Shown: one piece after another, positions 1 through 64,000 of the stretch
Layout: the number at the start of each line of letters is the position of its first letter
Numbering within the stretch: the first letter of the stretch is position 1
Origin: an uncultured delta proteobacterium
GTDB lineage: Bacteria > Desulfobacterota > Desulfomonilia > Desulfomonilales > Desulfomonilaceae
Length of the DNA: 64,000 bases
Reading direction: 5' to 3'
Assembly: GCA_963789265.1 (NCBI GenBank)
Contig: CAWBKB010000007.1
Location: forward strand, 288,001-352,000
The notes under the pieces: model-generated
Databases searched by the model: none
Seen by the model: the letters and a program-made list of their open reading frames with translations, nothing else
What the model was told of the DNA's origin: nothing
Position numbers and translations under genes: made by a program

Positions 1-162
1 GTCCATTTTGCCGCGAGGGACGGCGCTTCATTTGAGACGCTTGAACGTATTGCAGGGCTTCTGAAGTTCGCCGTGAAAGGTCCTGACGGCGCGAAAGGGA
101 TTGTTTCCGGACCTTGTCTCTGGACCGTTTTGCCGCAGTCTTCCAACTATGAATCTTCATGA
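1..162 (+). CDS. 3' end of a CDS entering from upstream, product unknown
   Basis: Frame 1 is open from base 1 to TGA at 160-162 (VHFAARDGASFETLERIAG...NYESS*), just before the next + strand gene. Confidence 0.4.
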   Translation, partial: VHFAARDGASFETLERIAGLLKFAVKGPDGAKGIVSGPCLWTVLPQSSNYESS

Positions 163-195
163 CGCGTCCACAGATCGGACAAAAAGAGCTTGATT

Positions 196-1071
196 ATGGA
201 ACTTGTTGTAGACGACCGGGCTTACAATGTTCAAGTGACTCGAAATGTCACTCTTCCGCCGGATGCGCCTCGCTTGGCCGTGATTTCGCGTCAACAAAAC
301 AAGACTGCAACAAATTTGATGCGTGTTTGTATTGATGCCGTTCGGTATTTCACTTCCGAACCTCATGAATTATGGGTAATTGACAACAATTCCCCTTTGG
401 AGAATATCCGGTGGCTCTTGGAGCAGCCCGGCATCAATATTGCTCTGAACCGAACGCAACCTCTGCCGCCGCAAGCGCGAAACGCCTTTAATGTTGAAAA
501 CGATCCGGACGCTCAGTTGACCTGGGATAGTTACGCAAATGCCATTGGATTGGAAATTGGGGCAAGACTGATCGACCAGAGATCGAATTATCTCATGTGC
601 ATGCACATGGATACCATGCCCTGCCGACCGGGATGGCTGTCTTATTTGAGATCGAAAATCAAGGACAAGGTGGCCACGGCCGGCGTTCGCATGGACAGGA
701 CAAGAACTCCAAACGGGGTCCTGCATGTTTTGGGATACATGGTCGATTTTCAGTTGTTTAAGCAGCTCGAATTGGATTTCTTTCCCGACTTGCCCCAATT
801 GGACGTGGGCGACGGGGTGACTGTGCGCTTGCGAGAGGAAGGTTACGAAGTATTTGCCTGTCCCAACACGCTTTGGGATCCGTCCATCGCGGAGAAAATA
901 CCGCCATCTTCGCCGTTAAGAGATTTTCGAGTCGATAGAGCTTTAGACGACAAAGGCAACGTGATTTTTCTGCACCTCGGTAGAGGTGTGAGAAAATCTC
1001 TCGGCGTGCATACTCAGGGAACTCCGGCCGACGAATGGCTTAGAATTGCTTATCAACATCTTCTGACTTAG
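196..1071 (+). CDS. Glycosyltransferase family 2 (GT-A fold)-like protein
   Basis: Motifs CIDAVRYFT..HELWVIDNNS, MHMD (DxD-like) and LDVGD; ATG at 196. Confidence 0.6.
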   Translation: MELVVDDRAYNVQVTRNVTLPPDAPRLAVISRQQNKTATNLMRVCIDAVRYFTSEPHELWVIDNNSPLENIRWLLEQPGINIALNRTQPLPPQARNAFNVENDPDAQLTWDSYANAIGLEIGARLIDQRSNYLMCMHMDTMPCRPGWLSYLRSKIKDKVATAGVRMDRTRTPNGVLHVLGYMVDFQLFKQLELDFFPDLPQLDVGDGVTVRLREEGYEVFACPNTLWDPSIAEKIPPSSPLRDFRVDRALDDKGNVIFLHLGRGVRKSLGVHTQGTPADEWLRIAYQHLLT

Positions 1072-1223
1072 AGGCACGAGAAAGCGCCGGGTGTGCCGTG
1101 CCCCCTCTGGAAGAATGTGAAGGGCCGTTGGGCCGATGACATCATGGAACAAGAAAGACTCATACCTATTCTCGTTCAAGCAAGTGACTCCAAGTTTCTG
1201 GTGGGGCAGGCATCCAGACTGCC

Positions 1224-1270
1224 GTCATGCCGGCATCCAGACTGGACCCCGGATCAGGGTCCGGGGTGAC
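1224..1270. repeat. REP-like palindromic element
   Basis: GTCATGCCGGCATCCAGACTGGACCCCGGATCAGGGTCCGGGGTGAC, with hairpin ACCCCGGA..TCCGGGGT and GTCA/TGAC ends. Confidence 0.55.
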
Positions 1271-1383
1271 AAATGGCCGGCAGTCCCACGTTCCGCGCGG
1301 GACTGCCCCACCATACCTTGTCCAGGATGTCACTTGTTTAGCAGCGCATTGATATCATGCTCCTATTCGATGAGTATTCGGCA

Positions 1384-3123
1384 ATGAGGTATTACGGATC
1401 GATAGTGACTTTTGCACTAGCTGCTTTTTTGCTCACGCCTGCGGCCGTCCTCGGCGAGAAGCCACCTGCTCCAGGGGCTATCCTGGTCGTGCAGGGAAAA
1501 GTCCTGGATTCCGCGGGCATGCCCCTGTCAGATGCAAGTGTTCTCCCGTATCTCGACGGCAAGCTCTATATGCCTTCTGTTAAAAAGGCCGATCTGAGAA
1601 AGGTCTACTCAACAGGCCGAAACGGTCTGTTTATGTTTCAGATAGCGGCCTCCCCGGGAAAAATCCAACGCGGGCAATGGTCACTGAAGGTCACCAGGCC
1701 GAGTTTCAGGCCATCCCAGGCAATCCCTCTAAAGCTACTCGATGAGGGAAAGGGTGAGACGGGCATACAGCGTCTCGTCGCTACCGCTTCAGTGAAGCTC
1801 GCCCGGTATCGGGGGACCCCTTTCTTGATCGCCCTGATCGTATTCATCGGGGTCTACGTGATGATCGCCTTTGAAATTGTGCACCGGACCATGGCTGCGC
1901 TCCTGGGGGCCGTGACCCTCCTGGTTATTACCCACACCTTTGGGCACTTTAATGACGCCTACAAGGTGCTTACGTACGACCAGGCCCTTCAGGCCGTGGA
2001 CTGGAACGTCATCTTTCTTTTAATGGGAATGATGATTATTGTCGGTGTGTTGAAGGTGTCCGGAGTTTTCCAGTGGCTCGCGTACAAATCGTTTCAAGTG
2101 GCCGGCGGCAGGATCTTTGTGCTCGCATCTGCTCTTTGTCTGGTTACGGCCGTTATCAGCGCGTTTCTCGACAATGTCACTACCATGTTGTTGTTGACAT
2201 CTGTGACGATGGAATTGGCACTGGTCTTGGAGATTTCCCCATTTGTGTTTCTTGTTCCCGAGATAGTCGCGTCGAACTTCGGTGGTGCGGCCACCCTAAT
2301 TGGGGATCCGCCCAACATTATGATCGGTTCTTTCGCGGGCTTGACATTCAATGACTTCTTAATCCACTTGACACCCGTGGTGATAGCCGTGGCCGCAGTA
2401 CAAATCGTCTATAACAAAATTTACTACCGGGCCGATTACTACAAGGCCCAAGTCAAGGACGTTCCCGCGATGGTCTCCTTTCTCAGGGAGAAGTACAGCA
2501 TTACGGACCGCAAGGTCCTGATCATAGGCGGAACAGTGCTTACCGGCGTTATCCTGATGTTTATCCTGCACGGTTTCTTCTATATGGAGGTCAGTGTTGC
2601 AGCGCTGTTCGGGGCCGCGGCAATCATCCTGCTCAACAGAATGGATATTGTAGAACTGCTCGAAAAAGAGGTTGAATGGCCGACTCTTGTATTTTTTATC
2701 ATGCTGTTCATGGTGGTCGGCGCTGCCGAACAAACAGGGATTCTTCAGGCCATTGCGGACTGGATAGTTAAAGTATGCGGGGGCAATCTCACCGCAGCGG
2801 TGCTGGTTATCTTGTGGGTATCGGGCTTGGGCTCGGCGATAGTAGACAACATTCCCTACACTGCCACCATGCTCCCCATAATATTTTTCCTGAGTAAGAC
2901 CATCCCGGGCGCCGACTCCGGCGTCCTCTGGTGGGCCCTTGCTTTAGGGGCCTGTTTCGGCGGGAACGGCTCAATCATTGGGGCCTCGGCAAATGTAGTG
3001 ACAGCGGATATTGCCGAAAAAGCGGGGTACAAAATTACCTTTTACGATTTTATGAAGCAGGCCGCGCCTATCACCGTCATCAGCCTGATAATCTCTTCGG
3101 TCTATCTGCTGATTTTCTACTAA
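1384..3123 (+). CDS. ArsB/NhaD (SLC13-like) ion/carboxylate transporter with N-terminal signal peptide and soluble beta domain
   Basis: Motifs SAFLDNVTT, ASNFGGAATLIGDPPNIMIG, SAIVDNIP and GGNGSIIGASANVV; many TM helices. Confidence 0.9.
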   Translation: MRYYGSIVTFALAAFLLTPAAVLGEKPPAPGAILVVQGKVLDSAGMPLSDASVLPYLDGKLYMPSVKKADLRKVYSTGRNGLFMFQIAASPGKIQRGQWSLKVTRPSFRPSQAIPLKLLDEGKGETGIQRLVATASVKLARYRGTPFLIALIVFIGVYVMIAFEIVHRTMAALLGAVTLLVITHTFGHFNDAYKVLTYDQALQAVDWNVIFLLMGMMIIVGVLKVSGVFQWLAYKSFQVAGGRIFVLASALCLVTAVISAFLDNVTTMLLLTSVTMELALVLEISPFVFLVPEIVASNFGGAATLIGDPPNIMIGSFAGLTFNDFLIHLTPVVIAVAAVQIVYNKIYYRADYYKAQVKDVPAMVSFLREKYSITDRKVLIIGGTVLTGVILMFILHGFFYMEVSVAALFGAAAIILLNRMDIVELLEKEVEWPTLVFFIMLFMVVGAAEQTGILQAIADWIVKVCGGNLTAAVLVILWVSGLGSAIVDNIPYTATMLPIIFFLSKTIPGADSGVLWWALALGACFGGNGSIIGASANVVTADIAEKAGYKITFYDFMKQAAPITVISLIISSVYLLIFY

Positions 3124-3162
3124 CGTCAGCGCACCGGCGCAAGACGCGGAAAGGAGCGAAAC

Positions 3163-3663
3163 ATGCCGCATTCGATGCCGGTTTCGAAACTTATGATTGA
3201 CCGCAATGAATGGGCGATATTCAGGGCTGACTCTGATGTTCGCACGGCCATCAAAATCTTGAGAATTGTCACGGAAGACAAAAAGTTGGAACACGGGCAT
3301 TCAACTCCTCTGGTACTGGACGAAAATAACAATCTCCTTGGCTTTGTGCGGCTGACCGATTTACTGAAGGAAGTGAGGCATCTCTGCGACAAAGAAGATC
3401 AACCTTGCGAATTGGACAAAGCCGTGAGACCTGTGAAAGAGCTGGTGATACCCTTCAAAGGGACTGTGACGGAAGAAGACAGTATTCTCAAGGCCCTCGA
3501 CATCATGATCGATTACGGTGTATCTCTCGTGCCGGTGCTGAAAGACGGCAAGCTCAAAGGGATCGTCAAACTGGCCGACATATTCAACACGGTTGCCGCC
3601 TTGCTGTTTGACGAAGAAGATCCGGAAGAGAGGCACAAGATCCTTCGAGACTACAATTTGTAG
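3163..3663 (+). CDS. CBS-domain pair protein
   Basis: Two CBS motifs (LVLDENNNLLGFVRLTDLL; VPVLKDGKLKGIVKLADI); RBS AAGGAG. Confidence 0.85.
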   Translation: MPHSMPVSKLMIDRNEWAIFRADSDVRTAIKILRIVTEDKKLEHGHSTPLVLDENNNLLGFVRLTDLLKEVRHLCDKEDQPCELDKAVRPVKELVIPFKGTVTEEDSILKALDIMIDYGVSLVPVLKDGKLKGIVKLADIFNTVAALLFDEEDPEERHKILRDYNL

Positions 3664-3724
3664 CCGCGTTGCAGTCCGGTTCAGAGAACTTGGGAATCCA
3701 GTCGTAATATTTCCTGTATTCGAT

Positions 3725-3967
3725 TCAGTTCGCCTTCTTCGTGGTTTGTTCCCTAAGCTTCCTCCAGGAAGCCCACTCACATCTCGTTTTGCACGACGAG
3801 CAGGCCCAGTCCATTATCCCATTACGATTGCACGGACACCTGGCGTAACATGCATCCAAGTCAGAGGGTCCCGATTGAGCTGGGTTCGTCGCCGCGGTCG
3901 GGCTGTACATCGCAACCAGCAACAAAGCGGTCAAAATTAAGATTACCACGAACATTCGGTTCACCAT
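3725..3967 (-). CDS. Small secreted Cys-rich protein (80 aa)
   Basis: RBS AAAGGAGG just upstream of ATG; hydrophobic signal peptide; six Cys (CYARCPC...CSSCKTRC). Confidence 0.65.
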   Translation of the reverse strand: MVNRMFVVILILTALLLVAMYSPTAATNPAQSGPSDLDACYARCPCNRNGIMDWACSSCKTRCEWASWRKLREQTTKKAN

Positions 3968-4061
3968 TGTGGCCTCCTTTGTCCCAACCGGAATGCACCG
4001 GTGGTCTTATGATGTCGCGGGCTTAAACCCGTAGGTTTATGATTGAATCCCTTTTCAGGAG

Positions 4062-6314
4062 TTAACGCATACGCCGAAGCATTGCCTCGAAACGCGGGTC
4101 CTGTCTGAGTGACGCGAGTCCTACGTCCCGATCCAATTTGTCCGCGTCAACGCGCCCATCGCGAGCGGCTGCTTCGAGCACCCCTAAGGCTTCATCCTTT
4201 CGATGAGCAAGAGCGTAGATTGTAGCCAGATCGTAAACGTACCGGGGATTCGCGGGCTCTTTCCGGCGTGCGTCAAGCACCCACGGAATCCCTTCCGCGG
4301 GCTTTCCGGAAGCGGCCAGCGCCAAGCCGTACGTGTCCAGGAGTGTCGGGTCGTCGGGACTCTTCTGCAGGCCGGTCTTCGCCGTGTCGATCGCCTCGGT
4401 AATACGACCGGCTCCAAGATAGATCAGCGCGAGTTTGGAATATGCCCCGGGGATCTTTTCTCCGCGATCCACCAGGCGCCGCAGAATGCGTTCCGCCTCA
4501 TCTTTTCGGCCCGACATGAAGGATGCGACAGCCAATCCGTAACCCATAGTCGGGGCATTACCCGACAGCTTGACCGCCTTTTCGGATTCCTCAACAGCCC
4601 GTTCGTAGTTCCCCTCATCCAACAGGAAGCTGGCGAGCATCGCGTGCACTCCGGGATTTGAGTCCATGTGTTTCGCCGCTCTGAGCAGCGCGGCCTGCGC
4701 CTCGACCTTTTTGCCGGCCCAATACAGCGTCTTGGCCAAATTCCAATCTCTCATGGCGAAGAACTTTTGATCGAGGCTTGCCATAACCCTTGCATAGATC
4801 GCATCCTTTTCCCGGCGGCTCAGTTTCTTCGCGGGATGGACGAGCCCCAGCCTCGCCATCTCTTGGAGAAGTGCTTCTGCCAGTCTCTGGTGCCCCTCAA
4901 TTCTGGGATGGACATGATCGAGGAATGCCTCATTTCCCGGGATCGTGGAGTAGCCTCCTTTGCCGCTCGAAATCTCAGAGACAACGTTGGGGAAACGTAT
5001 GTACGCTGTCGCGTCCCCGGCTTTTCTACCAAGAGCTTCAAGAATCGAGGTCGTGGCCCGCAAGGGGCATATATCGAGATCTTTCGCTCGAATGAAGCTT
5101 TTCAATGCGTCTTTGGAACGCCTGAGCCCCAGAAGGGCCTTTCCGGTCAAGTAGTGGGCCATCGCGCACAAAGGATCGACTTCAGTGCACTCCGCGAGTA
5201 GTTTAAGGGCCTTTTGGAACTGTCTCAGCTCAATTAAGCGAGCCGCCTCTGCTACGGTTTTCTCTATCTTGGCTTTTGTCCGCGCATCGAGACGTGGGTC
5301 ATGTTCGGACTTGAACGGAGAGAAGTCCTTGAGATTGGAGGCCGGCTCCACAAAGATTATCGGCACGTCGGCCCGTTGGCATATCCGAATCATTCTGCCC
5401 AAATTGTAAGAAAAATGCTGAACCACACCTCGTGAGAATTCCTCGTCCCGGTGGTAGAGATACAAACCCGCGCTCTGGTCCAGGATCGTGGTGAGATCGT
5501 CCTTCAGCACGGTTTTTGGAGGATTCCTGCATCCGGGATTTGGTTTGATCGACTTGTGGGGTGCCGGACCGGTGATTCCTGACTTGAGGACGTCCCGCCG
5601 CTCGAAACTGAATCGAACGACCGGTTTCAGCAGGAGCTCAAGAGCGCGATCGACGCGAAGCCGCACCAGCGCAGACCTCAGCGTTACCAAGGCTCGTCCC
5701 TGATGCAGAAGCTCCGAATATGTGCGCCGTTCCAGGAATTCATTCTGCCCGGCGTACACGATGACCAGATCCGGCTTGAAGCCCAACGTTTCCTTGATCA
5801 GCGGAACGATCCGATACGAAGCGTAAGAGATGCCCCCTGCGTTGATCACCTGGAAAACTCTACCCGACACGGAAGCTGCCAAGAGTTCCCCGAGCCATCT
5901 CGGAAAGGCCGTTCTCCCGTCGAACGGATGGCCGTAAGTTGTCGAACCTCCGAAGCAGAAAATCCTGAAGGTGCCAGGCTTCTTTTCAACAGGGAAGGAA
6001 ACCTGATTGAAATACTTCAGCTTCTGAACGGCAGTTGATGCCTTACCGTCCTTGACCGAGAAAAGAGGCTGTAGCGCCGAGAATCCGACGTACGGGTCTC
6101 CTGTGTCAGGTGCGCTTGGAATGCCGGCAATCCTGAGACCGACTTCCAAAGTGCCGAAGAAGGCAGCACACACGATGAGGCCGATCATGAGATCCCGAAA
6201 GAAACTGCATCGCGGCATGGCAAGCGGCTCGGGTGCAACTCGAGGTTTACTCCCTTTATTCTCCCCGCGTTCGGCACCATGCCGAATTTTGCCTTTTTTT
6301 CCTCGTTTGCCCAT
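4062..6314 (-). CDS. Membrane-anchored SGNH/GDSL hydrolase-like protein with TPR repeats
   Basis: Motifs FGGSTTYG, INAGGISY, YAGQNEF and LDHVHP; C-terminal TPRs ending in the ...LRQDPRF motif. Confidence 0.85.
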   Translation of the reverse strand: MGKRGKKGKIRHGAERGENKGSKPRVAPEPLAMPRCSFFRDLMIGLIVCAAFFGTLEVGLRIAGIPSAPDTGDPYVGFSALQPLFSVKDGKASTAVQKLKYFNQVSFPVEKKPGTFRIFCFGGSTTYGHPFDGRTAFPRWLGELLAASVSGRVFQVINAGGISYASYRIVPLIKETLGFKPDLVIVYAGQNEFLERRTYSELLHQGRALVTLRSALVRLRVDRALELLLKPVVRFSFERRDVLKSGITGPAPHKSIKPNPGCRNPPKTVLKDDLTTILDQSAGLYLYHRDEEFSRGVVQHFSYNLGRMIRICQRADVPIIFVEPASNLKDFSPFKSEHDPRLDARTKAKIEKTVAEAARLIELRQFQKALKLLAECTEVDPLCAMAHYLTGKALLGLRRSKDALKSFIRAKDLDICPLRATTSILEALGRKAGDATAYIRFPNVVSEISSGKGGYSTIPGNEAFLDHVHPRIEGHQRLAEALLQEMARLGLVHPAKKLSRREKDAIYARVMASLDQKFFAMRDWNLAKTLYWAGKKVEAQAALLRAAKHMDSNPGVHAMLASFLLDEGNYERAVEESEKAVKLSGNAPTMGYGLAVASFMSGRKDEAERILRRLVDRGEKIPGAYSKLALIYLGAGRITEAIDTAKTGLQKSPDDPTLLDTYGLALAASGKPAEGIPWVLDARRKEPANPRYVYDLATIYALAHRKDEALGVLEAAARDGRVDADKLDRDVGLASLRQDPRFEAMLRRMR

Positions 6315-6472
6315 GAATGCCTTGATTGACAGGTCCCTTAGGATTCATCGCAACCAACGATTCCCTACGAAACGGCATCTTATTAGTTTAATATAATGTT
6401 ATTTGTCAATATAATTTAATATGTAACTGTATCATTTTAGTTATCATGAGTAAGCTATCCGTTCCAACCGGT

Positions 6473-6557
6473 GTCATTGCGAGCGAAGCGAAGCAATCTC
6501 ATTTCTGGAGAGCGTCCTGAGCCGAGATTGCTTCGTCGCTTTGCTCCTCGCAATGAC
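6473..6557. repeat. REP-like stem-loop element (GTCATTGCGAGCGAAGCGAAGCAATCT...AGATTGCTTCGTCGCTTTGCTCCTCGCAATGAC)
   Basis: Long imperfect inverted repeat; a second copy is at 6766-6849. Confidence 0.8.
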
Positions 6558-6625
6558 TATCTTTTGCCTGTACGTAAGTGAATGCTGATCGCGCTCTCAA
6601 ATTTTTTCTGGACAAGAACACGCGG

Positions 6626-6644
6626 GTGTGTAATGCTTACTTAC
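6626..6644. promoter_or_regulatory. Candidate TetR operator (autoregulatory)
   Basis: GTGTGTAATGCTTACTTAC matches 14/19 with the site at 7662-7680; a related half-site GTAAGTGAATGCT is at 6574. Confidence 0.45.
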
Positions 6645-6765
6645 GTGTATGCCATACATACATGTAGTCACTTCACGGCGACGAATCCCAGTCCTGTCCC
6701 TCGTTGAGCCAATGGAGGACTTGGTACTGTTTTTCGTAAGTACGGTCGCGGATTTTCACGGTAGC

Positions 6766-6849
6766 GATTGCTTTCCCGCGGGACGCGGGATTTCACTCCT
6801 CGCAAAGACATTCCCACTACCTGTCATTGCGAGCGAAGCGAAGCAATCT
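6766..6849. repeat. Second REP-like element of the same family, arms in reversed order
   Basis: GATTGCTT..CTCCTCGCAAAGAC followed by GTCATTGCGAGCGAAGCGAAGCAATCT, with an inserted CCCGC/GCGGG hairpin. Confidence 0.7.
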
Positions 6850-6902
6850 TCTTCCAGACTGGGGGCTTAACATCACTGTATTTGCGAAAAGGAGGACTTC
6901 GT

Positions 6903-7550
6903 ATGCCGGCCCCGAAACTCAAATCACCTCCGATGGAAACAATCCCGCCGCATATGTTGGAACCCCGAGTTCTGCCCGCCGCCGGGCAACGACTGACCGA
7001 AGCGTTTATAAGCCTGATTAAGAAGAAAGATTTCAATTCAATTACAACCGCTGAAATTGCCAAAGACGCCCAAGCCAATGAAGCCCTGATCTATCGGTAT
7101 TTCGGAGATAAGAGAGGTCTACTCCATCACACGTTTGCCGAAACTTATAAAGAAGCCCTGGCAGCTATAGTAAAGGACCTGCAGGAAGATTACGACGTTA
7201 AGAGGAAGATTGAAAAGCTCATTTGGCGGACCTTCGATTGCTACAATAGCGACTTAGTCCTGGCAAGGATCCTTCTCTTCGAAGTCAGGACTTTTCCGAA
7301 GTATTTTCAGAGTGAAGCGTACAAACTCGTGCGTGCGTACGCTCGCCTGCTATTGGCACTCCTTGAAGAAGGGAAAGAAAAAGGACTGATTCGTCCGGAA
7401 ATCTCCGCCAAAGCGGCCAGAGATATTATTTTGGGCGGGATTGAGCACCTGTATATGCCCAAGGTAATCTTTGGGGCCGCATTCGATGTGCAGGCGGCAA
7501 CGAGCGCTCTGTGCAACGTTATCTTTGAAGGAATACTGAACCGAACTTAA
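6903..7550 (+). CDS. TetR/AcrR family transcriptional regulator
   Basis: HTH ITTAEIAKDAQANEALIYRYFGDKRGL; RBS AAAGGAGG before ATG 6903. Confidence 0.92.
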   Translation: MPAPKLKSPPMETIPPHMLEPRVLPAAGQRLTEAFISLIKKKDFNSITTAEIAKDAQANEALIYRYFGDKRGLLHHTFAETYKEALAAIVKDLQEDYDVKRKIEKLIWRTFDCYNSDLVLARILLFEVRTFPKYFQSEAYKLVRAYARLLLALLEEGKEKGLIRPEISAKAARDIILGGIEHLYMPKVIFGAAFDVQAATSALCNVIFEGILNRT

Positions 7551-7661
7551 AGTTTTGTATTGAGTCCATTATGTTCGGGAGAACGCCCGTCGCCGGTTGA
7601 CCTGAGCGAAGTTGGTCGGAGGGGCCCGAAACGGATCAACGTCGCTTTCTTGGAGTGAGAG

Positions 7662-7680
7662 GTAAGTAAAGCTCACTTGC
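7662..7680. promoter_or_regulatory. Candidate TetR operator upstream of the acyl-CoA operon
   Basis: Imperfect 9-1-9 palindrome GTAAGTAAA-G-CTCACTTGC. Confidence 0.5.
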
Positions 7681-7866
7681 TAGAAACCGCTTTTCGGATG
7701 CGGACTTGATCGGTCGAGAAAATGCCGAAAAACAAAGTAGCCGAAATCACCGGCTAAGGCAGAGGTCTCGGCCGGGCCCAAGCAGTCATTTCTGCCGAGT
7801 ATTTCCAGAAGTTGCGTTCAGAAGGCGTAGTGTGATGCGAACGAGCAGCTAAAACGGAGGAACTCA

Positions 7867-9996
7867 ATGCCCCTGAATCTAAAAAGTATCGGAAGAAGGA
7901 TCGGGCCTATCACCAAAGAGTACGGATGGAAAGACGTAGTACTTTACGCACTGGGTGTCGGCGCCGGCTTCGATGAACTGGACTATTGCTACGAGACTCG
8001 TCTCAAGGTGCTGCCGAGCTTTTCGATCGCGGCGATTTTTGAGTTCCTTGCCGAAGCCGGGCTCGCTGCGGAGGTCAATCTTGCCGGCGTGCTCCACGGA
8101 GAGCAGGATCTGGTTTTCCACAACCCGATCCCCTCCGAGGGAAAACTAATCACCGAAGGTCGGATCACCAACATCTACGACAAGGGCAAAGAGACCGGCG
8201 CGCTTGTGATGGCTGAAGGCGAGACATACCATTCCAACGGCCAAAAGCTCTTCACCAACGTCATCACTATCTTTAGCCGGCTTGACGGAGGCTTCGGAGG
8301 TCCGGACTCGCCCAAGGAACCGGTGGAATTTCCCGACCGACCTCCGGACTTTGAGGAGGACGCCCGGCCGACAGCAGACCAACCTCTCCTGTACCGGCTG
8401 AGCGGCGACATCTTTGCGCTCCACGTGGACCCTAACTTTGCGCGTACCAGCGGCTTCGAAAAGCCGATCATGCACGGGCTGTGCACCCACGGTTTTGCCT
8501 GCCGTGCTGTGATCAAGCACCTCTTTCCCGGCGAGCCGGAACGGATGACTCGGTTCCGTAACCGATTTTCCAAGACACTTTACCCCGGCGTACCCATCAA
8601 GACCCAGATTTGGAAGATCGATGAAGGTCGGGCGGTCTTCAGGACCATCAATGCGGATACGGGGGCAGTGGCGATCGATCGCGGCATCGTGGAATGGATG
8701 AGCCGAGAAGAACTGCGGAGGCGTCAATCGAGCGGGTGGGTAAGTTTTGACGGCAAGGTTGCGGTAGTAACGGGTGCTGGAGGGGGTTTGGGTCGGACGT
8801 ATGCACTGGAACTGGCCAGGCGCGGTGCCAAGGTGGTGGTGAACGACTTTGGCGGCGCGGGTGACGGAACCGGCTCGTCAGCAGGCCCCGCCGACCGGGT
8901 GGTCTCTGAGATTGAGGCCGCGGGCGGCAAAGCCGTGGCGAGCTACGACTCTGTGGCCACACCTGAAGGCGGCGAAGCCATCGTCAACAAGGCGATCGAG
9001 GTCTTCGGCCGCGTGGATATCCTGATCAACAATGCAGGGATCCTCCGCGACCGGACTTTGGCCAAGATGGAGCCCGCCGAATGGGACGCGGTGCTGTCCG
9101 TGCATCTGAACGGTGCGTACAACGTCACACGGCCCGCGTTCGTCAAGATGCGGGAACAGGGGTACGGCCGGATCGTGATGACCACATCCGCAGCCGGTTT
9201 GTACGGCAATTTCGGACAGACCAACTATTCCGCGGCCAAGATGGGGTTGATCGGCTTCATGAACACGGTAAAGCTCGAAGGAGAGAAGCACAACATCAAG
9301 ATAAACACTGTAGCGCCCGTGGCCGCTACGCGTCTCACCGCGGACATCCTCCCGCAGGATTTGATGGAGAAACTCAAACCGGAATTCGTCACTCCGTTGG
9401 TGGTCTACCTCTGCTCGGATCAATGTCCGGTCACGGGGGCGGTTTACAACGCGGGTGCAGGTTATTTCAGCCGCGCTGAGTTGGTGACGGGTCGCGCGAT
9501 TGCAGTGTGCGACCCGAAGCAGGTCCCGGCACCGGAAGAAGTTGCACGAGCCATCAGCCGCATCGGGTCCCTGCAAGCCGCGGTGGGCTCTCACGACGCG
9601 ACTGCGGCACTAGGCGACTTGATGAATGCATTATCCGCTCCAGCAGTGCCCGCGCAGGAAACCGAGGCGCAGCCGAAACTCACCGTAACTTCAATTTTTG
9701 ACCGACTTCCCGATGCGTTTTCCGCGGACAAGGCAGCGGGCGTGGATGTCGTGTTCCAGTTCAAGATATCCGGCCCCGCGGGCGGTGACTGGCACGTCGC
9801 AGTGAAAGACGCAAGGTGCGCGTGCACCAAAGGGATCCACGAAAAACCCACGACGATCGTCCTCATGGAGGACTCGGACTTCGTGGCCATGATCTCAGGT
9901 AAGCTCAACGCGATGAAGGCGTACACTTCGGGCAGGCTGAAGGTCGAGGGCGACCTCATTAAGTCCCAGCTTATCGAGAAGCTGTTCAAGTTCTAA
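7867..9996 (+). CDS. Fusion of double-hotdog MaoC (R)-enoyl-CoA hydratase, SDR 3-hydroxyacyl-CoA dehydrogenase and SCP2 (MFE-2-like)
   Basis: YRLSGDIFALHVDP...IMHGLCTHG; TGAGGGLG, NNAG and YSAAK; C-terminal SCP2 (AYTSGRLKVEGD). Confidence 0.92.
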   Translation: MPLNLKSIGRRIGPITKEYGWKDVVLYALGVGAGFDELDYCYETRLKVLPSFSIAAIFEFLAEAGLAAEVNLAGVLHGEQDLVFHNPIPSEGKLITEGRITNIYDKGKETGALVMAEGETYHSNGQKLFTNVITIFSRLDGGFGGPDSPKEPVEFPDRPPDFEEDARPTADQPLLYRLSGDIFALHVDPNFARTSGFEKPIMHGLCTHGFACRAVIKHLFPGEPERMTRFRNRFSKTLYPGVPIKTQIWKIDEGRAVFRTINADTGAVAIDRGIVEWMSREELRRRQSSGWVSFDGKVAVVTGAGGGLGRTYALELARRGAKVVVNDFGGAGDGTGSSAGPADRVVSEIEAAGGKAVASYDSVATPEGGEAIVNKAIEVFGRVDILINNAGILRDRTLAKMEPAEWDAVLSVHLNGAYNVTRPAFVKMREQGYGRIVMTTSAAGLYGNFGQTNYSAAKMGLIGFMNTVKLEGEKHNIKINTVAPVAATRLTADILPQDLMEKLKPEFVTPLVVYLCSDQCPVTGAVYNAGAGYFSRAELVTGRAIAVCDPKQVPAPEEVARAISRIGSLQAAVGSHDATAALGDLMNALSAPAVPAQETEAQPKLTVTSIFDRLPDAFSADKAAGVDVVFQFKISGPAGGDWHVAVKDARCACTKGIHEKPTTIVLMEDSDFVAMISGKLNAMKAYTSGRLKVEGDLIKSQLIEKLFKF
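8744..9389 (+). repeat. 646-bp direct repeat copy 1 (SDR domain)
   Basis: Matches 11506-12151 with about 9 substitutions by eye. Confidence 0.95.
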
Positions 9997-10016
9997 CTGC
10001 GAAAGGGGAGCCAACC

Positions 10017-12752
10017 ATGATCGGCATAGTTTCCTATGGCGGATATATCCCTAAACTTCGACTCGACCGAATGAGCGTATTCCAAAACATGGGCTGGTTT
10101 GCGCCCACGATCGTGATGGTGGCGCAGGGCGAGCGCTCGTTCTGCAACTGGGACGAAGACAGTATCACCATGGCTGTGGCTGCGGCGCAGGACTGTCTCA
10201 AAGGCGTCGACAAGCGAGCCCTCGACGGTCTGTTTCTATGCTCGACCACACTGCCGTTCCAAGACCGTCTCAATGCAGGGATCGTCAAGAGTGCGCTTAA
10301 TCTTGAGGACAACATAGTCGCGCAGGACGTTACTTCATGTCTCAGGGCCGGCACCACAGCACTGATCACCGCGCTTAACTCTGTAGCCGGCGGTGGGATG
10401 CATCAGGCGCTCGTGGTGGCCACGGACAAACGACAGACCCGCACCGCGAATTTTTACGAGATGTGGTTAGGCGACGCAGCGGCCGGGGTGGTTGTGGGCG
10501 ACACTAATGTGATTGCGGAATTCAAGGGCTCGTACTCGGTGGCCCACGACTTCGTCGACCACTACCGGGGCGACGGCAACCGCTTCAATTACACCTGGGA
10601 AGAGCGCTGGGTCCGAGATGAGGGATACTCGCGGATTATCCCCGAGGCGGTAAAAGGCCTGTTCGACAAGCTCTCCATCACCATGAATGATGTGGACAAA
10701 TTCGTTTTCCCCTGCTTTTTGAAGGGCGAACATCGAAAAATAGCCGGAAGCCTGGGCGCGGGACCTGACAAGGTCGCGGACAACCTCCATGAAGTTTGCG
10801 GGGAAACCGGTGCAGCGCATCCTCTAGTGATGCTCGTCCAGGCATTGCAGCACGCGGCGCCGGGTGATCGGATACTGGTGGCCGGATTCGGCCAGGGCTG
10901 TGACGCTCTGTACTTTCATGTGACCGACAACATTGAGAAAATGCCGCAGCGTACTGGGATTACCGGTTCGTTGGCCAATAAGCGACAGACGAGCAACTAT
11001 CTGAAGTTCCTTAAGTTTCGCGACTTGCTCCCCACCGAGATGGGCATCCGTGCCGAAGTCCCCATGCAGACGGCGATGTCGGTCCTCTGGCGCAAGAGAA
11101 AGATGCTCCTGGGAATGGTGGGCGGTAAATGCGCAAAATGCGGGACCCCGCAGTTCCCCAAGATGGATATCTGCGTCAACCCCGACTGTAAGGCCATATA
11201 CTCACAGGAGGACTACGAGTTTGCCGACGTGCCTGCTACGGTCAAAAGTTTCACCGGCGACCTTCTCGCTGTGTCCCTGGACCCTCCCGCCGTGTACGGC
11301 ATGGTCCAGTTTGAAGGCGGCGGCCGTTTTATGGCGGATTTCACCGACTGCGAGATGTCCGATGTGAAGGTCGGACAGCCGGTGACTCTGTCATTCCGTA
11401 AGCGGTACCTCGATAAGGATCGCGGCTTTACGGGCTACTTCTGGAAAGCAGTACCCTTGCCTGTGCCTGAAGGGGTCAAGGAGCCGGAAACGGCTGAGGA
11501 AATCCGTTTTGACGGCAAGGTTGCGGTAGTAACGGGTGCTGGAGGGGGTTTGGGTCGGACGTATGCACTGGAACTGGCCAGGCGCGGTGCCAAGGTGGTG
11601 GTGAACGACTTTGGCGGCGCGGGTGACGGAACCGGCTCGTCAGCAGGCCCCGCGGACCGGGTGGTCTCTGAGATTGAGGCCGCGGGCGGCAAAGCCGTGG
11701 CGAGCTACGACTCTGTGGCCACACCTGAAGGCGGCGAAGCCATCGTCAATAAGGCGATCGAGGTCTTCGGCCGCGTGGATATCCTGATCAACAATGCAGG
11801 GATCCTCCGCGACCGGACTTTGGCCAAGATGGAGCCGGCCGAATGGGACGCGGTGCTGTCCGTGCATCTGAACGGTGCGTACAACGTCACACGGCCCGCG
11901 TTCGTCAAGATGCGGGAACAGAGGTACGGCCGGATCGTGATGACCACATCCGCAGCCGGCTTGTACGGCAATTTCGGACAGACCAACTATTCCGCGGCCA
12001 AGATGGGGCTGATCGGCTTCATGAACACAGTAAAGCTCGAAGGAGAGAAGCACAACATCAAGATAAACACTGTAGCGCCCGTGGCCGTTACACGTCTCAC
12101 CGCGGACATCCTCCCGCAGGATTTGATGGAGAAACTCAAACCGGAATTCGTGTGCCCTCTCGTCATGTACTTGTGTTCCAATCAGTCCGAAGAGACAGGC
12201 CAAGTGTACAACGCGGGCATGGGGTGTTTCAACCGAGTCGCTGTGGTCACCGGACCGGGCGCGGTCCTCGGCGACGGTATCAATCCACCGACTCCGGAGC
12301 AGATCCATGAGCGTTGGAACGCGATCAACGACCTTGTTGGGGCTGTAGAGCTTCACAATACCGCTGCTGCGATGGGCGAACTGCTCAACGCGTTCTCGCC
12401 GCAAAAGAAAGAACAAGGACCTGCCACGGGCAAGCCTTCGGTGAAGGCGGTTTTCGAGAGTCTGCCCGGATCGTTTCAGGCCGACAAGGCAGCGGGGATC
12501 GACGCGGTCTTCCAGTACAAGATCACCGGTCCGGGCGGAGGTGAATGGTACACCATCATCAAGGACGGAGCCCTGGAAGTTAAGGAAGGGACACATGACA
12601 AACCGCACACGACCATCATCATGTCCGACGAGGACTTCACTGCGTTCATGAGCGGTCAGCTTAACGCAATGAAAGCGTTCACATCGGGCAAGCTTAAGGT
12701 GGAGGGCGACATCATGAAGTCGCAGCTCATCGCGAAGCTTTTCAAGTTCTGA
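10017..12752 (+). CDS. Fusion of HMG-CoA synthase/KASIII-like domain, DUF35 Zn-ribbon/OB-fold, SDR and SCP2
   Basis: GIVSYGGYIP..DEDSITMAVAA; CAKCGTPQFP..CVNPDC..GYFWKAVP; TGAGGGLG and YSAAK; AFTSGKLKVEGD. Confidence 0.9.
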   Translation: MIGIVSYGGYIPKLRLDRMSVFQNMGWFAPTIVMVAQGERSFCNWDEDSITMAVAAAQDCLKGVDKRALDGLFLCSTTLPFQDRLNAGIVKSALNLEDNIVAQDVTSCLRAGTTALITALNSVAGGGMHQALVVATDKRQTRTANFYEMWLGDAAAGVVVGDTNVIAEFKGSYSVAHDFVDHYRGDGNRFNYTWEERWVRDEGYSRIIPEAVKGLFDKLSITMNDVDKFVFPCFLKGEHRKIAGSLGAGPDKVADNLHEVCGETGAAHPLVMLVQALQHAAPGDRILVAGFGQGCDALYFHVTDNIEKMPQRTGITGSLANKRQTSNYLKFLKFRDLLPTEMGIRAEVPMQTAMSVLWRKRKMLLGMVGGKCAKCGTPQFPKMDICVNPDCKAIYSQEDYEFADVPATVKSFTGDLLAVSLDPPAVYGMVQFEGGGRFMADFTDCEMSDVKVGQPVTLSFRKRYLDKDRGFTGYFWKAVPLPVPEGVKEPETAEEIRFDGKVAVVTGAGGGLGRTYALELARRGAKVVVNDFGGAGDGTGSSAGPADRVVSEIEAAGGKAVASYDSVATPEGGEAIVNKAIEVFGRVDILINNAGILRDRTLAKMEPAEWDAVLSVHLNGAYNVTRPAFVKMREQRYGRIVMTTSAAGLYGNFGQTNYSAAKMGLIGFMNTVKLEGEKHNIKINTVAPVAVTRLTADILPQDLMEKLKPEFVCPLVMYLCSNQSEETGQVYNAGMGCFNRVAVVTGPGAVLGDGINPPTPEQIHERWNAINDLVGAVELHNTAAAMGELLNAFSPQKKEQGPATGKPSVKAVFESLPGSFQADKAAGIDAVFQYKITGPGGGEWYTIIKDGALEVKEGTHDKPHTTIIMSDEDFTAFMSGQLNAMKAFTSGKLKVEGDIMKSQLIAKLFKF
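11506..12151 (+). repeat. 646-bp direct repeat copy 2 (SDR domain)
   Basis: Matches 8744-9389. Confidence 0.95.
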
Positions 12753-12831
12753 TGGCAACGACCCGACCGGTGTCCTGGAACGAACCGAGCTTCGAAAACC
12801 AATGCGGAACAGCCTTCAGGAGGTTTGACCT

Positions 12832-14037
12832 ATGGCTACAGGCATTAGAGATAAGGTTGCGATTATTGGCATGGGATGTACCCGTTTCGGCGAACGCTGG
12901 GACGTGGGCGGCGAAGAGCTTATGGTGGAAGCGTACACCGAATGCCTTGCGGATGCGCAGCTTGACCCGGACGACATTCAGGCCGCGTGGTTCTCTACCT
13001 GTCTGGAGGAGATCGGCGTAGGAAAGAGTGCAATTCCGCTTGCCGTCACGCTTCGGCTGCCTCTCATCCCGGTGACACGCGTGGAAAACTTCTGCGCCAG
13101 CGGGACAGAAGCGCTTCGCGGCGCGGTGTACGCAGTGGCGTCGGGCGCCATCGACATCGCGCTGGCTCTGGGAGTGGAGAAACTGAAGGACACCGGGTAT
13201 GGCGGCCTACCGAACCCCGGTTCGAATGCCGGCACGTTAAATTGGTTGTGGTGGCCAAACGTGACTGCTCCGGGCACGTTCGCTCAGTTGGCGACCGCTT
13301 ACGCAGCCAAATTCAACATCCCCGAGCAGGAACTCAAGCGCGCCATGGCTCATGTGTCGGTAAAGAGCCACGCGAACGGCGCGTTGAATCCTAAAGCGCA
13401 CTTGCGCAAGCCCATCACCGAAGACCAGGTGATCAATGCGCCGATCATCGCGTATCCGCTCGGTCTCTTCGACTGCTGCGGCGTGAGCGACGGAGCGGCT
13501 TGCGCGATCGTCACGACGGTTGAGAAGGCTAAAGACCTCGGCAAGAAGGATATCGTCGCTGTAAAGGCGCTCCAAGGCGCACTTAGCTCCGGCGAAGAAG
13601 CGGGGTTCAACAGTTGGGACTGCGACCATTTCATCACCACATCCAAAGCGAGCACCAAAGCCTACGAGGAAGCCGGCATCACGGACCCGCGAAAAGAGAT
13701 CAGCATGATGGAACTCCATGACTGCTTCTCCATCACCGAACTCGTCACGTACGAGGACATGCACATCTCAGAGCGGGGCAACGCCTGGCGGGACGTGCTG
13801 GACGGTTTCTACGACCTGAGAGGCGGCGGGGTTCCGACCCAGGTGGACGGCGGCCTCAAATGCTTCGGTCATCCCATCGGCGCATCTGGGCTGCGGATGC
13901 TGTACGAAATGTACCTGCAACTCCACGGCCGCGCAGGCGAACGTCAGATCGAGGACCCGAGGTATGGCCTCACCCACAATCTGGGAGGCTTTCCATTCCA
14001 AAATGTTTGCAGTATCGCCATTGTCGGCAAGTATTAG
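12832..14037 (+). CDS. SCP2-type thiolase (acetyl-CoA acyltransferase)
   Basis: Motifs VENFCASG, ELHDCF, GHPIGASG and THNLGG. Confidence 0.93.
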   Translation: MATGIRDKVAIIGMGCTRFGERWDVGGEELMVEAYTECLADAQLDPDDIQAAWFSTCLEEIGVGKSAIPLAVTLRLPLIPVTRVENFCASGTEALRGAVYAVASGAIDIALALGVEKLKDTGYGGLPNPGSNAGTLNWLWWPNVTAPGTFAQLATAYAAKFNIPEQELKRAMAHVSVKSHANGALNPKAHLRKPITEDQVINAPIIAYPLGLFDCCGVSDGAACAIVTTVEKAKDLGKKDIVAVKALQGALSSGEEAGFNSWDCDHFITTSKASTKAYEEAGITDPRKEISMMELHDCFSITELVTYEDMHISERGNAWRDVLDGFYDLRGGGVPTQVDGGLKCFGHPIGASGLRMLYEMYLQLHGRAGERQIEDPRYGLTHNLGGFPFQNVCSIAIVGKY

Positions 14038-14094
14038 AGCGCGCGTTCGCCACGCGCCGCAAGCCGTCCGCGATGAAGTCTGAGAGGTATTTTT

Positions 14095-15237
14095 ATGGAA
14101 ATTGTACCCTATTCGGAAGAGCACAGGATTTTCAGAGAGTCAGTACGAAAGTTCTTCGAAAAAGAAGTCATACCCCACATTGACCAATGGGAAGAAGATG
14201 GAATCGTACCGCGCTCAATCTGGAAGAAAATGGGTGACAACGGGTTCCTCTGCATGGATGTGCCCGAAGAATACGGCGGTCTGGGCGCTGATTTCCTCTA
14301 TTCGGTCATCCTGATCGAGGAACTCGTGCGCACCAACCACGCCGGACTTGCCGCACCGCTGCACTCCGACATCGTGGTCCCCTACATCACCGCGTTCGCG
14401 TCTGAGGAACTCAAGCGCCGCTATCTCCCAGGGTGCGTGTCGGGCGACATTATCACGGCCGTCGGCATGACCGAACCCAACGCGGGAAGCGACTTGGCCG
14501 GCATCCGCACCACCGCGGCGGAGGACGGTGACCACGTGGTCATCAACGGCCAAAAGACTTTTATCAGCAATGGTATCCTCTGTGACCTGCTGGTACTGGC
14601 GGTCCGCGATCCCAAGGAATCCAACCCGTACCAGGCCATAGACCTGTATCTCGTGGAAGCAGAAACGCCGGGCTTCGAAAAGGGCCGGAACCTTAAGAAA
14701 ATCGGATGCCGCAGCCAGGATACTGCAGAGCTGTTCTTCAACGACTGCCGCGTTCCCAAGGCCAACCGCCTCGGACAGAAGGGGAGCGGCTTCATGATGC
14801 TAATGGACAAGTTGCAGCAAGAGCGCCTCGTTTGTGCGATCGGCGCGGTGCCCGCAATGGAACATATTCTCGATATGACCATAGCTTACTGTAAGGGACG
14901 CAACGCGTTCGGCCGCCCCATCTCCAAATTTCAGCACACCCAGTTCCAGCTTGTTGAAATGGCCACGGAAGTCAAGCTGGCACGCACCTTTGTCGATAAG
15001 CTCGTAGTCGATCATATTGAGGGGAAAAACATCGTAGTGGAAGTCTCCATGGCCAAGTACTGGACGACGGAGACCGCGTGGCGAGTCGCGGACAGATGCC
15101 TGCAACTCCACGGCGGGTACGGATACTGCGAAGAGTATCCGATCGCGCGAGCGTGGAGAGATCTACGGGTGGCGCGGATCTACGCCGGGACCAATGAGAT
15201 CATGAAGGTGATCGCGGCCAAGTTCATGGGCTTGTAG
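14095..15237 (+). CDS. Acyl-CoA dehydrogenase (long-chain type)
   Basis: Motifs GMTEPNAGSDL, NGQKTFISNG, QLHGGYGY and IYAGTNEIM. Confidence 0.95.
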   Translation: MEIVPYSEEHRIFRESVRKFFEKEVIPHIDQWEEDGIVPRSIWKKMGDNGFLCMDVPEEYGGLGADFLYSVILIEELVRTNHAGLAAPLHSDIVVPYITAFASEELKRRYLPGCVSGDIITAVGMTEPNAGSDLAGIRTTAAEDGDHVVINGQKTFISNGILCDLLVLAVRDPKESNPYQAIDLYLVEAETPGFEKGRNLKKIGCRSQDTAELFFNDCRVPKANRLGQKGSGFMMLMDKLQQERLVCAIGAVPAMEHILDMTIAYCKGRNAFGRPISKFQHTQFQLVEMATEVKLARTFVDKLVVDHIEGKNIVVEVSMAKYWTTETAWRVADRCLQLHGGYGYCEEYPIARAWRDLRVARIYAGTNEIMKVIAAKFMGL

Positions 15238-15244
15238 CGAGCCG

Positions 15245-15560
15245 GTGGATGAGTGCGGAGGAGAGCCGGCTCCGCCGTTGCCTCGCACAAGGTGCCAAAC
15301 ATCATCGAGTTTGGGGACGTGTCGCTCAACGTTGGAAGGATGGTGGATAAGAGCCTGCTCAGACAAGGGACCGTCCCGGATTGGGCACAGCAGTTCAACG
15401 CTTCATGGAACTCCGAGATTCCGAAAGTTAAACTTCTCGCGGCTGCCTCAGTGCTGTTCCTCCGCGTCCACCTTCCCCACTGAATCAATCAGAGAATTCG
15501 AGGCGGTGGCAGCCGACGGCATTGCGATTGAAGCCTACGGCATGACCGAGTCAACCGAGA
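15245..15560 (+). pseudogene. Scrambled remnants of an acyl-CoA ligase
   Basis: ASHKVPNIIEF..VGRMVDKSLLR (C-terminal motif) is followed by EAYGMTES (A5 motif) in a different frame. Confidence 0.5.
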
Positions 15561-15620
15561 TGTTCTTAGGAACCGTTCCTGTAGGGTAGGCCGTGCCCAT
15601 TGAAGCGGAACCACGATGAT

Positions 15621-15848
15621 TCAAGGGCAGATTTGACCCTTAGCACATTCCATTGCAGGCAGTTTCGGAGGAATGGGCTCCAGTCTATACAACTCCTCGA
15701 CCCTCACCGACCCCTTTTCTACAAGTTTGTCAAATAGAGCCTTTAGCTGCTGCTGTGATAGCGCATATTTCTGCATCAGTTCGTGGTCAGCCATACCGAA
15801 GCGGACGTCATCGACCAGTTCCTTTTCGTTGACCGTCCTTTTTGCCAT
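15621..15848 (-). CDS. Small hypothetical protein of a lineage-expanded helical domain family
   Basis: MAKRTVNEKELVDDVRFGMADHELMQKYALS...LFDKLV; RBS AAGGGGG; resembles a Desulfomonile repeat family from memory. Confidence 0.6.
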   Translation of the reverse strand: MAKRTVNEKELVDDVRFGMADHELMQKYALSQQQLKALFDKLVEKGSVRVEELYRLEPIPPKLPAMECAKGQICP

Positions 15849-16750
15849 AGGAACCCCCTTTTGGCAGGAGTCATGTATAGATTGTATCACAAGAGCGTGT
15901 CAGGGAAGGAGAAGATTCCTCACCCTTTTGGCGCACCAATCAAATCTCCCAAAATCACCCATACCTTTCATCCAGGCATTCCGACCAATTTTCGGTTCTG
16001 ATGGATGCCAGTTGGACACCAAGTATTGAATCGTTATCTGAAAGGGAATGCCGTGGCATGCCATGAGAGGAAAACGAGAAATGAACTTTGAACAGCGGCT
16101 GCCACTCGCGGATGGTCTGGTTTATGCGAGGTTAGGAACTCAATCTCGTCTCGATTGGTAACATAGTGAGATGCCATGAATAGCTAAATCTAACCATTTC
16201 CGTCTCATTTGATCCTCCTTTCAACGGTTCATGCCGATGTGCTTCCGAGCACGTGCCTTGGCCCCCCCCTGCGGGCTGGGGATATTCTTCGCTGCAGACG
16301 ACGCAAAGCCGTCTAATCACTTCGCTCAGGAGACCCCCAGCCTCACGATGTTACGTGTTCGAAAGCGAATTGGTATCATCATTCCGCAAAGAGGACCGAC
16401 AGCGCCACGATACTATTCGTTTGCACCCGAATCGGTACGGGGCGCCGTGAGACTATTGCCATGAGACTTGGTATCAGCCACGTGCTCGGGTGCGCAAACA
16501 GCGTACTTTGTCAGTTATAGTGAACTGGATTGAGGATAGCGCTATCCTCAATCCAGTTCACTATCAGTCGACCAAAACTCCATCGAAATTTCACAATGTT
16601 CCGAGAGGAAACCTGTCGTTCGATAGTGCTCTGTTAGCGCAAAGTTCAATGACGTGCCCCATATTTCGCGCTCGAGGGAAAGAGCAGGGGAACCAGTTTT
16701 TCACACAAAGGATTTCCGCAGACCTCATCTCCTCTCACTGACAACCCGTC

Positions 16751-18751
16751 TCACACTTCCCGGCCGAGAGCAAATCCTGCGTCAATCGCTTCGCCGATCC
16801 TGGCCGGCTGCGCCGCGTCGCCTATAACCCGGACCTCCACTCCACTGTTTTCCAAGGCTGTTGCCAGAGAATTCACAGAGCGGGACCCCATCGCGAGCAC
16901 CACGGTGTCAGCGGAGAGTGCGATGTCTTGGCCGTCGGCATTGGTGTACACCACCTCCCCTGACCGAATGTATTTCATCGTCGCGCGGGTGATCAGCTCA
17001 ATCCCTCTCATATTTAGATTCTTCATGAGAACCCATCGCGTGGAAGGGCCGACATCCTGGCCCATGCGGGGGGCCATTTCGATGACGGTCACCCTTTTCA
17101 CGCCTTTCACCATGAGACCATACAGAACGTCGGGCTTTTCCGCCTGGTGGAGCGTGAGAAAATAGAGCTGAAACGGTGAAATGGTCCCCTGGGACGCTAG
17201 GAACGCCGCGGTCTCCAACCCAACCGATCCCCCGCCGACGATGACGACGTTGCGGCCCGTTTGGGCTCTTCCTTGAAGCACGTCCCACGCCTGAACGACA
17301 TGAGGCACGTTTACCGCGTCCACGGGGGGCTTAAAGGGCGCCGCTCCTGTGGCCACCACGACAAGGTCGGGGTCCTCTTGGAAAACGAGGTCGCGCGTGA
17401 CTTCGACCCCGGTGCGAACGTCCACTCCATGTTTGGACAACATAGCTTTGTAGTACGTGAACATGTTCATGAACTCAGGCTTGTGCGTGGGGCCCGCGGC
17501 CCATCGAACCTGCCCGCCGATCTCGGGTTCCTTATCGCATAAGATCACCCGGTGGCCGCGTTGAGCCGCGGTCCAAGCGAATTCACATCCGGCCGGGCCT
17601 GCTCCCGCGACGAGGATCGTTTTGGCGCGGTCGGTTCCGGTGATTTCGGTATCCTCCTCTCTTCCTGTTGTGGGATTCACCATGCATCCGACTGGACGAA
17701 ACGTGACCACACGATCGAAACATCTCTGATTGCAAGCAACGCAACGGCGGATTTCCGCGAATCTCCCCTCCCGAGCTTTCTTCACAAATTCGGGATCGGC
17801 GAGCAGTCCCCTGGCCACGCCAACGAGGTCTGCGATCCCTTCCCGGAGAACTCTCTCTGCGACAAACGGGTCGTTGATCCTGTTGCATGCTATCACCGGG
17901 ATAGCCACGTTTTCCTTAATTCCGCCCGCGAGGTACGCATAGCCCGCCTGCGGCACATCCATTGTTATCTGAGGCACCCGGCTTTCGTGCCACCCTCCCG
18001 TCACGTTAATGCAATCAGCACCTGCGTCCTGGCACACTTTAGCGAAGACGCGGGCCTCTTCGTTCGTGTGGCTCTCAGGGACAAAGTCATTCCCCGCGAC
18101 CCGCACGAGAAGGGCCATGCCGGGACCCACTTCTTTCCGGACCTTCTCCACAACCTCGCGGCCGAACCTCATACGATTTTCCAGCGGGCCTCCATACTCG
18201 TCACCCCGCTTGTTGGTCTTCGGCGAGAGGAATTGCGAAATTAGGTACCCGGCTGCAAGGACCTCCACCGCATCGAACCCGGCTTGTCTCGCACGTGTCC
18301 CGGCTCGCACAAAGTCGTCCTGGACACGCTCGATATCCGCCAGTGTCATGGCGGTGGTCTTGTGCCTGGAAAGAGCGCTGACGTATTCGGATGGAGCCAG
18401 CACCGGAATGCCCTTCGTGCCGCAGAATGAGTACGCGCCCGCCATGTAGAGTTGAACCGCAACTTTGCCTCCTTCTTCATGGATGGCCTGGGTAAGACGG
18501 TTCAATCCCGGGATGAATTTGTCGTCTTTGATTGAGAGGAAAGAATCAATGCCTGAAGCTTCGTCATCAATCTCCACACCCCCCACAATGATCAATCCGA
18601 CTCCTCCGCGGGCCCGGGCCCGGTAGAAACCAATGATCTTGTCGGTGACCTCCCCGTTAGGGGTGTAGTTCAGATGCATCCCGGTCATGACGACTCTGTT
18701 GGCAAGGGGCATCGGACCTAAGGATATGGGGTCAAAGAGTTTGGTAATCAC
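16751..18751 (-). CDS. fadH: 2,4-dienoyl-CoA reductase-like NADH:flavin oxidoreductase (OYE domain, 4Fe-4S, FAD domain)
   Basis: GYLISQFLSPKTNKRGDEYGG, CVACNQRC..CMVNP, GAGPAG and GGGSVG; GTG start at 18751. Confidence 0.85.
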   Translation of the reverse strand: MITKLFDPISLGPMPLANRVVMTGMHLNYTPNGEVTDKIIGFYRARARGGVGLIIVGGVEIDDEASGIDSFLSIKDDKFIPGLNRLTQAIHEEGGKVAVQLYMAGAYSFCGTKGIPVLAPSEYVSALSRHKTTAMTLADIERVQDDFVRAGTRARQAGFDAVEVLAAGYLISQFLSPKTNKRGDEYGGPLENRMRFGREVVEKVRKEVGPGMALLVRVAGNDFVPESHTNEEARVFAKVCQDAGADCINVTGGWHESRVPQITMDVPQAGYAYLAGGIKENVAIPVIACNRINDPFVAERVLREGIADLVGVARGLLADPEFVKKAREGRFAEIRRCVACNQRCFDRVVTFRPVGCMVNPTTGREEDTEITGTDRAKTILVAGAGPAGCEFAWTAAQRGHRVILCDKEPEIGGQVRWAAGPTHKPEFMNMFTYYKAMLSKHGVDVRTGVEVTRDLVFQEDPDLVVVATGAAPFKPPVDAVNVPHVVQAWDVLQGRAQTGRNVVIVGGGSVGLETAAFLASQGTISPFQLYFLTLHQAEKPDVLYGLMVKGVKRVTVIEMAPRMGQDVGPSTRWVLMKNLNMRGIELITRATMKYIRSGEVVYTNADGQDIALSADTVVLAMGSRSVNSLATALENSGVEVRVIGDAAQPARIGEAIDAGFALGREV

Positions 18752-19175
18752 ATGAGCCTCATATTCATCTATGATCGGATCCTCCGCGGGGTCGAGACTG
18801 GAGCAGGAACCCCATAAACTCAAAGCGAGTGTCTTCCCGCTGTGCGTGGGTGATGAGAGGATCACGGTCCTGCCTCAGGCCCTCACCGGTCCATACCTCC
18901 GGTAACAGGCATGACTGCGCCGGTGAGGAATCGTGCGGCATCCGAAGCCAGGAAGGTGACTAGGGCGGCGACTTGCTCCACGCGGCCTGGGAGCCTGTCG
19001 CGCAGCGGCAGGCCCATGCTGCGCAGCGCTTAACCTAGCTTCACTTTGAGGAGGCATCGCAACTAGCCTCGCTGCGAATTCGCGTCGTTGCACCGTGCCG
19101 GAATGCGCGATGACCGCAGGATAGTGCAATGAGTGGCCCGATTCCCTATGCTTTTGGGGGTTGCGCGACCGGCTC

Positions 19176-20339
19176 TTAGAAGACTTGTGGGACTCCGTCT
19201 TCCAAGAGCTTCCGAGCGAGAAGCATTCTCTGAATCTCCGACGTTCCTTCGCCAATCCTCGAAGCCCTGGCCCTTCTGTAAATTCCTTCGATAGGACATT
19301 CCCTCATGTACCCCATACCTCCGTGGATCTGCAGGGCCTTGTCCGCTGCCCTGCAAAGCATCTCGGACGAAAACAATTTGACCATCCCCGATTCCCGGAT
19401 AATGTCCATGCTCTGATCGGCTTTCCATGCGGCGTGGTGCAGCATCAATCTGGCGGCATGGATCTCGACGGACATGTCTACAAGCATCCATTGGATGGCC
19501 TGATTTCGTGCAATCGGTTTCCCGAACTGGACCCGCTGCTTGGAATAATCAATGGCCAGCTGCAAGCACCTGTCTGCCATACCAATGAAAAAAGCGGCCA
19601 ATCGCAAGCGTCCTTCTCCAACTCGCTTGAGCGCCAGAAGAAACCCCTGTCCCACTGGACCGAGAACGTTGGTCTCCGGAACCCGGCAATCTTCAAAGAC
19701 CAACTCGCCGAGCCTGTCGTCTCCGCCCATGTGTTGGTGCACCCGGCCCAGAGAGAAGCCGGGGGTACCCTTGTCAACGAGAAAGCAAGTGATCCCTCTG
19801 TTAGCCTTGTCCGTCACTGCAAAGACGATGGCAAAATCTGCATACGGCGCGTTGGAAATGAAATGTTTTCGTCCATTGATGACATAATCGGAGCCCTCTC
19901 TGACAGCTCTGGTTTCTATAGACGCGGCGTCTGAACCGGCATTTGGCTCGGTCAGGGCAAAACACGACAATTTATCGGCTCTGATGGCCGGAAGGAGGTA
20001 CTTGTCCCGTTGTTCGTCGTTGCATTCCAGAAGAATGTGCGACATGGCCCCTGATTCTCCTAATATCGAGTCCGCGAGTTCCACGCCGGATCGACCAATC
20101 TCTTCTCTCAAGAGAGACATCCCCAGGTTGCTCAGACCTCCGCCGCCGAATTCTTCCGGAAAATCCCCAGCGTAAAAACCCACTTCTCTTGACCGGCGTC
20201 GTACGTGTCTTCGAACTTCTTCAGGGATAAACCCTTCAGCAGTCCGGTAGGATTCTTCCAGAGGCTTTACTTCCTTTGCTATGAACTTCTGGAGACTGGC
20301 GGTCAATGCTCTCAATTCATAGGGTATGGTGAAGTCCAT
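19176..20339 (-). CDS. Acyl-CoA dehydrogenase
   Basis: Motifs FALTEPNAGSDA, QIHGGMGY and IGEGTSEIQR. Confidence 0.95.
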   Translation of the reverse strand: MDFTIPYELRALTASLQKFIAKEVKPLEESYRTAEGFIPEEVRRHVRRRSREVGFYAGDFPEEFGGGGLSNLGMSLLREEIGRSGVELADSILGESGAMSHILLECNDEQRDKYLLPAIRADKLSCFALTEPNAGSDAASIETRAVREGSDYVINGRKHFISNAPYADFAIVFAVTDKANRGITCFLVDKGTPGFSLGRVHQHMGGDDRLGELVFEDCRVPETNVLGPVGQGFLLALKRVGEGRLRLAAFFIGMADRCLQLAIDYSKQRVQFGKPIARNQAIQWMLVDMSVEIHAARLMLHHAAWKADQSMDIIRESGMVKLFSSEMLCRAADKALQIHGGMGYMRECPIEGIYRRARASRIGEGTSEIQRMLLARKLLEDGVPQVF

Positions 20340-20454
20340 CGCGCACTTCCTTTCCGTGACCGCCTTGGCCTTATTGTCTGGATTAGCAACCGGCACCGTG
20401 GAGTGGTTACACGCTGCAGCCAGCACACCGATCGCGAATTGTCGTCAAAGCTTC

Positions 20455-21321
20455 TTACTCGCGAAACACCGCCGCTCTGGCTTCGCTGGTATTTGCTATG
20501 TCGCGGCCGGTTTCTCTCACGATTTTCACCAACGCGTCCACGAGTTGACCGTTATTGACGGCCTTGTTGCCATCAGGCAGGTAGAAGGTGTCTTCCAGTC
20601 CGGTCCGCAAGTTTCCTCCCAACTCCGAAGTCCTTCTGTGAAGATCCCACACCTCCTCTCGGCCAACAGCAATGGTTTGCCAATGTGTTCCAGGCTTCAT
20701 TTCCTCAATCAACAGAGGCAGCCACGACGGTTTCGCCGGCATTCCGCTGGGGACCCCCATGACGAGAGATATGTGAACAGGAGGAGTGAGCAGTCCGTTT
20801 TCTTGAAACAGCCCGACGCTCCTAACGATGCCGCCATCGAAGCACTCACACTCCGGAACGATGGAGTTCTTCTTCATTGCGTCGAGAAAACTCTGTATCT
20901 TTTCAACGGGATTGTCGAAGAGCAGCGGCGGCCAGGCCCATTCCCCATTCCTTCTTGTTTTTAGGTAGTTGAGCGATCCGCTGTTCAGTGCGGCCGTCTC
21001 GGGCTTTGCGCTGTCAAGGCAGGCAAGGGGGCCACTTATGTCACTCCCCACTGTTCCTGTCGAACAATTGACAATGATTTCCGGAACGCGCTGACGTATT
21101 GCTGAAACGATCTCTTTTGCCACAGTTGCATCCCATGTTGGCAGGTGGCCGAAGCCGGGCCTTTGATCCCTGAAGTGACAATGAACGATAGTAGCCCCCG
21201 CGTTGAATGCCTGTTCCGCTGCGAGCGCCATTTCTTCAGGAGTGACGGGCACCGCGTGCTGCTGGGGATTTGTGAGCACTCCTGTCAGCGCACAGGTGAT
21301 AATCGCCTTGTCTTGATTCAT
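20455..21321 (-). CDS. Beta-keto acid cleavage enzyme (BKACE/Kce, DUF849)
   Basis: Motifs IITCALTG, VHCHFRD, PECECFD and GGNLRTGLED. Confidence 0.92.
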   Translation of the reverse strand: MNQDKAIITCALTGVLTNPQQHAVPVTPEEMALAAEQAFNAGATIVHCHFRDQRPGFGHLPTWDATVAKEIVSAIRQRVPEIIVNCSTGTVGSDISGPLACLDSAKPETAALNSGSLNYLKTRRNGEWAWPPLLFDNPVEKIQSFLDAMKKNSIVPECECFDGGIVRSVGLFQENGLLTPPVHISLVMGVPSGMPAKPSWLPLLIEEMKPGTHWQTIAVGREEVWDLHRRTSELGGNLRTGLEDTFYLPDGNKAVNNGQLVDALVKIVRETGRDIANTSEARAAVFRE

Positions 21322-21406
21322 GCTACCTCCACGAGTCTGTAGTATCTGCAGATAACCGCGAGACCGACCGCTCTCGCGTTTCCGATAATCACGCAGCCAG
21401 TTGCAT

Positions 21407-22184
21407 TCATCTGCCTTTCCATATTGGTTGCCTCTTTTCCAAAAACGCTTTCATCCCCTCTACGGCATCTTCGGTACCAGCCACCTCAATGAACATGTGG
21501 CTCAGATAGTCGAGTGCTCCTTCGAAATCCTTTTCCAATGAAGCGTAATAGGCTTGTCGCCCGATACGGATCGCTGCGGGACTCTTGGAACAAAGCATGG
21601 CCAAGACATGGTCTACCTCATCGTCCAACACGTCTGCCTCGACGACCTTCGTCACCATACCTAGTTCCTTCGCCTCTCTCGCCGTAATCTTTTCTCCTGA
21701 ATAGGCAAGGTACCAAGCTTGTTTCCTTGGAACGTGCCTGAAAAGGAGCGCACCGACCAGCATGGGCCATATACCGACATTTATTTCCGGTGCTGAGAAA
21801 CTTCACACTATTTTTCGCGATTACAATGTCACAAGAGAGCATCAGCCCGAGCCCTCCAGCCATACAATCTCCAGCGACCCTGGCCACGAGGGGTTTCCCT
21901 ATTTTCCCCATTTTTGCCAGGAGCTGGGCGTAAGCTGCAACCCCCTGCAGTTTACCCTCATCCTTTGCCCCGGACATCATGCCCAGATCTGCGCCGGCAC
22001 AGAAGACTCTGTCTCCCGCGCCGGTGATGCATAGTGCGCGCGCGTTGTCATCGTTGTCTGCGTCATCGAGGTAATCAGACAAGGCATGCACGATGTCGAG
22101 GCTGAGAGCATTCCTCTTTTCCGGGCGATCGATCGTTATGTACCCGACATGATTCCTGACCTCATACAATAACTCGTCACTCAA
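21407..22184 (-). CDS. Enoyl-CoA hydratase/isomerase, with a +1 frameshift near 21799 (probably a sequencing error)
   Basis: FCAGADL and MAGGLGLMLSCD; removing one T restores VKFSAPEINVG and joins the ORF ending AFLEKRQPIWKGR. Confidence 0.88.
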
Positions 22185-22235
22185 TGCCGTCCCTCCTTGG
22201 TTTGGGTTTCGTTGCTTGTGGAGAATTCTATGCGT

Positions 22236-23798
22236 CTAAACCTTTCTGTCTCTTCCCTGCCAGTAATTCTCCCGCAGATCCTTCTTCAGCGCCTTGCCGC
22301 TCAGTGTGCGGGGAATCGCATCAAGTACCACTACCTTCTTGGGCTTCTTGTATCCGGCAATCCTGTCGCCTACGAACGCGATGATTTCCTGATCGGTTGC
22401 GCTCCAGCCGTTCTTGAAGACAATGAAGGCACATACCGCTTCACCCCAGACGTCATCAGGAATGCCGATTACGGCACAATCCGAGATAGCTGGGTGTTCG
22501 GAAAGAACCTTCTCGATCTCGAACGGATAGATATTGAATCCCCCGCTAATGATCATGTCCTTCTTTCGATCCTTGATGAAGATATAACCTTCATCATCGA
22601 CAGTGCATAAATCGCCGGTGTAAAACCTGCCACCTCTTAACGCCTCGTTTGTCTCCTCAGGCATGTTCCAGTAGCCCTTCATGACCATTGGACTCTTCAC
22701 GGTCAACTCTCCGATTTCACCTGGCTTAACTTCATCTCCGTTTTGGTCCAAGACCTTGACATCGACTCCCAAGGCCGGTTTACCGCATGACGCAAGCCGC
22801 TTGACTCTCTTGGGAGACCCGTCGAGAATATGGTCCTCAATATAGAGATGCGTGAGCAGGCCTGCCTCCGAAGCGCCGTAATCTTGCAAGAAAATAGGCC
22901 CGAAGTGCTCTATTCCAGCTTTTAACAATTCCGGAGGCATGGGCGCCCCGCCGTAGGTAAGACACTTCAGGCTACTGAGGTCGTATTTTCCAAAATCCGG
23001 AGAGTTGAGTAAGAAGTTCAAAATCACCGGCACAATGTGGCAGTCGGTTATCATGTGCTCTTCAATTAACTTCATCATCCCTGCCGCATTGAATTTTTCC
23101 ATAAGGACGGTAATGGCGCCTATCCACTGATATATTAAGTCGAATGCCATCCCAGCGAATGAATACAGAGGAAGGAAATGCAACGCTCGCGAGCCTGATG
23201 CCAACATACCCGTGTGCGGCTGATTTTTGGTGAAGGTCTCAATTATTGCGCCGGCCGTACCCTGAGTCTGTATGGCCCCTTTCGGAGGCCCCGTAGTTCC
23301 GCTGGTGTACTGAAGCCAAAGCTCATCATCTTCGGCCAATGCCACTGTTCGATCATGCTTAGGATACTTCGTTAGCACGGCTTCCAGGTGAGTGAAGCCC
23401 TCCACTCCCGCATCGATACTGAAGAAGTGGCGCACCGATGCCAAATGTTCCCTGATTTCACTGATCGCGGAGGCAAAAGCCTCGGAAATGACTAAAATAG
23501 CCGCTCCGGAATCGTTGAGGATACGCAAAATCTCTCGCGGTTTCAGCCTGCCATTCACAGGAACGAGGACAAATCCGCCTTTTCCGCAAGCCCAGAAGAT
23601 TTCTCTGTAGTAATGGCAGTTGCGACTGAGGAGTGCGATCCGATCGCCTTTGGTCAAGCCGCGGTCATGCAGCGCGGCAACGATTGAATTGGAAGCTTCG
23701 TCGATTTCCCCAAAGGTAAATCGGTCGTCACGGCAAATGAGTGCAATTTTGTCTGCGAATCTGTCAACTACCTGCAAGATCTGGTCTCTGTAAAGCAT
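22236..23798 (-). CDS. Acyl-CoA synthetase (AMP-forming)
   Basis: Motifs YTSGTTGPPKG, YGASE, TGDL, DRKKDMIISGG and SGKALK. Confidence 0.95.
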   Translation of the reverse strand: MLYRDQILQVVDRFADKIALICRDDRFTFGEIDEASNSIVAALHDRGLTKGDRIALLSRNCHYYREIFWACGKGGFVLVPVNGRLKPREILRILNDSGAAILVISEAFASAISEIREHLASVRHFFSIDAGVEGFTHLEAVLTKYPKHDRTVALAEDDELWLQYTSGTTGPPKGAIQTQGTAGAIIETFTKNQPHTGMLASGSRALHFLPLYSFAGMAFDLIYQWIGAITVLMEKFNAAGMMKLIEEHMITDCHIVPVILNFLLNSPDFGKYDLSSLKCLTYGGAPMPPELLKAGIEHFGPIFLQDYGASEAGLLTHLYIEDHILDGSPKRVKRLASCGKPALGVDVKVLDQNGDEVKPGEIGELTVKSPMVMKGYWNMPEETNEALRGGRFYTGDLCTVDDEGYIFIKDRKKDMIISGGFNIYPFEIEKVLSEHPAISDCAVIGIPDDVWGEAVCAFIVFKNGWSATDQEIIAFVGDRIAGYKKPKKVVVLDAIPRTLSGKALKKDLRENYWQGRDRKV

Positions 23799-23951
23799 CG
23801 GTCACTTCCTTACTTTTCGGGAAAAACCCCGCGTCTATGAACAGGCGCACCTCGACTGTCTTTCAGCCCTCCGGTGCAGAGCAGGAAGTATGCCCGAGCT
23901 TGTTTGCGAGATTTTGACAGCGCTAGGCGCCGCTCTGTCAGAGTGCCAGCG

Positions 23952-24638
23952 CTATCGGCGTGAACCAGACGGGACCATCGAGCGAATGTGATGCTGCCCT
24001 CGCGACACATTAATCGTGACAAGTTCCCTCACGAGATCGGCATCGTTCGCCTTCAAAGCTTCGAGTATCTTCCAGTGGTCTTCGTTGAACGGTGCGGCGT
24101 CTCCGGTCCACCATTCAGAGGACTGGCTCCAGAAGACGAGCGTTTGATCGACCAACTGCCCGATAATGCGCAAGGCTGATTTCCAGCCCGAAGCCTCGTA
24201 CAGCGCCAAATGGAACTCACGGTTTCTCAACATGCAATCCAGAGGGGAATCGGTTGCTGCTTCCATGGCAAGAATCAATGATTCCAGCCGCTCAATGCGG
24301 GCCGGAGTCATATTCTTGGCAGCGAGGTAAGCGGCTTTTCCTTCGAGCGCGCAGCGAGCCTCATACAGGCCGTCCATCTCTTCCGGCTCGGGCGGCTCCG
24401 CAACGATCACGCCCTTATTGGGAGTAGAGACGACCATTGCCGAACCGGCCAGTTCTCGCAATGCCTCCCGGATAGCCACCCTCCCCAATCCGAGCTCGGC
24501 TTCGAGTTTTGTGGGGATCAAGCGGGTGCCGGAGCGGTACTGCCCAGAGAGAACTCTTTCCCGAATGAGCCGGGTGGCCATTTCGGTCATAGTCAGGTAT
24601 TTGGGGACTTCATCTTCTTTGAGGATAGGGTAAGGCAC
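23952..24638 (-). CDS. GntR family (FCD domain) regulator
   Basis: wHTH LGLGRVAIREALREL; FCD motifs NREFHLAL and EDHWKILEAL; GTG start. Confidence 0.9.
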   Translation of the reverse strand: MPYPILKEDEVPKYLTMTEMATRLIRERVLSGQYRSGTRLIPTKLEAELGLGRVAIREALRELAGSAMVVSTPNKGVIVAEPPEPEEMDGLYEARCALEGKAAYLAAKNMTPARIERLESLILAMEAATDSPLDCMLRNREFHLALYEASGWKSALRIIGQLVDQTLVFWSQSSEWWTGDAAPFNEDHWKILEALKANDADLVRELVTINVSRGQHHIRSMVPSGSRR

Positions 24639-24654
24639 GGATCGGCCCTGTCTT

Positions 24655-24709
24655 TGTATTTTGTATTTTGGATTTTATAAAATATAAAATACCGGGATTT
24701 CCGTGTCAA
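24655..24709 (-). promoter_or_regulatory. Sigma70 promoter with overlapping GntR-type operator repeats
   Basis: Minus strand TTGACA (24704-24709), 17-bp spacer, TATATT (24681-24686); palindrome ATTTTATAAAAT and tandem TATTTTG repeats. Confidence 0.75.
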
Positions 24710-25436
24710 GCTTTTTTTTCACCCGCGGGCCGGCAGGAGCATCGGGGGTGAGGAGGGCCTTCGGCGCCGAGTCAGGCTGTTTGACCACGCGGCGCGTGCA
24801 AACGCGGAACATGGGAAGAGCTCGCGGCTGGGTCTCCGGGTACCGGAGCTGTCAAACGACGTCGCATCCCGCGACGCGCAGCCGGTCCTCACTCCTGCCG
24901 CGGACTGGACCCCATTCGGAAGTGCACTGGCAGGTGATATCGATTCGCCTTCGAACGTGTAACATCGGAGAGCTGGACATCACCTGAGCGAAGTGATTAC
25001 GCGCTTGGCGTCGTCCTGAGCGAAGAGGGCCCCCGGTTATCCTAATTTGTACGATTATTGGGAGGCGTGCTTCCAGGATCGACATGGGGATCAGCAGATC
25101 CTAGAGGGATCGGATTACCATGGATCCAGCGGAATGGTGTTTACAATGCTAAGAAAAGCCGGAATATGGTTCAGTTTTTATCTGTGGGACAACGATACCG
25201 CTGTATGTCACAGCTTGCTGGGCTTTTACGAAAATTGGCCGGAGGTTAGCGTCTGTAGGGGAGATGGATATGAAGGGGTCCGTATGATCCCGAATCCAAC
25301 GCTGGCCTTGATCGATCCTATTTCGATCAAAGGCGAACAAGAGAGAACCCGAATTCTGAACACACTGTATCATCTTGGTAGCAAGAGAAAAGGGGTCACC
25401 CATTAAAAGGCCCTCTGTCAAGGGAAAAGACTGTCC

Positions 25437-27031
25437 GTAACCATTCACTTACGCGCGGCACGGGCAAGGCAGACCAATTCATTGGGTCCTGAAGCTCCCG
25501 TGAATAATCATTGAAGCTGCGCCTTGAGAGGGTCGAATCAAGGGGGATTGGATCGGGAAAACAAGACCGCAGAGGGATCTGCTTTCGGATTGCGGGCCAG
25601 GAGGTCGAGAGCTTCCCTGATTCGGCCCGCCACGTCTGCGCCTCTTTTATGGATGGTAGCCGCGACGGTGGCCAAGGTGCTTCTCACCTTGGCTCTCGCA
25701 TCGGTGACCGAGCCAAAGCTGACCTTCCGGGCAATCACCGATGGCCTCAGGTCTCTTTCGGCCAAGTTATTGTCCGCTGGTACCGCACGATGGTCCACCC
25801 AATGAAAGAGACGATGCTCATTTTCCCGGAATATGTCCTGGATGCGGCGAATCCCCTGGTGCCGTGCGGGCTGTGCCATAGTGGTCTTGATCTCGTCACG
25901 CAGTGCAGCCGCCCGGCGATAGAACTCATCATCAGAAATCGGTTGTGTACCAAGTCTCATGGCCAATGACAATTGGGGAGCCGCGACGGCTACAAAGGTC
26001 GATACTTCTTTGTTATCTGGGAACTCCTTCTCCAAATCTTCCACTTTCCGCAACAGATGAGCAAAACAGTACCTGAATCCGGCACGGCGCTTTGTTGTAG
26101 CCCGCATAGCGGTCGACAACGAGAGTCCCCGGGATGAAATGCTTGCCGAAGATTGCTTGGGGAACCTTGGACGAGCGGTTCTTTCCGAACCGAAAAATGC
26201 TTAGATCCGGAGTCGCAAATAGCCACACGTACCCATTCTTCCCGTCAGTCCGCCAACCCGTCTTGTCTGCATGCTTTACCGGAGCCTGTCGATACTCCTC
26301 GATCAGTCTGTCGGTTACCCCTTCAAAGAGATCGGCGCTCTTCCGAAAGAGTTTCGCAAGGCTGCCGGGCCCAATGTCCAGATACTCACAGACCCTCCCC
26401 ATTGGCATACCGTGGAGGTAGTGCATTTCCACCGCATCTGCGATGAATTGGTTACCGTAAAGGCTCTTAGGAAGCACTCCGGGGAGCTGAGGAGTGACAT
26501 TGCGACGGCAATGAGGACAATACCGTTTGGCTACCCGAAACGTGATCTTTTCCGCCTTGTGCCGAGGAGTATCTATCACGCTGCGCTCCGCCCACCCCTT
26601 CTTCTCCAAAGGAGCCCCGCACTCCAGACACAGCTCGCTGTCGGTATCCACATCCACCGTACGGTCGGCGCTGCCATTGTCATGGCTCTTGCGACCAACC
26701 CCTTTGTGACCCCCCGGCCTGGCACCTTTGGGCTTGCGCTCCTTCGCCTCCGTGCTAGGTTTGATCGGCCGCTTGGACGACGGGGTGGACGATCCGAAGA
26801 AGCCGTCTTGCTCTCTCCGCGCGTGATAGCGTAGCTTGGCCCGAAGCTGCTCGATCTCCTCTTTCAGCTCATCAATAAGACGCTGCTTCTGAAGGCAAAA
26901 TGCGCAGCCGTTGACCGCCATGGCGCACATCCTCGATCAATAATTGGCGCCATCTCTATACAACCTTCCCGATCCGAACGCGAGAAAAATCCCTCCCGCT
27001 ATCCTTCTCCCCCACAAGAGTGAATCCTTAC
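25437..27031 (-). mobile_element. IS66 family element, single-ORF (ISBst12-like) type
   Basis: TIRs GTAACCATTCAC and GTAAGGATTCAC; contains only a TnpC-type transposase; no 8-bp TSD visible. Confidence 0.85.
25538..26930 (-). pseudogene. tnpC: IS66 transposase, frameshifted near 26072
   Basis: SSTPSS, GHKG, Zn ribbon, HADKTGW (usually DETG), VVDRYAGY, CFAHLLR and NNLAERDLRPSVIARKVSFG. Confidence 0.88.
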
Positions 27032-27241
27032 CTACGGAGAAGTTTTTTCCTTGACAGAGGGCCTTTTAATGGGTGCCCCCCCCCAGCCGCTATTCCAAAC
27101 CTTGGATATTCTGAGGGCGTACGTCCTTTCTTCGAACAATTCCGCAACGATTTGGCTCGGTTTCATGATCGGTTAGTGCAATCGGATTGACTCCCGGAGC
27201 GTGCCGTAGCCCGGTTTGAGAGGTCCGTGCCCTGAGTTTGG

Positions 27242-28096
27242 TTAAAATCCGAAAAGACTTCTGGCGTTTCCATCGAAGACGGCTTCTTGCTCTGCTTGAT
27301 CGTAACCAGCCTTCACTAGGAGATTCTCGATTTTTGAGAATTCGGTACCATGAACGAACCAGGGCCAGTCAGTCCCGAAGAGAATGTGTGAAGAGCCGTG
27401 AATTCGCAATAGCTCGACAAACTGCTCCTCTTTAAGCGTGTGAGCGGCGTTTGAGGTGTCCAGATATAGATTCGAATCGGGAGGCAAATTTTTGCGAATT
27501 TCATCAAAATCAGCAAGCAGCCCTCCCATGTGAGCACCGATAAAATTAATGCCCTGATGCCGATTAATCAATTGTGAGAGTTTGAACGGCGTAGTGAGAA
27601 AATTGGGGTTTGCGTCAAGATAAGTGTCCGCCCGAGCAAATGTGTCAAAGACCGCTACCGGCCGTATGTTTCGAGTTTGGGCTAATCGCCCCACTTCGGT
27701 CAACATGACTTCGACTTCCGGCGAGGACAAGTCGAATTTTTGGGAAAAGCTGGAAAACTTGAACCCGGTGATCCCCAGGTCAAAGATGCGTGAGATTTCA
27801 TGGGAAAGACCTTTCATCATCGGATGTAGAGTGGCAAGCGTCCGAAGCCGAGGCAACACTCTCGTGAATCCGATGAATCGGTCATTCTCGCGACGTATTC
27901 GGTCCGGTCCGGTAGAGGGAAGCAACAGACAGACTTCAAACCCATTTTCTTCCGCCGATTGCTCCAAGGCAACGGGTTCAAGTCGCTTCAACGCATCCCA
28001 CACATTCAGGTGTAATTGTTCCACTAGAGGCGGCCTGGCCTTCATATTGTCCACAATCCGGGTTGTGAAGATATGGCAGTGTGAATCAATCGGCAT
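27242..28096 (-). CDS. Amidohydrolase family 2 protein
   Basis: Motifs IDSHCH, AHMGG, LYLDTS and ILFGTDWPW. Confidence 0.9.
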   Translation of the reverse strand: MPIDSHCHIFTTRIVDNMKARPPLVEQLHLNVWDALKRLEPVALEQSAEENGFEVCLLLPSTGPDRIRRENDRFIGFTRVLPRLRTLATLHPMMKGLSHEISRIFDLGITGFKFSSFSQKFDLSSPEVEVMLTEVGRLAQTRNIRPVAVFDTFARADTYLDANPNFLTTPFKLSQLINRHQGINFIGAHMGGLLADFDEIRKNLPPDSNLYLDTSNAAHTLKEEQFVELLRIHGSSHILFGTDWPWFVHGTEFSKIENLLVKAGYDQAEQEAVFDGNARSLFGF

Positions 28097-28202
28097 CGAG
28101 GTGGTTCCATTCTGGTTGCTCGATCAAGATACCGGCAGGCCAACACAGTACCATAAGCGACCTGCCTCCGGATATGTACCACTCGTCGAACTAGCTTATT
28201 CC

Positions 28203-28394
28203 GGGGACACCATACTTAATTTATTGCCCGTCTCCGGAAGATGGGCGCATGCGCCGATGCCATGAGCGGTCCGCGGGTGAGCCTTGAGGGATTGCGACGC
28301 TGGCCGAACATTAGGGAGAGCGTCCGGTGTGATACACCGAAAATGAATGCCTGACCCTAAGCCGCAAAGCGAAAAAATTAAGTATGGTGTCCCC
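28203..28394. mobile_element. MITE/REPIN-like element copy 1 (192 bp)
   Basis: Perfect 19-bp TIR GGGGACACCATACTTAATT; interior homologous to 35030-35195. Confidence 0.85.
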
Positions 28395-28439
28395 AGAATT
28401 CGATGGAAGGACCTTTGAGAAGCAGTGTCTCAGCAGCCT

Positions 28440-29561
28440 TCAGGGCAAGTTTTTGGTACTTTTCAAGATGCTTTCTATTGCAGCGAAGACCCGTTTATAG
28501 GTTTCACAGTACGGATCCTTATGATGGGGGCTTTCTTGAGCACTCATTGCTCTAACAGGGCAACCACCCGCACATAGAGCAAAATATTCACAGTTCAAGC
28601 AGTCCGCGTCTCTGACAAGGTTGGATATCCTACCGGCCAACTCCAGCCGGTTCGATGACCGAAAGATCTCATCCAGGCCCTCGCAGTCCAACACGTTCCC
28701 AAAATTCTTCTCAGGATACGAACTGACCCAGCAATCGCATTGCCCGACATCGCCGCTCGGATCTATGCAGAAGAAACCATTCACGCAATTGGAACTGAAA
28801 AAACAGGGTACACGCGAACCAAACCCTGTGCTCATTCGTTCGATGATCGACCTAAATGGGGCGATGTTTACACCGGAATCGCGCGACAGGCAGACATCCA
28901 ACAGTCCGACAAGAAAGTCGCCCAATTGATCAGCGTCTAGCAGCAAATCGCCTAGAAAACAGGCGGCAGGCCCTCCAGGGAAAGGTGTATTTACCTGAAA
29001 ATGTGTCAGTCCCACCTCCTCCATGAAATACCGGTAGAATTCCGAAGGGGGCCTGGCTAGGCTTTCGCGGTTGGGAACCGTGATGACCGATACCTCGATA
29101 CCTTTGGACGACGCCTGCTCGTAATTCCTTTTCCAGAGTTCGTTATATCGATTGCCGCTGAGATCTCGGTACCGCCTGTATACGTTGGGGTAGTCCAAGG
29201 AAGACCCGACAAAGCCCCCGAAGAGCTGAAAAATGACCTCATGCCACTGTGAAGTATAATTCATCAGATTGGTCTGCAGGTAGTGAACCACATCAAGGTC
29301 GTGTTCCGCCATGACGCGGCTTATCAGTTCACCGGCTCGTACACACCACCCTGGCGATAGAACCGTGACTTCTCCTCCCTGCCAATAGACTTCGACGTTT
29401 TTCACCCCGCATCCTGCAAGGTACGTGGAGATGCGAGTGAAAATTAGAGATAGATCTTCCAGCGACATCCTGCCGGGTCTTTTGGTTTCGAAACAATATG
29501 AGCACTGGGCATTACACTCGTAGGTGGGGAGAAATATGATAGAAACTTGAGGCCCGAACAT
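28440..29561 (-). CDS. Radical SAM/SPASM protein, probable peptide maturase
   Basis: CNAQCSYC, WQGGE and QTNL; SPASM CFFSSNC..GDVGQCDC..CLNCEYFALCAGGCP..DPYC. Confidence 0.93.
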   Translation of the reverse strand: MFGPQVSIIFLPTYECNAQCSYCFETKRPGRMSLEDLSLIFTRISTYLAGCGVKNVEVYWQGGEVTVLSPGWCVRAGELISRVMAEHDLDVVHYLQTNLMNYTSQWHEVIFQLFGGFVGSSLDYPNVYRRYRDLSGNRYNELWKRNYEQASSKGIEVSVITVPNRESLARPPSEFYRYFMEEVGLTHFQVNTPFPGGPAACFLGDLLLDADQLGDFLVGLLDVCLSRDSGVNIAPFRSIIERMSTGFGSRVPCFFSSNCVNGFFCIDPSGDVGQCDCWVSSYPEKNFGNVLDCEGLDEIFRSSNRLELAGRISNLVRDADCLNCEYFALCAGGCPVRAMSAQESPHHKDPYCETYKRVFAAIESILKSTKNLP

Positions 29562-29564
29562 GGC

Positions 29565-30437
29565 TCAATTATTGTCCTCTTGGGCCCTGCTCAAATCGTT
29601 GGCAAGATTTGCTGCTTCCTCTTTTATTATTTTGAATACATCCAAAAATGGAGAGCATCGAAAACTGCTATCAACGAAACGGAGGTAACCGCCGCAAAGG
29701 TCGAAACTCTCGCACCAGGAACAGGAGGACTCTCCAAGATAGAGGGCTTTTCTCGGATTCTGCAAGAATTCATAGAGTGGCGATTCCACATCCAAGGTAA
29801 GCCTTCCGTCAAATCTGCCAAAAAACTGTTTCGCAAGAGCGAACCTGCCCGAAGCGGAGACATTTCCATTCTCATCAATGTAGAGTATTCGCTCTGGGCT
29901 CTCCGGGTATATATTCACCAGAGGTGAATCGGCCCCCTGAACCCTGGAGACGAGCATTGAATGAAAGAATTCAACAGGAACCTGCAGGTACTTTGAGTGG
30001 AGATAGTAGTCCAGAACAGAGATTAAATCCGCGCAGTCGATTGGCCCATCGAGTCCCAATACGACTGGGACACCGGCAGAAGTGACCATCCTGACTGCGC
30101 CAAACAGGCCCTTGGACGCATCGATCATGACGCCCAAATCAAAGTGTTCTCCCATCCACGTGTGTGTGTAAATCTCCGAGGCGTTCGAAGCGGGTAGCTT
30201 CCAAAGAAGGGGCAGTCCTACGGGCAAGGAACCCAAAGGTGAGACATCCAAACCACCGCCGTGCAACTCCACGCCACACACCCGGTCTCCGAGGGCTTCG
30301 CAGGCGTTTACAAGATCTTCCACATTACTGGATCGAATTACCACCGACTGAAAATCGGCAATACCGGCGAAGTTCGCAGCTAAATTGACCAAGATGCCAT
30401 CATTCACAGTGTAGCAGGCCCATAGCTCGTCTTGCAA
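29565..30437 (-). CDS. Degenerate radical SAM/SPASM-like partner protein (no CxxxCxxC)
   Basis: LYIDENGNVS hairpin and CSWCESFDLCGGY..C tail; 3 nt from the rSAM gene; start uncertain (TTG 30437 or GTG 30407). Confidence 0.75.
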   Translation of the reverse strand: MQDELWACYTVNDGILVNLAANFAGIADFQSVVIRSSNVEDLVNACEALGDRVCGVELHGGGLDVSPLGSLPVGLPLLWKLPASNASEIYTHTWMGEHFDLGVMIDASKGLFGAVRMVTSAGVPVVLGLDGPIDCADLISVLDYYLHSKYLQVPVEFFHSMLVSRVQGADSPLVNIYPESPERILYIDENGNVSASGRFALAKQFFGRFDGRLTLDVESPLYEFLQNPRKALYLGESSCSWCESFDLCGGYLRFVDSSFRCSPFLDVFKIIKEEAANLANDLSRAQEDNN

Positions 30438-30446
30438 GCGTGGAAG

Positions 30447-31061
30447 TTAGTTGCCATCCGGAACACCCCCGTTGCCCCAGACCCGACAGTTTCCGCCATT
30501 GCCCCAAACCCTACAGATTCCCCCGTTGCCCCAGACTCGACAAGTGGTGTTGCCCCAGCCTGCTCCCCTATTGGCCCAAGCCCCACCGGCATTGCCCCAC
30601 CCACCACCGGTGTTGCCCCAAGCACGACCGGAATTCGTCCACGCTCGCCCGGAGTTGCTCCATGCGTGGTGATGCTCTCTATGTCTTTCGTGCTCGTGAT
30701 GTTCTTTCTTCGTCTCGTGTTTCTTCCCAGGTTTGTGGTCCTTCTTGTGCTCTTTTTTATGTTCGTGTCCCTTCTTTTGTTCCGCTTTGTGCTGCTTCTT
30801 CGGGTGACCGCCTTTATGCTCGCCGCCTTTCTTGGCCAGGAATTGGGGTGCATCCGCTCCGGTCCCAAGTTCTTGACCTGTCGTTCCGGACCGACTGCCG
30901 AGATCTTCGGGGTTTCGAAGGGCTCCCAAAACCTCGAGCGGTCCCACCGAGACTGCACCGATTACCACGCAGGACCATTTCCCCAAGGCCCTCAGAAACT
31001 CCCGCCTGTGCAGGCTGGACTCATAATCTTCGTCCCTCGGCCGGTCCAATTGATCGCTCAT
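30447..31061 (-). CDS. Putative RiPP precursor with Tat-like leader, His/Lys-rich spacer and nine W-x-N repeats
   Basis: HRREFLRALGKWS plus hydrophobic stretch; KKxH repeats; WSN, WTN, WGN, WGN, WAN, WGN, WGN, WGN, WGN; RBS GGGGGA before ATG 31061. Confidence 0.85.
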   Translation of the reverse strand: MSDQLDRPRDEDYESSLHRREFLRALGKWSCVVIGAVSVGPLEVLGALRNPEDLGSRSGTTGQELGTGADAPQFLAKKGGEHKGGHPKKQHKAEQKKGHEHKKEHKKDHKPGKKHETKKEHHEHERHREHHHAWSNSGRAWTNSGRAWGNTGGGWGNAGGAWANRGAGWGNTTCRVWGNGGICRVWGNGGNCRVWGNGGVPDGN

Positions 31062-31297
31062 GTTATCCCCCAAAAACGAAGTCACGAGTATCACCCGAAA
31101 TAACCGATACTCACTCATCTTTAAAATCGCGGTCCATCACAGTTGAAGTTGGCATGAATCGAATTTGGAATGCAAGAAAAAAGGATATTCACCAACGAAA
31201 ATTCCAAGAATTTTTAACAACGTGAATTTGGTTTCGTCCAAACGAATAACCGGGCTGGTTGAAATAATATACCAAAATTACGGAGGGAGGACCGGAT

Positions 31298-32356
31298 ATG
31301 AAAGGGCTACCAGCCTATTTTCTTATCATAGCAACAGTTCTTGCTGTTTGTGGCGGAGCCACATGGGCGGCCGGCAAACGAGGGGGCGGAGGACATCATG
31401 CCGGTGGCCGAAAAGCTGTTCGTCATGCCATGCGCCATATACAGAAGCCTAAAGCGGTACTCCGGCAACATCCCCACCGCCGCGCCCTTCGCGTTGCACA
31501 GCATCGGAAAGAAATGGCGCATCACCCTCGCGTTAAGCCTCGAATTGCAAGAGAAGTTCACATGCACCCGAAGGGGATTAACCAGGGCGGACCCGTCCGC
31601 GGATTGCACAGTCCTCACAACACCGTGAAGCCTACCAAACCGGCGAGACTGGCTAGCGTGGCTAAGAATGTTCGAACCCAGTTCACCGCACGCCACAGAC
31701 ACGTATTCACTCCACGTTGGTGGCAAAATCGCTCTATCACCAACGTAACCAATGTCAGGTGGTTTTCTCATTGGTGGGCACATCCCGGTCCTTATTACTG
31801 GTGGAGACGATGCAGTTGGGTCGCGCTAACGGGATGGTTGCCGGGCGTGGTCTGGTCGGCACCGACCATCTACGATTACGGAAGCAACATCTATTATCAA
31901 GATGATGGTGTGTATATTAACAGCATATGGCAGTATTCAGCGGATCAGTACTATCAGCAGGCCCGGACCATCGCTTTGAATGTACCGCAAGGCGTCTCGG
32001 AGAAATCGGAATGGATGCCACTGGGAGTCTTCGCCGTGCAGCGTCCGAATGCGGACTCTCCCCACGCGATGCTGCAACTCGCGATAAGTAAAGAAGGTGC
32101 AATTGCCGGAACCTTTTACAATTTGGCCACCGAAAAGATCCGACCGGTTCATGGGTCGGTGGACAAGCAGACCCAACGAGTTGCGTGGACTATGGGCAAT
32201 GGTAATGGTGGAAGGATGATTATGGAGACAGGGGTGAACAATCTTACACAGAACCAAACGCAGGTGCTGGTGCATCTTGGACCGAACAATACTAAGAAAT
32301 GGTTTCTGGTGCGGATGGAAGCACCCAACTCCAGTTCTGTCGCAAGCAAACGATGA
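31298..32356 (+). CDS. Secreted protein with basic His/Arg-rich N-terminus, Trp-rich middle and conserved C-terminal beta domain
   Basis: Signal peptide; YDYGSNIYY; EWMPLGVFA..LQLAISKEGAIAGTFYN..GSVDKQTQRVAW..METGVNNLT; RBS GGAGG. Confidence 0.8.
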   Translation: MKGLPAYFLIIATVLAVCGGATWAAGKRGGGGHHAGGRKAVRHAMRHIQKPKAVLRQHPHRRALRVAQHRKEMAHHPRVKPRIAREVHMHPKGINQGGPVRGLHSPHNTVKPTKPARLASVAKNVRTQFTARHRHVFTPRWWQNRSITNVTNVRWFSHWWAHPGPYYWWRRCSWVALTGWLPGVVWSAPTIYDYGSNIYYQDDGVYINSIWQYSADQYYQQARTIALNVPQGVSEKSEWMPLGVFAVQRPNADSPHAMLQLAISKEGAIAGTFYNLATEKIRPVHGSVDKQTQRVAWTMGNGNGGRMIMETGVNNLTQNQTQVLVHLGPNNTKKWFLVRMEAPNSSSVASKR

Positions 32357-32843
32357 ACATTTTAGATGCGGGCATAGTGCGGTGGACACCGGACAGCGTG
32401 GAGAGCAGGAAAGCTGAACTCTTAACTAACTATAAGTTTGCCCTTATGTAGGACTCAGGTCCGCGCGTGAAGCGATGTGTGCCGAACTTAGATATTGTAT
32501 CGTGTTTGCTGAGATGCCGCGAAATTCCTGAGCCGAAATGACTGGGGCAAGCTGCAGCGTACAGATAATCTGTAGGTCGCGCCGCGAAACAAGGGGACGA
32601 AATTGACCACATAAGAGGTCTCGGCCGGAAATTTCCCCTTGACACATTTCGGGTGATCACAAAATGCCTGTACTGGCTCCGTATAGGAAGGCGGTCCATA
32701 GCGGGTAGCAAGCCAAATGCGATTTGCGGTTTCAATATCCTCAGCCTTACAAGACCATTCATTCGCTCGGAAATCGTCGACAGGTTCGTCTGAGAGCGCC
32801 GGGCTTATACCCGGGAGCATGAGGAAGAAGTCGGTTGACATCT

Positions 32844-32907
32844 CCCGACAACCCCGCCGGAATGAACCGGAGTCATATCTCTCCCGACTCCCTCTCGGGA
32901 GGTTTAG
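32844..32907. repeat. Structured 64-bp repeat copy A
   Basis: Shares CCCGACAACCCCGCCG..CGGA..CGACTCCC..CGGGAGGTT with 34403-34467. Confidence 0.7.
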
Positions 32908-33131
32908 ACTTCACGGAATTTCAGTTGACGGCGGGGCTCACAGTGAAGTACGGTCGAGATGACCAAAACGATGCTTATTCAGCAACGTGCCTGCGGTCTA
33001 GTATCTGTCCAGTCTTGTGGACGACCACGGTCGGACTTTTCAAGTCTGAGGAACCAAGCCGCGACTGTTCACAAGCTCTACAAAAACTGGCAAATGCCGA
33101 GACTCGGCACAATTCCCACTAGGAGGTCCTG

Positions 33132-34259
33132 ATGAAAAGGGTTTTGGTAATGCTTATGATCTCGTGCTTCGCTGTCGCTCTAGTTGCGCTCTTGCTACCA
33201 CAAGAGGGGCTTGCATGCACGAGTTTCCAGGTCAAGGCAAATGACGGGACGGTAGTCATCGGACGTTCCAACGAATTCGGCATAGATGCCCATTCGCAGA
33301 TAGTGTTCGAGCCCGCGGGTAAGGAGTTCATGAGCAAAACCCCTGATGGCAAGGCCGGTAATAGCTGGACGACCCGATACGCATTCCTGGGTATAAACGG
33401 CCTCGGGCTTGTAGAGAGTTTCGGGGACGGCATGAACGAGGCTGGCCTCTCAGTGGAGGGACTTTTCTTTGAGGAAAGTAGGTATGAAGCGGTGGACCAG
33501 AAGGACACCCCCAAAGCGGTCAGTAGCAATGACTTCATATCATGGATTTTGGGCAATTTCGCGACAATCGATGATCTGAAACGAGAATTGCCCAATGTCC
33601 GTGTTTGGGGAGAGATGGTTGAGCAACTCGGCGGGCCGCTGCCGCTACATTTTGTAGTTCATGATGCCTCGGGAAAGTGCCTGGTCATCGAGTTTATAAG
33701 CGGAGAAAAGAAGGTCTATGATAATCCCATAGGAGTTATGACCAACATGCCCGAATTACCGTGGCAGATCACTAATCTCCGAAACTACCTAAACTTGAAC
33801 ACTTTCATTCCAAAGGCAAAGGACTTCAACGGAGTCTCGATCAAGCCCACGGGTACGGGCAGCGGTTGGCTCGGCGTGCCCGGAGATTGGAGCCCTCCTT
33901 CGCGCTTCGTTCGAATCGCCTACCTCGTGAACGCCTGTTCTCCGCCTAAGGATGGTAAAGGGGCGCTCAATTTAGCCAAGCATATACTCAATACGGTTGA
34001 TATTGCCCTGAACAGTGTTGAAGCCAGCATCAAGGCTAAGGGCAGTACCGACTCCGCAGCAAAAGAGTATACCCAGTGGTCGGTCCTGCTCGATCTGACC
34101 AATAGAGTCATGTATTACTACTCTTATAACGACATGAACGTGAAATCACTCGATCTTAGAAAGATGGCTGCCAGCAAGAGTCAGAAGGTCAAGGTCCTAC
34201 CAATTTCTGGAGAGTTCTCTGCCACGGACATGACCGATAAGCTCACGGATCTGAAGTAA
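33132..34259 (+). CDS. Secreted choloylglycine hydrolase/penicillin V acylase family Ntn-hydrolase (C59)
   Basis: Signal peptide followed by catalytic CTSF; GRSNEF, DGMNEAGL, VMTNMP and PGDWSPPSRFVR. Confidence 0.93.
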   Translation: MKRVLVMLMISCFAVALVALLLPQEGLACTSFQVKANDGTVVIGRSNEFGIDAHSQIVFEPAGKEFMSKTPDGKAGNSWTTRYAFLGINGLGLVESFGDGMNEAGLSVEGLFFEESRYEAVDQKDTPKAVSSNDFISWILGNFATIDDLKRELPNVRVWGEMVEQLGGPLPLHFVVHDASGKCLVIEFISGEKKVYDNPIGVMTNMPELPWQITNLRNYLNLNTFIPKAKDFNGVSIKPTGTGSGWLGVPGDWSPPSRFVRIAYLVNACSPPKDGKGALNLAKHILNTVDIALNSVEASIKAKGSTDSAAKEYTQWSVLLDLTNRVMYYYSYNDMNVKSLDLRKMAASKSQKVKVLPISGEFSATDMTDKLTDLK

Positions 34260-34402
34260 TGCCTATGTGAGAGCCCGTTGTAAAACCTTACAAGGGGCCT
34301 GACTGCCGCGCGGAATTCGGACGTGCGCCAGTGGGATTCTGCATATTGCAGACCAAAGAAGACAACTGATGGCTGGTTAACGGATCGAGGGATTTGGTAT
34401 CC

Positions 34403-34467
34403 CCCGACAACCCCGCCGATTTTCATCGGACGCGCTACCTCTAGCGACTCCCATTCGGGAGGTTCAG
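34403..34467. repeat. Structured 65-bp repeat copy B
   Basis: Homologous to 32844-32907, with both hairpins conserved. Confidence 0.7.
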
Positions 34468-34696
34468 GCTCTGGACCATTGGAGGAAGGGTAGCACTCAA
34501 TTTCACATGCCGTTTTACTGGAGTCTAAACGTTTACTAAGACCGATCCCGAGAGAGTGAATAACCAGCTTCCGAGACGATATGGCCAAACGAAAGACCTC
34601 ATTTCGTGTCCATATCAACCTTGAGCCCTTCAACCATTCTCCTAACTTGCTTGGGGATATTTCCGTTTTTTTTTTGCACTGACCAGTAACGTGAAA

Positions 34697-35029
34697 TCAA
34701 GGTAAGAAAGAAGCTCTTGTCTGCGCCGTAAGCATTTCAACTATCCTCCTTTTGGCCCCCATAACCTTCACATAAAGCTCCAAAGCCCGTTCCAGATGAT
34801 AAGTGTTTGAGCCCTTGAATTTATGAATTTCGTTTAGCCGACCGACCGGAAGACTGCCCGCAAAGACTCTTGTTTTAATCGTGGCATATCCCTTCAAGCG
34901 CCCGCCAGTCCATTCCTTGTGATGCACTTCAATTGAGTCCAGCACTTTTCTGACGCCCTGCAAAATCTGCTTTTCAGATAGATCCGAGGTATGACCGCCT
35001 TTGTAAGCATACGCTTTCAGGGTAGTTCC
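34697..35029 (-). pseudogene. Hypothetical gene truncated at its 5' end by the MITE
   Basis: The reading frame stays open upstream of the called TTG to the MITE junction (GTTLKAYAYKGGHTSDLSEKQILQGVRK...). Confidence 0.45.
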
Positions 35030-35195
35030 GGGGACACCATACTTAATTCATTGCCTGCCTCCGGTGGATCGGTGCATGCGCCGATGCCATGAGCGGTTCG
35101 CGGGCGAGCGTTGAGGGAGAGCGTCCGGTGAGGCACACTGGAAATGGAAGCCAAACCCTAAGCCGCAAAGCGAAAGAATTAAGTATGGTGTCCCC
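35030..35195. mobile_element. MITE/REPIN-like element copy 2 (166 bp)
   Basis: Same 19-bp TIR; about 26 bp shorter internally than copy 1; same orientation. Confidence 0.85.
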
Positions 35196-35228
35196 TGAAT
35201 TAACCTAAGAGCCGACTTGAAGGCGATC

Positions 35229-35248
35229 ATGCAACCAAAAGGTTGCAT
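35229..35248. promoter_or_regulatory. ArsR-type operator
   Basis: Perfect 8-4-8 palindrome ATGCAACC-AAAA-GGTTGCAT upstream of the SRPBCC-ArsR pair. Confidence 0.75.
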
Positions 35249-35288
35249 TTTGCGCCCTGGAGATTATACTACGATCAGGAGGTGCATC

Positions 35289-35751
35289 ATGAACACTTCA
35301 ACAGATCGCATTGAAAGAAAAATCCTGCTCAAGGCGTCGCGTTTCGCGAGTCTGGCGCGCTATATCGAATGCCGAGGAATTCGGCGACTGGTTCGGTGTG
35401 GCGCTAAAGGGAAAAACCTTCGCAGCCGGTCAACGTGTGCAGGGACAGGTTACTCATCCCTGTTACGAAGACGCGGTTTTTGACGTGCTGATCGAACAGT
35501 TGGAGCCGGAACGCTTGCTTTCGTGGCGCTGGCATCCCTACCCCGCTGATCCCTCAGTTGACTATTCGAAAGAACCGACCACGTTGGTCGTATTCGAGTT
35601 GGAGGAAGTCGAGGGAGGCACCTTGCTGACCGTCGTTGAATCCGGCTTTGACAATATCCCGCCGTCCCGTCGCTTGGAAGCATTCCGCATGAACAGCGGC
35701 GGTTGGGACGAACAGATGAAGAACATTGAAAACCATGTCGCTACGCCGTAG
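35289..35751 (+). CDS. SRPBCC/AHSA1-like protein, with a +1 frameshift near 35343
   Basis: MNTSTDRIERKILLKA joins RVWRAISNAEEFGDWFG..TVVESGFD..GGWDEQMKNI. Confidence 0.88.
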
Positions 35752-36100
35752 CAGACCGTCGAACAAGGCGCAGCCGAAGGACACGTCGCTGCTGAATTCT
35801 GCGCCGCTCTTCGCGGCGCTCGGGGACGAGACGCGCCTGCGCCTGATCGGGGTCCTTTTAGCAGGTGGGGCGTTGTCGATTACACAGCTCACAGCCGGAA
35901 CGGAAATCACTCGCCAGGCTGTCACGAAACATCTACTCGTGCTCGCGGATGCAGGCTTGGTGCGCGACATCAAAGTCGGCCGCGAACGTCTGTGGGAGTT
36001 CGAACCAACGCAACTGGAAGAAGCGAGGCGCTCGCTCGACGTGATCGCGGCACAGTGGGATCACGCACTCGAAAAACTAAAGATGGCTGTGGAACGTTGA
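35735..36100 (+). CDS. ArsR/SmtB family regulator
   Basis: FAALGDETRLRL..ITRQAVTKHLLVLADAGLV..GRER. Confidence 0.92.
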   Translation: MSLRRSRPSNKAQPKDTSLLNSAPLFAALGDETRLRLIGVLLAGGALSITQLTAGTEITRQAVTKHLLVLADAGLVRDIKVGRERLWEFEPTQLEEARRSLDVIAAQWDHALEKLKMAVER

Positions 36101-36164
36101 ATCCCTACCTGAACGAATCTGCGAGCGGAGGAGGGAGCAATACCGAGTTCCGAGAACAAATATA

Positions 36165-36254
36165 GGGGACACAACACCATTTCTTGAGAATATTTGCCTG
36201 GTCAATCTCGCCCCCGTATGGACGGTCACAACGAATTAATTAGTATCATGCCCC
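36165..36254. repeat. Degenerate member of the GGGGACAC-ended MITE family
   Basis: GGGGACACAAC... at the left end and ...AATTAGTATCATGCCCC at the right end; another single end at 38886. Confidence 0.4.
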
Positions 36255-36343
36255 TCTTTCATTATATGTGCTCACGGCGGGACTGAGCGAACGCCTTGGG
36301 AAAAAAAGTTGGGGCGGGCAGTATGGCCCATAGGAGTTTTTAG

Positions 36344-37168
36344 ATGAAATTTTCATTTGTCCAACCGAGACTCGAGTTACGCCCGTATATTGAATCCTTA
36401 TGGGTTTTTGAAAGCGCTAATGGAATGCCAGCGGGTGACACGAGCTTGTGCGTGCCGAATGGCTGCCCCAAACTCATTATTCCATACGAGAATTCGTTCA
36501 TAGCAGTTGCCGATAACCGCTTTCAAGTGGGCCAAGAGGGCGCTTTATATTTTTATGGCGTACAGGACAACTCGGCAATCATCCGATCTAGTTGCAGTAA
36601 AACCGGTTTTGTTGGGATAGATTTTTGTCCTTTTGGCGCCTATCCTTTTCTTGGAATACCCATGAATGAGTTTGCTAACCAGGGTCTGGAGTTAGATGAG
36701 ATCTTCGCTCATTGGGGCCGTGAAGTCCGCGAAACTCTTGGTAATCTGGAGAAAGTGGAGCAAAAAGTAGATTTTGTCCAGGACCAATTGCTAGAGCTAT
36801 TACGAAAGAACCAACGTCACAACGCCCTCATTGAGTTTTGCGTCACGACTTTGAAATTGGCCGATGGCCGGATGCCAGTCCACGAATTGGAGCGGAGAAC
36901 CGGCTACACTCGGCGGTACTTGGACCTGCTGTTCAAACAGCACGTCGGTTTTTCTCCAAAGGCTCTCGCCGGCATCTTCCGCTTTCAGAAGTTTTACCGG
37001 CACTGGGCGGGGGGGGTGTCCTTCACCGAACTGAAAAAGGAATTGTATGAGTATTACTATGACCAGGCCCACTTCACGAAAGAGTTTAAAAAAATGACTG
37101 GCTACTCTCCTCGGCAATTTACGGACGAAATTTTGAACGAGTTTGGCCGTCGATTATCCCTCAAGTAG
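36344..37168 (+). CDS. AraC family regulator
   Basis: RYLDLLFKQHVGFSPK..YYDQAHFTKEFKKMTGYSP. Confidence 0.92.
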   Translation: MKFSFVQPRLELRPYIESLWVFESANGMPAGDTSLCVPNGCPKLIIPYENSFIAVADNRFQVGQEGALYFYGVQDNSAIIRSSCSKTGFVGIDFCPFGAYPFLGIPMNEFANQGLELDEIFAHWGREVRETLGNLEKVEQKVDFVQDQLLELLRKNQRHNALIEFCVTTLKLADGRMPVHELERRTGYTRRYLDLLFKQHVGFSPKALAGIFRFQKFYRHWAGGVSFTELKKELYEYYYDQAHFTKEFKKMTGYSPRQFTDEILNEFGRRLSLK

Positions 37169-37385
37169 CATTTCCCATTTTTACAATACAGCACTCACCT
37201 TAGTTGCTAACGTATTGTCAGGGCGTACCTAGTGGATCACGTACAAGATAACTATCCGACACCAGGGAGAAAACCCAATGGCGCCCATCAAAGATACGCA
37301 GGAGAGGCCGGTCGAAAGCTAGATCAATTGCGCCGTGGACAACCACAACCCAGGCCATCAATGGCCGTTTAAGAAGGAGGCCAAA

Positions 37386-38162
37386 ATGAGAAAGATGCAG
37401 ATAATTGTAGTAATTGCAGGTCTCTTGTTCGCGCTCACGGCGAGCGCGGCAGATAAACAGACCTCCAGCGCGATGCATAAAATCAAACCGTTGCCGCGCG
37501 ATTTAGAAATTCAGCTAGCCCTGAGCGCATTGCCGCCGCACCTCAGAGACAACGCAACAGTATACGTTCTAAACCCTGACAAGGGCTTCGAAGTTGCCCG
37601 CAAGGGTACTAATGGATTCCACACCTTTGTTGCCCGAACCGGCGATGATACGTTCAGGGGCTCCTGGCCCTTTACGAAATATAGAGATGATATTCTCTAC
37701 CCGGTTTCCTTTGACAAAGCGGGCACCAAGGCACAGATGCGAGTCTTTTTCGACGCAGCAAAGATGCAGGCCAAGGGTACACCTCCCGGCGAACTAAAGA
37801 AAATCATCAAAGACCGTTACAAAACAGGATACTATAAGGCGCCGGAACGAGCCGGCATCTCATACATGCTGTCTCCAATACTGAGGACGTACTTCAACCC
37901 GGAAGAAAGCGACCGTGTCGTCACCATGAACTATCCACACGTCATGTACTACGCCCCAAATGTATCCAATAAAGACATAGGAGGCGGGAAACTCGGCGGC
38001 ATGTATCCTTTTGTTATAATGCCGGGCCCTCATGGATACATGATCCAGCCTATCGACCTGACGGTAAGAGCCGCTATTAATAAAGAATACAAAGGGATGC
38101 TCGAAAGATTGTGCAAAATCAAAGAAGTGTGGTGTTTGCCAAAAGAGAAAGGTCAATATTGA
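37386..38162 (+). CDS. Secreted hypothetical protein
   Basis: RBS AAGGAGG; signal peptide ending ASA; LALSALPPHLRDNATVY, GISYMLS and PHVMYYAP. Confidence 0.8.
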   Translation: MRKMQIIVVIAGLLFALTASAADKQTSSAMHKIKPLPRDLEIQLALSALPPHLRDNATVYVLNPDKGFEVARKGTNGFHTFVARTGDDTFRGSWPFTKYRDDILYPVSFDKAGTKAQMRVFFDAAKMQAKGTPPGELKKIIKDRYKTGYYKAPERAGISYMLSPILRTYFNPEESDRVVTMNYPHVMYYAPNVSNKDIGGGKLGGMYPFVIMPGPHGYMIQPIDLTVRAAINKEYKGMLERLCKIKEVWCLPKEKGQY

Positions 38163-38173
38163 CGCGATCCGAG

Positions 38174-38208
38174 CTGCTGTCGTTGCTGTCCACCAGCAAC
38201 GACAGCAG
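38174..38208. other. Perfect 15-bp hairpin without U-tract
   Basis: CTGCTGTCGTTGCTG-TCCAC-CAGCAACGACAGCAG directly after the stop codon. Confidence 0.7.
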
Positions 38209-38356
38209 GAATGACGATCCGGGAGTGGCAGGAAGAAACGGCCTCGGCTTCGACGGCTGACGACGCTGACCGAAGCGACTAATGTGGCTCAAAAAACGCT
38301 ATGCCTTACCAGCGCATGCCGTTGTGGAGTCCACCATTAAATAAAGGAGTAAGACT

Positions 38357-38734
38357 ATGTTCAAAGATACTAAGGCATTTAGTAGCTTTTCGGTAAACGA
38401 CCAGCGAAAGGCGAAAGAATTCTACGGTCAGACACTCGGATTGGAGATTTCCGAAATACCTGAGGGGTTGGAACTGCACATTGCGAGCGGCGCCAGGATA
38501 TTTATATATCCCAAGCCTAACCACATTCCAGCAACGTTCACGATTCTTAATTTTCCGGTAGGTAATGTTGAAGAAGCCGTAAATGAGCTAACCAAGCTCG
38601 GCGTGCGTTTTGAGAATTATGATGAAGGCGACATCAAGACGGATGAAAGAGGTATTTTCAGCGATGGGATTCATAAGATGGCGTGGTTCAAAGATCCTGC
38701 CGGCAACATTCTGTCCGTACTTGAGGAAAGATGA
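38357..38734 (+). CDS. VOC/glyoxalase family protein
   Basis: [29 protein letters not shown]. Confidence 0.92.
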
Positions 38735-38995
38735 CCATGATTATCGAACGTGTGTAACTCCGCGATAGTATGCTAAAGGCTGTTGTCAAAAATTATGTCC
38801 GATTTGATCGCCGCGACCCAGCCCGCATGGGATGAGATGATCCTGCGAATCGCGGGGAATCCGCATCGCTCGCAATGGAAATTCCGGGGACACGGTACCT
38901 GAATTTGCCGAACACAGGGGGTGAGACAATAGTTCTTTGGAAAAGAAAATCCCGCTCCGTGTCGTATGCAATAGGGAGGGATAATTTATCTTTTT

Positions 38996-39091
38996 TGGCT
39001 ACCCGAGTAGTCCCGCGTTCCGCGGGATCGAATCCCGCCTGATGCGGGATTTCGGCTGAAGCCTCAACCGTTACAACCTAGTGGTCAACAG
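38996..39091 (-). pseudogene. Degenerate tRNA-Asn 3' fragment interrupted by REP hairpins
   Basis: TGGCTACCCGAGTAG...TACAACCTAGTGGTCAACAG matches 43269-43313 with three hairpin insertions. Confidence 0.7.
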
Positions 39092-39521
39092 GCATAGGAA
39101 GGAGACATAAAATAACCTAATAGCGCGATGTTGACTTGCCATAACCGTTCCGACCAAGCACGGCATATCAGCATGCTGCATCACCGAAGGTAACAAATTG
39201 GTGACAGATTATAACGTGCCCCTCTCCCCGTACTCAGTTAGGAAAAACCTGAACATGTTCTGAACAAGCAGCGGCGTGGAGAGGCGTGGTCATCCTCGCC
39301 CCGCTAATACGCTTTGCCTGTCCATCCCACAGGGCCGGCTGCGCCTGGAATTAGGGGTTCAATGCGATCTGTTATTTTCGACACATACTGAATCCCCGAT
39401 AAAGAGTTACCCTCGCCACGCTGTAATGATAAAATTAGACTTTCTGTAACAGCTTCTCCTCTGGACATATAGGCCCGTGACGGTATAGCTTGAGCGCAAG
39501 GCGCAAGAGGTCACTTAAGAG

Positions 39522-40400
39522 ATGGGTTCGGAAATTTCTATAAAGTCAGGAATGTCTCGCATCCTGGAATGGTTAGACCACGAGTCGAAAGGTTTCTTGA
39601 TTCTCATGGCAATCCTCTTGGATGTCTTGATTGGGCTACTAGACCTTTTGACTGGGTACGAGATTTCTTTCTCTATATTCTACGTCCTTCCAGTTTTTTT
39701 GGTCAGCCGCTCCAAGGGTCGAAGCGAAGGAGTTTTAATTTGCTTTGTCTGCGCGGGTACGTGGCTGGCCTGTGATCTGACAACCGGCCCTAATTACTCT
39801 CATGTCTGGATACCGTATTGGAACGCATTGGTGCGGTTTTGTTTCTTTCTCACCGTGAGTTTGTTGCTCGTTTCAATGAGACGTTCCGCGGAATCGTTGG
39901 AAGAGAAGTCCAGGACGGACCCTTTGACGGGTGCAGCTAATCTAAGGGGGTTCCTGGAGCGGGCCCAGACGGAGATCGATAGGTCCTGTAGACACAGATA
40001 TACCATTACTGTGGCGTATTTGGATGTGGACAATTTCAAGACAATCAACGATAGCTTTGGCCACAGCGTAGGTGATGAAGTGTTGGCTCGGGTTGCCGAA
40101 CTGATTTCACAAAACATTCGGAACACGGATATTCTGGGCCGTCTTGGGGGTGATGAATTCGCCATTCTCTTTTCTCAGACTGAGCATGAATCGTCTCAAG
40201 GAATTATGATCCGCATAAAGGAGATCCTTTCGGAAGAGATGAGAGTCAAAGGCTGGCCAGTTACTTTCAGTCTCGGTGTCGTGACGTTCGAAGTTCCTCC
40301 CAACTCAGTAGATGAGATGATAAAAAAGGCTGATGATCTCATGTTCTTGGCCAAAAAAAGTGGCAAGGACATGTTGACTTTTGCGACTGTAGCAGGATGA
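39522..40400 (+). CDS. Membrane-bound diguanylate cyclase
   Basis: About four TM helices; DPLTG, DVDNFKTINDSFGHSVGD and RLGGDEF. Confidence 0.93.
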   Translation: MGSEISIKSGMSRILEWLDHESKGFLILMAILLDVLIGLLDLLTGYEISFSIFYVLPVFLVSRSKGRSEGVLICFVCAGTWLACDLTTGPNYSHVWIPYWNALVRFCFFLTVSLLLVSMRRSAESLEEKSRTDPLTGAANLRGFLERAQTEIDRSCRHRYTITVAYLDVDNFKTINDSFGHSVGDEVLARVAELISQNIRNTDILGRLGGDEFAILFSQTEHESSQGIMIRIKEILSEEMRVKGWPVTFSLGVVTFEVPPNSVDEMIKKADDLMFLAKKSGKDMLTFATVAG

Positions 40401-40838
40401 GACCGCTGAGTGTCAGTCACCGGCCTAGGTTTTCTCTTTTCCGACGCCTTTCAGCCTGAATTAAAAGCAACTGCAAATCCCATTGCGGCCAACGAACTAT
40501 CGCTTGCGTCGCCAAAAACCCCGGAGCCGCCGCAAGCACCTTCGCACCGCCCACAAGCCCCACCTCAAACGGCAAAGGTCACCAGCCGCTAGTCAAGCTG
40601 GGTCGGGTCAAGCAACCTGCCGGTGGCAGGTCTAACCCAACAGGCTTGGGCGCGAAGTTCTCTGTGAATCTCGGAGGGATCAAGGAATACGACGGAAGCA
40701 GTAGTTCCGGGAATACGACGATTTATCGTACCCACGCCAGCCACGGGAGGCGTTGATGGGAGAAGACAGTCGAGCGGAAGCGCGGCAACCCCAGCAGCCG
40801 CCGGGTTGAACCGTGAGCCCATCGTCGCCGAAACGGTC

Positions 40839-41393
40839 TCATGCCGGCTCGCTGTTCGCACCTTTGCGCGCAACGGCAACCGAACGTGGTCGTCGAACCA
40901 TGAACCGCCAGCGATGTCCGACGTGGTGCACGATGAGCAAAAGCGATGCGAGGGAGGAGATGTGGTGGGTATCTATCCAGGGATGCCTGGTGTTGCTCGC
41001 GCGCCCGATAACCGCCGGCCCGAATAGCGGAGACGAGCCTTCCAGCACCAACCACGCAACGAGCCCGGTCAACGCTGCAATGAGGAAGGCGGTGTACATG
41101 ATCAATTCCGAATTGATCGGCCTTCTTGTCCATTTGGTAACGATGTTCGGGAACCTGCTGCGGAACGCTCGCCAATGAAGTCCCACGTGCGTCACCGTGC
41201 CGGTTGCCACGACGGCCGCCGAGAACCTATGCAGGTTAAGCCAGAAAAGTTTGCTCTGACCCAAGGCCGAAATGACAAAAGCCCCGTCGCCTATATGAAA
41301 AGAGACGAGAAGCACGAGCCCGGTCGAAAACGTCAAGAACGAGGCGACGAAGAGGATCCAATCCAAAAGTAGGTTCAATTCTTGTCGTTGCAT
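40839..41393 (-). CDS. DUF4405-like His-containing membrane protein (two repeats)
   Basis: WLNLH..HVGLHW and WIDTH..HHVGHRW. Confidence 0.7.
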   Translation of the reverse strand: MQRQELNLLLDWILFVASFLTFSTGLVLLVSFHIGDGAFVISALGQSKLFWLNLHRFSAAVVATGTVTHVGLHWRAFRSRFPNIVTKWTRRPINSELIMYTAFLIAALTGLVAWLVLEGSSPLFGPAVIGRASNTRHPWIDTHHISSLASLLLIVHHVGHRWRFMVRRPRSVAVARKGANSEPA

Positions 41394-42197
41394 TATGATC
41401 TCTTTCCAATCCGTCTTATGGCGTATCCCATGTAGGAACCTTCGAGGTGATCGCTCTCCTGGAAGTCGAGTCGCCGCCCCAGTTCCTTGAAGGAAATCCT
41501 ACCCTGCACGCGGCGGCGGAAGTCCAGCAAGATGGCGATAGGATTGCGTCGGGGCATAATTCCCCGCATTTCGCTGTGTTCGAGACCGTGGCGTTCGAAG
41601 AGAGTGGCCAGTTCGACGGGCTTGATGAACCGCTCCCAAACGTGTGTGTCGGGCGCTGCGAAGGCCGTGGACGGCCACTCCTGCATGACTTTTATGATCG
41701 CTATCTTGCTTATGAACGTCCGATTGATTGTGTCGTAGAAGAACAGACCACCGGGCCTGAGCACCCGCGCAACCTCGCCGATCACGCGATCGACATCGTC
41801 CACGTGCTCGAGGACATCGCAGCAGGCAACATGGTCGAACGACCCTTCCGGAAAGGGCAAGTGCTCGCCAGAACCGGTTTGGTAATCGATGGCGAGCCCC
41901 GATACGACCGCGTGCGCTCGGGCAGTCTCGATGGTCTCGGGCGCTGGATCGATGCCGGTCACCTCAAAACCGACGCGGGCGAACTCCTCGGCAAGCAGGC
42001 CACCACCACAACCGATGTCCAGAAGCTTGCACTTCGCGCGCGATCGCCCGCTCACGGTCGAGCACGTGCTTGAAGTAGCTAAATCTGACCGGGTTCACGA
42101 AGAAGCGGATTGTGCTGAACAGGCCGACGTCATCGTCCCACCAAGCGTGGCCCAGGTGCCGGTAGAGGTCGTTGTCTACTTTCTGCTTCGATTTCAT
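41393..42197 (-). CDS. ubiG: UbiG-like SAM-dependent O-methyltransferase, frameshifted near 42040-42055
   Basis: VDNDLY..WWD..NPVRFSYF then LLDIGCGGGLLAE, CCDVLEHV, YDTINRT and HVWERFIKP. Confidence 0.8.
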
Positions 42198-42217
42198 CAG
42201 CTTCCTTCTCCTCTCTC

Positions 42218-42683
42218 TCAGCGGAGACCCTCTAAGAAAGTGCGCAGCTTCCTGAGGACCATCGCTGCGCTCCGCATCTCCTCGGTGCCGAGCACCGACG
42301 ACAGCGACCGCTCAAGCTCGTGAGTCCGATCGTGGATCTCCTCGAAGAGCCTTTGTCCCTTCGGCGACAGGTTGACGTAGCTGCGTCGGCCGTCCTTGGG
42401 ATCGGAGCGCCGGCGAACGAGCCGTTCTCGTTCCAGCACCTTCACTTGGCGCGTGACCGCTGCCGCGTTGACGCCAAGCTGGCGGGCGAGGTCCATAACA
42501 CCGACGTCGCTCGCAGCCAAGGCCAGTAGCCGCATCAGCGCAAACTGCGATGCCGGCATCCCGATCTTCCGCGAGAATCCGGCCATGAGCATGTGATAGG
42601 CGCGGAAGACTTCTCGAAGGAGGTGTGGCTCGTCACCTCGGTGGTGCAGCTTCTCCAAGGGGGTGGTTTCTCAGCTCGTTCAT
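42218..42683 (-). CDS. MarR family regulator (probable true start 42683 with a +1 error near 42660)
   Basis: DLARQLGVNAAAVTRQVKVLE..DPKDGRRSYVNLSPKG. Confidence 0.9.
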
Positions 42684-42689
42684 GCCACG

Positions 42690-42719
42690 ATAGTAGCATA
42701 CATCATTGACATAGTCAAT
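42690..42719 (-). promoter_or_regulatory. Sigma70 promoter (leaderless transcript) with MarR operator over the -35
   Basis: Minus strand TTGACT, 17 bp, TACTAT, 6 bp, ATG; palindrome ATTGAC-ATA-GTCAAT at 42705-42719. Confidence 0.75.
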
Positions 42720-42932
42720 TATATTGTTAAGCATCCCGCAACCTGCCGCCGCCAGGACAGAAGCCGCGCCTGCTTGGACGGCCATCTGTTTCTCGTGGTC
42801 GAGTTCAGGACAATTGGGCAACGGTCGTTGCTTCGTCGCATAACCTGTTCCGTGATCTATGGAATGGCCCGCGACCTTCTTCAGAATTGTGAACATTAGT
42901 GCACTCGTTATGACCGGAGGGCTGCAGAAAAT

Positions 42933-43081
42933 TTTTCCGGAGTCGCCTTTACAACGAATGGTTTCGCAGACGTTGTCCCAACAGGCTGGCTTCGGGATGT
43001 GGCAGTTATCGAAGGCGCATCTGGTATGATTTTGGTTGCCGGTTACGTGGTCACCTAGTGAGGAAGTATGTCGATAGATAA
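42933..43081 (+). pseudogene. Remnant of a two-TM ion channel (Ion_trans_2) domain
   Basis: FSGVAFTTNGFADVVPTGWLRDVAVIEGASGMILVAGYVVT* resembles the TTxGFGD pore loop. Confidence 0.55.
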
Positions 43082-43217
43082 GGTCGTTTTGTATTTTCTA
43101 TAGGGATATGGGTATATGGGTCAAGTCTACTCTTGGCTCATGTCTGAATCACCTAACGTGGTCCGGACATGAGCCGTAAACAGCCCCACCCCGATCCACA
43201 AACCTTGTGCTGAGACG

Positions 43218-43255
43218 AAAAATCCCGCTCCGTGTGGTTTCCAACAGGGCGGGAT
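43218..43255 (-). terminator. Intrinsic terminator downstream of the tRNA-Asn 3' fragment
   Basis: Minus strand ATCCCGCCC..GGAGCGGGAT-TTTT; a second copy is at 38946-38982. Confidence 0.6.
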
Positions 43256-43268
43256 AATTTATCTTTTT

Positions 43269-43313
43269 TGGCTCCCCGAGTAGGACTCGAACCTACAACC
43301 TAGTGGTTAACAG
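43269..43313 (-). pseudogene. 3' half of tRNA-Asn(GTT), probable att site
   Basis: Minus strand CTGTTAACCACTAGGTTGTAGGTTCGAGTCCTACTCGGGGAGCCA has anticodon loop, T arm and CCA; the 5' half is absent. Confidence 0.85.
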
Positions 43314-44224
43314 ACGCAAATTTAGGGAAGAATTATAATAATTTCAACAAAGTTTGTCGGAACTCGTTGCAAAAAAAACAGCACTGTCCATAACCGTCCA
43401 CGACTCATTCCCGCAAATGTCCCGCACAGAAAGTTACATGATATTTTCAAAAGTGAGGTGCGGAAGTTTCGTTGCCCCAGGGAACTCCAGCGCGACAGGC
43501 CGAATTGGGCTTCAATAAAACCAACCACTTACCGGAGAACATCAGTCATTCCAGTCCATCAGGATCCTTCTCAGTCCTTTTCAATTCCCGGGGTTCCGCA
43601 AGTTGGCGACAAGATGTGAGACAAAATTAAAGATGCCTGACTGTTACACAATATCAAGACCTATAAGGAGACGGATTTACCACGACAATGTGAGCCGCCA
43701 TGACCGCGGCACGGCCGACTGCTCACCAGTTGCAGATGGTGATGCTTACTCGTTTCGAAACCTTTAAGGAGCTTATTACGGTGTCGGCCCTTATTGACAT
43801 TTCCCACAATTGCTCCCTCGAGCCAACGCGGAGTGCGGCCGTGAGTCGATCGTGGCTCGGCTCTTTCAGTAATTTCATCTGCATCAATTCTAGGCTGTTC
43901 GTTATGTCTGGTTCCCTATCACTCCGACACGGAACTACGTACGTAACCCCACCTTGAAATACAATGGCTGTTTTCAGCAAATACATCCTTCGCTGTATTT
44001 ACGGCTCCTTGCTCCTCTGACATCGTAAAAATACGAAATTCACAACTACTAATAACCAGTAGAAGTAATTTGACCTCCAATTGAAGGCCCGGCGTATCCC
44101 GATCGTGGTGAGCGACATGAAAGCTGCCTAAAACCCGGAGAGGCGGACTCCAGCATGTTCCGTGTGGCAATAAACGTGGCCCCGCAAGTGCGGGAGCTGC
44201 CATCTGGTTATCCAGGAGGGCAAG

Positions 44225-45319
44225 ATGACTGCGAAGGTGTACTACGACCTGCGTGAACAGTTAGATCAGTATTCCATGGGATTTCCTTCAACCGAGTCCG
44301 GGGTTGAAATAAGGATCCTGGAAAAGCTTTTCTCCGAAGAGCAAGCTGAGCTGTATCTCAATCTCACCCTTGTGCCTGAAACGGTCGAAGAGATAGCCCG
44401 GCGAATCGGCCGACCGTCAGGCGAGGTGGCCGCCCTGCTGGACCGCATGGTCGACAAAGGCCTCACATTTCGGGCCAAGGAAGGAGACACTGCCAGATTC
44501 CAAGCGGTGCCCTTTGTTATCGGTCTTATCGAATTTCAGATCAAAGACATGGACAAAGAATTGGCGGAACTATTCGAGCGATACCTCTTGGAGGCTTTCG
44601 GCAAGGAGGTGGTAGCTCAAACACTCCCGTTAAGAACCGTGCCGGTCAACAAGTCGGTTGACCGTTTGTGGCCGGTGGCGCCGTACGACGACGTGAAGAG
44701 AATTTTTCAGACCGAAGACAAGATCTCTGTAACAAACTGTATATGCAGAGTGCAGCAGGGTCTTTTGGGCAAGCGATGCGACAAACCGTTGGAAGTGTGC
44801 TTCATGTTTGGAAAATACGCTCAGTACTATGTTGACAAAGGCATGGGGCGTTTCGTCACTCAGAAGGAAGGTCTTCAAATAATTGACAAGTGCGACGAAT
44901 ATGGCCTCGTCCCCCAGCCGTTCATTGCTAAGGAAGCAGGTGTGCTCTGCAACTGCTGCGGAGACTGCTGTGGAGTTCTGCGTTGCCTAAAGATGCACCC
45001 CAAACCCGCAGAACGGGTCCTGACCAATTACTACGCGGCCGTTGACCCAGATGCCTGCTCCGCATGCGAGACCTGCACTGACCGCTGCCAAATGGAAGCC
45101 ATTAAAGTAGGAGTTGATGAAGTGGCCAAAGTGGATCGTGACAGATGCATCGGTTGTGGTTTGTGTGTCACCACTTGTCCTAGCGAAGCTGTTTCGCTGC
45201 GATTGAAGCCGGAATCCGAACGCCAAGAACCGCCCGAAACAGGAGAAGATTACATCTTAGAACTGGCCTTGGCACGAGGGAAATCCGTTATCCCTCTCGC
45301 TATATCAACAAAATCCTAG
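44225..45319 (+). CDS. HTH plus Cys-rich 4Fe-4S dicluster protein
   Basis: CICR..C..C, CNCCGDCC, CSACETCTDRC and CIGCGLCVTTCP. Confidence 0.9.
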   Translation: MTAKVYYDLREQLDQYSMGFPSTESGVEIRILEKLFSEEQAELYLNLTLVPETVEEIARRIGRPSGEVAALLDRMVDKGLTFRAKEGDTARFQAVPFVIGLIEFQIKDMDKELAELFERYLLEAFGKEVVAQTLPLRTVPVNKSVDRLWPVAPYDDVKRIFQTEDKISVTNCICRVQQGLLGKRCDKPLEVCFMFGKYAQYYVDKGMGRFVTQKEGLQIIDKCDEYGLVPQPFIAKEAGVLCNCCGDCCGVLRCLKMHPKPAERVLTNYYAAVDPDACSACETCTDRCQMEAIKVGVDEVAKVDRDRCIGCGLCVTTCPSEAVSLRLKPESERQEPPETGEDYILELALARGKSVIPLAISTKS

Positions 45320-45685
45320 GGTCGATCCTAGTTCCCAATTACATGCCTAACAGGCACACCACGTTTTCAAGCGATGAAGGTGAACAGTGGTGAGGACATT
45401 GCCAGGATATCTAGGAGCGTCCCCGTAGTTGAACAGCTACGACATCTAGAGATGTCCTTTGGGGAGGATTCCTTATGTAGGCATTACAGACCGATCGGCC
45501 CAAGAATTTTCCACAAATGACCATATATCAGAAGATTAACCCGATCCGCACCGCGGGGTCCTATATAGGCTTTCAGGAAGTCCGATTTACGTCCAGGGGA
45601 GTCAAAATAATGCACTCCTCAAAGAAGCTTTTGCTGGGAAGGGACTTCAATTCGGTTACTGCTGCGGAAAAGGGGAGGCATCCTC

Positions 45686-46489
45686 ATGTCGGCTATAGAG
45701 TTGCCCCATAACTCTCCTCTCATGTTCGAGGAAATAGAACCAGGTCTCGGCTTGGTCACCATGAACCGGCCTGAGAGACTCAACGCGCTCAACATAGCGA
45801 TGGTGGAGAGCTTCGAAGCCCTTTCCAGAGACCTCGCCGGTAATGATGACATTCGAGTTCTCATACTCATCGGTTCAGGGCGGGGGTTTTGCGCGGGAGC
45901 GGACCTGGTTGAAGTGGCCGCTCGTTCAGGTGATGAGGAATTTGCATCAGGGGACAAGTTTCTGCGCTTGGTGCAGCAAAGGTTTTCCAATCTCGTCCTA
46001 GCTTTCCGGCAGATTCCTCAGCCGGTAATTGCGGCGGTGAACGGACCATCTGCCGGCGGCGGATTCGCACTGGCCCTGGCGTCTGACATCCGCATAGCCG
46101 CCCCCGAAGCATATTTTTTGGCGTCCTTCATCAATATCGGCCTTTCGGGCGGAGAGATGGGAACCTCATATCTTCTGCCCCGCCTCATAGGCTTGTCTCG
46201 CGCATCGGAGATCCTCTATTCGGGCAGGCGTGTCGGGGCTGCTGAAGCGGAACGAATCGGCTTGGTGACCAAGATTGTACCGCTTGAGGACCTCCGTGCC
46301 GAGGCCATAGCTGTGGCACGAACGATGATGGATAAGAGCCCCAGCGGGCTGATGCTCACCAAGCGGGTCTTGAATGACAACGCTGCCGCTTGTTCGCTTG
46401 CCGCGGCCATGGAACTGGAAAACCGGAACCAAACCATAATGGTGTTTTCCAACGAATTCTTTAAACGAGTGAACGCATTTGTGAAGTAA
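45686..46489 (+). CDS. Enoyl-CoA hydratase/isomerase
   Basis: FCAGADL and AAVNGPSAGGGFALALASDIR. Confidence 0.93.
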   Translation: MSAIELPHNSPLMFEEIEPGLGLVTMNRPERLNALNIAMVESFEALSRDLAGNDDIRVLILIGSGRGFCAGADLVEVAARSGDEEFASGDKFLRLVQQRFSNLVLAFRQIPQPVIAAVNGPSAGGGFALALASDIRIAAPEAYFLASFINIGLSGGEMGTSYLLPRLIGLSRASEILYSGRRVGAAEAERIGLVTKIVPLEDLRAEAIAVARTMMDKSPSGLMLTKRVLNDNAAACSLAAAMELENRNQTIMVFSNEFFKRVNAFVK

Positions 46490-46597
46490 GAAACGTTTCA
46501 CAACCCGATGCATCGGCAAATCCGGTCCTTTAGGAGCTTTGGCCGTAGAGCTTGAACGTGGGTCCGCGAAAAACCTAAACAGTAGGAGGAAATAGCG

Positions 46598-47425
46598 GTG
46601 GAAAAGATGCTGGATGGAAAGGTGGCCATCATCACGGGTTCAGGAAGGGGCATCGGGAGCGCTGCAGCGCTCATGTTCGCCAGGGAAGGGGCGAAGGTCG
46701 TTGTCAGCGACCTCGATGCAGAGCCTGCTGAACAGATCGCGGCTGACATCAAGAGTGCCGGAGGTGACGCGATCACTTTTGTCGGCGACGTAACCGACCC
46801 TGGTTTCGGCGACGGCATCGTCAGAGCAGCGGTTGACTCATGGGGCGGGCTCCACATCATAGTAAACAACGCGGGGTTCACCTGGGATGCGCTCATCCAC
46901 AAGATGGACGACGAGCAGTGGGACAAGATCATTGACCTCCACCTGAAAGCGCCGTTCCGACTTATTCGAGCCGCCAAACCGTACTTCTGCGATGCAGCTA
47001 AACAAGAAGCAGGGGAAGGCAAGAAAGTAGCACGCAAGATAATCAACGTGTCTTCCGTTGCCGGAGTCAGCGGCAACGCCGGCCAAGCGAACTATTCCTC
47101 GGCGAAGGCCGGCATCATGGGATTAACCAAGGCAATGAGCAAAGAATGGGCGCGATATAACGTCCAGGCCAATTGTGTGGCCTTCGGATTCATTGATACG
47201 CGTCTCACCCAGGAAAAGGAAAAGGGGATTTCTGTTGAGGCAGGCGGCCAACAGATTGCCGTCGGTGTGCCCAAGTCTCAGCGAGACATCTTCATCAAAA
47301 TGATCCCCATGGGTCGGCCGGGCACGCCTGATGAAGCAGCAGGAGCAATCATGTTCTTCGCCTCCCCAATGTCGGATTACGTTTCCGGGCAAGTGCTGGT
47401 GGTGGGTGGCGGCTTCTCGATGTAA
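46598..47425 (+). CDS. SDR oxidoreductase (FabG-like)
   Basis: TGSGRGIG, NNAG and YSSAK; GTG start with RBS AGGAGG. Confidence 0.93.
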   Translation: MEKMLDGKVAIITGSGRGIGSAAALMFAREGAKVVVSDLDAEPAEQIAADIKSAGGDAITFVGDVTDPGFGDGIVRAAVDSWGGLHIIVNNAGFTWDALIHKMDDEQWDKIIDLHLKAPFRLIRAAKPYFCDAAKQEAGEGKKVARKIINVSSVAGVSGNAGQANYSSAKAGIMGLTKAMSKEWARYNVQANCVAFGFIDTRLTQEKEKGISVEAGGQQIAVGVPKSQRDIFIKMIPMGRPGTPDEAAGAIMFFASPMSDYVSGQVLVVGGGFSM

Positions 47426-47460
47426 TGGCACCACACGATGAGCCATGAAAGGAGTACGAA

Positions 47461-48298
47461 GTGGCGCTCGATCTTAATGTGATGGGCATAAAATCAGATC
47501 CCATCGCGTTCACCTACACCGAAGACGATGTGATCCTTTATGCCCTTGGCGTCGGATCTGGAGCCGAAGAACTCGACTTTGTTTACGAAAAGAATCTCAA
47601 GGTACTGCCAACTTTCGCGGTGATACCCTTGATGCCCATTATTTTCCAATTCGTAGAAGCGGCCAACGTTAATCTAAAAGGCTTATTGCACGGTGACCAC
47701 AAGATCGTGCTGCACAAGAAAATTCCCAGAAACGGAACTATGTATAGCAACTGGCAGTGGACGTCAGTGTATGACAAGGGTGACCGAGGTGCTTTGTTCT
47801 CGCTTCACTCTGAAACTAGAAACGAGAAGAGTGAACTAATCTTCGAAAACTTTCTCACCGGTTGGGACCGCACGGCGGGTAATTTCGGTGGAGAGCCAGG
47901 GCCCAAGAACGAAAAACGAGTGCCTCCCTCCGGAGTAAAATCGGATTTCCGAGTCGAATACCGGACTTCACCCAGTCAAGCGGCTCTCTACCGACTAAGC
48001 GGTGACAAGAACCCTCTGCATATCGATCCGGAGTTTGCCAGGAAGAGCGGTTCTGGAAGAACCGATCCTCATGGGATTGTGCACGTACGGCTTTGCCGGC
48101 CGGGCCGTATTGCACAGCGTGTGCGGAAGCGACCCGGCACGGTTCAGATCGTTATCTGCGCGGTTCACCGCTATGGTCCTGCCGGGAAACACCTTGATCA
48201 CCGAGGGATGGAAGGCGGAAGGCGGGACATACATCATTCAGTCCAAGACACAAGACGGACGCATCGTCCTAGACAACGCCACGGCCGAAGTAGCGTGA
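47461..48298 (+). CDS. MaoC double-hotdog dehydratase, with a +1 frameshift near 48051
   Basis: DVILYALGVG and YRLSGDKNPLHIDP; continues in another frame as EPILMGLCTYG. Confidence 0.88.
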
Positions 48299-48313
48299 GG
48301 GAGGTGAGTTAGA

Positions 48314-49460
48314 GTGAACCGGGTAATCAACACGGAAGAACATCGCATTTTTCGCGATGCCATTAGGAAGTTCGTGAGAAAGGAGGTTGTTCCCCATCTG
48401 GACGAATGGGAAGAACAGGGGATTGTGCCTCGCGGAGCATGGAAACAAATGGGGGAACAGGGGTTTCTTATGTCCGTGGATGGACGAGGAGTACGGCGGG
48501 GCCGAGGCAGGATTCGAATATTCGATCATGGTGTACGAAGAGCTGATCAGGGCCGGCGCGATGGGCTTCATGGTCGCGCTCCATTCGGACATTGTCGTGC
48601 CGTACGTGTATTCCTTCGGCAGTGAAGAGCAGAAGCGGAAATGGCTCCCCGGCGTGGTGACGGGCGAAGCGCTCATGGCCATAGCTATGACCGAGCCCGA
48701 CACTGGGTCGGATCTGCAGGCCATCCGCACGAGAGCGGTCAAGGATGGAGATTCCTGGGTCATCAACGGGCAAAAGACGTTCATTTCCCTGGGAATTTCC
48801 TGCGACCTTGTGATCGTAGTCTGCAGAACCGATCCTCTGGCTCAGCCCCCGCATCGGGGCATCAGTCTCATCGTAGTCGAAGATGGCACGCCCGGTTTCG
48901 AGAAAGGCCGCAAACTCTCTAAGATGGGGCTCCGTATGTCCGACACGGCTGAGCTCTCGTTCAACGATTGCCGGGTCCCCGTGGACAATCTGCTGGGTGA
49001 GGAAAACCAAGGATTCCTTTACCTGATGCAAAAGCTCCAGCAGGAACGCTTGGTTTGCTCGTTCATGGGGCAGGTTGCGGCGGAATCGATGCTGGATATG
49101 ACCGCCAAGTATTGCAAAGAACGGGAGGCATTCGGTCAACGCATCGGAAGTCTTCAGCACAATACATTCAAACTGGCTGAAATGGCCACCGAAGTGGAAC
49201 TGGGTCGAACCTTTCTCGACGACCTTCTCGCCGACCATATTGAAGGCAAGGACATCGTCAAAAGGGTGTCTATGGCCAAATGGTGGTTGACCGAGATGGC
49301 AAACCGGGTGGCGTATCAGTGTGTCCAGCTCCACGGCGGTTATGGCTTTATGGAAGAATATCCCATTTGTCGCTGGTATCGCGACATTAGAGCCTCCTGC
49401 ATCTTCGCAGGCACTTCAGAAATCATGAAAACGATCATCGGCAAGATGATGGGGTTCTAG
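48314..49460 (+). CDS. Acyl-CoA dehydrogenase, with a +1 frameshift near 48465
   Basis: EEHRIFRDAIRKF then AMTEPDTGSDL and QLHGGYG; paralog of 14095-15237. Confidence 0.92.
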
Positions 49461-49483
49461 TCGGAAAATGCAGGCAACGAAGA

Positions 49484-49813
49484 ATGAACATGGAGCACGT
49501 CCATGAAATCAACCAGGAAGTCCGCTCCATCGCCGGGGGATATATTTGGGAGCGAGAGGGGATACTTGAGTTAGACGGGCGGGAAGCACTTTACGTGGTG
49601 GGCAACGCCTTTGTGGATTCTTCCTGTTGCGGAATCGGTGGATGTCGCTTCGCCTACGTTCCTGGTTACGTTCGAGGACTTCGCATCCGGAGAAATGAGC
49701 AGGGTTTGTGGGTGTCAGAAGTGGAGCCGATCCATGACGATCAAACTAGGGATCGAATTAGGCGCCTGCTGGAAGACAGGGAGATAATCCAACAAGTTCA
49801 GTTCGGAGAGTGA
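49484..49813 (+). CDS. Small hypothetical protein with a DSSCCGxGGC motif
   Basis: Operonic position; conserved-looking Cys motif. Confidence 0.7.
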   Translation: MNMEHVHEINQEVRSIAGGYIWEREGILELDGREALYVVGNAFVDSSCCGIGGCRFAYVPGYVRGLRIRRNEQGLWVSEVEPIHDDQTRDRIRRLLEDREIIQQVQFGE

Positions 49814-49867
49814 ATTGCCCCAGGCCAATCAAAAATGACTTGGGAAGCTATAAAAGGAGGAATGAAG

Positions 49868-51315
49868 ATGGCAGGGATCGTTTCGTACGGTTGCTACATA
49901 CCGCGATACCGAATCGATCGGAGATTAATTTACAAGGCTATGGGCTGGCTTAACCCAGCCACTTTTCTCCCTGGAGAAAAAGCCGTGGCCGATTTCGACG
50001 AGGACAGTTTGACAATGGCTGTGGCTGCGGCCACCGATTGTCTTGGAGATATTGATCGCAACAAAATAGACGCAGTCTATTTTGCCACCTCAACCGCTCC
50101 CTATACCGAGCGGCAGGGCGCTGAAATAATCGCGACTGCCATTGATGCCCGATCGGACATCAGAAGCGCCGACTTTAGCGACACCCCCAAGGCCGGAACT
50201 ACAGCTTTATTATCCGCCTTAGATGCAGTCCGGGCCGGTTTGCAGGTAAGGTCATGGTATGCGCGGGCGATACGCGGAACGCCAAAGCCGGGAGCGCACA
50301 GGAAGAGATCTTTGGAGATGCTGCGGCCGCAATTCTTGTGGGTGAGGACGACTCTATAGCCAAATTTGTAGACTTCTATTCCGTTTCTTATGATTTTCCC
50401 GACCACTGGCGCAGCTCCGGGGAGCTTTACGATCATCAATGGGAAGATCGCTTCATTCGGGATGAAGGGTACACCAGGTTCGTGGTGGAGGCATTGAACG
50501 GTTTGGCTAACAAATGCTCTCTACAAATTGGCCACCTATCCAAGGTGGTTTATCCGTGCCTGTACACAGGGGACTTCAAAAAAATCGCACTGAGACTCGG
50601 CCTGGACCCATCTCAGTTGGTTGAACCTTTGCTGGGCCAGATGGGATATGCCGGCACGGCCGACCCACTGCTGCATCTGGTCAAGGTGCTCGAAGAGGCC
50701 AAGGCCGGGGACAGGATTGCCGTGGTTGGCTACGGCACAGGAGCCGATGCCCTGCTCTTCGAGGTTACGGATCGCGAAAGAGAGATAAGAGGAGCACGCC
50801 GAGGATTGACCAAAAACATAAATGCCAAAAGGGAACTTTCCAGCTACGAAAAAATGATCACATGGCGCGGCTTGCTGCAGGTCGAAAAGGGTGCACGCGG
50901 GGAAACGACGCCTTTTACGGCTCTTTCTCACTACTGGCGTGACCGCCACCAGATCTTAGGGCTTCGCGGAACGTGTTGTCGATCCTGCGGGACTCCACAG
51001 TACCCGGCCCAGCGAGTTTGCGTCAATCCTGAGTGCGGGAAAATCGATCAAATGGATACGTATCGGTTCTCAGATAAGCGAGGAAAGCTCTTCACGTACA
51101 CAGGTGACAACCTGGCCTTTAGCCCTAACCCACCAGTCATCTGCGGCATCGTCGATTTTGATGGAGGTGGCCGTTTTTGGTTCGACATGGCTGACGCGGA
51201 TTTAGATCAAGTTGAAGTTGGTATGCCGGTGGAAATGAGTTTTCGGAAGAAATACTTCGACGACAAGTTCGGCATCCACGGATATTTCTGGAAAGCGATC
51301 CCTGTTTTGGATTGA
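49868..51315 (+). CDS. HMG-CoA synthase-like plus DUF35 OB-fold protein, frameshifted near 50240
   Basis: GIVSYGCYIP..DEDSLTMAVAA; CRSCGTPQYP..CVNPEC..GYFWKAIP. Confidence 0.88.
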
Positions 51316-51362
51316 GTATGCAGGTCGAAGGAGCACCCTTCCCTTGCAAGGAGGATAAAGAC

Positions 51363-52559
51363 ATGGCTGATGGCATAAAGGATAAGGTGGCTATCATCGG
51401 GATGGGTTGTACCCGTTTCGGCGAACACTGGAATCTCGGTGAGGAAGATTTGATTGTCGACGCGTTTACAGAGGCTCTCGACGACGCAGGCATTGAGAAA
51501 AAAGACCTTCAGGCAGCCTGGTTCGGCTCCTGTTACAGCGAAATCAACGTCGGCAAGTCCGGGAATCCGCTGAGTGTGGCTTTGAAACTCCCTTTCATCC
51601 CGGTTACTCGAGTCGAAAATTTTTGCGCTACAGGATCGGAGGCCCTTCGGGGAGCCGTGTACGCTGTTGCCTCGGGAGCATACGACATCTGCCTGGCCGT
51701 AGGGGCGGAAAAGCTCAAAGATGCAGGCTTCGGTGGGCTTCCCGAGTTTTCCACGGCTTTGGGAACAAAATACCGGATGATCGGCCCGAGTGTCAGTGCA
51801 CCGGGAGCTTTCGCGATGATGGCCACACGCTATTTCGACAAGTACGGCTTGAGCCCTGGTGAGGGCAAGGAAATCCTCGCCACGATCTCGGCAAAAAGTC
51901 ACCACAACGGCGCCAAGAACCCGAAAGCTCACCTTCGACGTGAGGTGTCGGTCGACCAAATCCTCAAAAGCCCTATGATCGCCTGGCCTTTGGGCTTGTT
52001 TGACTGCTGCGGGGTCAGTGACGGTGCGGCCGTGGCCATCGTCTGCCGGGCGGACATGGCTAAGAGCTTCAGGAAAGACCCTATATACGTCAAGGCCATG
52101 CAGATGGCCCTGAGTTCAGGTGAGGAGATGATGTATACCGAGTGGGACGGCTCGTACGTCAAGACCGCTGTGAAATGTGCGGCCAGAGCCTATGATGAAG
52201 CCGGCATCAAGAACCCACGTAAAGAAATTAGCTTGATGGAGTTGCACGACTGCTTTTCCATCACCGAACTGGTCACGTACGAAGACCTGGGAATTTCTCC
52301 GCGTGGAAAGGCCGGCAATGATCTGCGAGACGGCTTTTTCAATCTGGACGGCAAGATTCCATGCCAGCCCGACGGAGGCCTGAAGTGCTTCGGTCATCCT
52401 ATCGGCGCTTCGGGACTGAGGATGATGTACGAAATGTACAAACAGCTTCAAGGCAAGGCCGGAGATCGCCAGATCAAAGACCCGAAGATCGGACTTACCC
52501 ACAACATGGGCGGATTTCCCGCCATGAACCTCGTCAGCATCAACATTGTCGGTCTCTGA
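51363..52559 (+). CDS. SCP2-type thiolase
   Basis: VENFCATG, ELHDCF and GHPIGASG; paralog of 12832-14037. Confidence 0.93.
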   Translation: MADGIKDKVAIIGMGCTRFGEHWNLGEEDLIVDAFTEALDDAGIEKKDLQAAWFGSCYSEINVGKSGNPLSVALKLPFIPVTRVENFCATGSEALRGAVYAVASGAYDICLAVGAEKLKDAGFGGLPEFSTALGTKYRMIGPSVSAPGAFAMMATRYFDKYGLSPGEGKEILATISAKSHHNGAKNPKAHLRREVSVDQILKSPMIAWPLGLFDCCGVSDGAAVAIVCRADMAKSFRKDPIYVKAMQMALSSGEEMMYTEWDGSYVKTAVKCAARAYDEAGIKNPRKEISLMELHDCFSITELVTYEDLGISPRGKAGNDLRDGFFNLDGKIPCQPDGGLKCFGHPIGASGLRMMYEMYKQLQGKAGDRQIKDPKIGLTHNMGGFPAMNLVSINIVGL

Positions 52560-52674
52560 TTCCGTTTCGGCACGGTCTCGAACCGGTTCTCCGATCCCAT
52601 GAGAGACGCATAGGAAGGATGGCATTGGGAGGTATCGGCCCTCAAACAAACAGATAGGACATAAGGGAGGCCCC

Positions 52675-54355
52675 ATGAAAACTGTACGAGCAGAAGCCCT
52701 GGTTGAAATCCTACGACCCTGACGTGTTGCCGGAGATAGACATACCGGCCATCTCGGTGAAGGACCTTCTTGTTCAAACGTGCCGCGAATTTCCAAACCG
52801 GGTTGCTCTCTATTTTATGGGGACCTCCATGACCTTCGAAGACCTTCTCGAAAAATCGGGAAGGTTTGCCAAGGGACTCCAAGAGAAAGGGCTCGGGAAA
52901 GGTGATGTGATTTCTGTTTGTCTGCCCAATGTTCCCCAGTACCTGATTGCGGTCCTCGGGACGTTGAGGGCGGGTTGCACGCTATCAGGTTTGTCGCCTC
53001 TGTTCTCTCAGGACGAAATGGTCTATCAACTCAATGATTGCCGAGCCAAGGCACTGATTGTCCTGGACGTGCTTTTCGAGGCAAAAATCATGCCCATTGG
53101 CGACCAAATACCAACTGTGGACCTGATCCTGGTGACTGGCGCAGCGGACATGCTACGGACCGGTGGAGAATTTCCATCTGGGCGATCCTTGAGTGGGAAG
53201 CAAGTCACGTCGTTCATCGAGTTCATGAACAGTTACACCGACGATCCGACCGATAGCAGTTTGGAAAAGCGCGATGCTTGCTATCTCCAATATACCGGCG
53301 GCACTACCGGACAACCAAAGGGGGCGATCCTGACTCATGGAAGCATGATGGCAGACATCAGTCTCTTCAACCATTGGATGAAACTCGAGCGCGGCAAAGA
53401 TGTTTGGCTCACGGCGTTCCCACTCTTTCATATCGCGGGGCTCATGCTTGCAACGTTACCTCTGGTCTCTGGCGATTCGCAAGTCTTGATTCCGGACCCG
53501 AGAAATCTTGAAAAGGTCATCGGCTTTCTTGAAAAACATGAGCCTAGCATCGTGGGGAACGTTCCATCGCTCAGCAGCATGCTGGTGGCGGATGAGCGCT
53601 TCAAACGACTGGATTTCTCCAGCCTCAAGTGCTGGATCTCCGGCGCCGCCCCTTTTCCCGCTGAAGCGATCAGGGCCATAGAAGGCATTATTGGCGAAGG
53701 GAAAGTGGTAGAGGTGTGGGGCATGACCGAGACCAGCCCGGTAATCACGGCTAATCCGGCCCGAGGCAAGAAGAAAGTTGGCTCTGTAGGCCTCCCCCTG
53801 CCAAATCTGGATTTTAGGGTGGTATCCGTCGAGGATGGCGAGACCAAGGTTCCTCTTGGGCAAGTAGGCGAGCTGATCTGCAGCGGCCCAATTGTCATGA
53901 AGGCCTATTTGAACAAGCCTGAAGAGACGGAAACTGCTCTTCGCGTCCATGACGGCAAGATTTGGATGCACACTGGTGATGTGGGCCGTATGGACGAGGA
54001 CGGCTTCGTGTACGTCGTCGACCGGGCCAAAGACATGATCAACGTGAGCGGATACAAAGTTTTTTCCGCGGAAGTGGAAAGTAAATTCTATGAACATCCT
54101 GCAATAGGCATGTGCGCCCTTATCGGTCTTGCCGACCCGAATCGGCTTGGCAGCGAGATCGTCAAACTTGTCGTTCAGAAGAGCGCTGCCTACGCGGATA
54201 AACCCAATTCCGAAGTGGAAGCCGATCTTATCGCTTATGCCAGAAAAAAGATGGCGCCCTATAAGGTTCCCAAGACAATCCAGTTTGTAGATGGCCTTCC
54301 TATGACCTCGGTGGGCAAGGTCGATAAGAAAGCATTACGGACAACATTTTCTTGA
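52675..54355 (+). CDS. Long-chain acyl-CoA ligase (FadD-like), with an apparent +1 error at 52678-52681
   Basis: YTGGTTGQPKG, WGMTE, TGD and VGKVDKKAL; removing one A gives MKLYEQKPWLKSY after RBS GGGAGG. Confidence 0.92.
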
Positions 54356-54408
54356 CCTTCTTGACGGAGGGACTGAAGGATTCAGTATCTCTGGCACGAG
54401 ATAAGCGC

Positions 54409-55404
54409 ATGTGCAAGTTTCAGACAAACGTCACCGAATTGTTAGGCATCAAGTACCCTATCATCGGCGGCGCCATGATGTGGATAAGCACGCCGGAATT
54501 TACCGCTGCCATCTCCAATGCCGGCGGGCTGGGAATCCTGGCTTCAGCGATGTTTGAAAGTGGGGAAGAATTAGGCCATGCGATTGAGCGTGTTTTCGAG
54601 CTCACGGATAAGCCTTTTGCGGTAAACCTTAATCTATTCCCTACGATGCGCCCCGTGGAAAACGACGATTATCTGGATGTCCTTGTTGAAAAGGGCGTTA
54701 AGATCGTGGAAACATCCGGCCATTCTGTTCCCGCGGAGTGGTGCCGGCGGTTCAAGGAATCGCGGCTTATCTGGATGCACAAGTGCACCGGATCCCGCTA
54801 CGCCCGCAGGGTCGAGCAGATGGGTGCGGACATCATAACCGTGGTGGGATATGAGAATGGAGGAGCGACAGGCAAACTTGACATCGGCACGCTAGTCCTG
54901 GTGCCGCGCGTTGTAGAAAGCGTCAAGGTCCCGGTTATCGGCGGCGGCGGTGTGTGTGACGGAAAGAGTTTTCTCGCAGTGCTCGCTCTCGGAGCGGAGG
55001 GTGCGATTATGGGCACTCGTTTGCTCACCACTCAGGAGGCGCCGATTCATGACAACTTGAAACAGGCCCTGATTAACGCTCAAGAACTGGACACAATGCT
55101 AATCATGCGCTCTGTAGGGTCTACACGGAGGATCTGGACTAATGCAGCGGCCCTAAAATGTGCCGAGTTGGAAGCCGGCCAATGCGAGCCTGCCGAACTC
55201 TTAGAGGTTGCCGCCGGAGCCAAGGGCAAGAAAATGTACGAAGAGGGCGCTTTGGATGTGGACATCCTTCCGTGTGGTCAATGCGTGGGTCTCTGTCACG
55301 ATCTTCCGACGGTGGCGAAACTTTTTGACCGCGTGGCCTCGGAAGCTGCGGCCATAGCCGCCAAGCTTGCTGCGGGGCGCTCGTTGCGGGAGGAATGTTC
55401 GTGA
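54409..55404 (+). CDS. Nitronate monooxygenase/FabK-like flavoprotein
   Basis: LLGIKYPIIGG, SNAGGLG, GYENGG and PVIGGGGVCDG..GTR. Confidence 0.9.
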   Translation: MCKFQTNVTELLGIKYPIIGGAMMWISTPEFTAAISNAGGLGILASAMFESGEELGHAIERVFELTDKPFAVNLNLFPTMRPVENDDYLDVLVEKGVKIVETSGHSVPAEWCRRFKESRLIWMHKCTGSRYARRVEQMGADIITVVGYENGGATGKLDIGTLVLVPRVVESVKVPVIGGGGVCDGKSFLAVLALGAEGAIMGTRLLTTQEAPIHDNLKQALINAQELDTMLIMRSVGSTRRIWTNAAALKCAELEAGQCEPAELLEVAAGAKGKKMYEEGALDVDILPCGQCVGLCHDLPTVAKLFDRVASEAAAIAAKLAAGRSLREECS

Positions 55405-55509
55405 GAGCCGATCGATCGACTCGTTACAGTATCTGGTTTCAGTCGTCGCCGTCAGGAAAGCTGCATTTCCCGCAGACATGAAACCATGCCCAAATGTCGC
55501 GGACCCGTC

Positions 55510-55797
55510 TTATTCTCCCATCACGGTCGGGAAAACTGCCAACCAGTCTCCTTCTTGCAATTCAGTATCGAGGCGGTCCTTGAAGTGTCTGTAGTGACGC
55601 CCATTCAACAAGATCTGATAATAGGGTGTAAAGTCCTGGGTCCGGGAATCGAAAATCAATTCTCTCACTTGTTCATGTCGATTCGACAACTCGATCAAGG
55701 CCTCACGCATAGTGGATTTTTCCATGTCCAGCTCGATCTCACCAGTCCCGCCAATTGCTTCCCTTACCGACAAAAAACCTTTTATAGTAATTCTCAT
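55510..55797 (-). CDS. MoaD/ThiS-like beta-grasp protein ending GE instead of GG
   Basis: ILLNGRH..LDTELQEGDWLAVFPTVMGE*. Confidence 0.8.
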   Translation of the reverse strand: MRITIKGFLSVREAIGGTGEIELDMEKSTMREALIELSNRHEQVRELIFDSRTQDFTPYYQILLNGRHYRHFKDRLDTELQEGDWLAVFPTVMGE

Positions 55798-56056
55798 TGG
55801 CAAGACCCTATCGGTTTTTAACTCGCATCGCTTATATATGTGCGAACGCGGCAAATGAGTTGGCCCCCGGACCTGAATCAGGCGGCGTAATACCACACTG
55901 TGCTTGCATACGAGCAACATTGACAGGCCGGTTCGCCGTAGGTCTCGACCGATCTCCTCCACTACGAACAGCGCAGTTTGACCTCGTTTTCGAGGCGGAC
56001 TGCCGATCTCACGTGATGGCACTAATTGTGGTGAAACCTGTCATCGAGACCGTTCC

Positions 56057-56884
56057 CTAGTTCGACAGGCCCAAAGTCTGCAGAATCTCTCGCACGGCCA
56101 GAACGCTCGGAGAGTGGTCGGGGAGTTCCACTGTGGGTCTACCCCGCAAGTCATATTCGGTGACATTCTTATCCTCTGGAATAAAGCCGACAACATCCAA
56201 ACCCATGCTTGCTGCTCGCTCCGCTAATTGGCCTGAGTCCTCGCCTATTCTGTTAATGATCAACCCGATTTTGCACGACTCTTGCACCCCGTACTCTTTT
56301 GCTATGTCATTAAGGTATGCTGCTGTGCGAATACCTTTGATCGTGGCATCCGATACCATGAGCAAGGCACTGATTTTATTGATGACCAGTCTATTAATTT
56401 GCTCCAATCCAGCTTCGCAATCGACCAAGGTAACCTTGAATCTATTGGAGAGTGACTCTATTCCAAATTTCAAAAGCTCGTTGACCCCGCAAAAACACCC
56501 TGGTCCCTCCGCGCGGCCTAATACGAGTAAATGCATCCCATTCAAATCAATGAGTGCCTCTTCAACGATAACATCCCTAATGTGTTTGTCACCGATTCTC
56601 CTTTTCTCATCAGGGTCTTCGATCATCTTTTTTCTCAATTCAGCGATTGTCTTCGATGGGTTCGCTCCCAAAGCATACGCCAGGCTTACCGGCGGATCGG
56701 CGTCCACAACCAGGGGCGGAGATCCATCTGCTGCCAGGAGTTTTGCTATGACTGCTACGGTAGTGGTTTTTCCGACTCCACCTTTTCCGACGACAGCTAT
56801 AACCTCTGTTTTCGGTAGGCTACTGTCACGATCTATCTCAAAGTGTCTGCTAGTGCGAACCGGATCACAATGCGTTTGCATCAT
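56057..56884 (-). CDS. cooC: CooC/AcsF-like ATPase (metal insertion)
   Basis: GKGGVGKTT, DADP, EGPGCFC and DCEAGLE; RBS GGAGG. Confidence 0.85.
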   Translation of the reverse strand: MMQTHCDPVRTSRHFEIDRDSSLPKTEVIAVVGKGGVGKTTTVAVIAKLLAADGSPPLVVDADPPVSLAYALGANPSKTIAELRKKMIEDPDEKRRIGDKHIRDVIVEEALIDLNGMHLLVLGRAEGPGCFCGVNELLKFGIESLSNRFKVTLVDCEAGLEQINRLVINKISALLMVSDATIKGIRTAAYLNDIAKEYGVQESCKIGLIINRIGEDSGQLAERAASMGLDVVGFIPEDKNVTEYDLRGRPTVELPDHSPSVLAVREILQTLGLSN

Positions 56885-57066
56885 GCGACCTCCAGGATCA
56901 AGGTACGAGACCAGATTTACAGAATTCACCTTCGCTCCGCCTATTGCATATATTTGACCTGCCTGCGGTCCGATGGATGAAATCATTTCGCTCAATCCAG
57001 CGGGATTTTCGATGTCGGGAACTTGGGGAATACTGCATCGCTTCGCGACCCAACATCCAGCCATGA

Positions 57067-57861
57067 TTATCGCTTTCGATCACGCTCTGCTCTTTCCCTG
57101 GCAAAAAGGGCTGCTCCGAGGGCCCCCACAATCTGCGGATCAACGCCGTTTTGCTCGAACACCGGGACCTTCAGAACTTCTTTCAGACTCTTGACGACAG
57201 CGGAATTCTTGGCTACGCCCCCTGTCATAGCCACCACTTCCCGTATGCCAACCTTCTTGGTTATCTTGCTTATTCTCTCCGCCATAGCCCGGTTTACTCC
57301 CGCGGCGATATCAGCCACATCTTTTCCATCATTGAGCATGCACATCACGTCGAACTGGGCTAGCACGCTACATGTCTTGGTAATTCCGATTGGAGACTCC
57401 GATTGGAACGACATCGGCCCCAATTCTTCAAGTTCAACGCCCAAAACCTTGGCCATACCCTCCAAGAACCTCCCCGTCCCCGCAGCACACTTGTCGTTCA
57501 TCGTGAAATCTACCATGTAACCAAGCTTGTCCAATCTGATTACCTTGCAGTCCTGACCGCCGATATCGATGACGGTTCGGACCTCCGGATTTATCCAGTG
57601 GGCGCCCCTGCCGTGACACGATATCTCTGATATGCTGCTGTTGGCGAACGGGATCTTTTCCCTGCCGTAGCCGGTGCTCACGCAATAATCGATACCGTCA
57701 AAGGAGAGACCGGCGGCGGCAAGAGTTTTGGTCATAACATCGTATGCCGTCTGCTCGGGCCTGGGCCTGACTCTCATGATTTCATAGGCCATGATCGAGT
57801 CATCTGCCATGATTACCGCTTCGCCCGAGAGTGAGCCTACGTCACAGCCTGCAACGATCAT
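57067..57861 (-). CDS. ASKHA-type activase subunit (HgdC/BzdQ-like)
   Basis: TGYGR, EISCHGRG, DIGGQD, MNDKCAAGTG, TCSV and TGGVAKN. Confidence 0.92.
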   Translation of the reverse strand: MIVAGCDVGSLSGEAVIMADDSIMAYEIMRVRPRPEQTAYDVMTKTLAAAGLSFDGIDYCVSTGYGREKIPFANSSISEISCHGRGAHWINPEVRTVIDIGGQDCKVIRLDKLGYMVDFTMNDKCAAGTGRFLEGMAKVLGVELEELGPMSFQSESPIGITKTCSVLAQFDVMCMLNDGKDVADIAAGVNRAMAERISKITKKVGIREVVAMTGGVAKNSAVVKSLKEVLKVPVFEQNGVDPQIVGALGAALFARERAERDRKR

Positions 57862-58089
57862 CGATCTTCCTCTCTTCTAAGAATCGTGGCTCATAGCCGT
57901 TGATCGGAGAGACTACCCGTGCGCCTTACAAAGCGCACCGAAGTTTCTTTGAGACAAATGTGCGACGACGCCAACTGGGCAGGTCTTGCATCGTAGGCAC
58001 TACCCGCTCTGATTTCCCTTTTCCGTTGAACTCCGCGACTTGCTTTGCCTGATAGCGACACATGCTCGGTGGCCGAGGGAATATTGGGG

Positions 58090-58854
58090 TCACGAGGCGC
58101 TGAGTGCCGCACCGATGGCGCATACTAACTGGGAGTCCACCGGAATGCGTGTTGCCTCGACTCCTAGGTTTTGTTCCAAGGTGCTTACAACACACTCGTT
58201 CTTGGCAACTCCACCGGTCACAACAACTTCTCTTCGAATGCCGAGTCTCTTGACCATGGTGGCGACACTAAGGGCTAAGGAATGACTAATGCCGGCAGCG
58301 ATGTCCGCAGCTTCTACCCCCTCATTCACGTGGGTCACTATCTCGCTCTCCCGAAAAACTGCGCATTGGGAACTTATATGAACTTTGCCCTTGGCTGACA
58401 GAGATATAGGCCCAAGATCTTCCACACGTAACTCTAGAGCCTGTGCAGCCAGTTCCAGAAAAAATCCCGTACCCGCCGCACACCTGTCACTTGCGCGATA
58501 TTCCAGTACCTTGCCCTTTTCGTTGACCCCAATGGCGATACTACTCAACCCGCCAATGTCCACCAGAGTCCTGGCAGACGGCAACATCCAGTGGGTTCCT
58601 TTGGCAAGACAATTGATTACGCTTTCCTTGCTGTGAGAAAAGGGCAAATACTTTTCTCCCCAACCAGTGCCGCCGCAATATGCGATTCCGTCCAGGCCGA
58701 CGCCCGCTTTTGACAGTACAGTGGTTACCGAGTCTTCTATTGCTTGGGTCAGCTTGCCCCGGTTAGGGGTAATGTCGTACGCTAATATAGAGCGGTCGTT
58801 CAAGATAACGGTCTTGGTAACGATGGCACCGATATCGCAACCCAGCCTTATCAT
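58090..58854 (-). CDS. Second, divergent activase subunit (BzdP-like)
   Basis: TGWG, DIGGLS, DRCAAGTG, QCAVF and TGGVAKN. Confidence 0.88.
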   Translation of the reverse strand: MIRLGCDIGAIVTKTVILNDRSILAYDITPNRGKLTQAIEDSVTTVLSKAGVGLDGIAYCGGTGWGEKYLPFSHSKESVINCLAKGTHWMLPSARTLVDIGGLSSIAIGVNEKGKVLEYRASDRCAAGTGFFLELAAQALELRVEDLGPISLSAKGKVHISSQCAVFRESEIVTHVNEGVEAADIAAGISHSLALSVATMVKRLGIRREVVVTGGVAKNECVVSTLEQNLGVEATRIPVDSQLVCAIGAALSAS

Positions 58855-58930
58855 ATCAATCCTCCTCACCGGATGTCCGTACCCGCGTTGTTTCCGGTGA
58901 AACCCTACATGCCGGATGGCCATGAATTCT

Positions 58931-60325
58931 CTAGAGTGTTGTAAGAAACTCCTCCAGGACCCGTCTAAGCTCAGCAGGAGGCGTGAATCTCTTGTCGAGC
59001 ATATCCATTTCGAACCTTAGAGTGGGAACCCCGGTCTCCTCTTTGACTTTGTCGCTCAACAGCTTGTTGAGTGCCCAAAAGTGCTTACACGCCATGTGGC
59101 CGCCTATGACCAGAGCGTCTGCTCGAAATTCCTTGACTATTCGAACGAAATCATCGACCCACACGTCCGAAAAGCCCATCGACTGCCGTCCCATGGGCAT
59201 CTGCATTACCCTCCAGGCAAGGCCTTCAATCATGGTTTCCGTACTGGTCGTATCAACAAAGCCCACTTCAGGATGCATATAGGTGAGTGTGTCCGCTATA
59301 TAAGTGGCACCGTGCTCCTGCTCCAACCATTCAAAGAATGTCAGATCGTACGCCTCCCACGTGTATCCCCACACGAGCCTCTTTTCCTTCATGCCTTTTG
59401 GGATTACTCCTTCGCCTCTGTCTGCCCTTGCCTTTACGTCTTCGTACAGAGTTCTGAAATAGTTGAGTCCCATGGGAGTTCCCAACTGGGTCATGAAGAT
59501 GGTCTCCGCCGGGCGATGCCAGCCCGTGTCAGGGCACGGAACTAATTTTTTCAACTCCTGGGTTTTGAGGATGTAGTCTACGGCCTCGTTGCCGATCTTG
59601 CAGTAAGCCCGCAGCTTGTCCTCGTCGAGAGTCCTTCCAGTGATTTTTTCCAATTGTTCGACAAGCCTCTTCATTTCGCCTACGGTAAACTTGAGACCCC
59701 GTTCATTACGATAATATGGGGTTTCAATGGTTACGAGAGGAACATCGAATTTATGGGCAGTCCACTCGTACAGCCTATTACTGGAGTCACAAGGTGTCGC
59801 GGATTTCACAAGAACATCCGGTTTTGGCATCATTCCCATCAAGAGGTATCCTGCCGGACCCTTTTGCGCGGAACAGAGGTGGTCGGGATAGCCCTCGGCC
59901 TCGATTCTGTCGATGCCCGGTTCGGCGCCGTCTTTGTAGAGAGGCGCTGAGAGGCCGGCCGATATCTCGTAGCATACGGGTATCAGATCCATGGCCAAAA
60001 TAATCTCAACGCTGATAGGAAAATAATAGTAAATGGCCGGTTTTCCTGCGTCCAACCCTTCGTTGCAAAAGTCCACGAAGTCCACCACACAGTCGAGCAA
60101 AGCGCCCGCGACTTTCTTGTTCTTTTCTTTGAGGATAGTATCGATCAGGGCTGGCTGTACCATGTCAAAGTTGCTCTGAAGGTTTGCAGGCAGGATTTCC
60201 CGAACCGTTTCTATCCCGCCCCAGTCGTCCAAGCATGTAAGGCCTTCCTGCTTCAACACGAACTTGGCCAGGTCTCCGGTAAGCTTTAACCTGTCAAAAA
60301 TGGCCCTATCTTTTCTGTTATTCAT
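58931..60325 (-). CDS. 2-hydroxyacyl-CoA dehydratase/class I aryl-CoA reductase subunit (HgdA/BzdO-like)
   Basis: GYPDHLCS, TPCD, HMACK and GVPTLRFEMD..D.R. Confidence 0.85.
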   Translation of the reverse strand: MNNRKDRAIFDRLKLTGDLAKFVLKQEGLTCLDDWGGIETVREILPANLQSNFDMVQPALIDTILKEKNKKVAGALLDCVVDFVDFCNEGLDAGKPAIYYYFPISVEIILAMDLIPVCYEISAGLSAPLYKDGAEPGIDRIEAEGYPDHLCSAQKGPAGYLLMGMMPKPDVLVKSATPCDSSNRLYEWTAHKFDVPLVTIETPYYRNERGLKFTVGEMKRLVEQLEKITGRTLDEDKLRAYCKIGNEAVDYILKTQELKKLVPCPDTGWHRPAETIFMTQLGTPMGLNYFRTLYEDVKARADRGEGVIPKGMKEKRLVWGYTWEAYDLTFFEWLEQEHGATYIADTLTYMHPEVGFVDTTSTETMIEGLAWRVMQMPMGRQSMGFSDVWVDDFVRIVKEFRADALVIGGHMACKHFWALNKLLSDKVKEETGVPTLRFEMDMLDKRFTPPAELRRVLEEFLTTL

Positions 60326-60330
60326 TTCTC

Positions 60331-61455
60331 CTACCTCCTCGCGATCCTCTCCATGAATGCTTCCACCCGCGTCTTCAACCTTCCTATGTCGGACAGCATG
60401 TATTCTCTTTCCAGGATCAAAACAGGTATGCCTTTGGCTTCGAGTTCGTCGGCAAGCATGGGGCTTTCAACCGCATGGTTGTCGCAGAAGACAATTTTCT
60501 GGAGAATAACGCCGTCCACATTGGCTCCCCTAGCCAAATCTTCAGTGGACTTCAGCCGGTTCTTAAATTGGTTCATCATTCGGGGACACGGGTTGCCATA
60601 GTAGTAGCGCTTGGCGATGGCGTCCAACGGGGCTCCGTTTTCCTCCACCATGTCAAGGAAATGTCGTGAGCCAAAACAGAGAGAATCGGTAACAACCACT
60701 CCCCCCAGCCCTTCTATCACTTCCAGCAACTGCGGATCATCCAGGGCAGAGCCTCCCACCATCAACCTGGCCCTGTAGTTTGAGATGCCGTCTCTATTGT
60801 TGATCTCGCCCAGAGCCTCGGCCAACAGACCATTGTATTTCTCCCGCGGCATAATGCAGCCCGAGAGCAGGATTCTCATTGCGTCCGCACCGGTGATGGG
60901 GACAGCCTCGGCTTTTCTCAGCTCATAAAGCTGTTCGATCAAGCTCCTGCTCTCGTTGTAGATCTTCACGGATTCTTTCAGATCCCCATTGGAAATCTTT
61001 GCCCCAAAGTCTTTCGATAGTTTTTTGGTGAAATTGGAGATCTCTTCTTTGTACCACTCAAAGCCCGCATCGTAGACGGAATGAGGCACCGCAACCATGT
61101 ACATGTGTTCCGTCTTGCCGTGCTTTTCCCAGATTTCATAAAGGCGCCGGATCTGCTCGCAACCATTCAACAGGCAGAATCCATCCAGGAAGTCATACTC
61201 CCCTGACAGACCGGCCTGCAGAACGCAACGAGAGAAGGTGCAGTTGAAGCGATGCAGGTAGATGTCGGCCAGGTCAGTTTCAGTGGTCCCTCTCGCCTCC
61301 ACCCGGTACGGAAGAATACCCGCGGCGTGGATAATTTCTTCCGGCACGTACCGACATGCGTACCCCACAACGTGGCCTCCGGCTTGCTTCCAGTGGTTGA
61401 TGTGCGGATTCTCCATGCGATTAGGCAGCGCTAATAGTTCATTCAGGGCGCTCAT
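60331..61455 (-). CDS. 2-hydroxyacyl-CoA dehydratase/class I aryl-CoA reductase subunit (HgdB/BzdN-like)
   Basis: YVPEEIIHAAG, NCTF, NGCE, LCFGSR, PCPRM, VFCD and LKTRVEAFME. Confidence 0.9.
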   Translation of the reverse strand: MSALNELLALPNRMENPHINHWKQAGGHVVGYACRYVPEEIIHAAGILPYRVEARGTTETDLADIYLHRFNCTFSRCVLQAGLSGEYDFLDGFCLLNGCEQIRRLYEIWEKHGKTEHMYMVAVPHSVYDAGFEWYKEEISNFTKKLSKDFGAKISNGDLKESVKIYNESRSLIEQLYELRKAEAVPITGADAMRILLSGCIMPREKYNGLLAEALGEINNRDGISNYRARLMVGGSALDDPQLLEVIEGLGGVVVTDSLCFGSRHFLDMVEENGAPLDAIAKRYYYGNPCPRMMNQFKNRLKSTEDLARGANVDGVILQKIVFCDNHAVESPMLADELEAKGIPVLILEREYMLSDIGRLKTRVEAFMERIARR

Positions 61456-61533
61456 GCTTGCCTCCTTGAGTCATTTGTTATGCCTTGCTTGTCAACCAGT
61501 CATTCGGTTTTCATGTTTGGCTCTCCTCGACTC

Positions 61534-61800
61534 TCATCTTTTTTTGAAAAGCTTTTGGGTGACGGTGAGCAGCAGACTCTCCCTAAATTCCAGTAACTGG
61601 GGAATCGCGTACGGAGGAAGCTTCTCCCTGCAATGCGTCACGATTTCGTCAGCACCGACATTGCCTCTAGAAGACACTTTGAGAACAACGAACACTTTTA
61701 CTTTTTCGCTGCCTGGAAGCTCCGGATCATGAACTCCTATCGTCACCGCGCGGCTGCTGGGGAATGCTCGAAAAGAACCTCGTTTTGTCTGGCTGAACAG
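61534..61800 (-). pseudogene. C-terminal remnant of an acyl-CoA ligase
   Basis: EVLFEH..IGVHDPELPGSEKVKVFVVLK..CREKLPPYAIP..FRESLLLTVTQKLFKK. Confidence 0.75.
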
Positions 61801-61881
61801 CCTTATCGCCGTGGACGTTGCTCGTGTCCTTGTTTCGATTCACGAGATAGAAATACCGTCATCATCCAGGCGGCGGAGCCT

Positions 61882-63364
61882 TCATTTAAGGATCTGGTAC
61901 CAGGGTTTGACAGCTTGGCCTGTCAGATCCAGATAGATATGTTTAGTAACTGTGTATTCTTCCAAAACCATTGTGGACAGATCCTTGCCCCATCCGGACT
62001 CCTTGCAACCTCCCCACGGCGTCTCGCAGAATAATATGAGATGCTCGTTTACCCACACTGTGCCGGCTTTGATCTGGGAAGCTGCCACGAGCCCCTGCGG
62101 AATATTCTTGGTCCATACCGAAGCGCACAAGCCATAGGGCGTGTCATTGGTAAGTGCAACCGCTTCTTCCAAAGAACTGATCTTCACTAATCCAACTACA
62201 GGACCAAATATTTCCGATCTCATGAATTCCATGTCATTGGTACAGTTGCCGAAAACAGTGGGCGTAACGAAATATCCATTCCGAGTCTCCGGTGTATTCG
62301 GACGCTCTCCTCCGCAAAGCAGTTTTGCCCCACTTTTCTTTGCAGATTCCACGAAGGACTCGATTTTGTCCCTGTGGGCCCGGGTACGCGACCGGCCCCA
62401 AAACTGTAGCGGGGTCCATCGGATCGCCATAAGGTAGAGTCGAAGCGGCTTTCGCTAGTTTTTCTGCAAATTCGTCATAGATAGATTCGTGGATATAGAA
62501 CCGGCTTGCCGCAGCACATACTTGACCGCTGTTGAAGAAGGCTCCGAAAACAGCCCCCTCCACTGCAGAATCAACATCTGCATCCGGCAGAACCACAAAG
62601 GAATTCTTTCCACCCAGCTCAAGTCCCACCTGTTTGACGCTGTCACTTGCGATGCGCATTATGCGCTTGCCGGTCGCCGTATCGCCTGTGAAACCTATCT
62701 TGGCCACTTTCGGGTGTCGTACGAGAGCTTCTCCGACTATGTCTCCGGCGCCGGTAAGGACGTTTACCGTGCCCGCGGGCGCTCCAGCTTCTACAAAGAT
62801 CTCTGCAAGCTTGAGAGTGGTCAAGGGTGCAACGGACGGAGGCTTTACGATGCACGTGTTGCCGGTAACGAGGGCGGCTCCCAGTTTCCAAACCACCATC
62901 AGAGCAGGGAAGTTCCACGGAGTTATCAAACCGACCACTCCGTGCGGCTCACGCACAGTCATCGATAGACACCATGGACCGACAGGCAAAGTCTCGCCGG
63001 TCAATGACCGTGCAATACCTGCGAAATACTCCAATTGTTCAGCGCACATGGGCACATCGAAATTCATCGTTTTACGTATAGGGGACCCCTGCTCTGCAGT
63101 TTCGAGCATTGCAAGGGCCTCCTGCTGTTCCATGATCAGTTTGGAAGCTTTGTAAAGTATCTTAGAGCGATCCGTCATCGTGCGGGCTGCCCAGCCCGGC
63201 GCTGCTGCCTCTGCAGCCTGGACGGCAGCGTCCACATCGGCAACTCCACATTTGGGGACCGTACCAACCACCTCTCCATTCGCGGGGTTGGTGACTTCGA
63301 AAGTTTCACCGCTTGCGGAGGATACCCATTGACCTCCGATGAGAACCTTGTAATCCTCTGCCAT
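61882..63364 (-). CDS. NAD(P)-dependent aldehyde dehydrogenase, with a +1 frameshift near 62383
   Basis: ITPWNFP, FTGDT, LELGGKN and FNSGQVC; EIFGPV and PWGGCKESGWG follow in the second frame. Confidence 0.93.
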
Positions 63365-63408
63365 TTTGCTCTCCTTTATCGGCGCTGGAGCAACATCTTG
63401 GCGCTAAC

Positions 63409-63814
63409 TCATCTTCCAGACGAGCCTTCCAAGTTCTGCCCTTGAGAGCGCCGACCAATGAGGGTTTTTGACATCTTCAGCAGCTTCCAGAGATTTCCTC
63501 CAGCCCTAATCTTTCCTCTGATAAGGGCCATAATCGGCCCCACCTGGCCGCTGCTAAGCTCCGAGAGTTCTTCGAACCCGGCTTCCAAGTACGCGGATGG
63601 CTTGTTTATGGCCTCGTTTTGTATCTGTATATCACCTTTATTAAAAAACAAGCTGACCGCTATTCCGGTCCCGGCTTCCCTAACCACAAGAGTCCCATTT
63701 AAATTTGCAGTGCTTGCCCGTACCTGGTGATCACTGAGGGTTCTGGTCCATTACTTGTTTGATCACTACACCCAGGCCATTAAGTTCATTGCCGATTACC
63801 TGCACTTCTGTCAT
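63409..63814 (-). CDS. SCP2 sterol-binding-like protein, with a +1 frameshift near 63739
   Basis: MTEVQVIGNELNGLG.. joins ..GPIMALIRGKIRAGGNLWKLL. Confidence 0.65.
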
Positions 63815-64000
63815 GCCTCGCTCCATTCGGACCCTTTGGCAGGTCAGGGGAAGGACGCCACAAAGTTGAGCGCTGGACGAGCCAGGAGGGCGAGGGGCCA
63901 GATGGCTGAGGCCCACCGTAAGAGCCGACCGTCTCGGCTCTGAAGCTCGTGTATCGTTGGCGCTGGAAAGATTCCCTGCCAATTGAAAAAACCGCCTATT

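Follow-up and report, generated by a model that had tools for sequence, protein, structure and literature searches.

Triceptide systems (GrrM/OscB with GrrA/OscA1; XyeB/XncB; FxsB, YhhB, and ChlB) share with the locus described here a radical SAM (rSAM)/SPASM maturase without an RRE, precursors with repeated aromatic-x-x motifs in a Gly-rich context, and the W-x-N motif, which is an observed substrate of OscB and XncB (excerpts of PMC11002830). According to the same excerpts of PMC11002830, XncB links Trp C6 to the C-beta of Arg or Asn, OscB links Trp C7 to the C-beta of Asn or Asp, DarE installs both C-O and C-C cross-links, and dynobactin contains one C-C and one C-N cross-link. The locus differs from triceptides in that its enzyme fails all of the curated 3-CyFE models, its leader is Tat-like, a pseudo-rSAM partner is obligate, and genes for a protease or transporter are missing. 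A triceptide enzyme, ChlB, is the best structural match of this partner. DarE, DarW, and DynA, which are Trp-crosslinking rSAM/SPASM enzymes, are related to the cassette enzyme as its next-best HMM matches. Darobactin and dynobactin precursors contain a single short core and their clusters encode ABC-type export, whereas the cassette precursors contain 3-16 repeats and no exporter is encoded.

Anaerobic sulfatase maturases (anSME) act on their substrate in the cytoplasm, before export. By sequence and architecture, anSMEcpe (PDB 4K36-4K39) is closest to the cassette enzyme, and the alignment matches their rSAM triads, the Cys sets of both auxiliary clusters, and the C-D motif, but the cassette enzyme scores about a third of the family cut-off, is paired with a pseudo-enzyme, and has as its proposed substrate a W-x-N repeat peptide and not a sulfatase. 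The pairing of an rSAM enzyme with a relative minus the SAM cluster is similar in idea to TIGR04347 (pseudo-SAM/SPASM) and TIGR04304 (GeoRSP SPASM protein), two families for which we know of no biochemical function. TorD, DmsD, and NapD are cytoplasmic chaperones that recognize twin-arginine leaders until the redox enzyme is mature; their fold is unrelated to that of the partner, and any likeness would be one of logic only.

The window, which is the entire stretch of 64,000 nucleotides that was analyzed, contains three neighboring minus-strand ORFs (Table 1), and the trio is a conserved cassette. All three ORFs and the 3-nt gap between the partner stop and the rSAM start codon agree with the initial annotation, but the 9-nt gap that it gave between precursor and partner applies only if the partner starts at TTG; the public gene call (P0231, 280 aa) fits a GTG near 30407, 30 nt further in, which gives a gap of about 39 nt. 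An in-frame ATG upstream of the precursor, at 31118, would lengthen it to 223 aa.

Table 1. Features of the cassette, in coordinates of the window.
Feature	Position	Strand	Description
Precursor	30447..31061	-	204 aa from ATG at 31061; GGGGGA precedes that ATG
Partner, pseudo-radical-SAM/SPASM protein	29565..30437	-	290 aa from TTG at 30437
Radical SAM/SPASM maturase	28440..29561	-	373 aa
Tandem DNA repeats coding for precursor core	30466..30662	-	Two periods, 27 nt and 21 nt

A partner homolog is located directly upstream of the rSAM gene in 76 of 80 related loci, and in the other four the rSAM gene is at a contig end. Of the 72 loci that extend upstream of the partner for 500 nt or more, 69 have a precursor with at least three W-x-N motifs, so that the homologs do have the W-x-N neighbors whose absence would have counted against the initial annotation; three loci (L019, L022, and L030) contain partner and rSAM genes with no adjacent precursor. 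Beyond these three genes, nothing is conserved around the cassette (the most widespread additional cluster occurs in 13 of the 80 loci), and neither a protease nor an exporter, both of which had been reported as missing from the system, nor a sulfatase is found among the conserved neighbors at these 80 loci. An amidohydrolase gene downstream (27242-28096) and a choloylglycine-hydrolase gene (33132-34259) were considered as parts of the system and rejected, as neither is conserved beside the cassette elsewhere. The three genes very probably form a precursor/maturase system. At the gene level, the locus presents an aromatic-X-X precursor adjoining an rSAM/SPASM maturase, as in the triceptide class.

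The precursor starts with an acidic N-region (residues 1-18), followed by a Tat-like motif, R19-R20-E-F-L-R-A-L-G-K-W29-S30, a hydrophobic stretch (residues 31-47), a Lys/His/Glu-rich spacer (17 K, 15 H, and 10 E in residues 61-133), and a core from about residue 133 to 204. The long charged spacer noted in the initial annotation is thus present, but it is peculiar to the window copy and is no family trait; likewise, the length given for the precursor was correct and the string quoted for its C-terminus is located there, but the true end is ...WGNGGVPDGN. As previously counted, nine W-x-N motifs account for nine of the ten Trp residues. Six of these belong to 7-aa repeats rich in Gly and the other three to CRVWGNGG repeats; the CRVWGNGG units correspond to a DNA repeat at 30466-30542 (period of 27 nt, 2.9 copies) and the G-x-A-W-x-N units to one at 30570-30662 (period of 21 nt, 3-4 copies). 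Based on the Asn content of the protein itself, the binomial probability of finding nine of ten Trp as W-x-N is 8e-11, a figure that overstates the enrichment because the repeats are tandem DNA duplicates, and the conservation of W-x-N across loci is the better support. In the 73 precursor ORFs, W-x-N accounted for 444 of the 527 core Trp, with I, A, or V as the middle residue in 366 of the 444 motifs and with R (274/444) or G (102/444) after the Asn. The median number of motifs per precursor is six among relatives, compared to nine in the window copy, and the cores are composed of about 36% G, 12.5% R, and 12% W. The GrrA/OscA1 model TIGR04260 gave 18.5 bits with the window precursor (E 0.0023), which is under the cut-off of 31, and gave weak matches (E up to 1, best E 5e-7) to 15 of 33 precursors.

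The rSAM enzyme had been described as complete, with CxxxCxxC and a SPASM domain, and both were recovered (C16-x3-C20-x2-C23; TIGR04085 at 49.2 bits against a cut-off of 27). In addition, it contains a YWQGGEV motif and all nine C-terminal-half Cys residues that are invariant among 21 family members (253, 259, 275, 277, 321, 324, 330, 334, and 352), which align with the cluster Cys of anSMEcpe; there is no N-terminal RRE domain. The triad, together with a SPASM domain that contains the Cys residues of two auxiliary clusters, places the protein in the rSAM/SPASM superfamily, and the Pfam models fall just below their gathering scores (Radical_SAM, 24.5 vs 29.5; SPASM, 18 vs 21.5). With regard to clustering with sulfatase maturases, which the initial annotation had named as a point to be checked, the top HMM match was indeed the anSME model TIGR03942, yet it gave only 120.9 bits, where the cut-off is 349.45. 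This model matched all 21 family members weakly (best E 2e-43), and the family profile aligned over its whole length with anSMEcpe (E 2.7e-36), which shares the WQGGE and C-D motifs; anSME was the only strong PDB sequence match. The next-best models were DynA, DarE, and DarW (114.2, 99.4, and 95.5 bits; cut-offs 450, 650, and 650). The GrrM/OscB model TIGR04261 gave 64.5 bits (cut-off 310) and matched 20 of the 21 family members (best E 2.4e-26), and the XyeB, FxsB, YhhB, and AmcB models gave 23.5, 25.3, 36.5, and 56.1 bits (cut-offs 450, 370, 445, and 425). Since the enzyme is nearer to anSME than to GrrM, XyeB, or FxsB by HMM, its chemistry is not readable from family membership.

The partner, which had been called SPASM-like, proved to be so and in fact matches the whole rSAM/SPASM fold in its AF2 model (pLDDT 91.2). 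Structure comparison of this model using Foldseek and VIA-align gave ChlB (9gm3) as the best match, with a Z score of 15.1 and an rmsd of 3.4 A over 259 aa, and a Z score of 14.7 for anSMEcpe; both matches span residues 13-283. The CxxxCxxC motif is absent and no N-terminal Cys is conserved in the family alignment (A2), in which C239, C242, C248, and C261 are invariant (CxxCx5Cx12C) and the motif YLH...PVEFFHS is conserved. Profile alignment with the rSAM family using hhalign (probability 89%, E 2.2e-6) placed these four Cys on C321, C324, C330, and C352 of the rSAM enzyme. Judged by the predicted structure, the partner is a pseudo-radical-SAM/SPASM protein, that is, it has the rSAM/SPASM fold without the triad. 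It had no match to TIGR04347 or TIGR04304 at E values up to 0.1, and these two models were matched, weakly, by the SPASM half of the rSAM enzyme only. A complex prediction of the rSAM enzyme, the partner, and precursor residues 1-60 scored 0.57, compared to 0.47 when the rSAM enzyme was replaced, which gives no verdict either way. Binding of the leader is tentatively suggested as the role of the partner, with rather less than an even chance of being correct.

In the alignment of the leaders (A3), M1, R20, W29, and S30 are invariant and R19, F22, and L23 nearly so. The twin-arginine leader reported for the window (H-R19-R20-E-F-L-R) was found to be common to the family, with a motif like RRxFLxxLGKWS in 71 of the 73 precursor ORFs; in these 71, the arginine pair is RR (68), KR (2), or SS (1), followed by x-F/Y/L-L/F. 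After the motif there is a segment of 20-26 aa, which mostly has a terminal A-x-A directly ahead of the first repeat (e.g., ...AEAG-W and ...ARAGA-W in relatives). The hydrophobic stretch of the window copy ends ...EVLGALRNPED with no clear A-x-A, and the first W-x-N lies about 85 residues further on. By these sequence features, the N-terminal region of the family precursors looks like a Tat signal. Curated Tat profiles had no match to the window precursor (TIGR01409, PF10518, and formate_TAT) and few among 33 precursors (TIGR01409, 1/33, E 0.058; PF10518 TAT_signal, 1/33, E 0.47; formate_TAT, 5/33, best E 0.013), and models as short as the first two are rarely significant. TatC scored over its cut-off in the genome of the window and in five of five other host genomes, which is a weak test considering that TatC was also found in 11 of 14 control genomes. 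Export through Tat with cleavage by signal peptidase is moderately probable.

Those parts of the initial proposal of a W-x-N poly-cyclophane RiPP system that can be checked by computation are supported, and the product of the cassette is probably an exported, ring-crosslinked peptide. According to the proposed mechanism, the precursor would be made with an N-terminal twin-arginine-type signal that doubles as the leader by which it is recognized. The anSME-like rSAM/SPASM enzyme, acting in the cytoplasm, would take a hydrogen from the Asn beta carbon, which would then be joined to the indole ring of the Trp located two residues upstream to give one three-residue cyclophane per W-x-N, or up to nine in the window copy. 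The enzyme would act together with the co-translated pseudo-rSAM/SPASM partner, which appears to keep one four-Cys site of the auxiliary-cluster type and would most likely hold or present the leader or relay electrons. The rigid modified product would then leave through the general Tat pathway and be cut free by signal peptidase, and this proposed use of general machinery would account for the lack of dedicated protease and transporter genes. A triceptide-like system of this kind, in which cytoplasmic formation of Trp-to-Asn cyclophanes is followed by Tat export and signal-peptidase cleavage, is given a little better than an even chance; its chemistry and export route are inferred. A bolder version is somewhat unlikely. 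In it, the Tat signal would itself be the RiPP leader, and the partner would read RRxFLxxLGKWS, retain the precursor in the cytoplasm in the manner of the Tat proofreading chaperones of redox enzymes, and pass it to the rSAM enzyme, such that only the fully cyclized peptide reaches Tat and is trimmed by the housekeeping signal peptidase.

The formation of Trp-to-Asn cyclophanes is, as a claim of its own, narrowly favored, and the designation of W-x-N as a cyclophane substrate in the initial annotation agrees with the chemistry of XncB and OscB in the excerpts of PMC11002830. It is considered unlikely that the same enzyme and substrate instead yield an ether or a C-N bond as the crosslink (as with DarE/DynA-type enzymes), a bond between Trp and the residue that follows Asn, or a ringless modification of Asn or Trp. 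The best peptide-maturase models are those for DynA, DarE, and DarW and not those for three-residue cyclophanes, C-O and C-N bonds are made by DarE and found in dynobactin, respectively (excerpts of PMC11002830), and the frequent Arg after Asn means that a W-x-N-R unit is also conserved; against these points, the invariant W and N sit at i and i+2, which is the geometry of all triceptides characterized in the excerpted literature, Trp to the C-beta of Asn is an observed pair (excerpts of PMC11002830), and the +3 position varies (R, G, S, H, and K; in the window S, T, A, R, or G). It is extremely improbable that the enzyme is a true anaerobic sulfatase maturase that forms formylglycine, or acts on an unrelated protein, with a secreted low-complexity protein as its neighbor. 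The anSME ranking among HMM and PDB matches and the shared WQGGE and C-D motifs would fit such an enzyme, but the scores are weak in all 21 family members, both the W-x-N precursor and the partner accompany the enzyme in different phyla, and no sulfatase is among the conserved neighbors.

The proposed chemistry is compatible with an N-terminal region that only resembles a cleaved Tat signal and serves as a RiPP leader or membrane anchor. This reading is quite unlikely, as are the fates that it would imply for the product, which could remain cytoplasmic, stay attached to the inner membrane, or reach the outside by a different route. The near silence of the Tat profile HMMs, the acidic N-regions, the lack of a clear A-x-A in the window copy, and the invariant K-W-S within the leader motif, which is not known as part of the Tat consensus, all speak for it. 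Conversely, 70 of 71 precursors retain RR (or KR) and the x-F-L after it. The hydrophobic stretch of 13-15 residues, which is rich in Gly and Ala and has a polar end in A-x-A directly before the first repeat, has the architecture of a signal peptide and lacks the length of a typical membrane anchor. The missing dedicated protease and transporter in the 80 loci would be hard to account for otherwise, and the presence of TatC in all six host genomes examined also argues for Tat export, weakly given the control genomes.

Neither NCBIfam nor Pfam has a curated family for the rSAM clade, for the partner, or for the precursor, a point that the initial annotation had raised for the triad, and the enzyme is far under the cut-off of every curated maturase model. 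No publication on the cassette was found, and the triceptide landscape network (JACS 2022) may list the clade. Literature searches returned nothing relevant that joins twin-arginine signals with triceptides, RiPPs, or rSAM/SPASM enzymes and no match to core and leader peptide strings of the precursors, and neither the host names nor the motifs looked for were present in the supplements of PMC10288494 and PMC11499958. The cassette is common across phyla yet only generically named. If the proposed reading is true, a large and easily recognized branch with 3-16 rings per peptide would be added to the cyclophane RiPPs, and the three genes would provide a test bed for substrate recognition by rSAM maturases without an RRE and for the capacity of Tat for heavily crosslinked peptides. 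Gly/Arg/Trp-rich composition is typical of many membrane-active peptides, and a periplasmic or extracellular role of such products would be worth finding. If the partner does act as an adaptor, this would represent a new RiPP logic in which a dead enzyme paralog serves in that role and recognition, quality control, export, and leader removal are borrowed from general secretion.

The family spans at least six phyla and hundreds of bacterial species, with 277 matches among contigs from one genome per species and 601 clusters at 50% identity for the partner profile. Hosts, as given by record titles, include Verrucomicrobiota, several orders of Desulfobacterota, Acidobacteriota, Chromatiaceae, Thiothrix, Accumulibacter, Geobacter, Rokubacteria, and Hydrogenedentes, and members include proteins of Desulfonema ishimotonii, Lamprocystis purpurea, and Thiorhodococcus mannitoliphagus. 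The anaerobic host noted in the initial annotation does not characterize the whole family, members of which are found in MAGs of Verrucomicrobiota and Acidobacteriota as well. The source names shown for the family are generic throughout ('radical SAM protein' or 'hypothetical protein'); those shown for partner homologs are all 'hypothetical protein', and many entries are nameless.

The window copy is a lineage-specific paralog with a His/Lys-rich spacer. No close ortholog was found among public proteins (best 54% identical) or genome contigs (best matches 55-57%), a single match of 35% was found in metagenome contigs, and selection on the window copy is for this reason unmeasurable. All six same-genus genomes contain only the other, fused paralog type (54-57% identity), and 31 related genomes, including that of the window, contain besides the window copy only this fused type or more distant members. 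An rSAM or methyltransferase domain is present in several of the long proteins that match the partner profile. Such partner-rSAM fusions were considered as a sign of interaction and rejected, as the fused rSAM domains in two proteins (P0301 and P0272) are not the cassette enzyme, with BLASTP matches to it limited to short pieces (E 0.28 and 0.009, respectively); the domain fused in these two proteins appears to be a second rSAM type.

Three co-directional ORFs were read on the minus strand of the window, and the tight linkage and the 204-aa precursor claimed by the initial annotation were both recovered (see table). The radical SAM (rSAM)/SPASM gene starts 3 nt past the partner stop codon. In a public gene call (P0231), the partner protein is 280 aa long, which fits a GTG located 30 nt further in.

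Coordinates of the cassette genes, flanking genes, and related loci in other contigs
Feature	Position	Strand	Description
Precursor	30447..31061	minus	204 aa, start ATG; GGGGGA just 5' of ATG
Partner	29565..30437	minus	290 aa from TTG
rSAM/SPASM enzyme	28440..29561	minus	373 aa
IS66-family transposase	25538-26930	minus	Split into overlapping ORFs of 305 and 193 aa, which cover profile positions 1-152 and 145-282
Amidohydro_2 protein	27242-28096	minus	E 2.2e-16
352-aa ORF	31298-32356	plus	Divergent; N-terminal hydrophobic segment, then very basic His/Arg/Lys-rich stretch
Choloylglycine-hydrolase-family (Ntn) protein	33132-34259	plus	PF02275, E 4.7e-60; signal-like N-terminus
L082, second system of the same genome	3600-8212	minus	Four genes
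L082 precursor		minus	125 aa, four CRVWGN motifs, same RRSFLTSLGKWS leader
L082 extra rSAM/SPASM protein		minus	362 aa, DynA model 138.8 bits
L082 partner		minus	291 aa, 45% identical to window partner
L082 fusion protein		minus	691 aa; cassette rSAM (57% identical to window rSAM) + further rSAM domain
L011 precursor genes	2300-4196		UASB14 (Moduliflexus-like) genome
L043 precursor	3238-3933		Desulfomonilaceae MAG
L044 precursor	3598-4071		Desulfomonilales MAG

The window precursor was divided into four parts: an acidic N-region, a twin-arginine motif (H-R-R-E-F-L-R-A-L-G-K-W-S) with a hydrophobic stretch after it, a Lys/His/Glu-rich spacer (residues 61-133; 17 Lys, 15 His, and 10 Glu), and a core holding the expected nine W-x-N motifs. 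These motifs take up nine of the 10 Trp of the protein, and the corresponding binomial probability of 8e-11 overstates the enrichment because the core is made up of tandem DNA repeats (21 and 27 nt); sounder evidence comes from the conservation seen across loci. Six of the repeats are Gly-rich A/G-W-x-N repeats like those of other Desulfobacterota precursors, whereas the other three (CRVWGNGG) are of the type found in the paralogue of the same genome. The long charged spacer reported earlier is present but, being unique to the window copy, is not a trait of the system. A clear A-x-A site was not evident in this precursor.

Homologues of the rSAM enzyme in a large protein collection numbered 124 among the matches listed (34-54% identity), with generic names or none. 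A scan for encoded relatives, which took one genome per species, detected 277 of them, and the analysis covered the best 80 of these 277 loci. A partner homologue was located directly upstream of the rSAM gene at 76 of the 80 loci; at the other four (L001, L003, L027, and L077) the rSAM gene lies at a contig end. Where at least 500 nt was available upstream of the partner, a same-strand ORF with at least three W-x-N motifs was found at 69 of 72 loci. Loci L019, L022, and L030 have partner and rSAM genes, but the fetched stretch contained no W-x-N ORF, either upstream or at any other position; a precursor encoded in trans, or one of a different type, may serve them. At L011, four tandem precursor genes with differing cores (WVN/WIN, WSN/WAN, WGN, and mixed) precede a single partner/rSAM pair. 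No gene beyond the trio was conserved among the best 80 of 277 loci, the next gene cluster occurring at only 13, and therefore genes for a dedicated protease, transporter, or immunity function are lacking; the absence of a peptidase or ABC exporter noted in the window thus extends to the surroundings of all 80 loci, where no protease or transporter gene is conserved.

Precursors combining an RRxFLxxLGKWS-like leader with WxN repeats, a pairing for which the initial annotation had proposed a search, proved common. The motif [RK]R-x-[FYL]-[LF]-x-x-[LMIV]-x-[KR]-W-[ST] was carried by 71 of 73 candidate precursor ORFs (RR in 68, KR in two, and SS in one), and the two without it were truncated. In these ORFs the 20-26 residues after K-W-S form a Gly/Ala/Val/Ile-rich stretch and then a polar end, mostly A-x-A, directly followed by the first W-x-N. 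On sequence grounds, this architecture resembles that of a Tat signal peptide, the cleavage of which would free exactly the repeat region. Tat signal profile models were nearly silent on the precursors, so it is the motif that carries the assignment; TatC was present in the same genome and in five of five other hosts tested, which is a weak test. Across the family, W-x-N accounts for 444 of 527 core Trp (median six per precursor, range 3-16), with I, A, or V in the middle of 366 motifs and Arg (274) or Gly (102) after the Asn. The GrrA/OscA1 model gave weak matches in 15 of 33 precursors (best E 5e-7). The L043 and L044 precursors carry up to 16 motifs with a polar or aromatic middle residue (WHN, WSN, WKN, WFN, and WYN), in contrast to I/A/V in most members.

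The window rSAM enzyme was complete, as claimed, with C16xxxC20xxC23 and a SPASM domain scoring above the cut-off. Across the family, another nine Cys are invariant, and an extra N-terminal recognition domain is absent. The family profile was aligned end to end (E 2.7e-36) with anSMEcpe, the structurally known anaerobic sulfatase maturase (anSME); the cluster Cys are matched, as is the C-D motif. Every curated maturase model scored far below its cut-off on the window rSAM: anSME, 120.9 bits (cut-off 349); DynA, 114.2 (450); TIGR04083, 113.2 (300); DarE, 99.4 (650); GrrM, 64.5 (310); FxsB, 25.3 (370); and XyeB, 23.5 (450). The ranking was repeated in the 21 family members scanned, with anSME (best E 2e-43), DynA (7.5e-43), and DarW (6.1e-36) on top and GrrM at 2.4e-26. 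The low scores on all curated models and their shared order argue that, at the sequence level, the clade is a separate, uncurated branch of anSME-like rSAM/SPASM enzymes.

In an alignment of 35 partner members, C239, C242, C248, and C261 were invariant as CxxCx5Cx12C, Y90, P154, P181, and the motif PVEFFHS were also common to all, and no conserved N-terminal Cys was present. The AF2 model of the partner was confident (pLDDT 91.2) and was superposed over residues 13-283 on ChlB, a triceptide synthase (Z 15.1; 259 residues at rmsd 3.4 A), and also on anSMEcpe (Z 14.7), CteB, and TigE. Profile-profile comparison with the rSAM family (89% probability, E 2.2e-6) aligned the four Cys with rSAM C321, C324, C330, and C352, which we take, by analogy with anSME, to be ligands of the second auxiliary cluster. 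The fold match and the Cys alignment thus mark the partner as an enzyme paralogue that no longer has the SAM cluster or the first of the auxiliary sites and that probably keeps one cluster. A partner profile search of 1.84 billion representatives returned 601 clusters at 50% identity, of which 182 reached E 1e-30 or better. Each name shown for partner homologues was 'hypothetical protein', and none of these homologues carried a Pfam domain. Five public proteins (P0292, P0301, P0309, P0343, and P0272) are predicted fusions of the partner family with a methyltransferase or another type of rSAM domain, in either order, and could be real or read-throughs of gene calling; in the two checked (P0301 and P0272) the fused rSAM domain is distinct from the cassette enzyme.

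Neither NCBIfam nor Pfam has a model that covers the precursor, partner, or rSAM. A text search of the literature gave no paper that pairs rSAM/SPASM RiPPs with a twin-arginine leader, nor one in which the core strings occur, and published triceptide similarity networks may already hold the clade as an unnamed cluster. The cassette is triceptide-like in substrate and probably also in chemistry; compared with known triceptide systems, its enzyme forms a distinct clade, its leader is of the Tat type, it has an obligate pseudo-enzyme partner, and dedicated processing or export genes are absent. The review PMC11002830 describes the joining of Trp C6 (XncB) or Trp C7 (OscB) to the C-beta of the Asn two residues on. 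Since the invariant i/i+2 pair of the cassette precursors would fit this chemistry, one cyclophane per motif is proposed. The rSAM and partner would make each Trp-Asn cyclophane in the cytoplasm, with the partner binding the leader, relaying electrons, or both, and the modified peptide would then be exported by Tat and cleaved by signal peptidase. The proposed order resembles that of anSME, which modifies sulfatases in the cytoplasm before export. Gene anatomy and its conservation across loci are established here; crosslink chemistry, route of export, and function of the partner are inferred.

The second system of the same genome, L082, is located on another contig, and additional crosslinks are suggested by the Cys in each of its repeats and by its extra rSAM domains. 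Each of the six same-genus genomes has this four-gene form (54-57% identity to the window rSAM); the fused ORF has an open frame of 671-714 aa in five of them and is interrupted by a stop codon in the other. The layout was also found at loci L004, L007, and L008. An orthologue of the stand-alone three-gene copy was not found in any collection searched (protein collection, genome contigs, 31 genomes from the search for relatives including its own, and metagenome contigs). Both window enzymes retain all family-invariant residues, so this copy looks functional.

A broken IS66 transposase, probably a frameshifted pseudogene, lies approximately 1.5 kb downstream of the window rSAM gene. The choloylglycine-hydrolase and Amidohydro_2 genes flank the cassette, and neither is kept beside it in other genomes. 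The divergent 352-aa ORF, which had no match in Pfam or NCBIfam, adjoins the His-rich precursor.

Follow-up and report, generated by a model that had tools for sequence, protein, structure and literature searches.

A 47-residue N-terminus on a repeat-containing peptide precursor appears, on balance, to work twice: it would be bound through a K-W-S motif by MID, a degenerate radical-SAM paralogue encoded beside it, and it would route the product to the Tat system, with removal by signal peptidase I. The precursor, MID, and a radical SAM/SPASM maturase are encoded together in the window, the 64,000-nucleotide stretch of DNA from an uncultured member of the Desulfomonilaceae that we analyzed. The first-pass annotation of this DNA had read the N-terminus as a twin-arginine signal serving as both RiPP leader and export route, with a product that might stay in the membrane. 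The Tat-type signal, its arginine pair, the lack of a dedicated exporter or peptidase, and the leader role all hold in the analysis below; the membrane anchor does not. That annotation also overlooked the likely reader of the leader, which structural prediction suggests is the catalytically degenerate, 280-residue MID.

The precursor gene and its surroundings

Translation of positions 31061 to 30945 on the minus strand gives the first 39 residues of the 204-residue precursor ORF, whose parts are listed in Table 1. An ATG farther upstream, at 31118, was considered as the start and rejected, as no GGGGGA-like site lies 5' of it. Promoter and terminator scans of the locus gave no signal above shuffle level. 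Behind the leader come a 25-residue spacer, a 58-residue Lys/His-rich segment, and nine W-x-N units. The Lys/His-rich insertion was not seen in the other precursors inspected, and its composition (15 His in 58 residues) makes metal binding possible. Cleavage of the precursor would leave the spacer and the Lys/His-rich segment on the product, and the mature product expected from such a cut is a low-complexity polypeptide of 157 residues. The protein collection also includes a frameshifted version of the same precursor (P0154), which probably stems from an assembly of lower accuracy.

Table 1. Features of the precursor cassette, in window coordinates
Feature	Position	Strand	Remarks
Precursor gene, 204 residues	30447..31061	-	Tat-type leader, spacer, Lys/His-rich segment, nine W-x-N repeats
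Shine-Dalgarno-like GGGGGA	31066..31071	-	4 nt 5' of ATG 31061
Twin-arginine motif S-L-H-R-R-E-F-L	30993..31016	-	residues 16-23; RR is residues 19-20, at 31002-31007
L-G-K-W-S motif	30972..30986	-	family-specific; predicted docking site for MID
h-region	30936..30977	-	14 uncharged residues, W29-L42
c-region	30921..30935	-	putative signal peptidase I site after G46 or A47, suggested by the sequence and by AxA at the same place in homologues
Spacer	30840..30920	-	P-Q-F end, like the (E/P)-Q-aromatic motif of the long-type subfamily
Lys/His-rich segment	30663..30836	-	58 residues with 17 Lys and 15 His
Core	30450..30662	-	six W-x-N units (7-residue spacing), then three C-R-V-W-G-N units
MID, 280 residues	29565..30407	-	degenerate radical-SAM/SPASM paralogue without CxxxCxxC; four invariant C-terminal Cys
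Radical SAM/SPASM maturase, 373 residues	28440..29561	-	CxxxCxxC and SPASM Cys conserved

On the other side of the precursor lies a divergent 352-residue ORF (31298-32356, plus strand) that begins like a signal peptide and contains a His/Arg-rich region; it matched nothing in Pfam, NCBIfam, or PADLOC. An IS66 transposase split across two overlapping ORFs (25538-26930, minus strand) lies 1.5 kb downstream of the cassette. Two large acyl-CoA degradation clusters, unrelated to the cassette (7867-23798 and 45686-61455), contain thiolases, MaoC/SCP2 fusions, ChsH2-like proteins, and 2-hydroxyacyl-CoA dehydratase subunits.

The twin-arginine motif is conserved

The leader had been matched to the Tat consensus S/T-R-R-x-F-L. 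The motif is there, with the qualification that His, not Ser or Thr, precedes the arginine pair; H-R-R-E-F-L agrees with the RR-x-F-L form of the consensus given in PMC6708511. The hydrophobic stretch reported behind it is also present and reaches farther than annotated, from W29 to A47 (ending at 30921). Its 14 uncharged residues have a mean hydropathy of 1.8, compared with the at least 13 uncharged, moderately hydrophobic residues looked for in an h-region; an uncharged run of at least 13 residues directly follows the Lys in 62 of 89 homologous leaders.

A lack of conservation of the arginine pair among homologues had been named beforehand as one refuting outcome. We gathered 90 unique leaders, 89 of them complete, with a profile that excludes the RR region. 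Of the 89, 84 have the pair where the consensus places it, two have it shifted by three residues, two have KR in its stead, and one has SS. Phe stands at +2 after RR in 92% of leaders, R20 is conserved in 96%, and all six Arg codons are used at both positions. The same picture emerged from an independent set of 67 homologous ORFs chosen solely by three or more W-x-N units and an intact N-terminus (six cut or short ORFs were set aside), 65 of which contain RR-x-[FLM]. By regular expression, Tat-like N-termini occur in 35 ORFs of the 6.06-Mb genome to which the window belongs, some of them spurious. The RR motif of the window leader is not a chance occurrence.

General Tat models recognize this family poorly. 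The window leader had no match to TIGR01409 or to the other NCBIfam and Pfam Tat models, and among 44 homologous leaders (of 83 with a Met) TIGR01409 found two above its cut-off and nine more below it. A TatFind-like rule passes the window leader, yet just 47 of 84 leaders.

In one lineage (L074:5491-5961, P0140) point changes have turned the pair into SS or PS, and L-G-K-W-S is retained together with the W-x-N core. A quick MID tree groups this lineage as sister to a locus that has RR, so the loss looks derived; the tatC match of its genome is cut by a contig end. Judged from its sequence, this lineage indicates that RR is not needed everywhere and that K-W-S is kept apart from RR, and it provides a natural experiment on whether recognition can be separated from export.

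A predicted reader of the leader

K-W-S lies outside the Tat consensus. [KR]WS is present in all 67 ORFs of the set selected by W-x-N, and in the window's own genome only 2 of the 35 Tat-like N-termini contain KWS, both of them precursors of this family. The candidate partner for this motif, MID, had no Pfam or PDB-sequence match, and its one NCBIfam match was faint (YhhB, E 0.046). Profile comparison matched it to the active radical SAM enzyme with 87% probability over 175 columns, and its Atlas matches fell in unnamed clusters, one set of which has SPASM in 17% of members. The single-chain model is partly of low confidence (pLDDT 71), and Foldseek gave weak matches to TIM-barrel and radical-SAM structures (best E 2.5e-4).

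The predicted complex of MID and leader scored 0.69, versus 0.00 for the best control, and that mark is reached by 116 of 157 solved pairs versus 2 of 215 mismatched ones. The prediction was unstable: three runs gave 0.01, 0.69, and 0.77, with contact agreement of at least 7% and partner pLDDT of at least 35. The tightest predicted contacts place W29, S30, V32, and V33 on MID residues 134-152, a patch that overlaps residues 135-151, the most conserved 17-residue window of MID. R19, F22, and L23 are also among the predicted contacts, and R20 is absent from the confident ones. The earlier proposal that this segment acts as a RiPP leader is thus backed by the conserved motif and the predicted complex, and we consider it fairly probable, on the strength of the models, that MID binds the leader through K-W-S. 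The pairing of leader and MID also occurs with Cys-rich and His-rich cores and divergent radical SAMs, in loci that were found through MID, so that the link is biased towards MID.

Two other readings of the leader have to be weighed here. According to one, it is a plain Tat signal, what the maturases recognize is either the spacer or the W-x-N core, and the conservation of KWS has a different cause, for instance the tuning of export. The signal of bufferins is dispensable for modification on overexpression (PMC11626156), long-type precursors carry an (E/P)-Q-aromatic motif before the core that could fill this role, and one of our three runs failed. KWS is nevertheless invariant across phyla, absent from the other 33 Tat-like N-termini of the genome, and retained in the lineage without RR, and short-type precursors offer no spacer to recognize; we regard this reading as unlikely. 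The second makes the segment a maturase-binding leader alone, with RR-x-F-L in an amphipathic docking helix and a product that is either retained in the cytoplasm or exported by a transporter encoded elsewhere. The poor TIGR01409 scores, the predicted contacts of R19, F22, and L23, and the existence of the RR-less lineage would fit, as would the reliance of darobactin-type systems on host proteases (PMC9055067). A cytoplasmic leader, however, needs neither an AxA fixed before the core, nor a Gly/Ala-rich hydrophobic stretch, nor a co-encoded exported SnoaL-like protein, and R20 is 96% conserved though outside the confident MID contacts. These points make it improbable that binding is the sole role of the leader.

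Probable cleavage and export of the product

Signal peptidase sites follow the -3/-1 rule. The first-pass annotation saw no clear AxA site in the window precursor; a strict AxA is indeed missing, but the rule accommodates both V-L-G|A and L-G-A|L, which have Pro41 upstream. The family helps in reading the site. Its 75 precursors with a W-x-N core divide into 55 of a short type, which have no spacer between leader and core, and 20 of a long type, to which the window precursor belongs with its spacer and relaxed site. In 42 of the 55 short-type members a strict AxA stands 0-4 residues before the first core Trp, versus a mean of 21.6 (SD 3.4, maximum 32) in 1,000 shuffles; signal peptidase I would therefore release their core directly. 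Long-type members mostly have A-x-G-like sites, and their (E/P)-Q-aromatic motif, a second conserved one, lies directly 5' of the core.

The suggestion that the product stays anchored in the membrane fares poorly against these sites. In such a case the precursor would be exported by Tat, remain uncleaved in the inner membrane, and display its ringed repeats to the periplasm. The lack of a strict AxA in the window, the A-x-G-like sites of most long-type members, and a mean hydropathy of 1.85 over the best 19-residue stretch (S30-L48) speak for it. The uncharged run is just 14 residues long and is interrupted by E43, Pro41 with either relaxed site is compatible with cleavage, and short-type homologues have AxA at the corresponding place. 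We think anchoring quite unlikely and, from the same sites, cleavage of the signal peptide likely.

The absence of a dedicated transporter and peptidase, pointed out in the first-pass annotation, extends to the family. No C39 or ABC family occurs among the 47 window ORFs that were scanned or among 133 same-strand flanking ORFs scanned with Pfam (of 161 in total, the other 28 being from L102-L136). Transport and peptidase genes among the 133 are sporadic: one M3 peptidase, two RND pairs, and two MFS proteins. A C39 peptidase was not found in the window's own genome (95.6% complete), and the single hydrolase near the cassette is a divergent Ntn-hydrolase that does not recur among the neighbor clusters of other loci. 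The own genome has TatC, four TatA-family matches, and two signal peptidase I matches, and TatC is present in 48 of the 49 genomes reached via 50 of the 66 genome loci described below; since 11 of 14 control genomes have TatC as well, finding it carries little weight. Up to 100-120 unstructured residues are reportedly tolerated by Tat (PMC6708511), a range that the 157-residue low-complexity product would exceed unless compacted by ring formation. On these sequence data we consider export of the product by Tat quite likely.

The maturase and the putative W-x-N cross-link

The NCBIfam models that best match the maturase are anSME (121 bits), DynA (114), TIGR04083 (113), and DarE (99), all far below cut-off. 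The nine W-x-N units of the core fit the aromatic-X2-X3 motif by which triceptides and their three-residue cyclophanes are defined (PMC11499958). By analogy, these units are probably cross-linked, likely as three-residue cyclophanes joining the Trp ring to the C-beta of Asn; alternatively, the link could be a darobactin-like ether or run from W to R.

Distribution and variants of the family

The protein collection holds 20 close relatives of MID, the window's own included. By MID alignment we assembled 66 genome and 32 metagenome loci, to which 18 regions from relatives and the own genome were added and from which 18 duplicates were removed, leaving 98. A precursor is present in 84 of these, a radical SAM in 90, and a SnoaL-like gene in 61; of the 14 loci that lack a precursor, most appear to be short or to run off a contig. 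Genes are typically arranged as SnoaL-like gene, precursor, MID, radical SAM, and the precursor-MID-radical SAM part of this order is the usual one across phyla. Named records include the Desulfomonilaceae (closest), Geobacteraceae, Verrucomicrobiota, Acidobacteriota, Planctomycetota, Chromatiaceae, and Vulcanimicrobiota. MID and a radical SAM also occur on a contig of 1.6 kb whose title names an archaeal MAG (L062), which may reflect mis-binning. The SnoaL-like gene 5' of the precursor encodes a signal-like N-terminus (e.g., L120:1312-1818), of RR type in 30 of the 61 and Sec- or lipoprotein-like in appearance in the remainder.

A leader profile searched against 1.84 billion representatives gave 308 matches at the 50%-identity level. 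The best 150 of these 308 are all short proteins (median 107 residues, maximum 342), and 84 of them have at least two W-x-N; among those of the best 150 with other cores, 23 of 54 show signs of frameshifted reading. Canonical RR is present in 141 of 146 among the best of the 308 matches, the profile itself including RR. An Atlas search with the leader scored under 0.9 and serves as a lead only.

Other cores accompany the same leader. At L037:4551-13877, nine tandem precursors have His-rich cores free of W-x-N, adjoining a 1,199-residue protein in which a HemN-like radical SAM, MID, and a methyltransferase are fused. Cys-rich cores (with R-C-G-G-W, C-R-C-R, and G-R-G-C) occur at L033:5009-5353, L038:2438-3330, and L050:3994-4401; the radical SAMs of L033 and L038 are 21-24% identical to that of the window. 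TIGR04117, a model of Cys-x-x-x repeat radical SAM targets with a cut-off of 50, had no match in the own genome, and it weakly matched the leaders of L050 (19.4 bits, at the N-terminus of the model) and L022.

The same genome carries a second cassette (L021, G000:C1:531500-535900) with a SnoaL-like gene, a C-R-V-W-G-N precursor, an extra radical SAM, MID, and a 691-residue protein. Its leader has S-R-R-S-F-L, its 691-residue protein has two radical-SAM domains, and its layout recurs in close relatives. The window copy could be a divergent second cassette, poorly exported or decaying, with the C1 locus as the working system. Unlike C1, the window lacks the SnoaL gene, the first radical SAM, and the C-terminal second radical-SAM domain; it also has the IS66 remnants downstream and the long Lys/His insertion. 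Its three ORFs are nonetheless intact and closely spaced, catalytic and SPASM Cys are retained, the gene order is the usual one across phyla, and in a quick tree its MID branches basally within its clade, on a branch of ordinary length. That the window cassette is decaying or poorly exported seems to us very improbable.

Comparison with known systems

Housekeeping-signal RiPPs and W-x-N cores are each already known separately. Like bufferins (BufA/BufB/BufC; PMC11626156) and DAG-RiPPs (PMC13056109), the window family has a housekeeping signal on the precursor, probably signal peptidase as the protease, and no dedicated transporter. Those systems, however, use Sec or, in DAG-RiPPs, lipoprotein signals together with MNIO enzymes, whereas this family has an RR signal, an extra invariant motif, and a radical SAM/SPASM enzyme; the MNIO enzyme and Sec signal of bufferins are both absent from the window cassette.

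The HXS anti-phage system (HxsA/B/C/D) is similar in that HxsA is a signal-bearing repeat protein with cationic repeats, matured by cytoplasmic radical SAMs and sent to the periplasm (PMC13128918). It differs in its His-x-Ser repeats, a peptidoglycan-binding domain, two cluster-bearing radical SAMs, and HxsD, and the account available there does not assign a Tat route; the window's repeats are W-x-N, and its radical SAM scored 32 bits on HxsB against a cut-off of 370. An anti-phage role was also considered and rejected: PADLOC had no match to the window precursor or MID and gave just generic radical-SAM similarity to viperins.

Among radical-SAM RiPPs, the GrrA/OscA1 triceptides (with GrrM/OscB) share a Gly-rich core with repeated aromatic-x-Asn units; the window differs in an enzyme nearer to DynA, anSME, and DarE, a degenerate radical-SAM partner, and an RR leader. 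Both scores fall below cut-off, for the precursor (TIGR04260, 18.5 versus 31 bits) and for the enzyme (TIGR04261, 64.5 versus 310). Dynobactin and darobactin maturases give the best-scoring RiPP maturase models for the window enzyme and would share Trp-centered cross-link chemistry with it. Here too the scores are below cut-off (DynA NF041298, 114/450; DarE NF038005, 99/650; DarW NF041300, 96/650 bits), with no ABC neighbor; darobactin differs in having one short core and usually a DarBCD ABC transporter (PMC9055067).

The predicted part played by MID recalls TorD and DmsD, redox enzyme maturation proteins that bind a specific Tat signal in the cytoplasm during maturation of the passenger (PMC3316669, PMC8428690). 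Unlike them, MID is a degenerate radical-SAM/SPASM TIM-barrel protein, and its passenger is a repeat peptide in place of a cofactor enzyme. In the portions available of a review of RiPP leader proteases (PMC10885120), Tat and signal peptidase do not occur, and the family motifs were not found in the accessible supplements of the radical-SAM atlases PMC10288494 and PMC9062424. We found no Tat-exported RiPP in the literature searched; subscription radical-SAM RiPP atlases may list these genes. A radical-SAM RiPP family with a conserved Tat-type leader is apparently undescribed so far.

Proposed mechanism and significance

We propose the following sequence of events for a cytoplasmic leader reader coupled to Tat. 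The precursor is synthesized with a leader in which RR-x-F-L, L-G-K-W-S, the hydrophobic stretch, and the cleavage site can be read directly from its sequence. MID would hold this leader in the cytoplasm, as a substitute for an RRE domain, and would delay export as redox-enzyme maturation chaperones do. The active radical SAM, presented with the core by MID, would cross-link each W-x-N unit, by analogy with the triceptides. Macrocyclic peptides are expected to be poor Sec substrates according to the bufferin paper (PMC11626156), and the ring-stiffened product may likewise be one and be released to TatABC. A cut by signal peptidase I after G46 or A47 would then yield a cationic multi-ring polypeptide in the periplasm, where most family members would also send the SnoaL-like partner. 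Our guess is that the product binds a polyanion in the envelope or, in the His-rich window copy, metal.

More broadly, these loci may represent a RiPP class that spans several phyla and is organized around a portable Tat-leader module. In such a class, K-W-S would be read by a dead radical-SAM paralogue, which would act as RRE substitute and export-proofreading chaperone and would pass W-x-N, Cys-rich, or His-rich cores to interchangeable radical SAMs, the resulting multi-ring polypeptides going to Tat and signal peptidase I. We put this forward tentatively, as a plausible proposal that falls somewhat short of even odds. The leader profile in any case provides a handle for mining such loci, and the system may offer a means of secreting poly-macrocyclic peptides to the periplasm. 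Published housekeeping-signal RiPPs take the Sec or lipoprotein route, and a Tat-routed radical-SAM RiPP, if true, closes that gap. It would show how cells can link oxygen-sensitive cross-linking in the cytoplasm to export when neither a transporter nor a protease is dedicated to the task, and it would assign a role to a radical-SAM paralogue that is catalytically dead.
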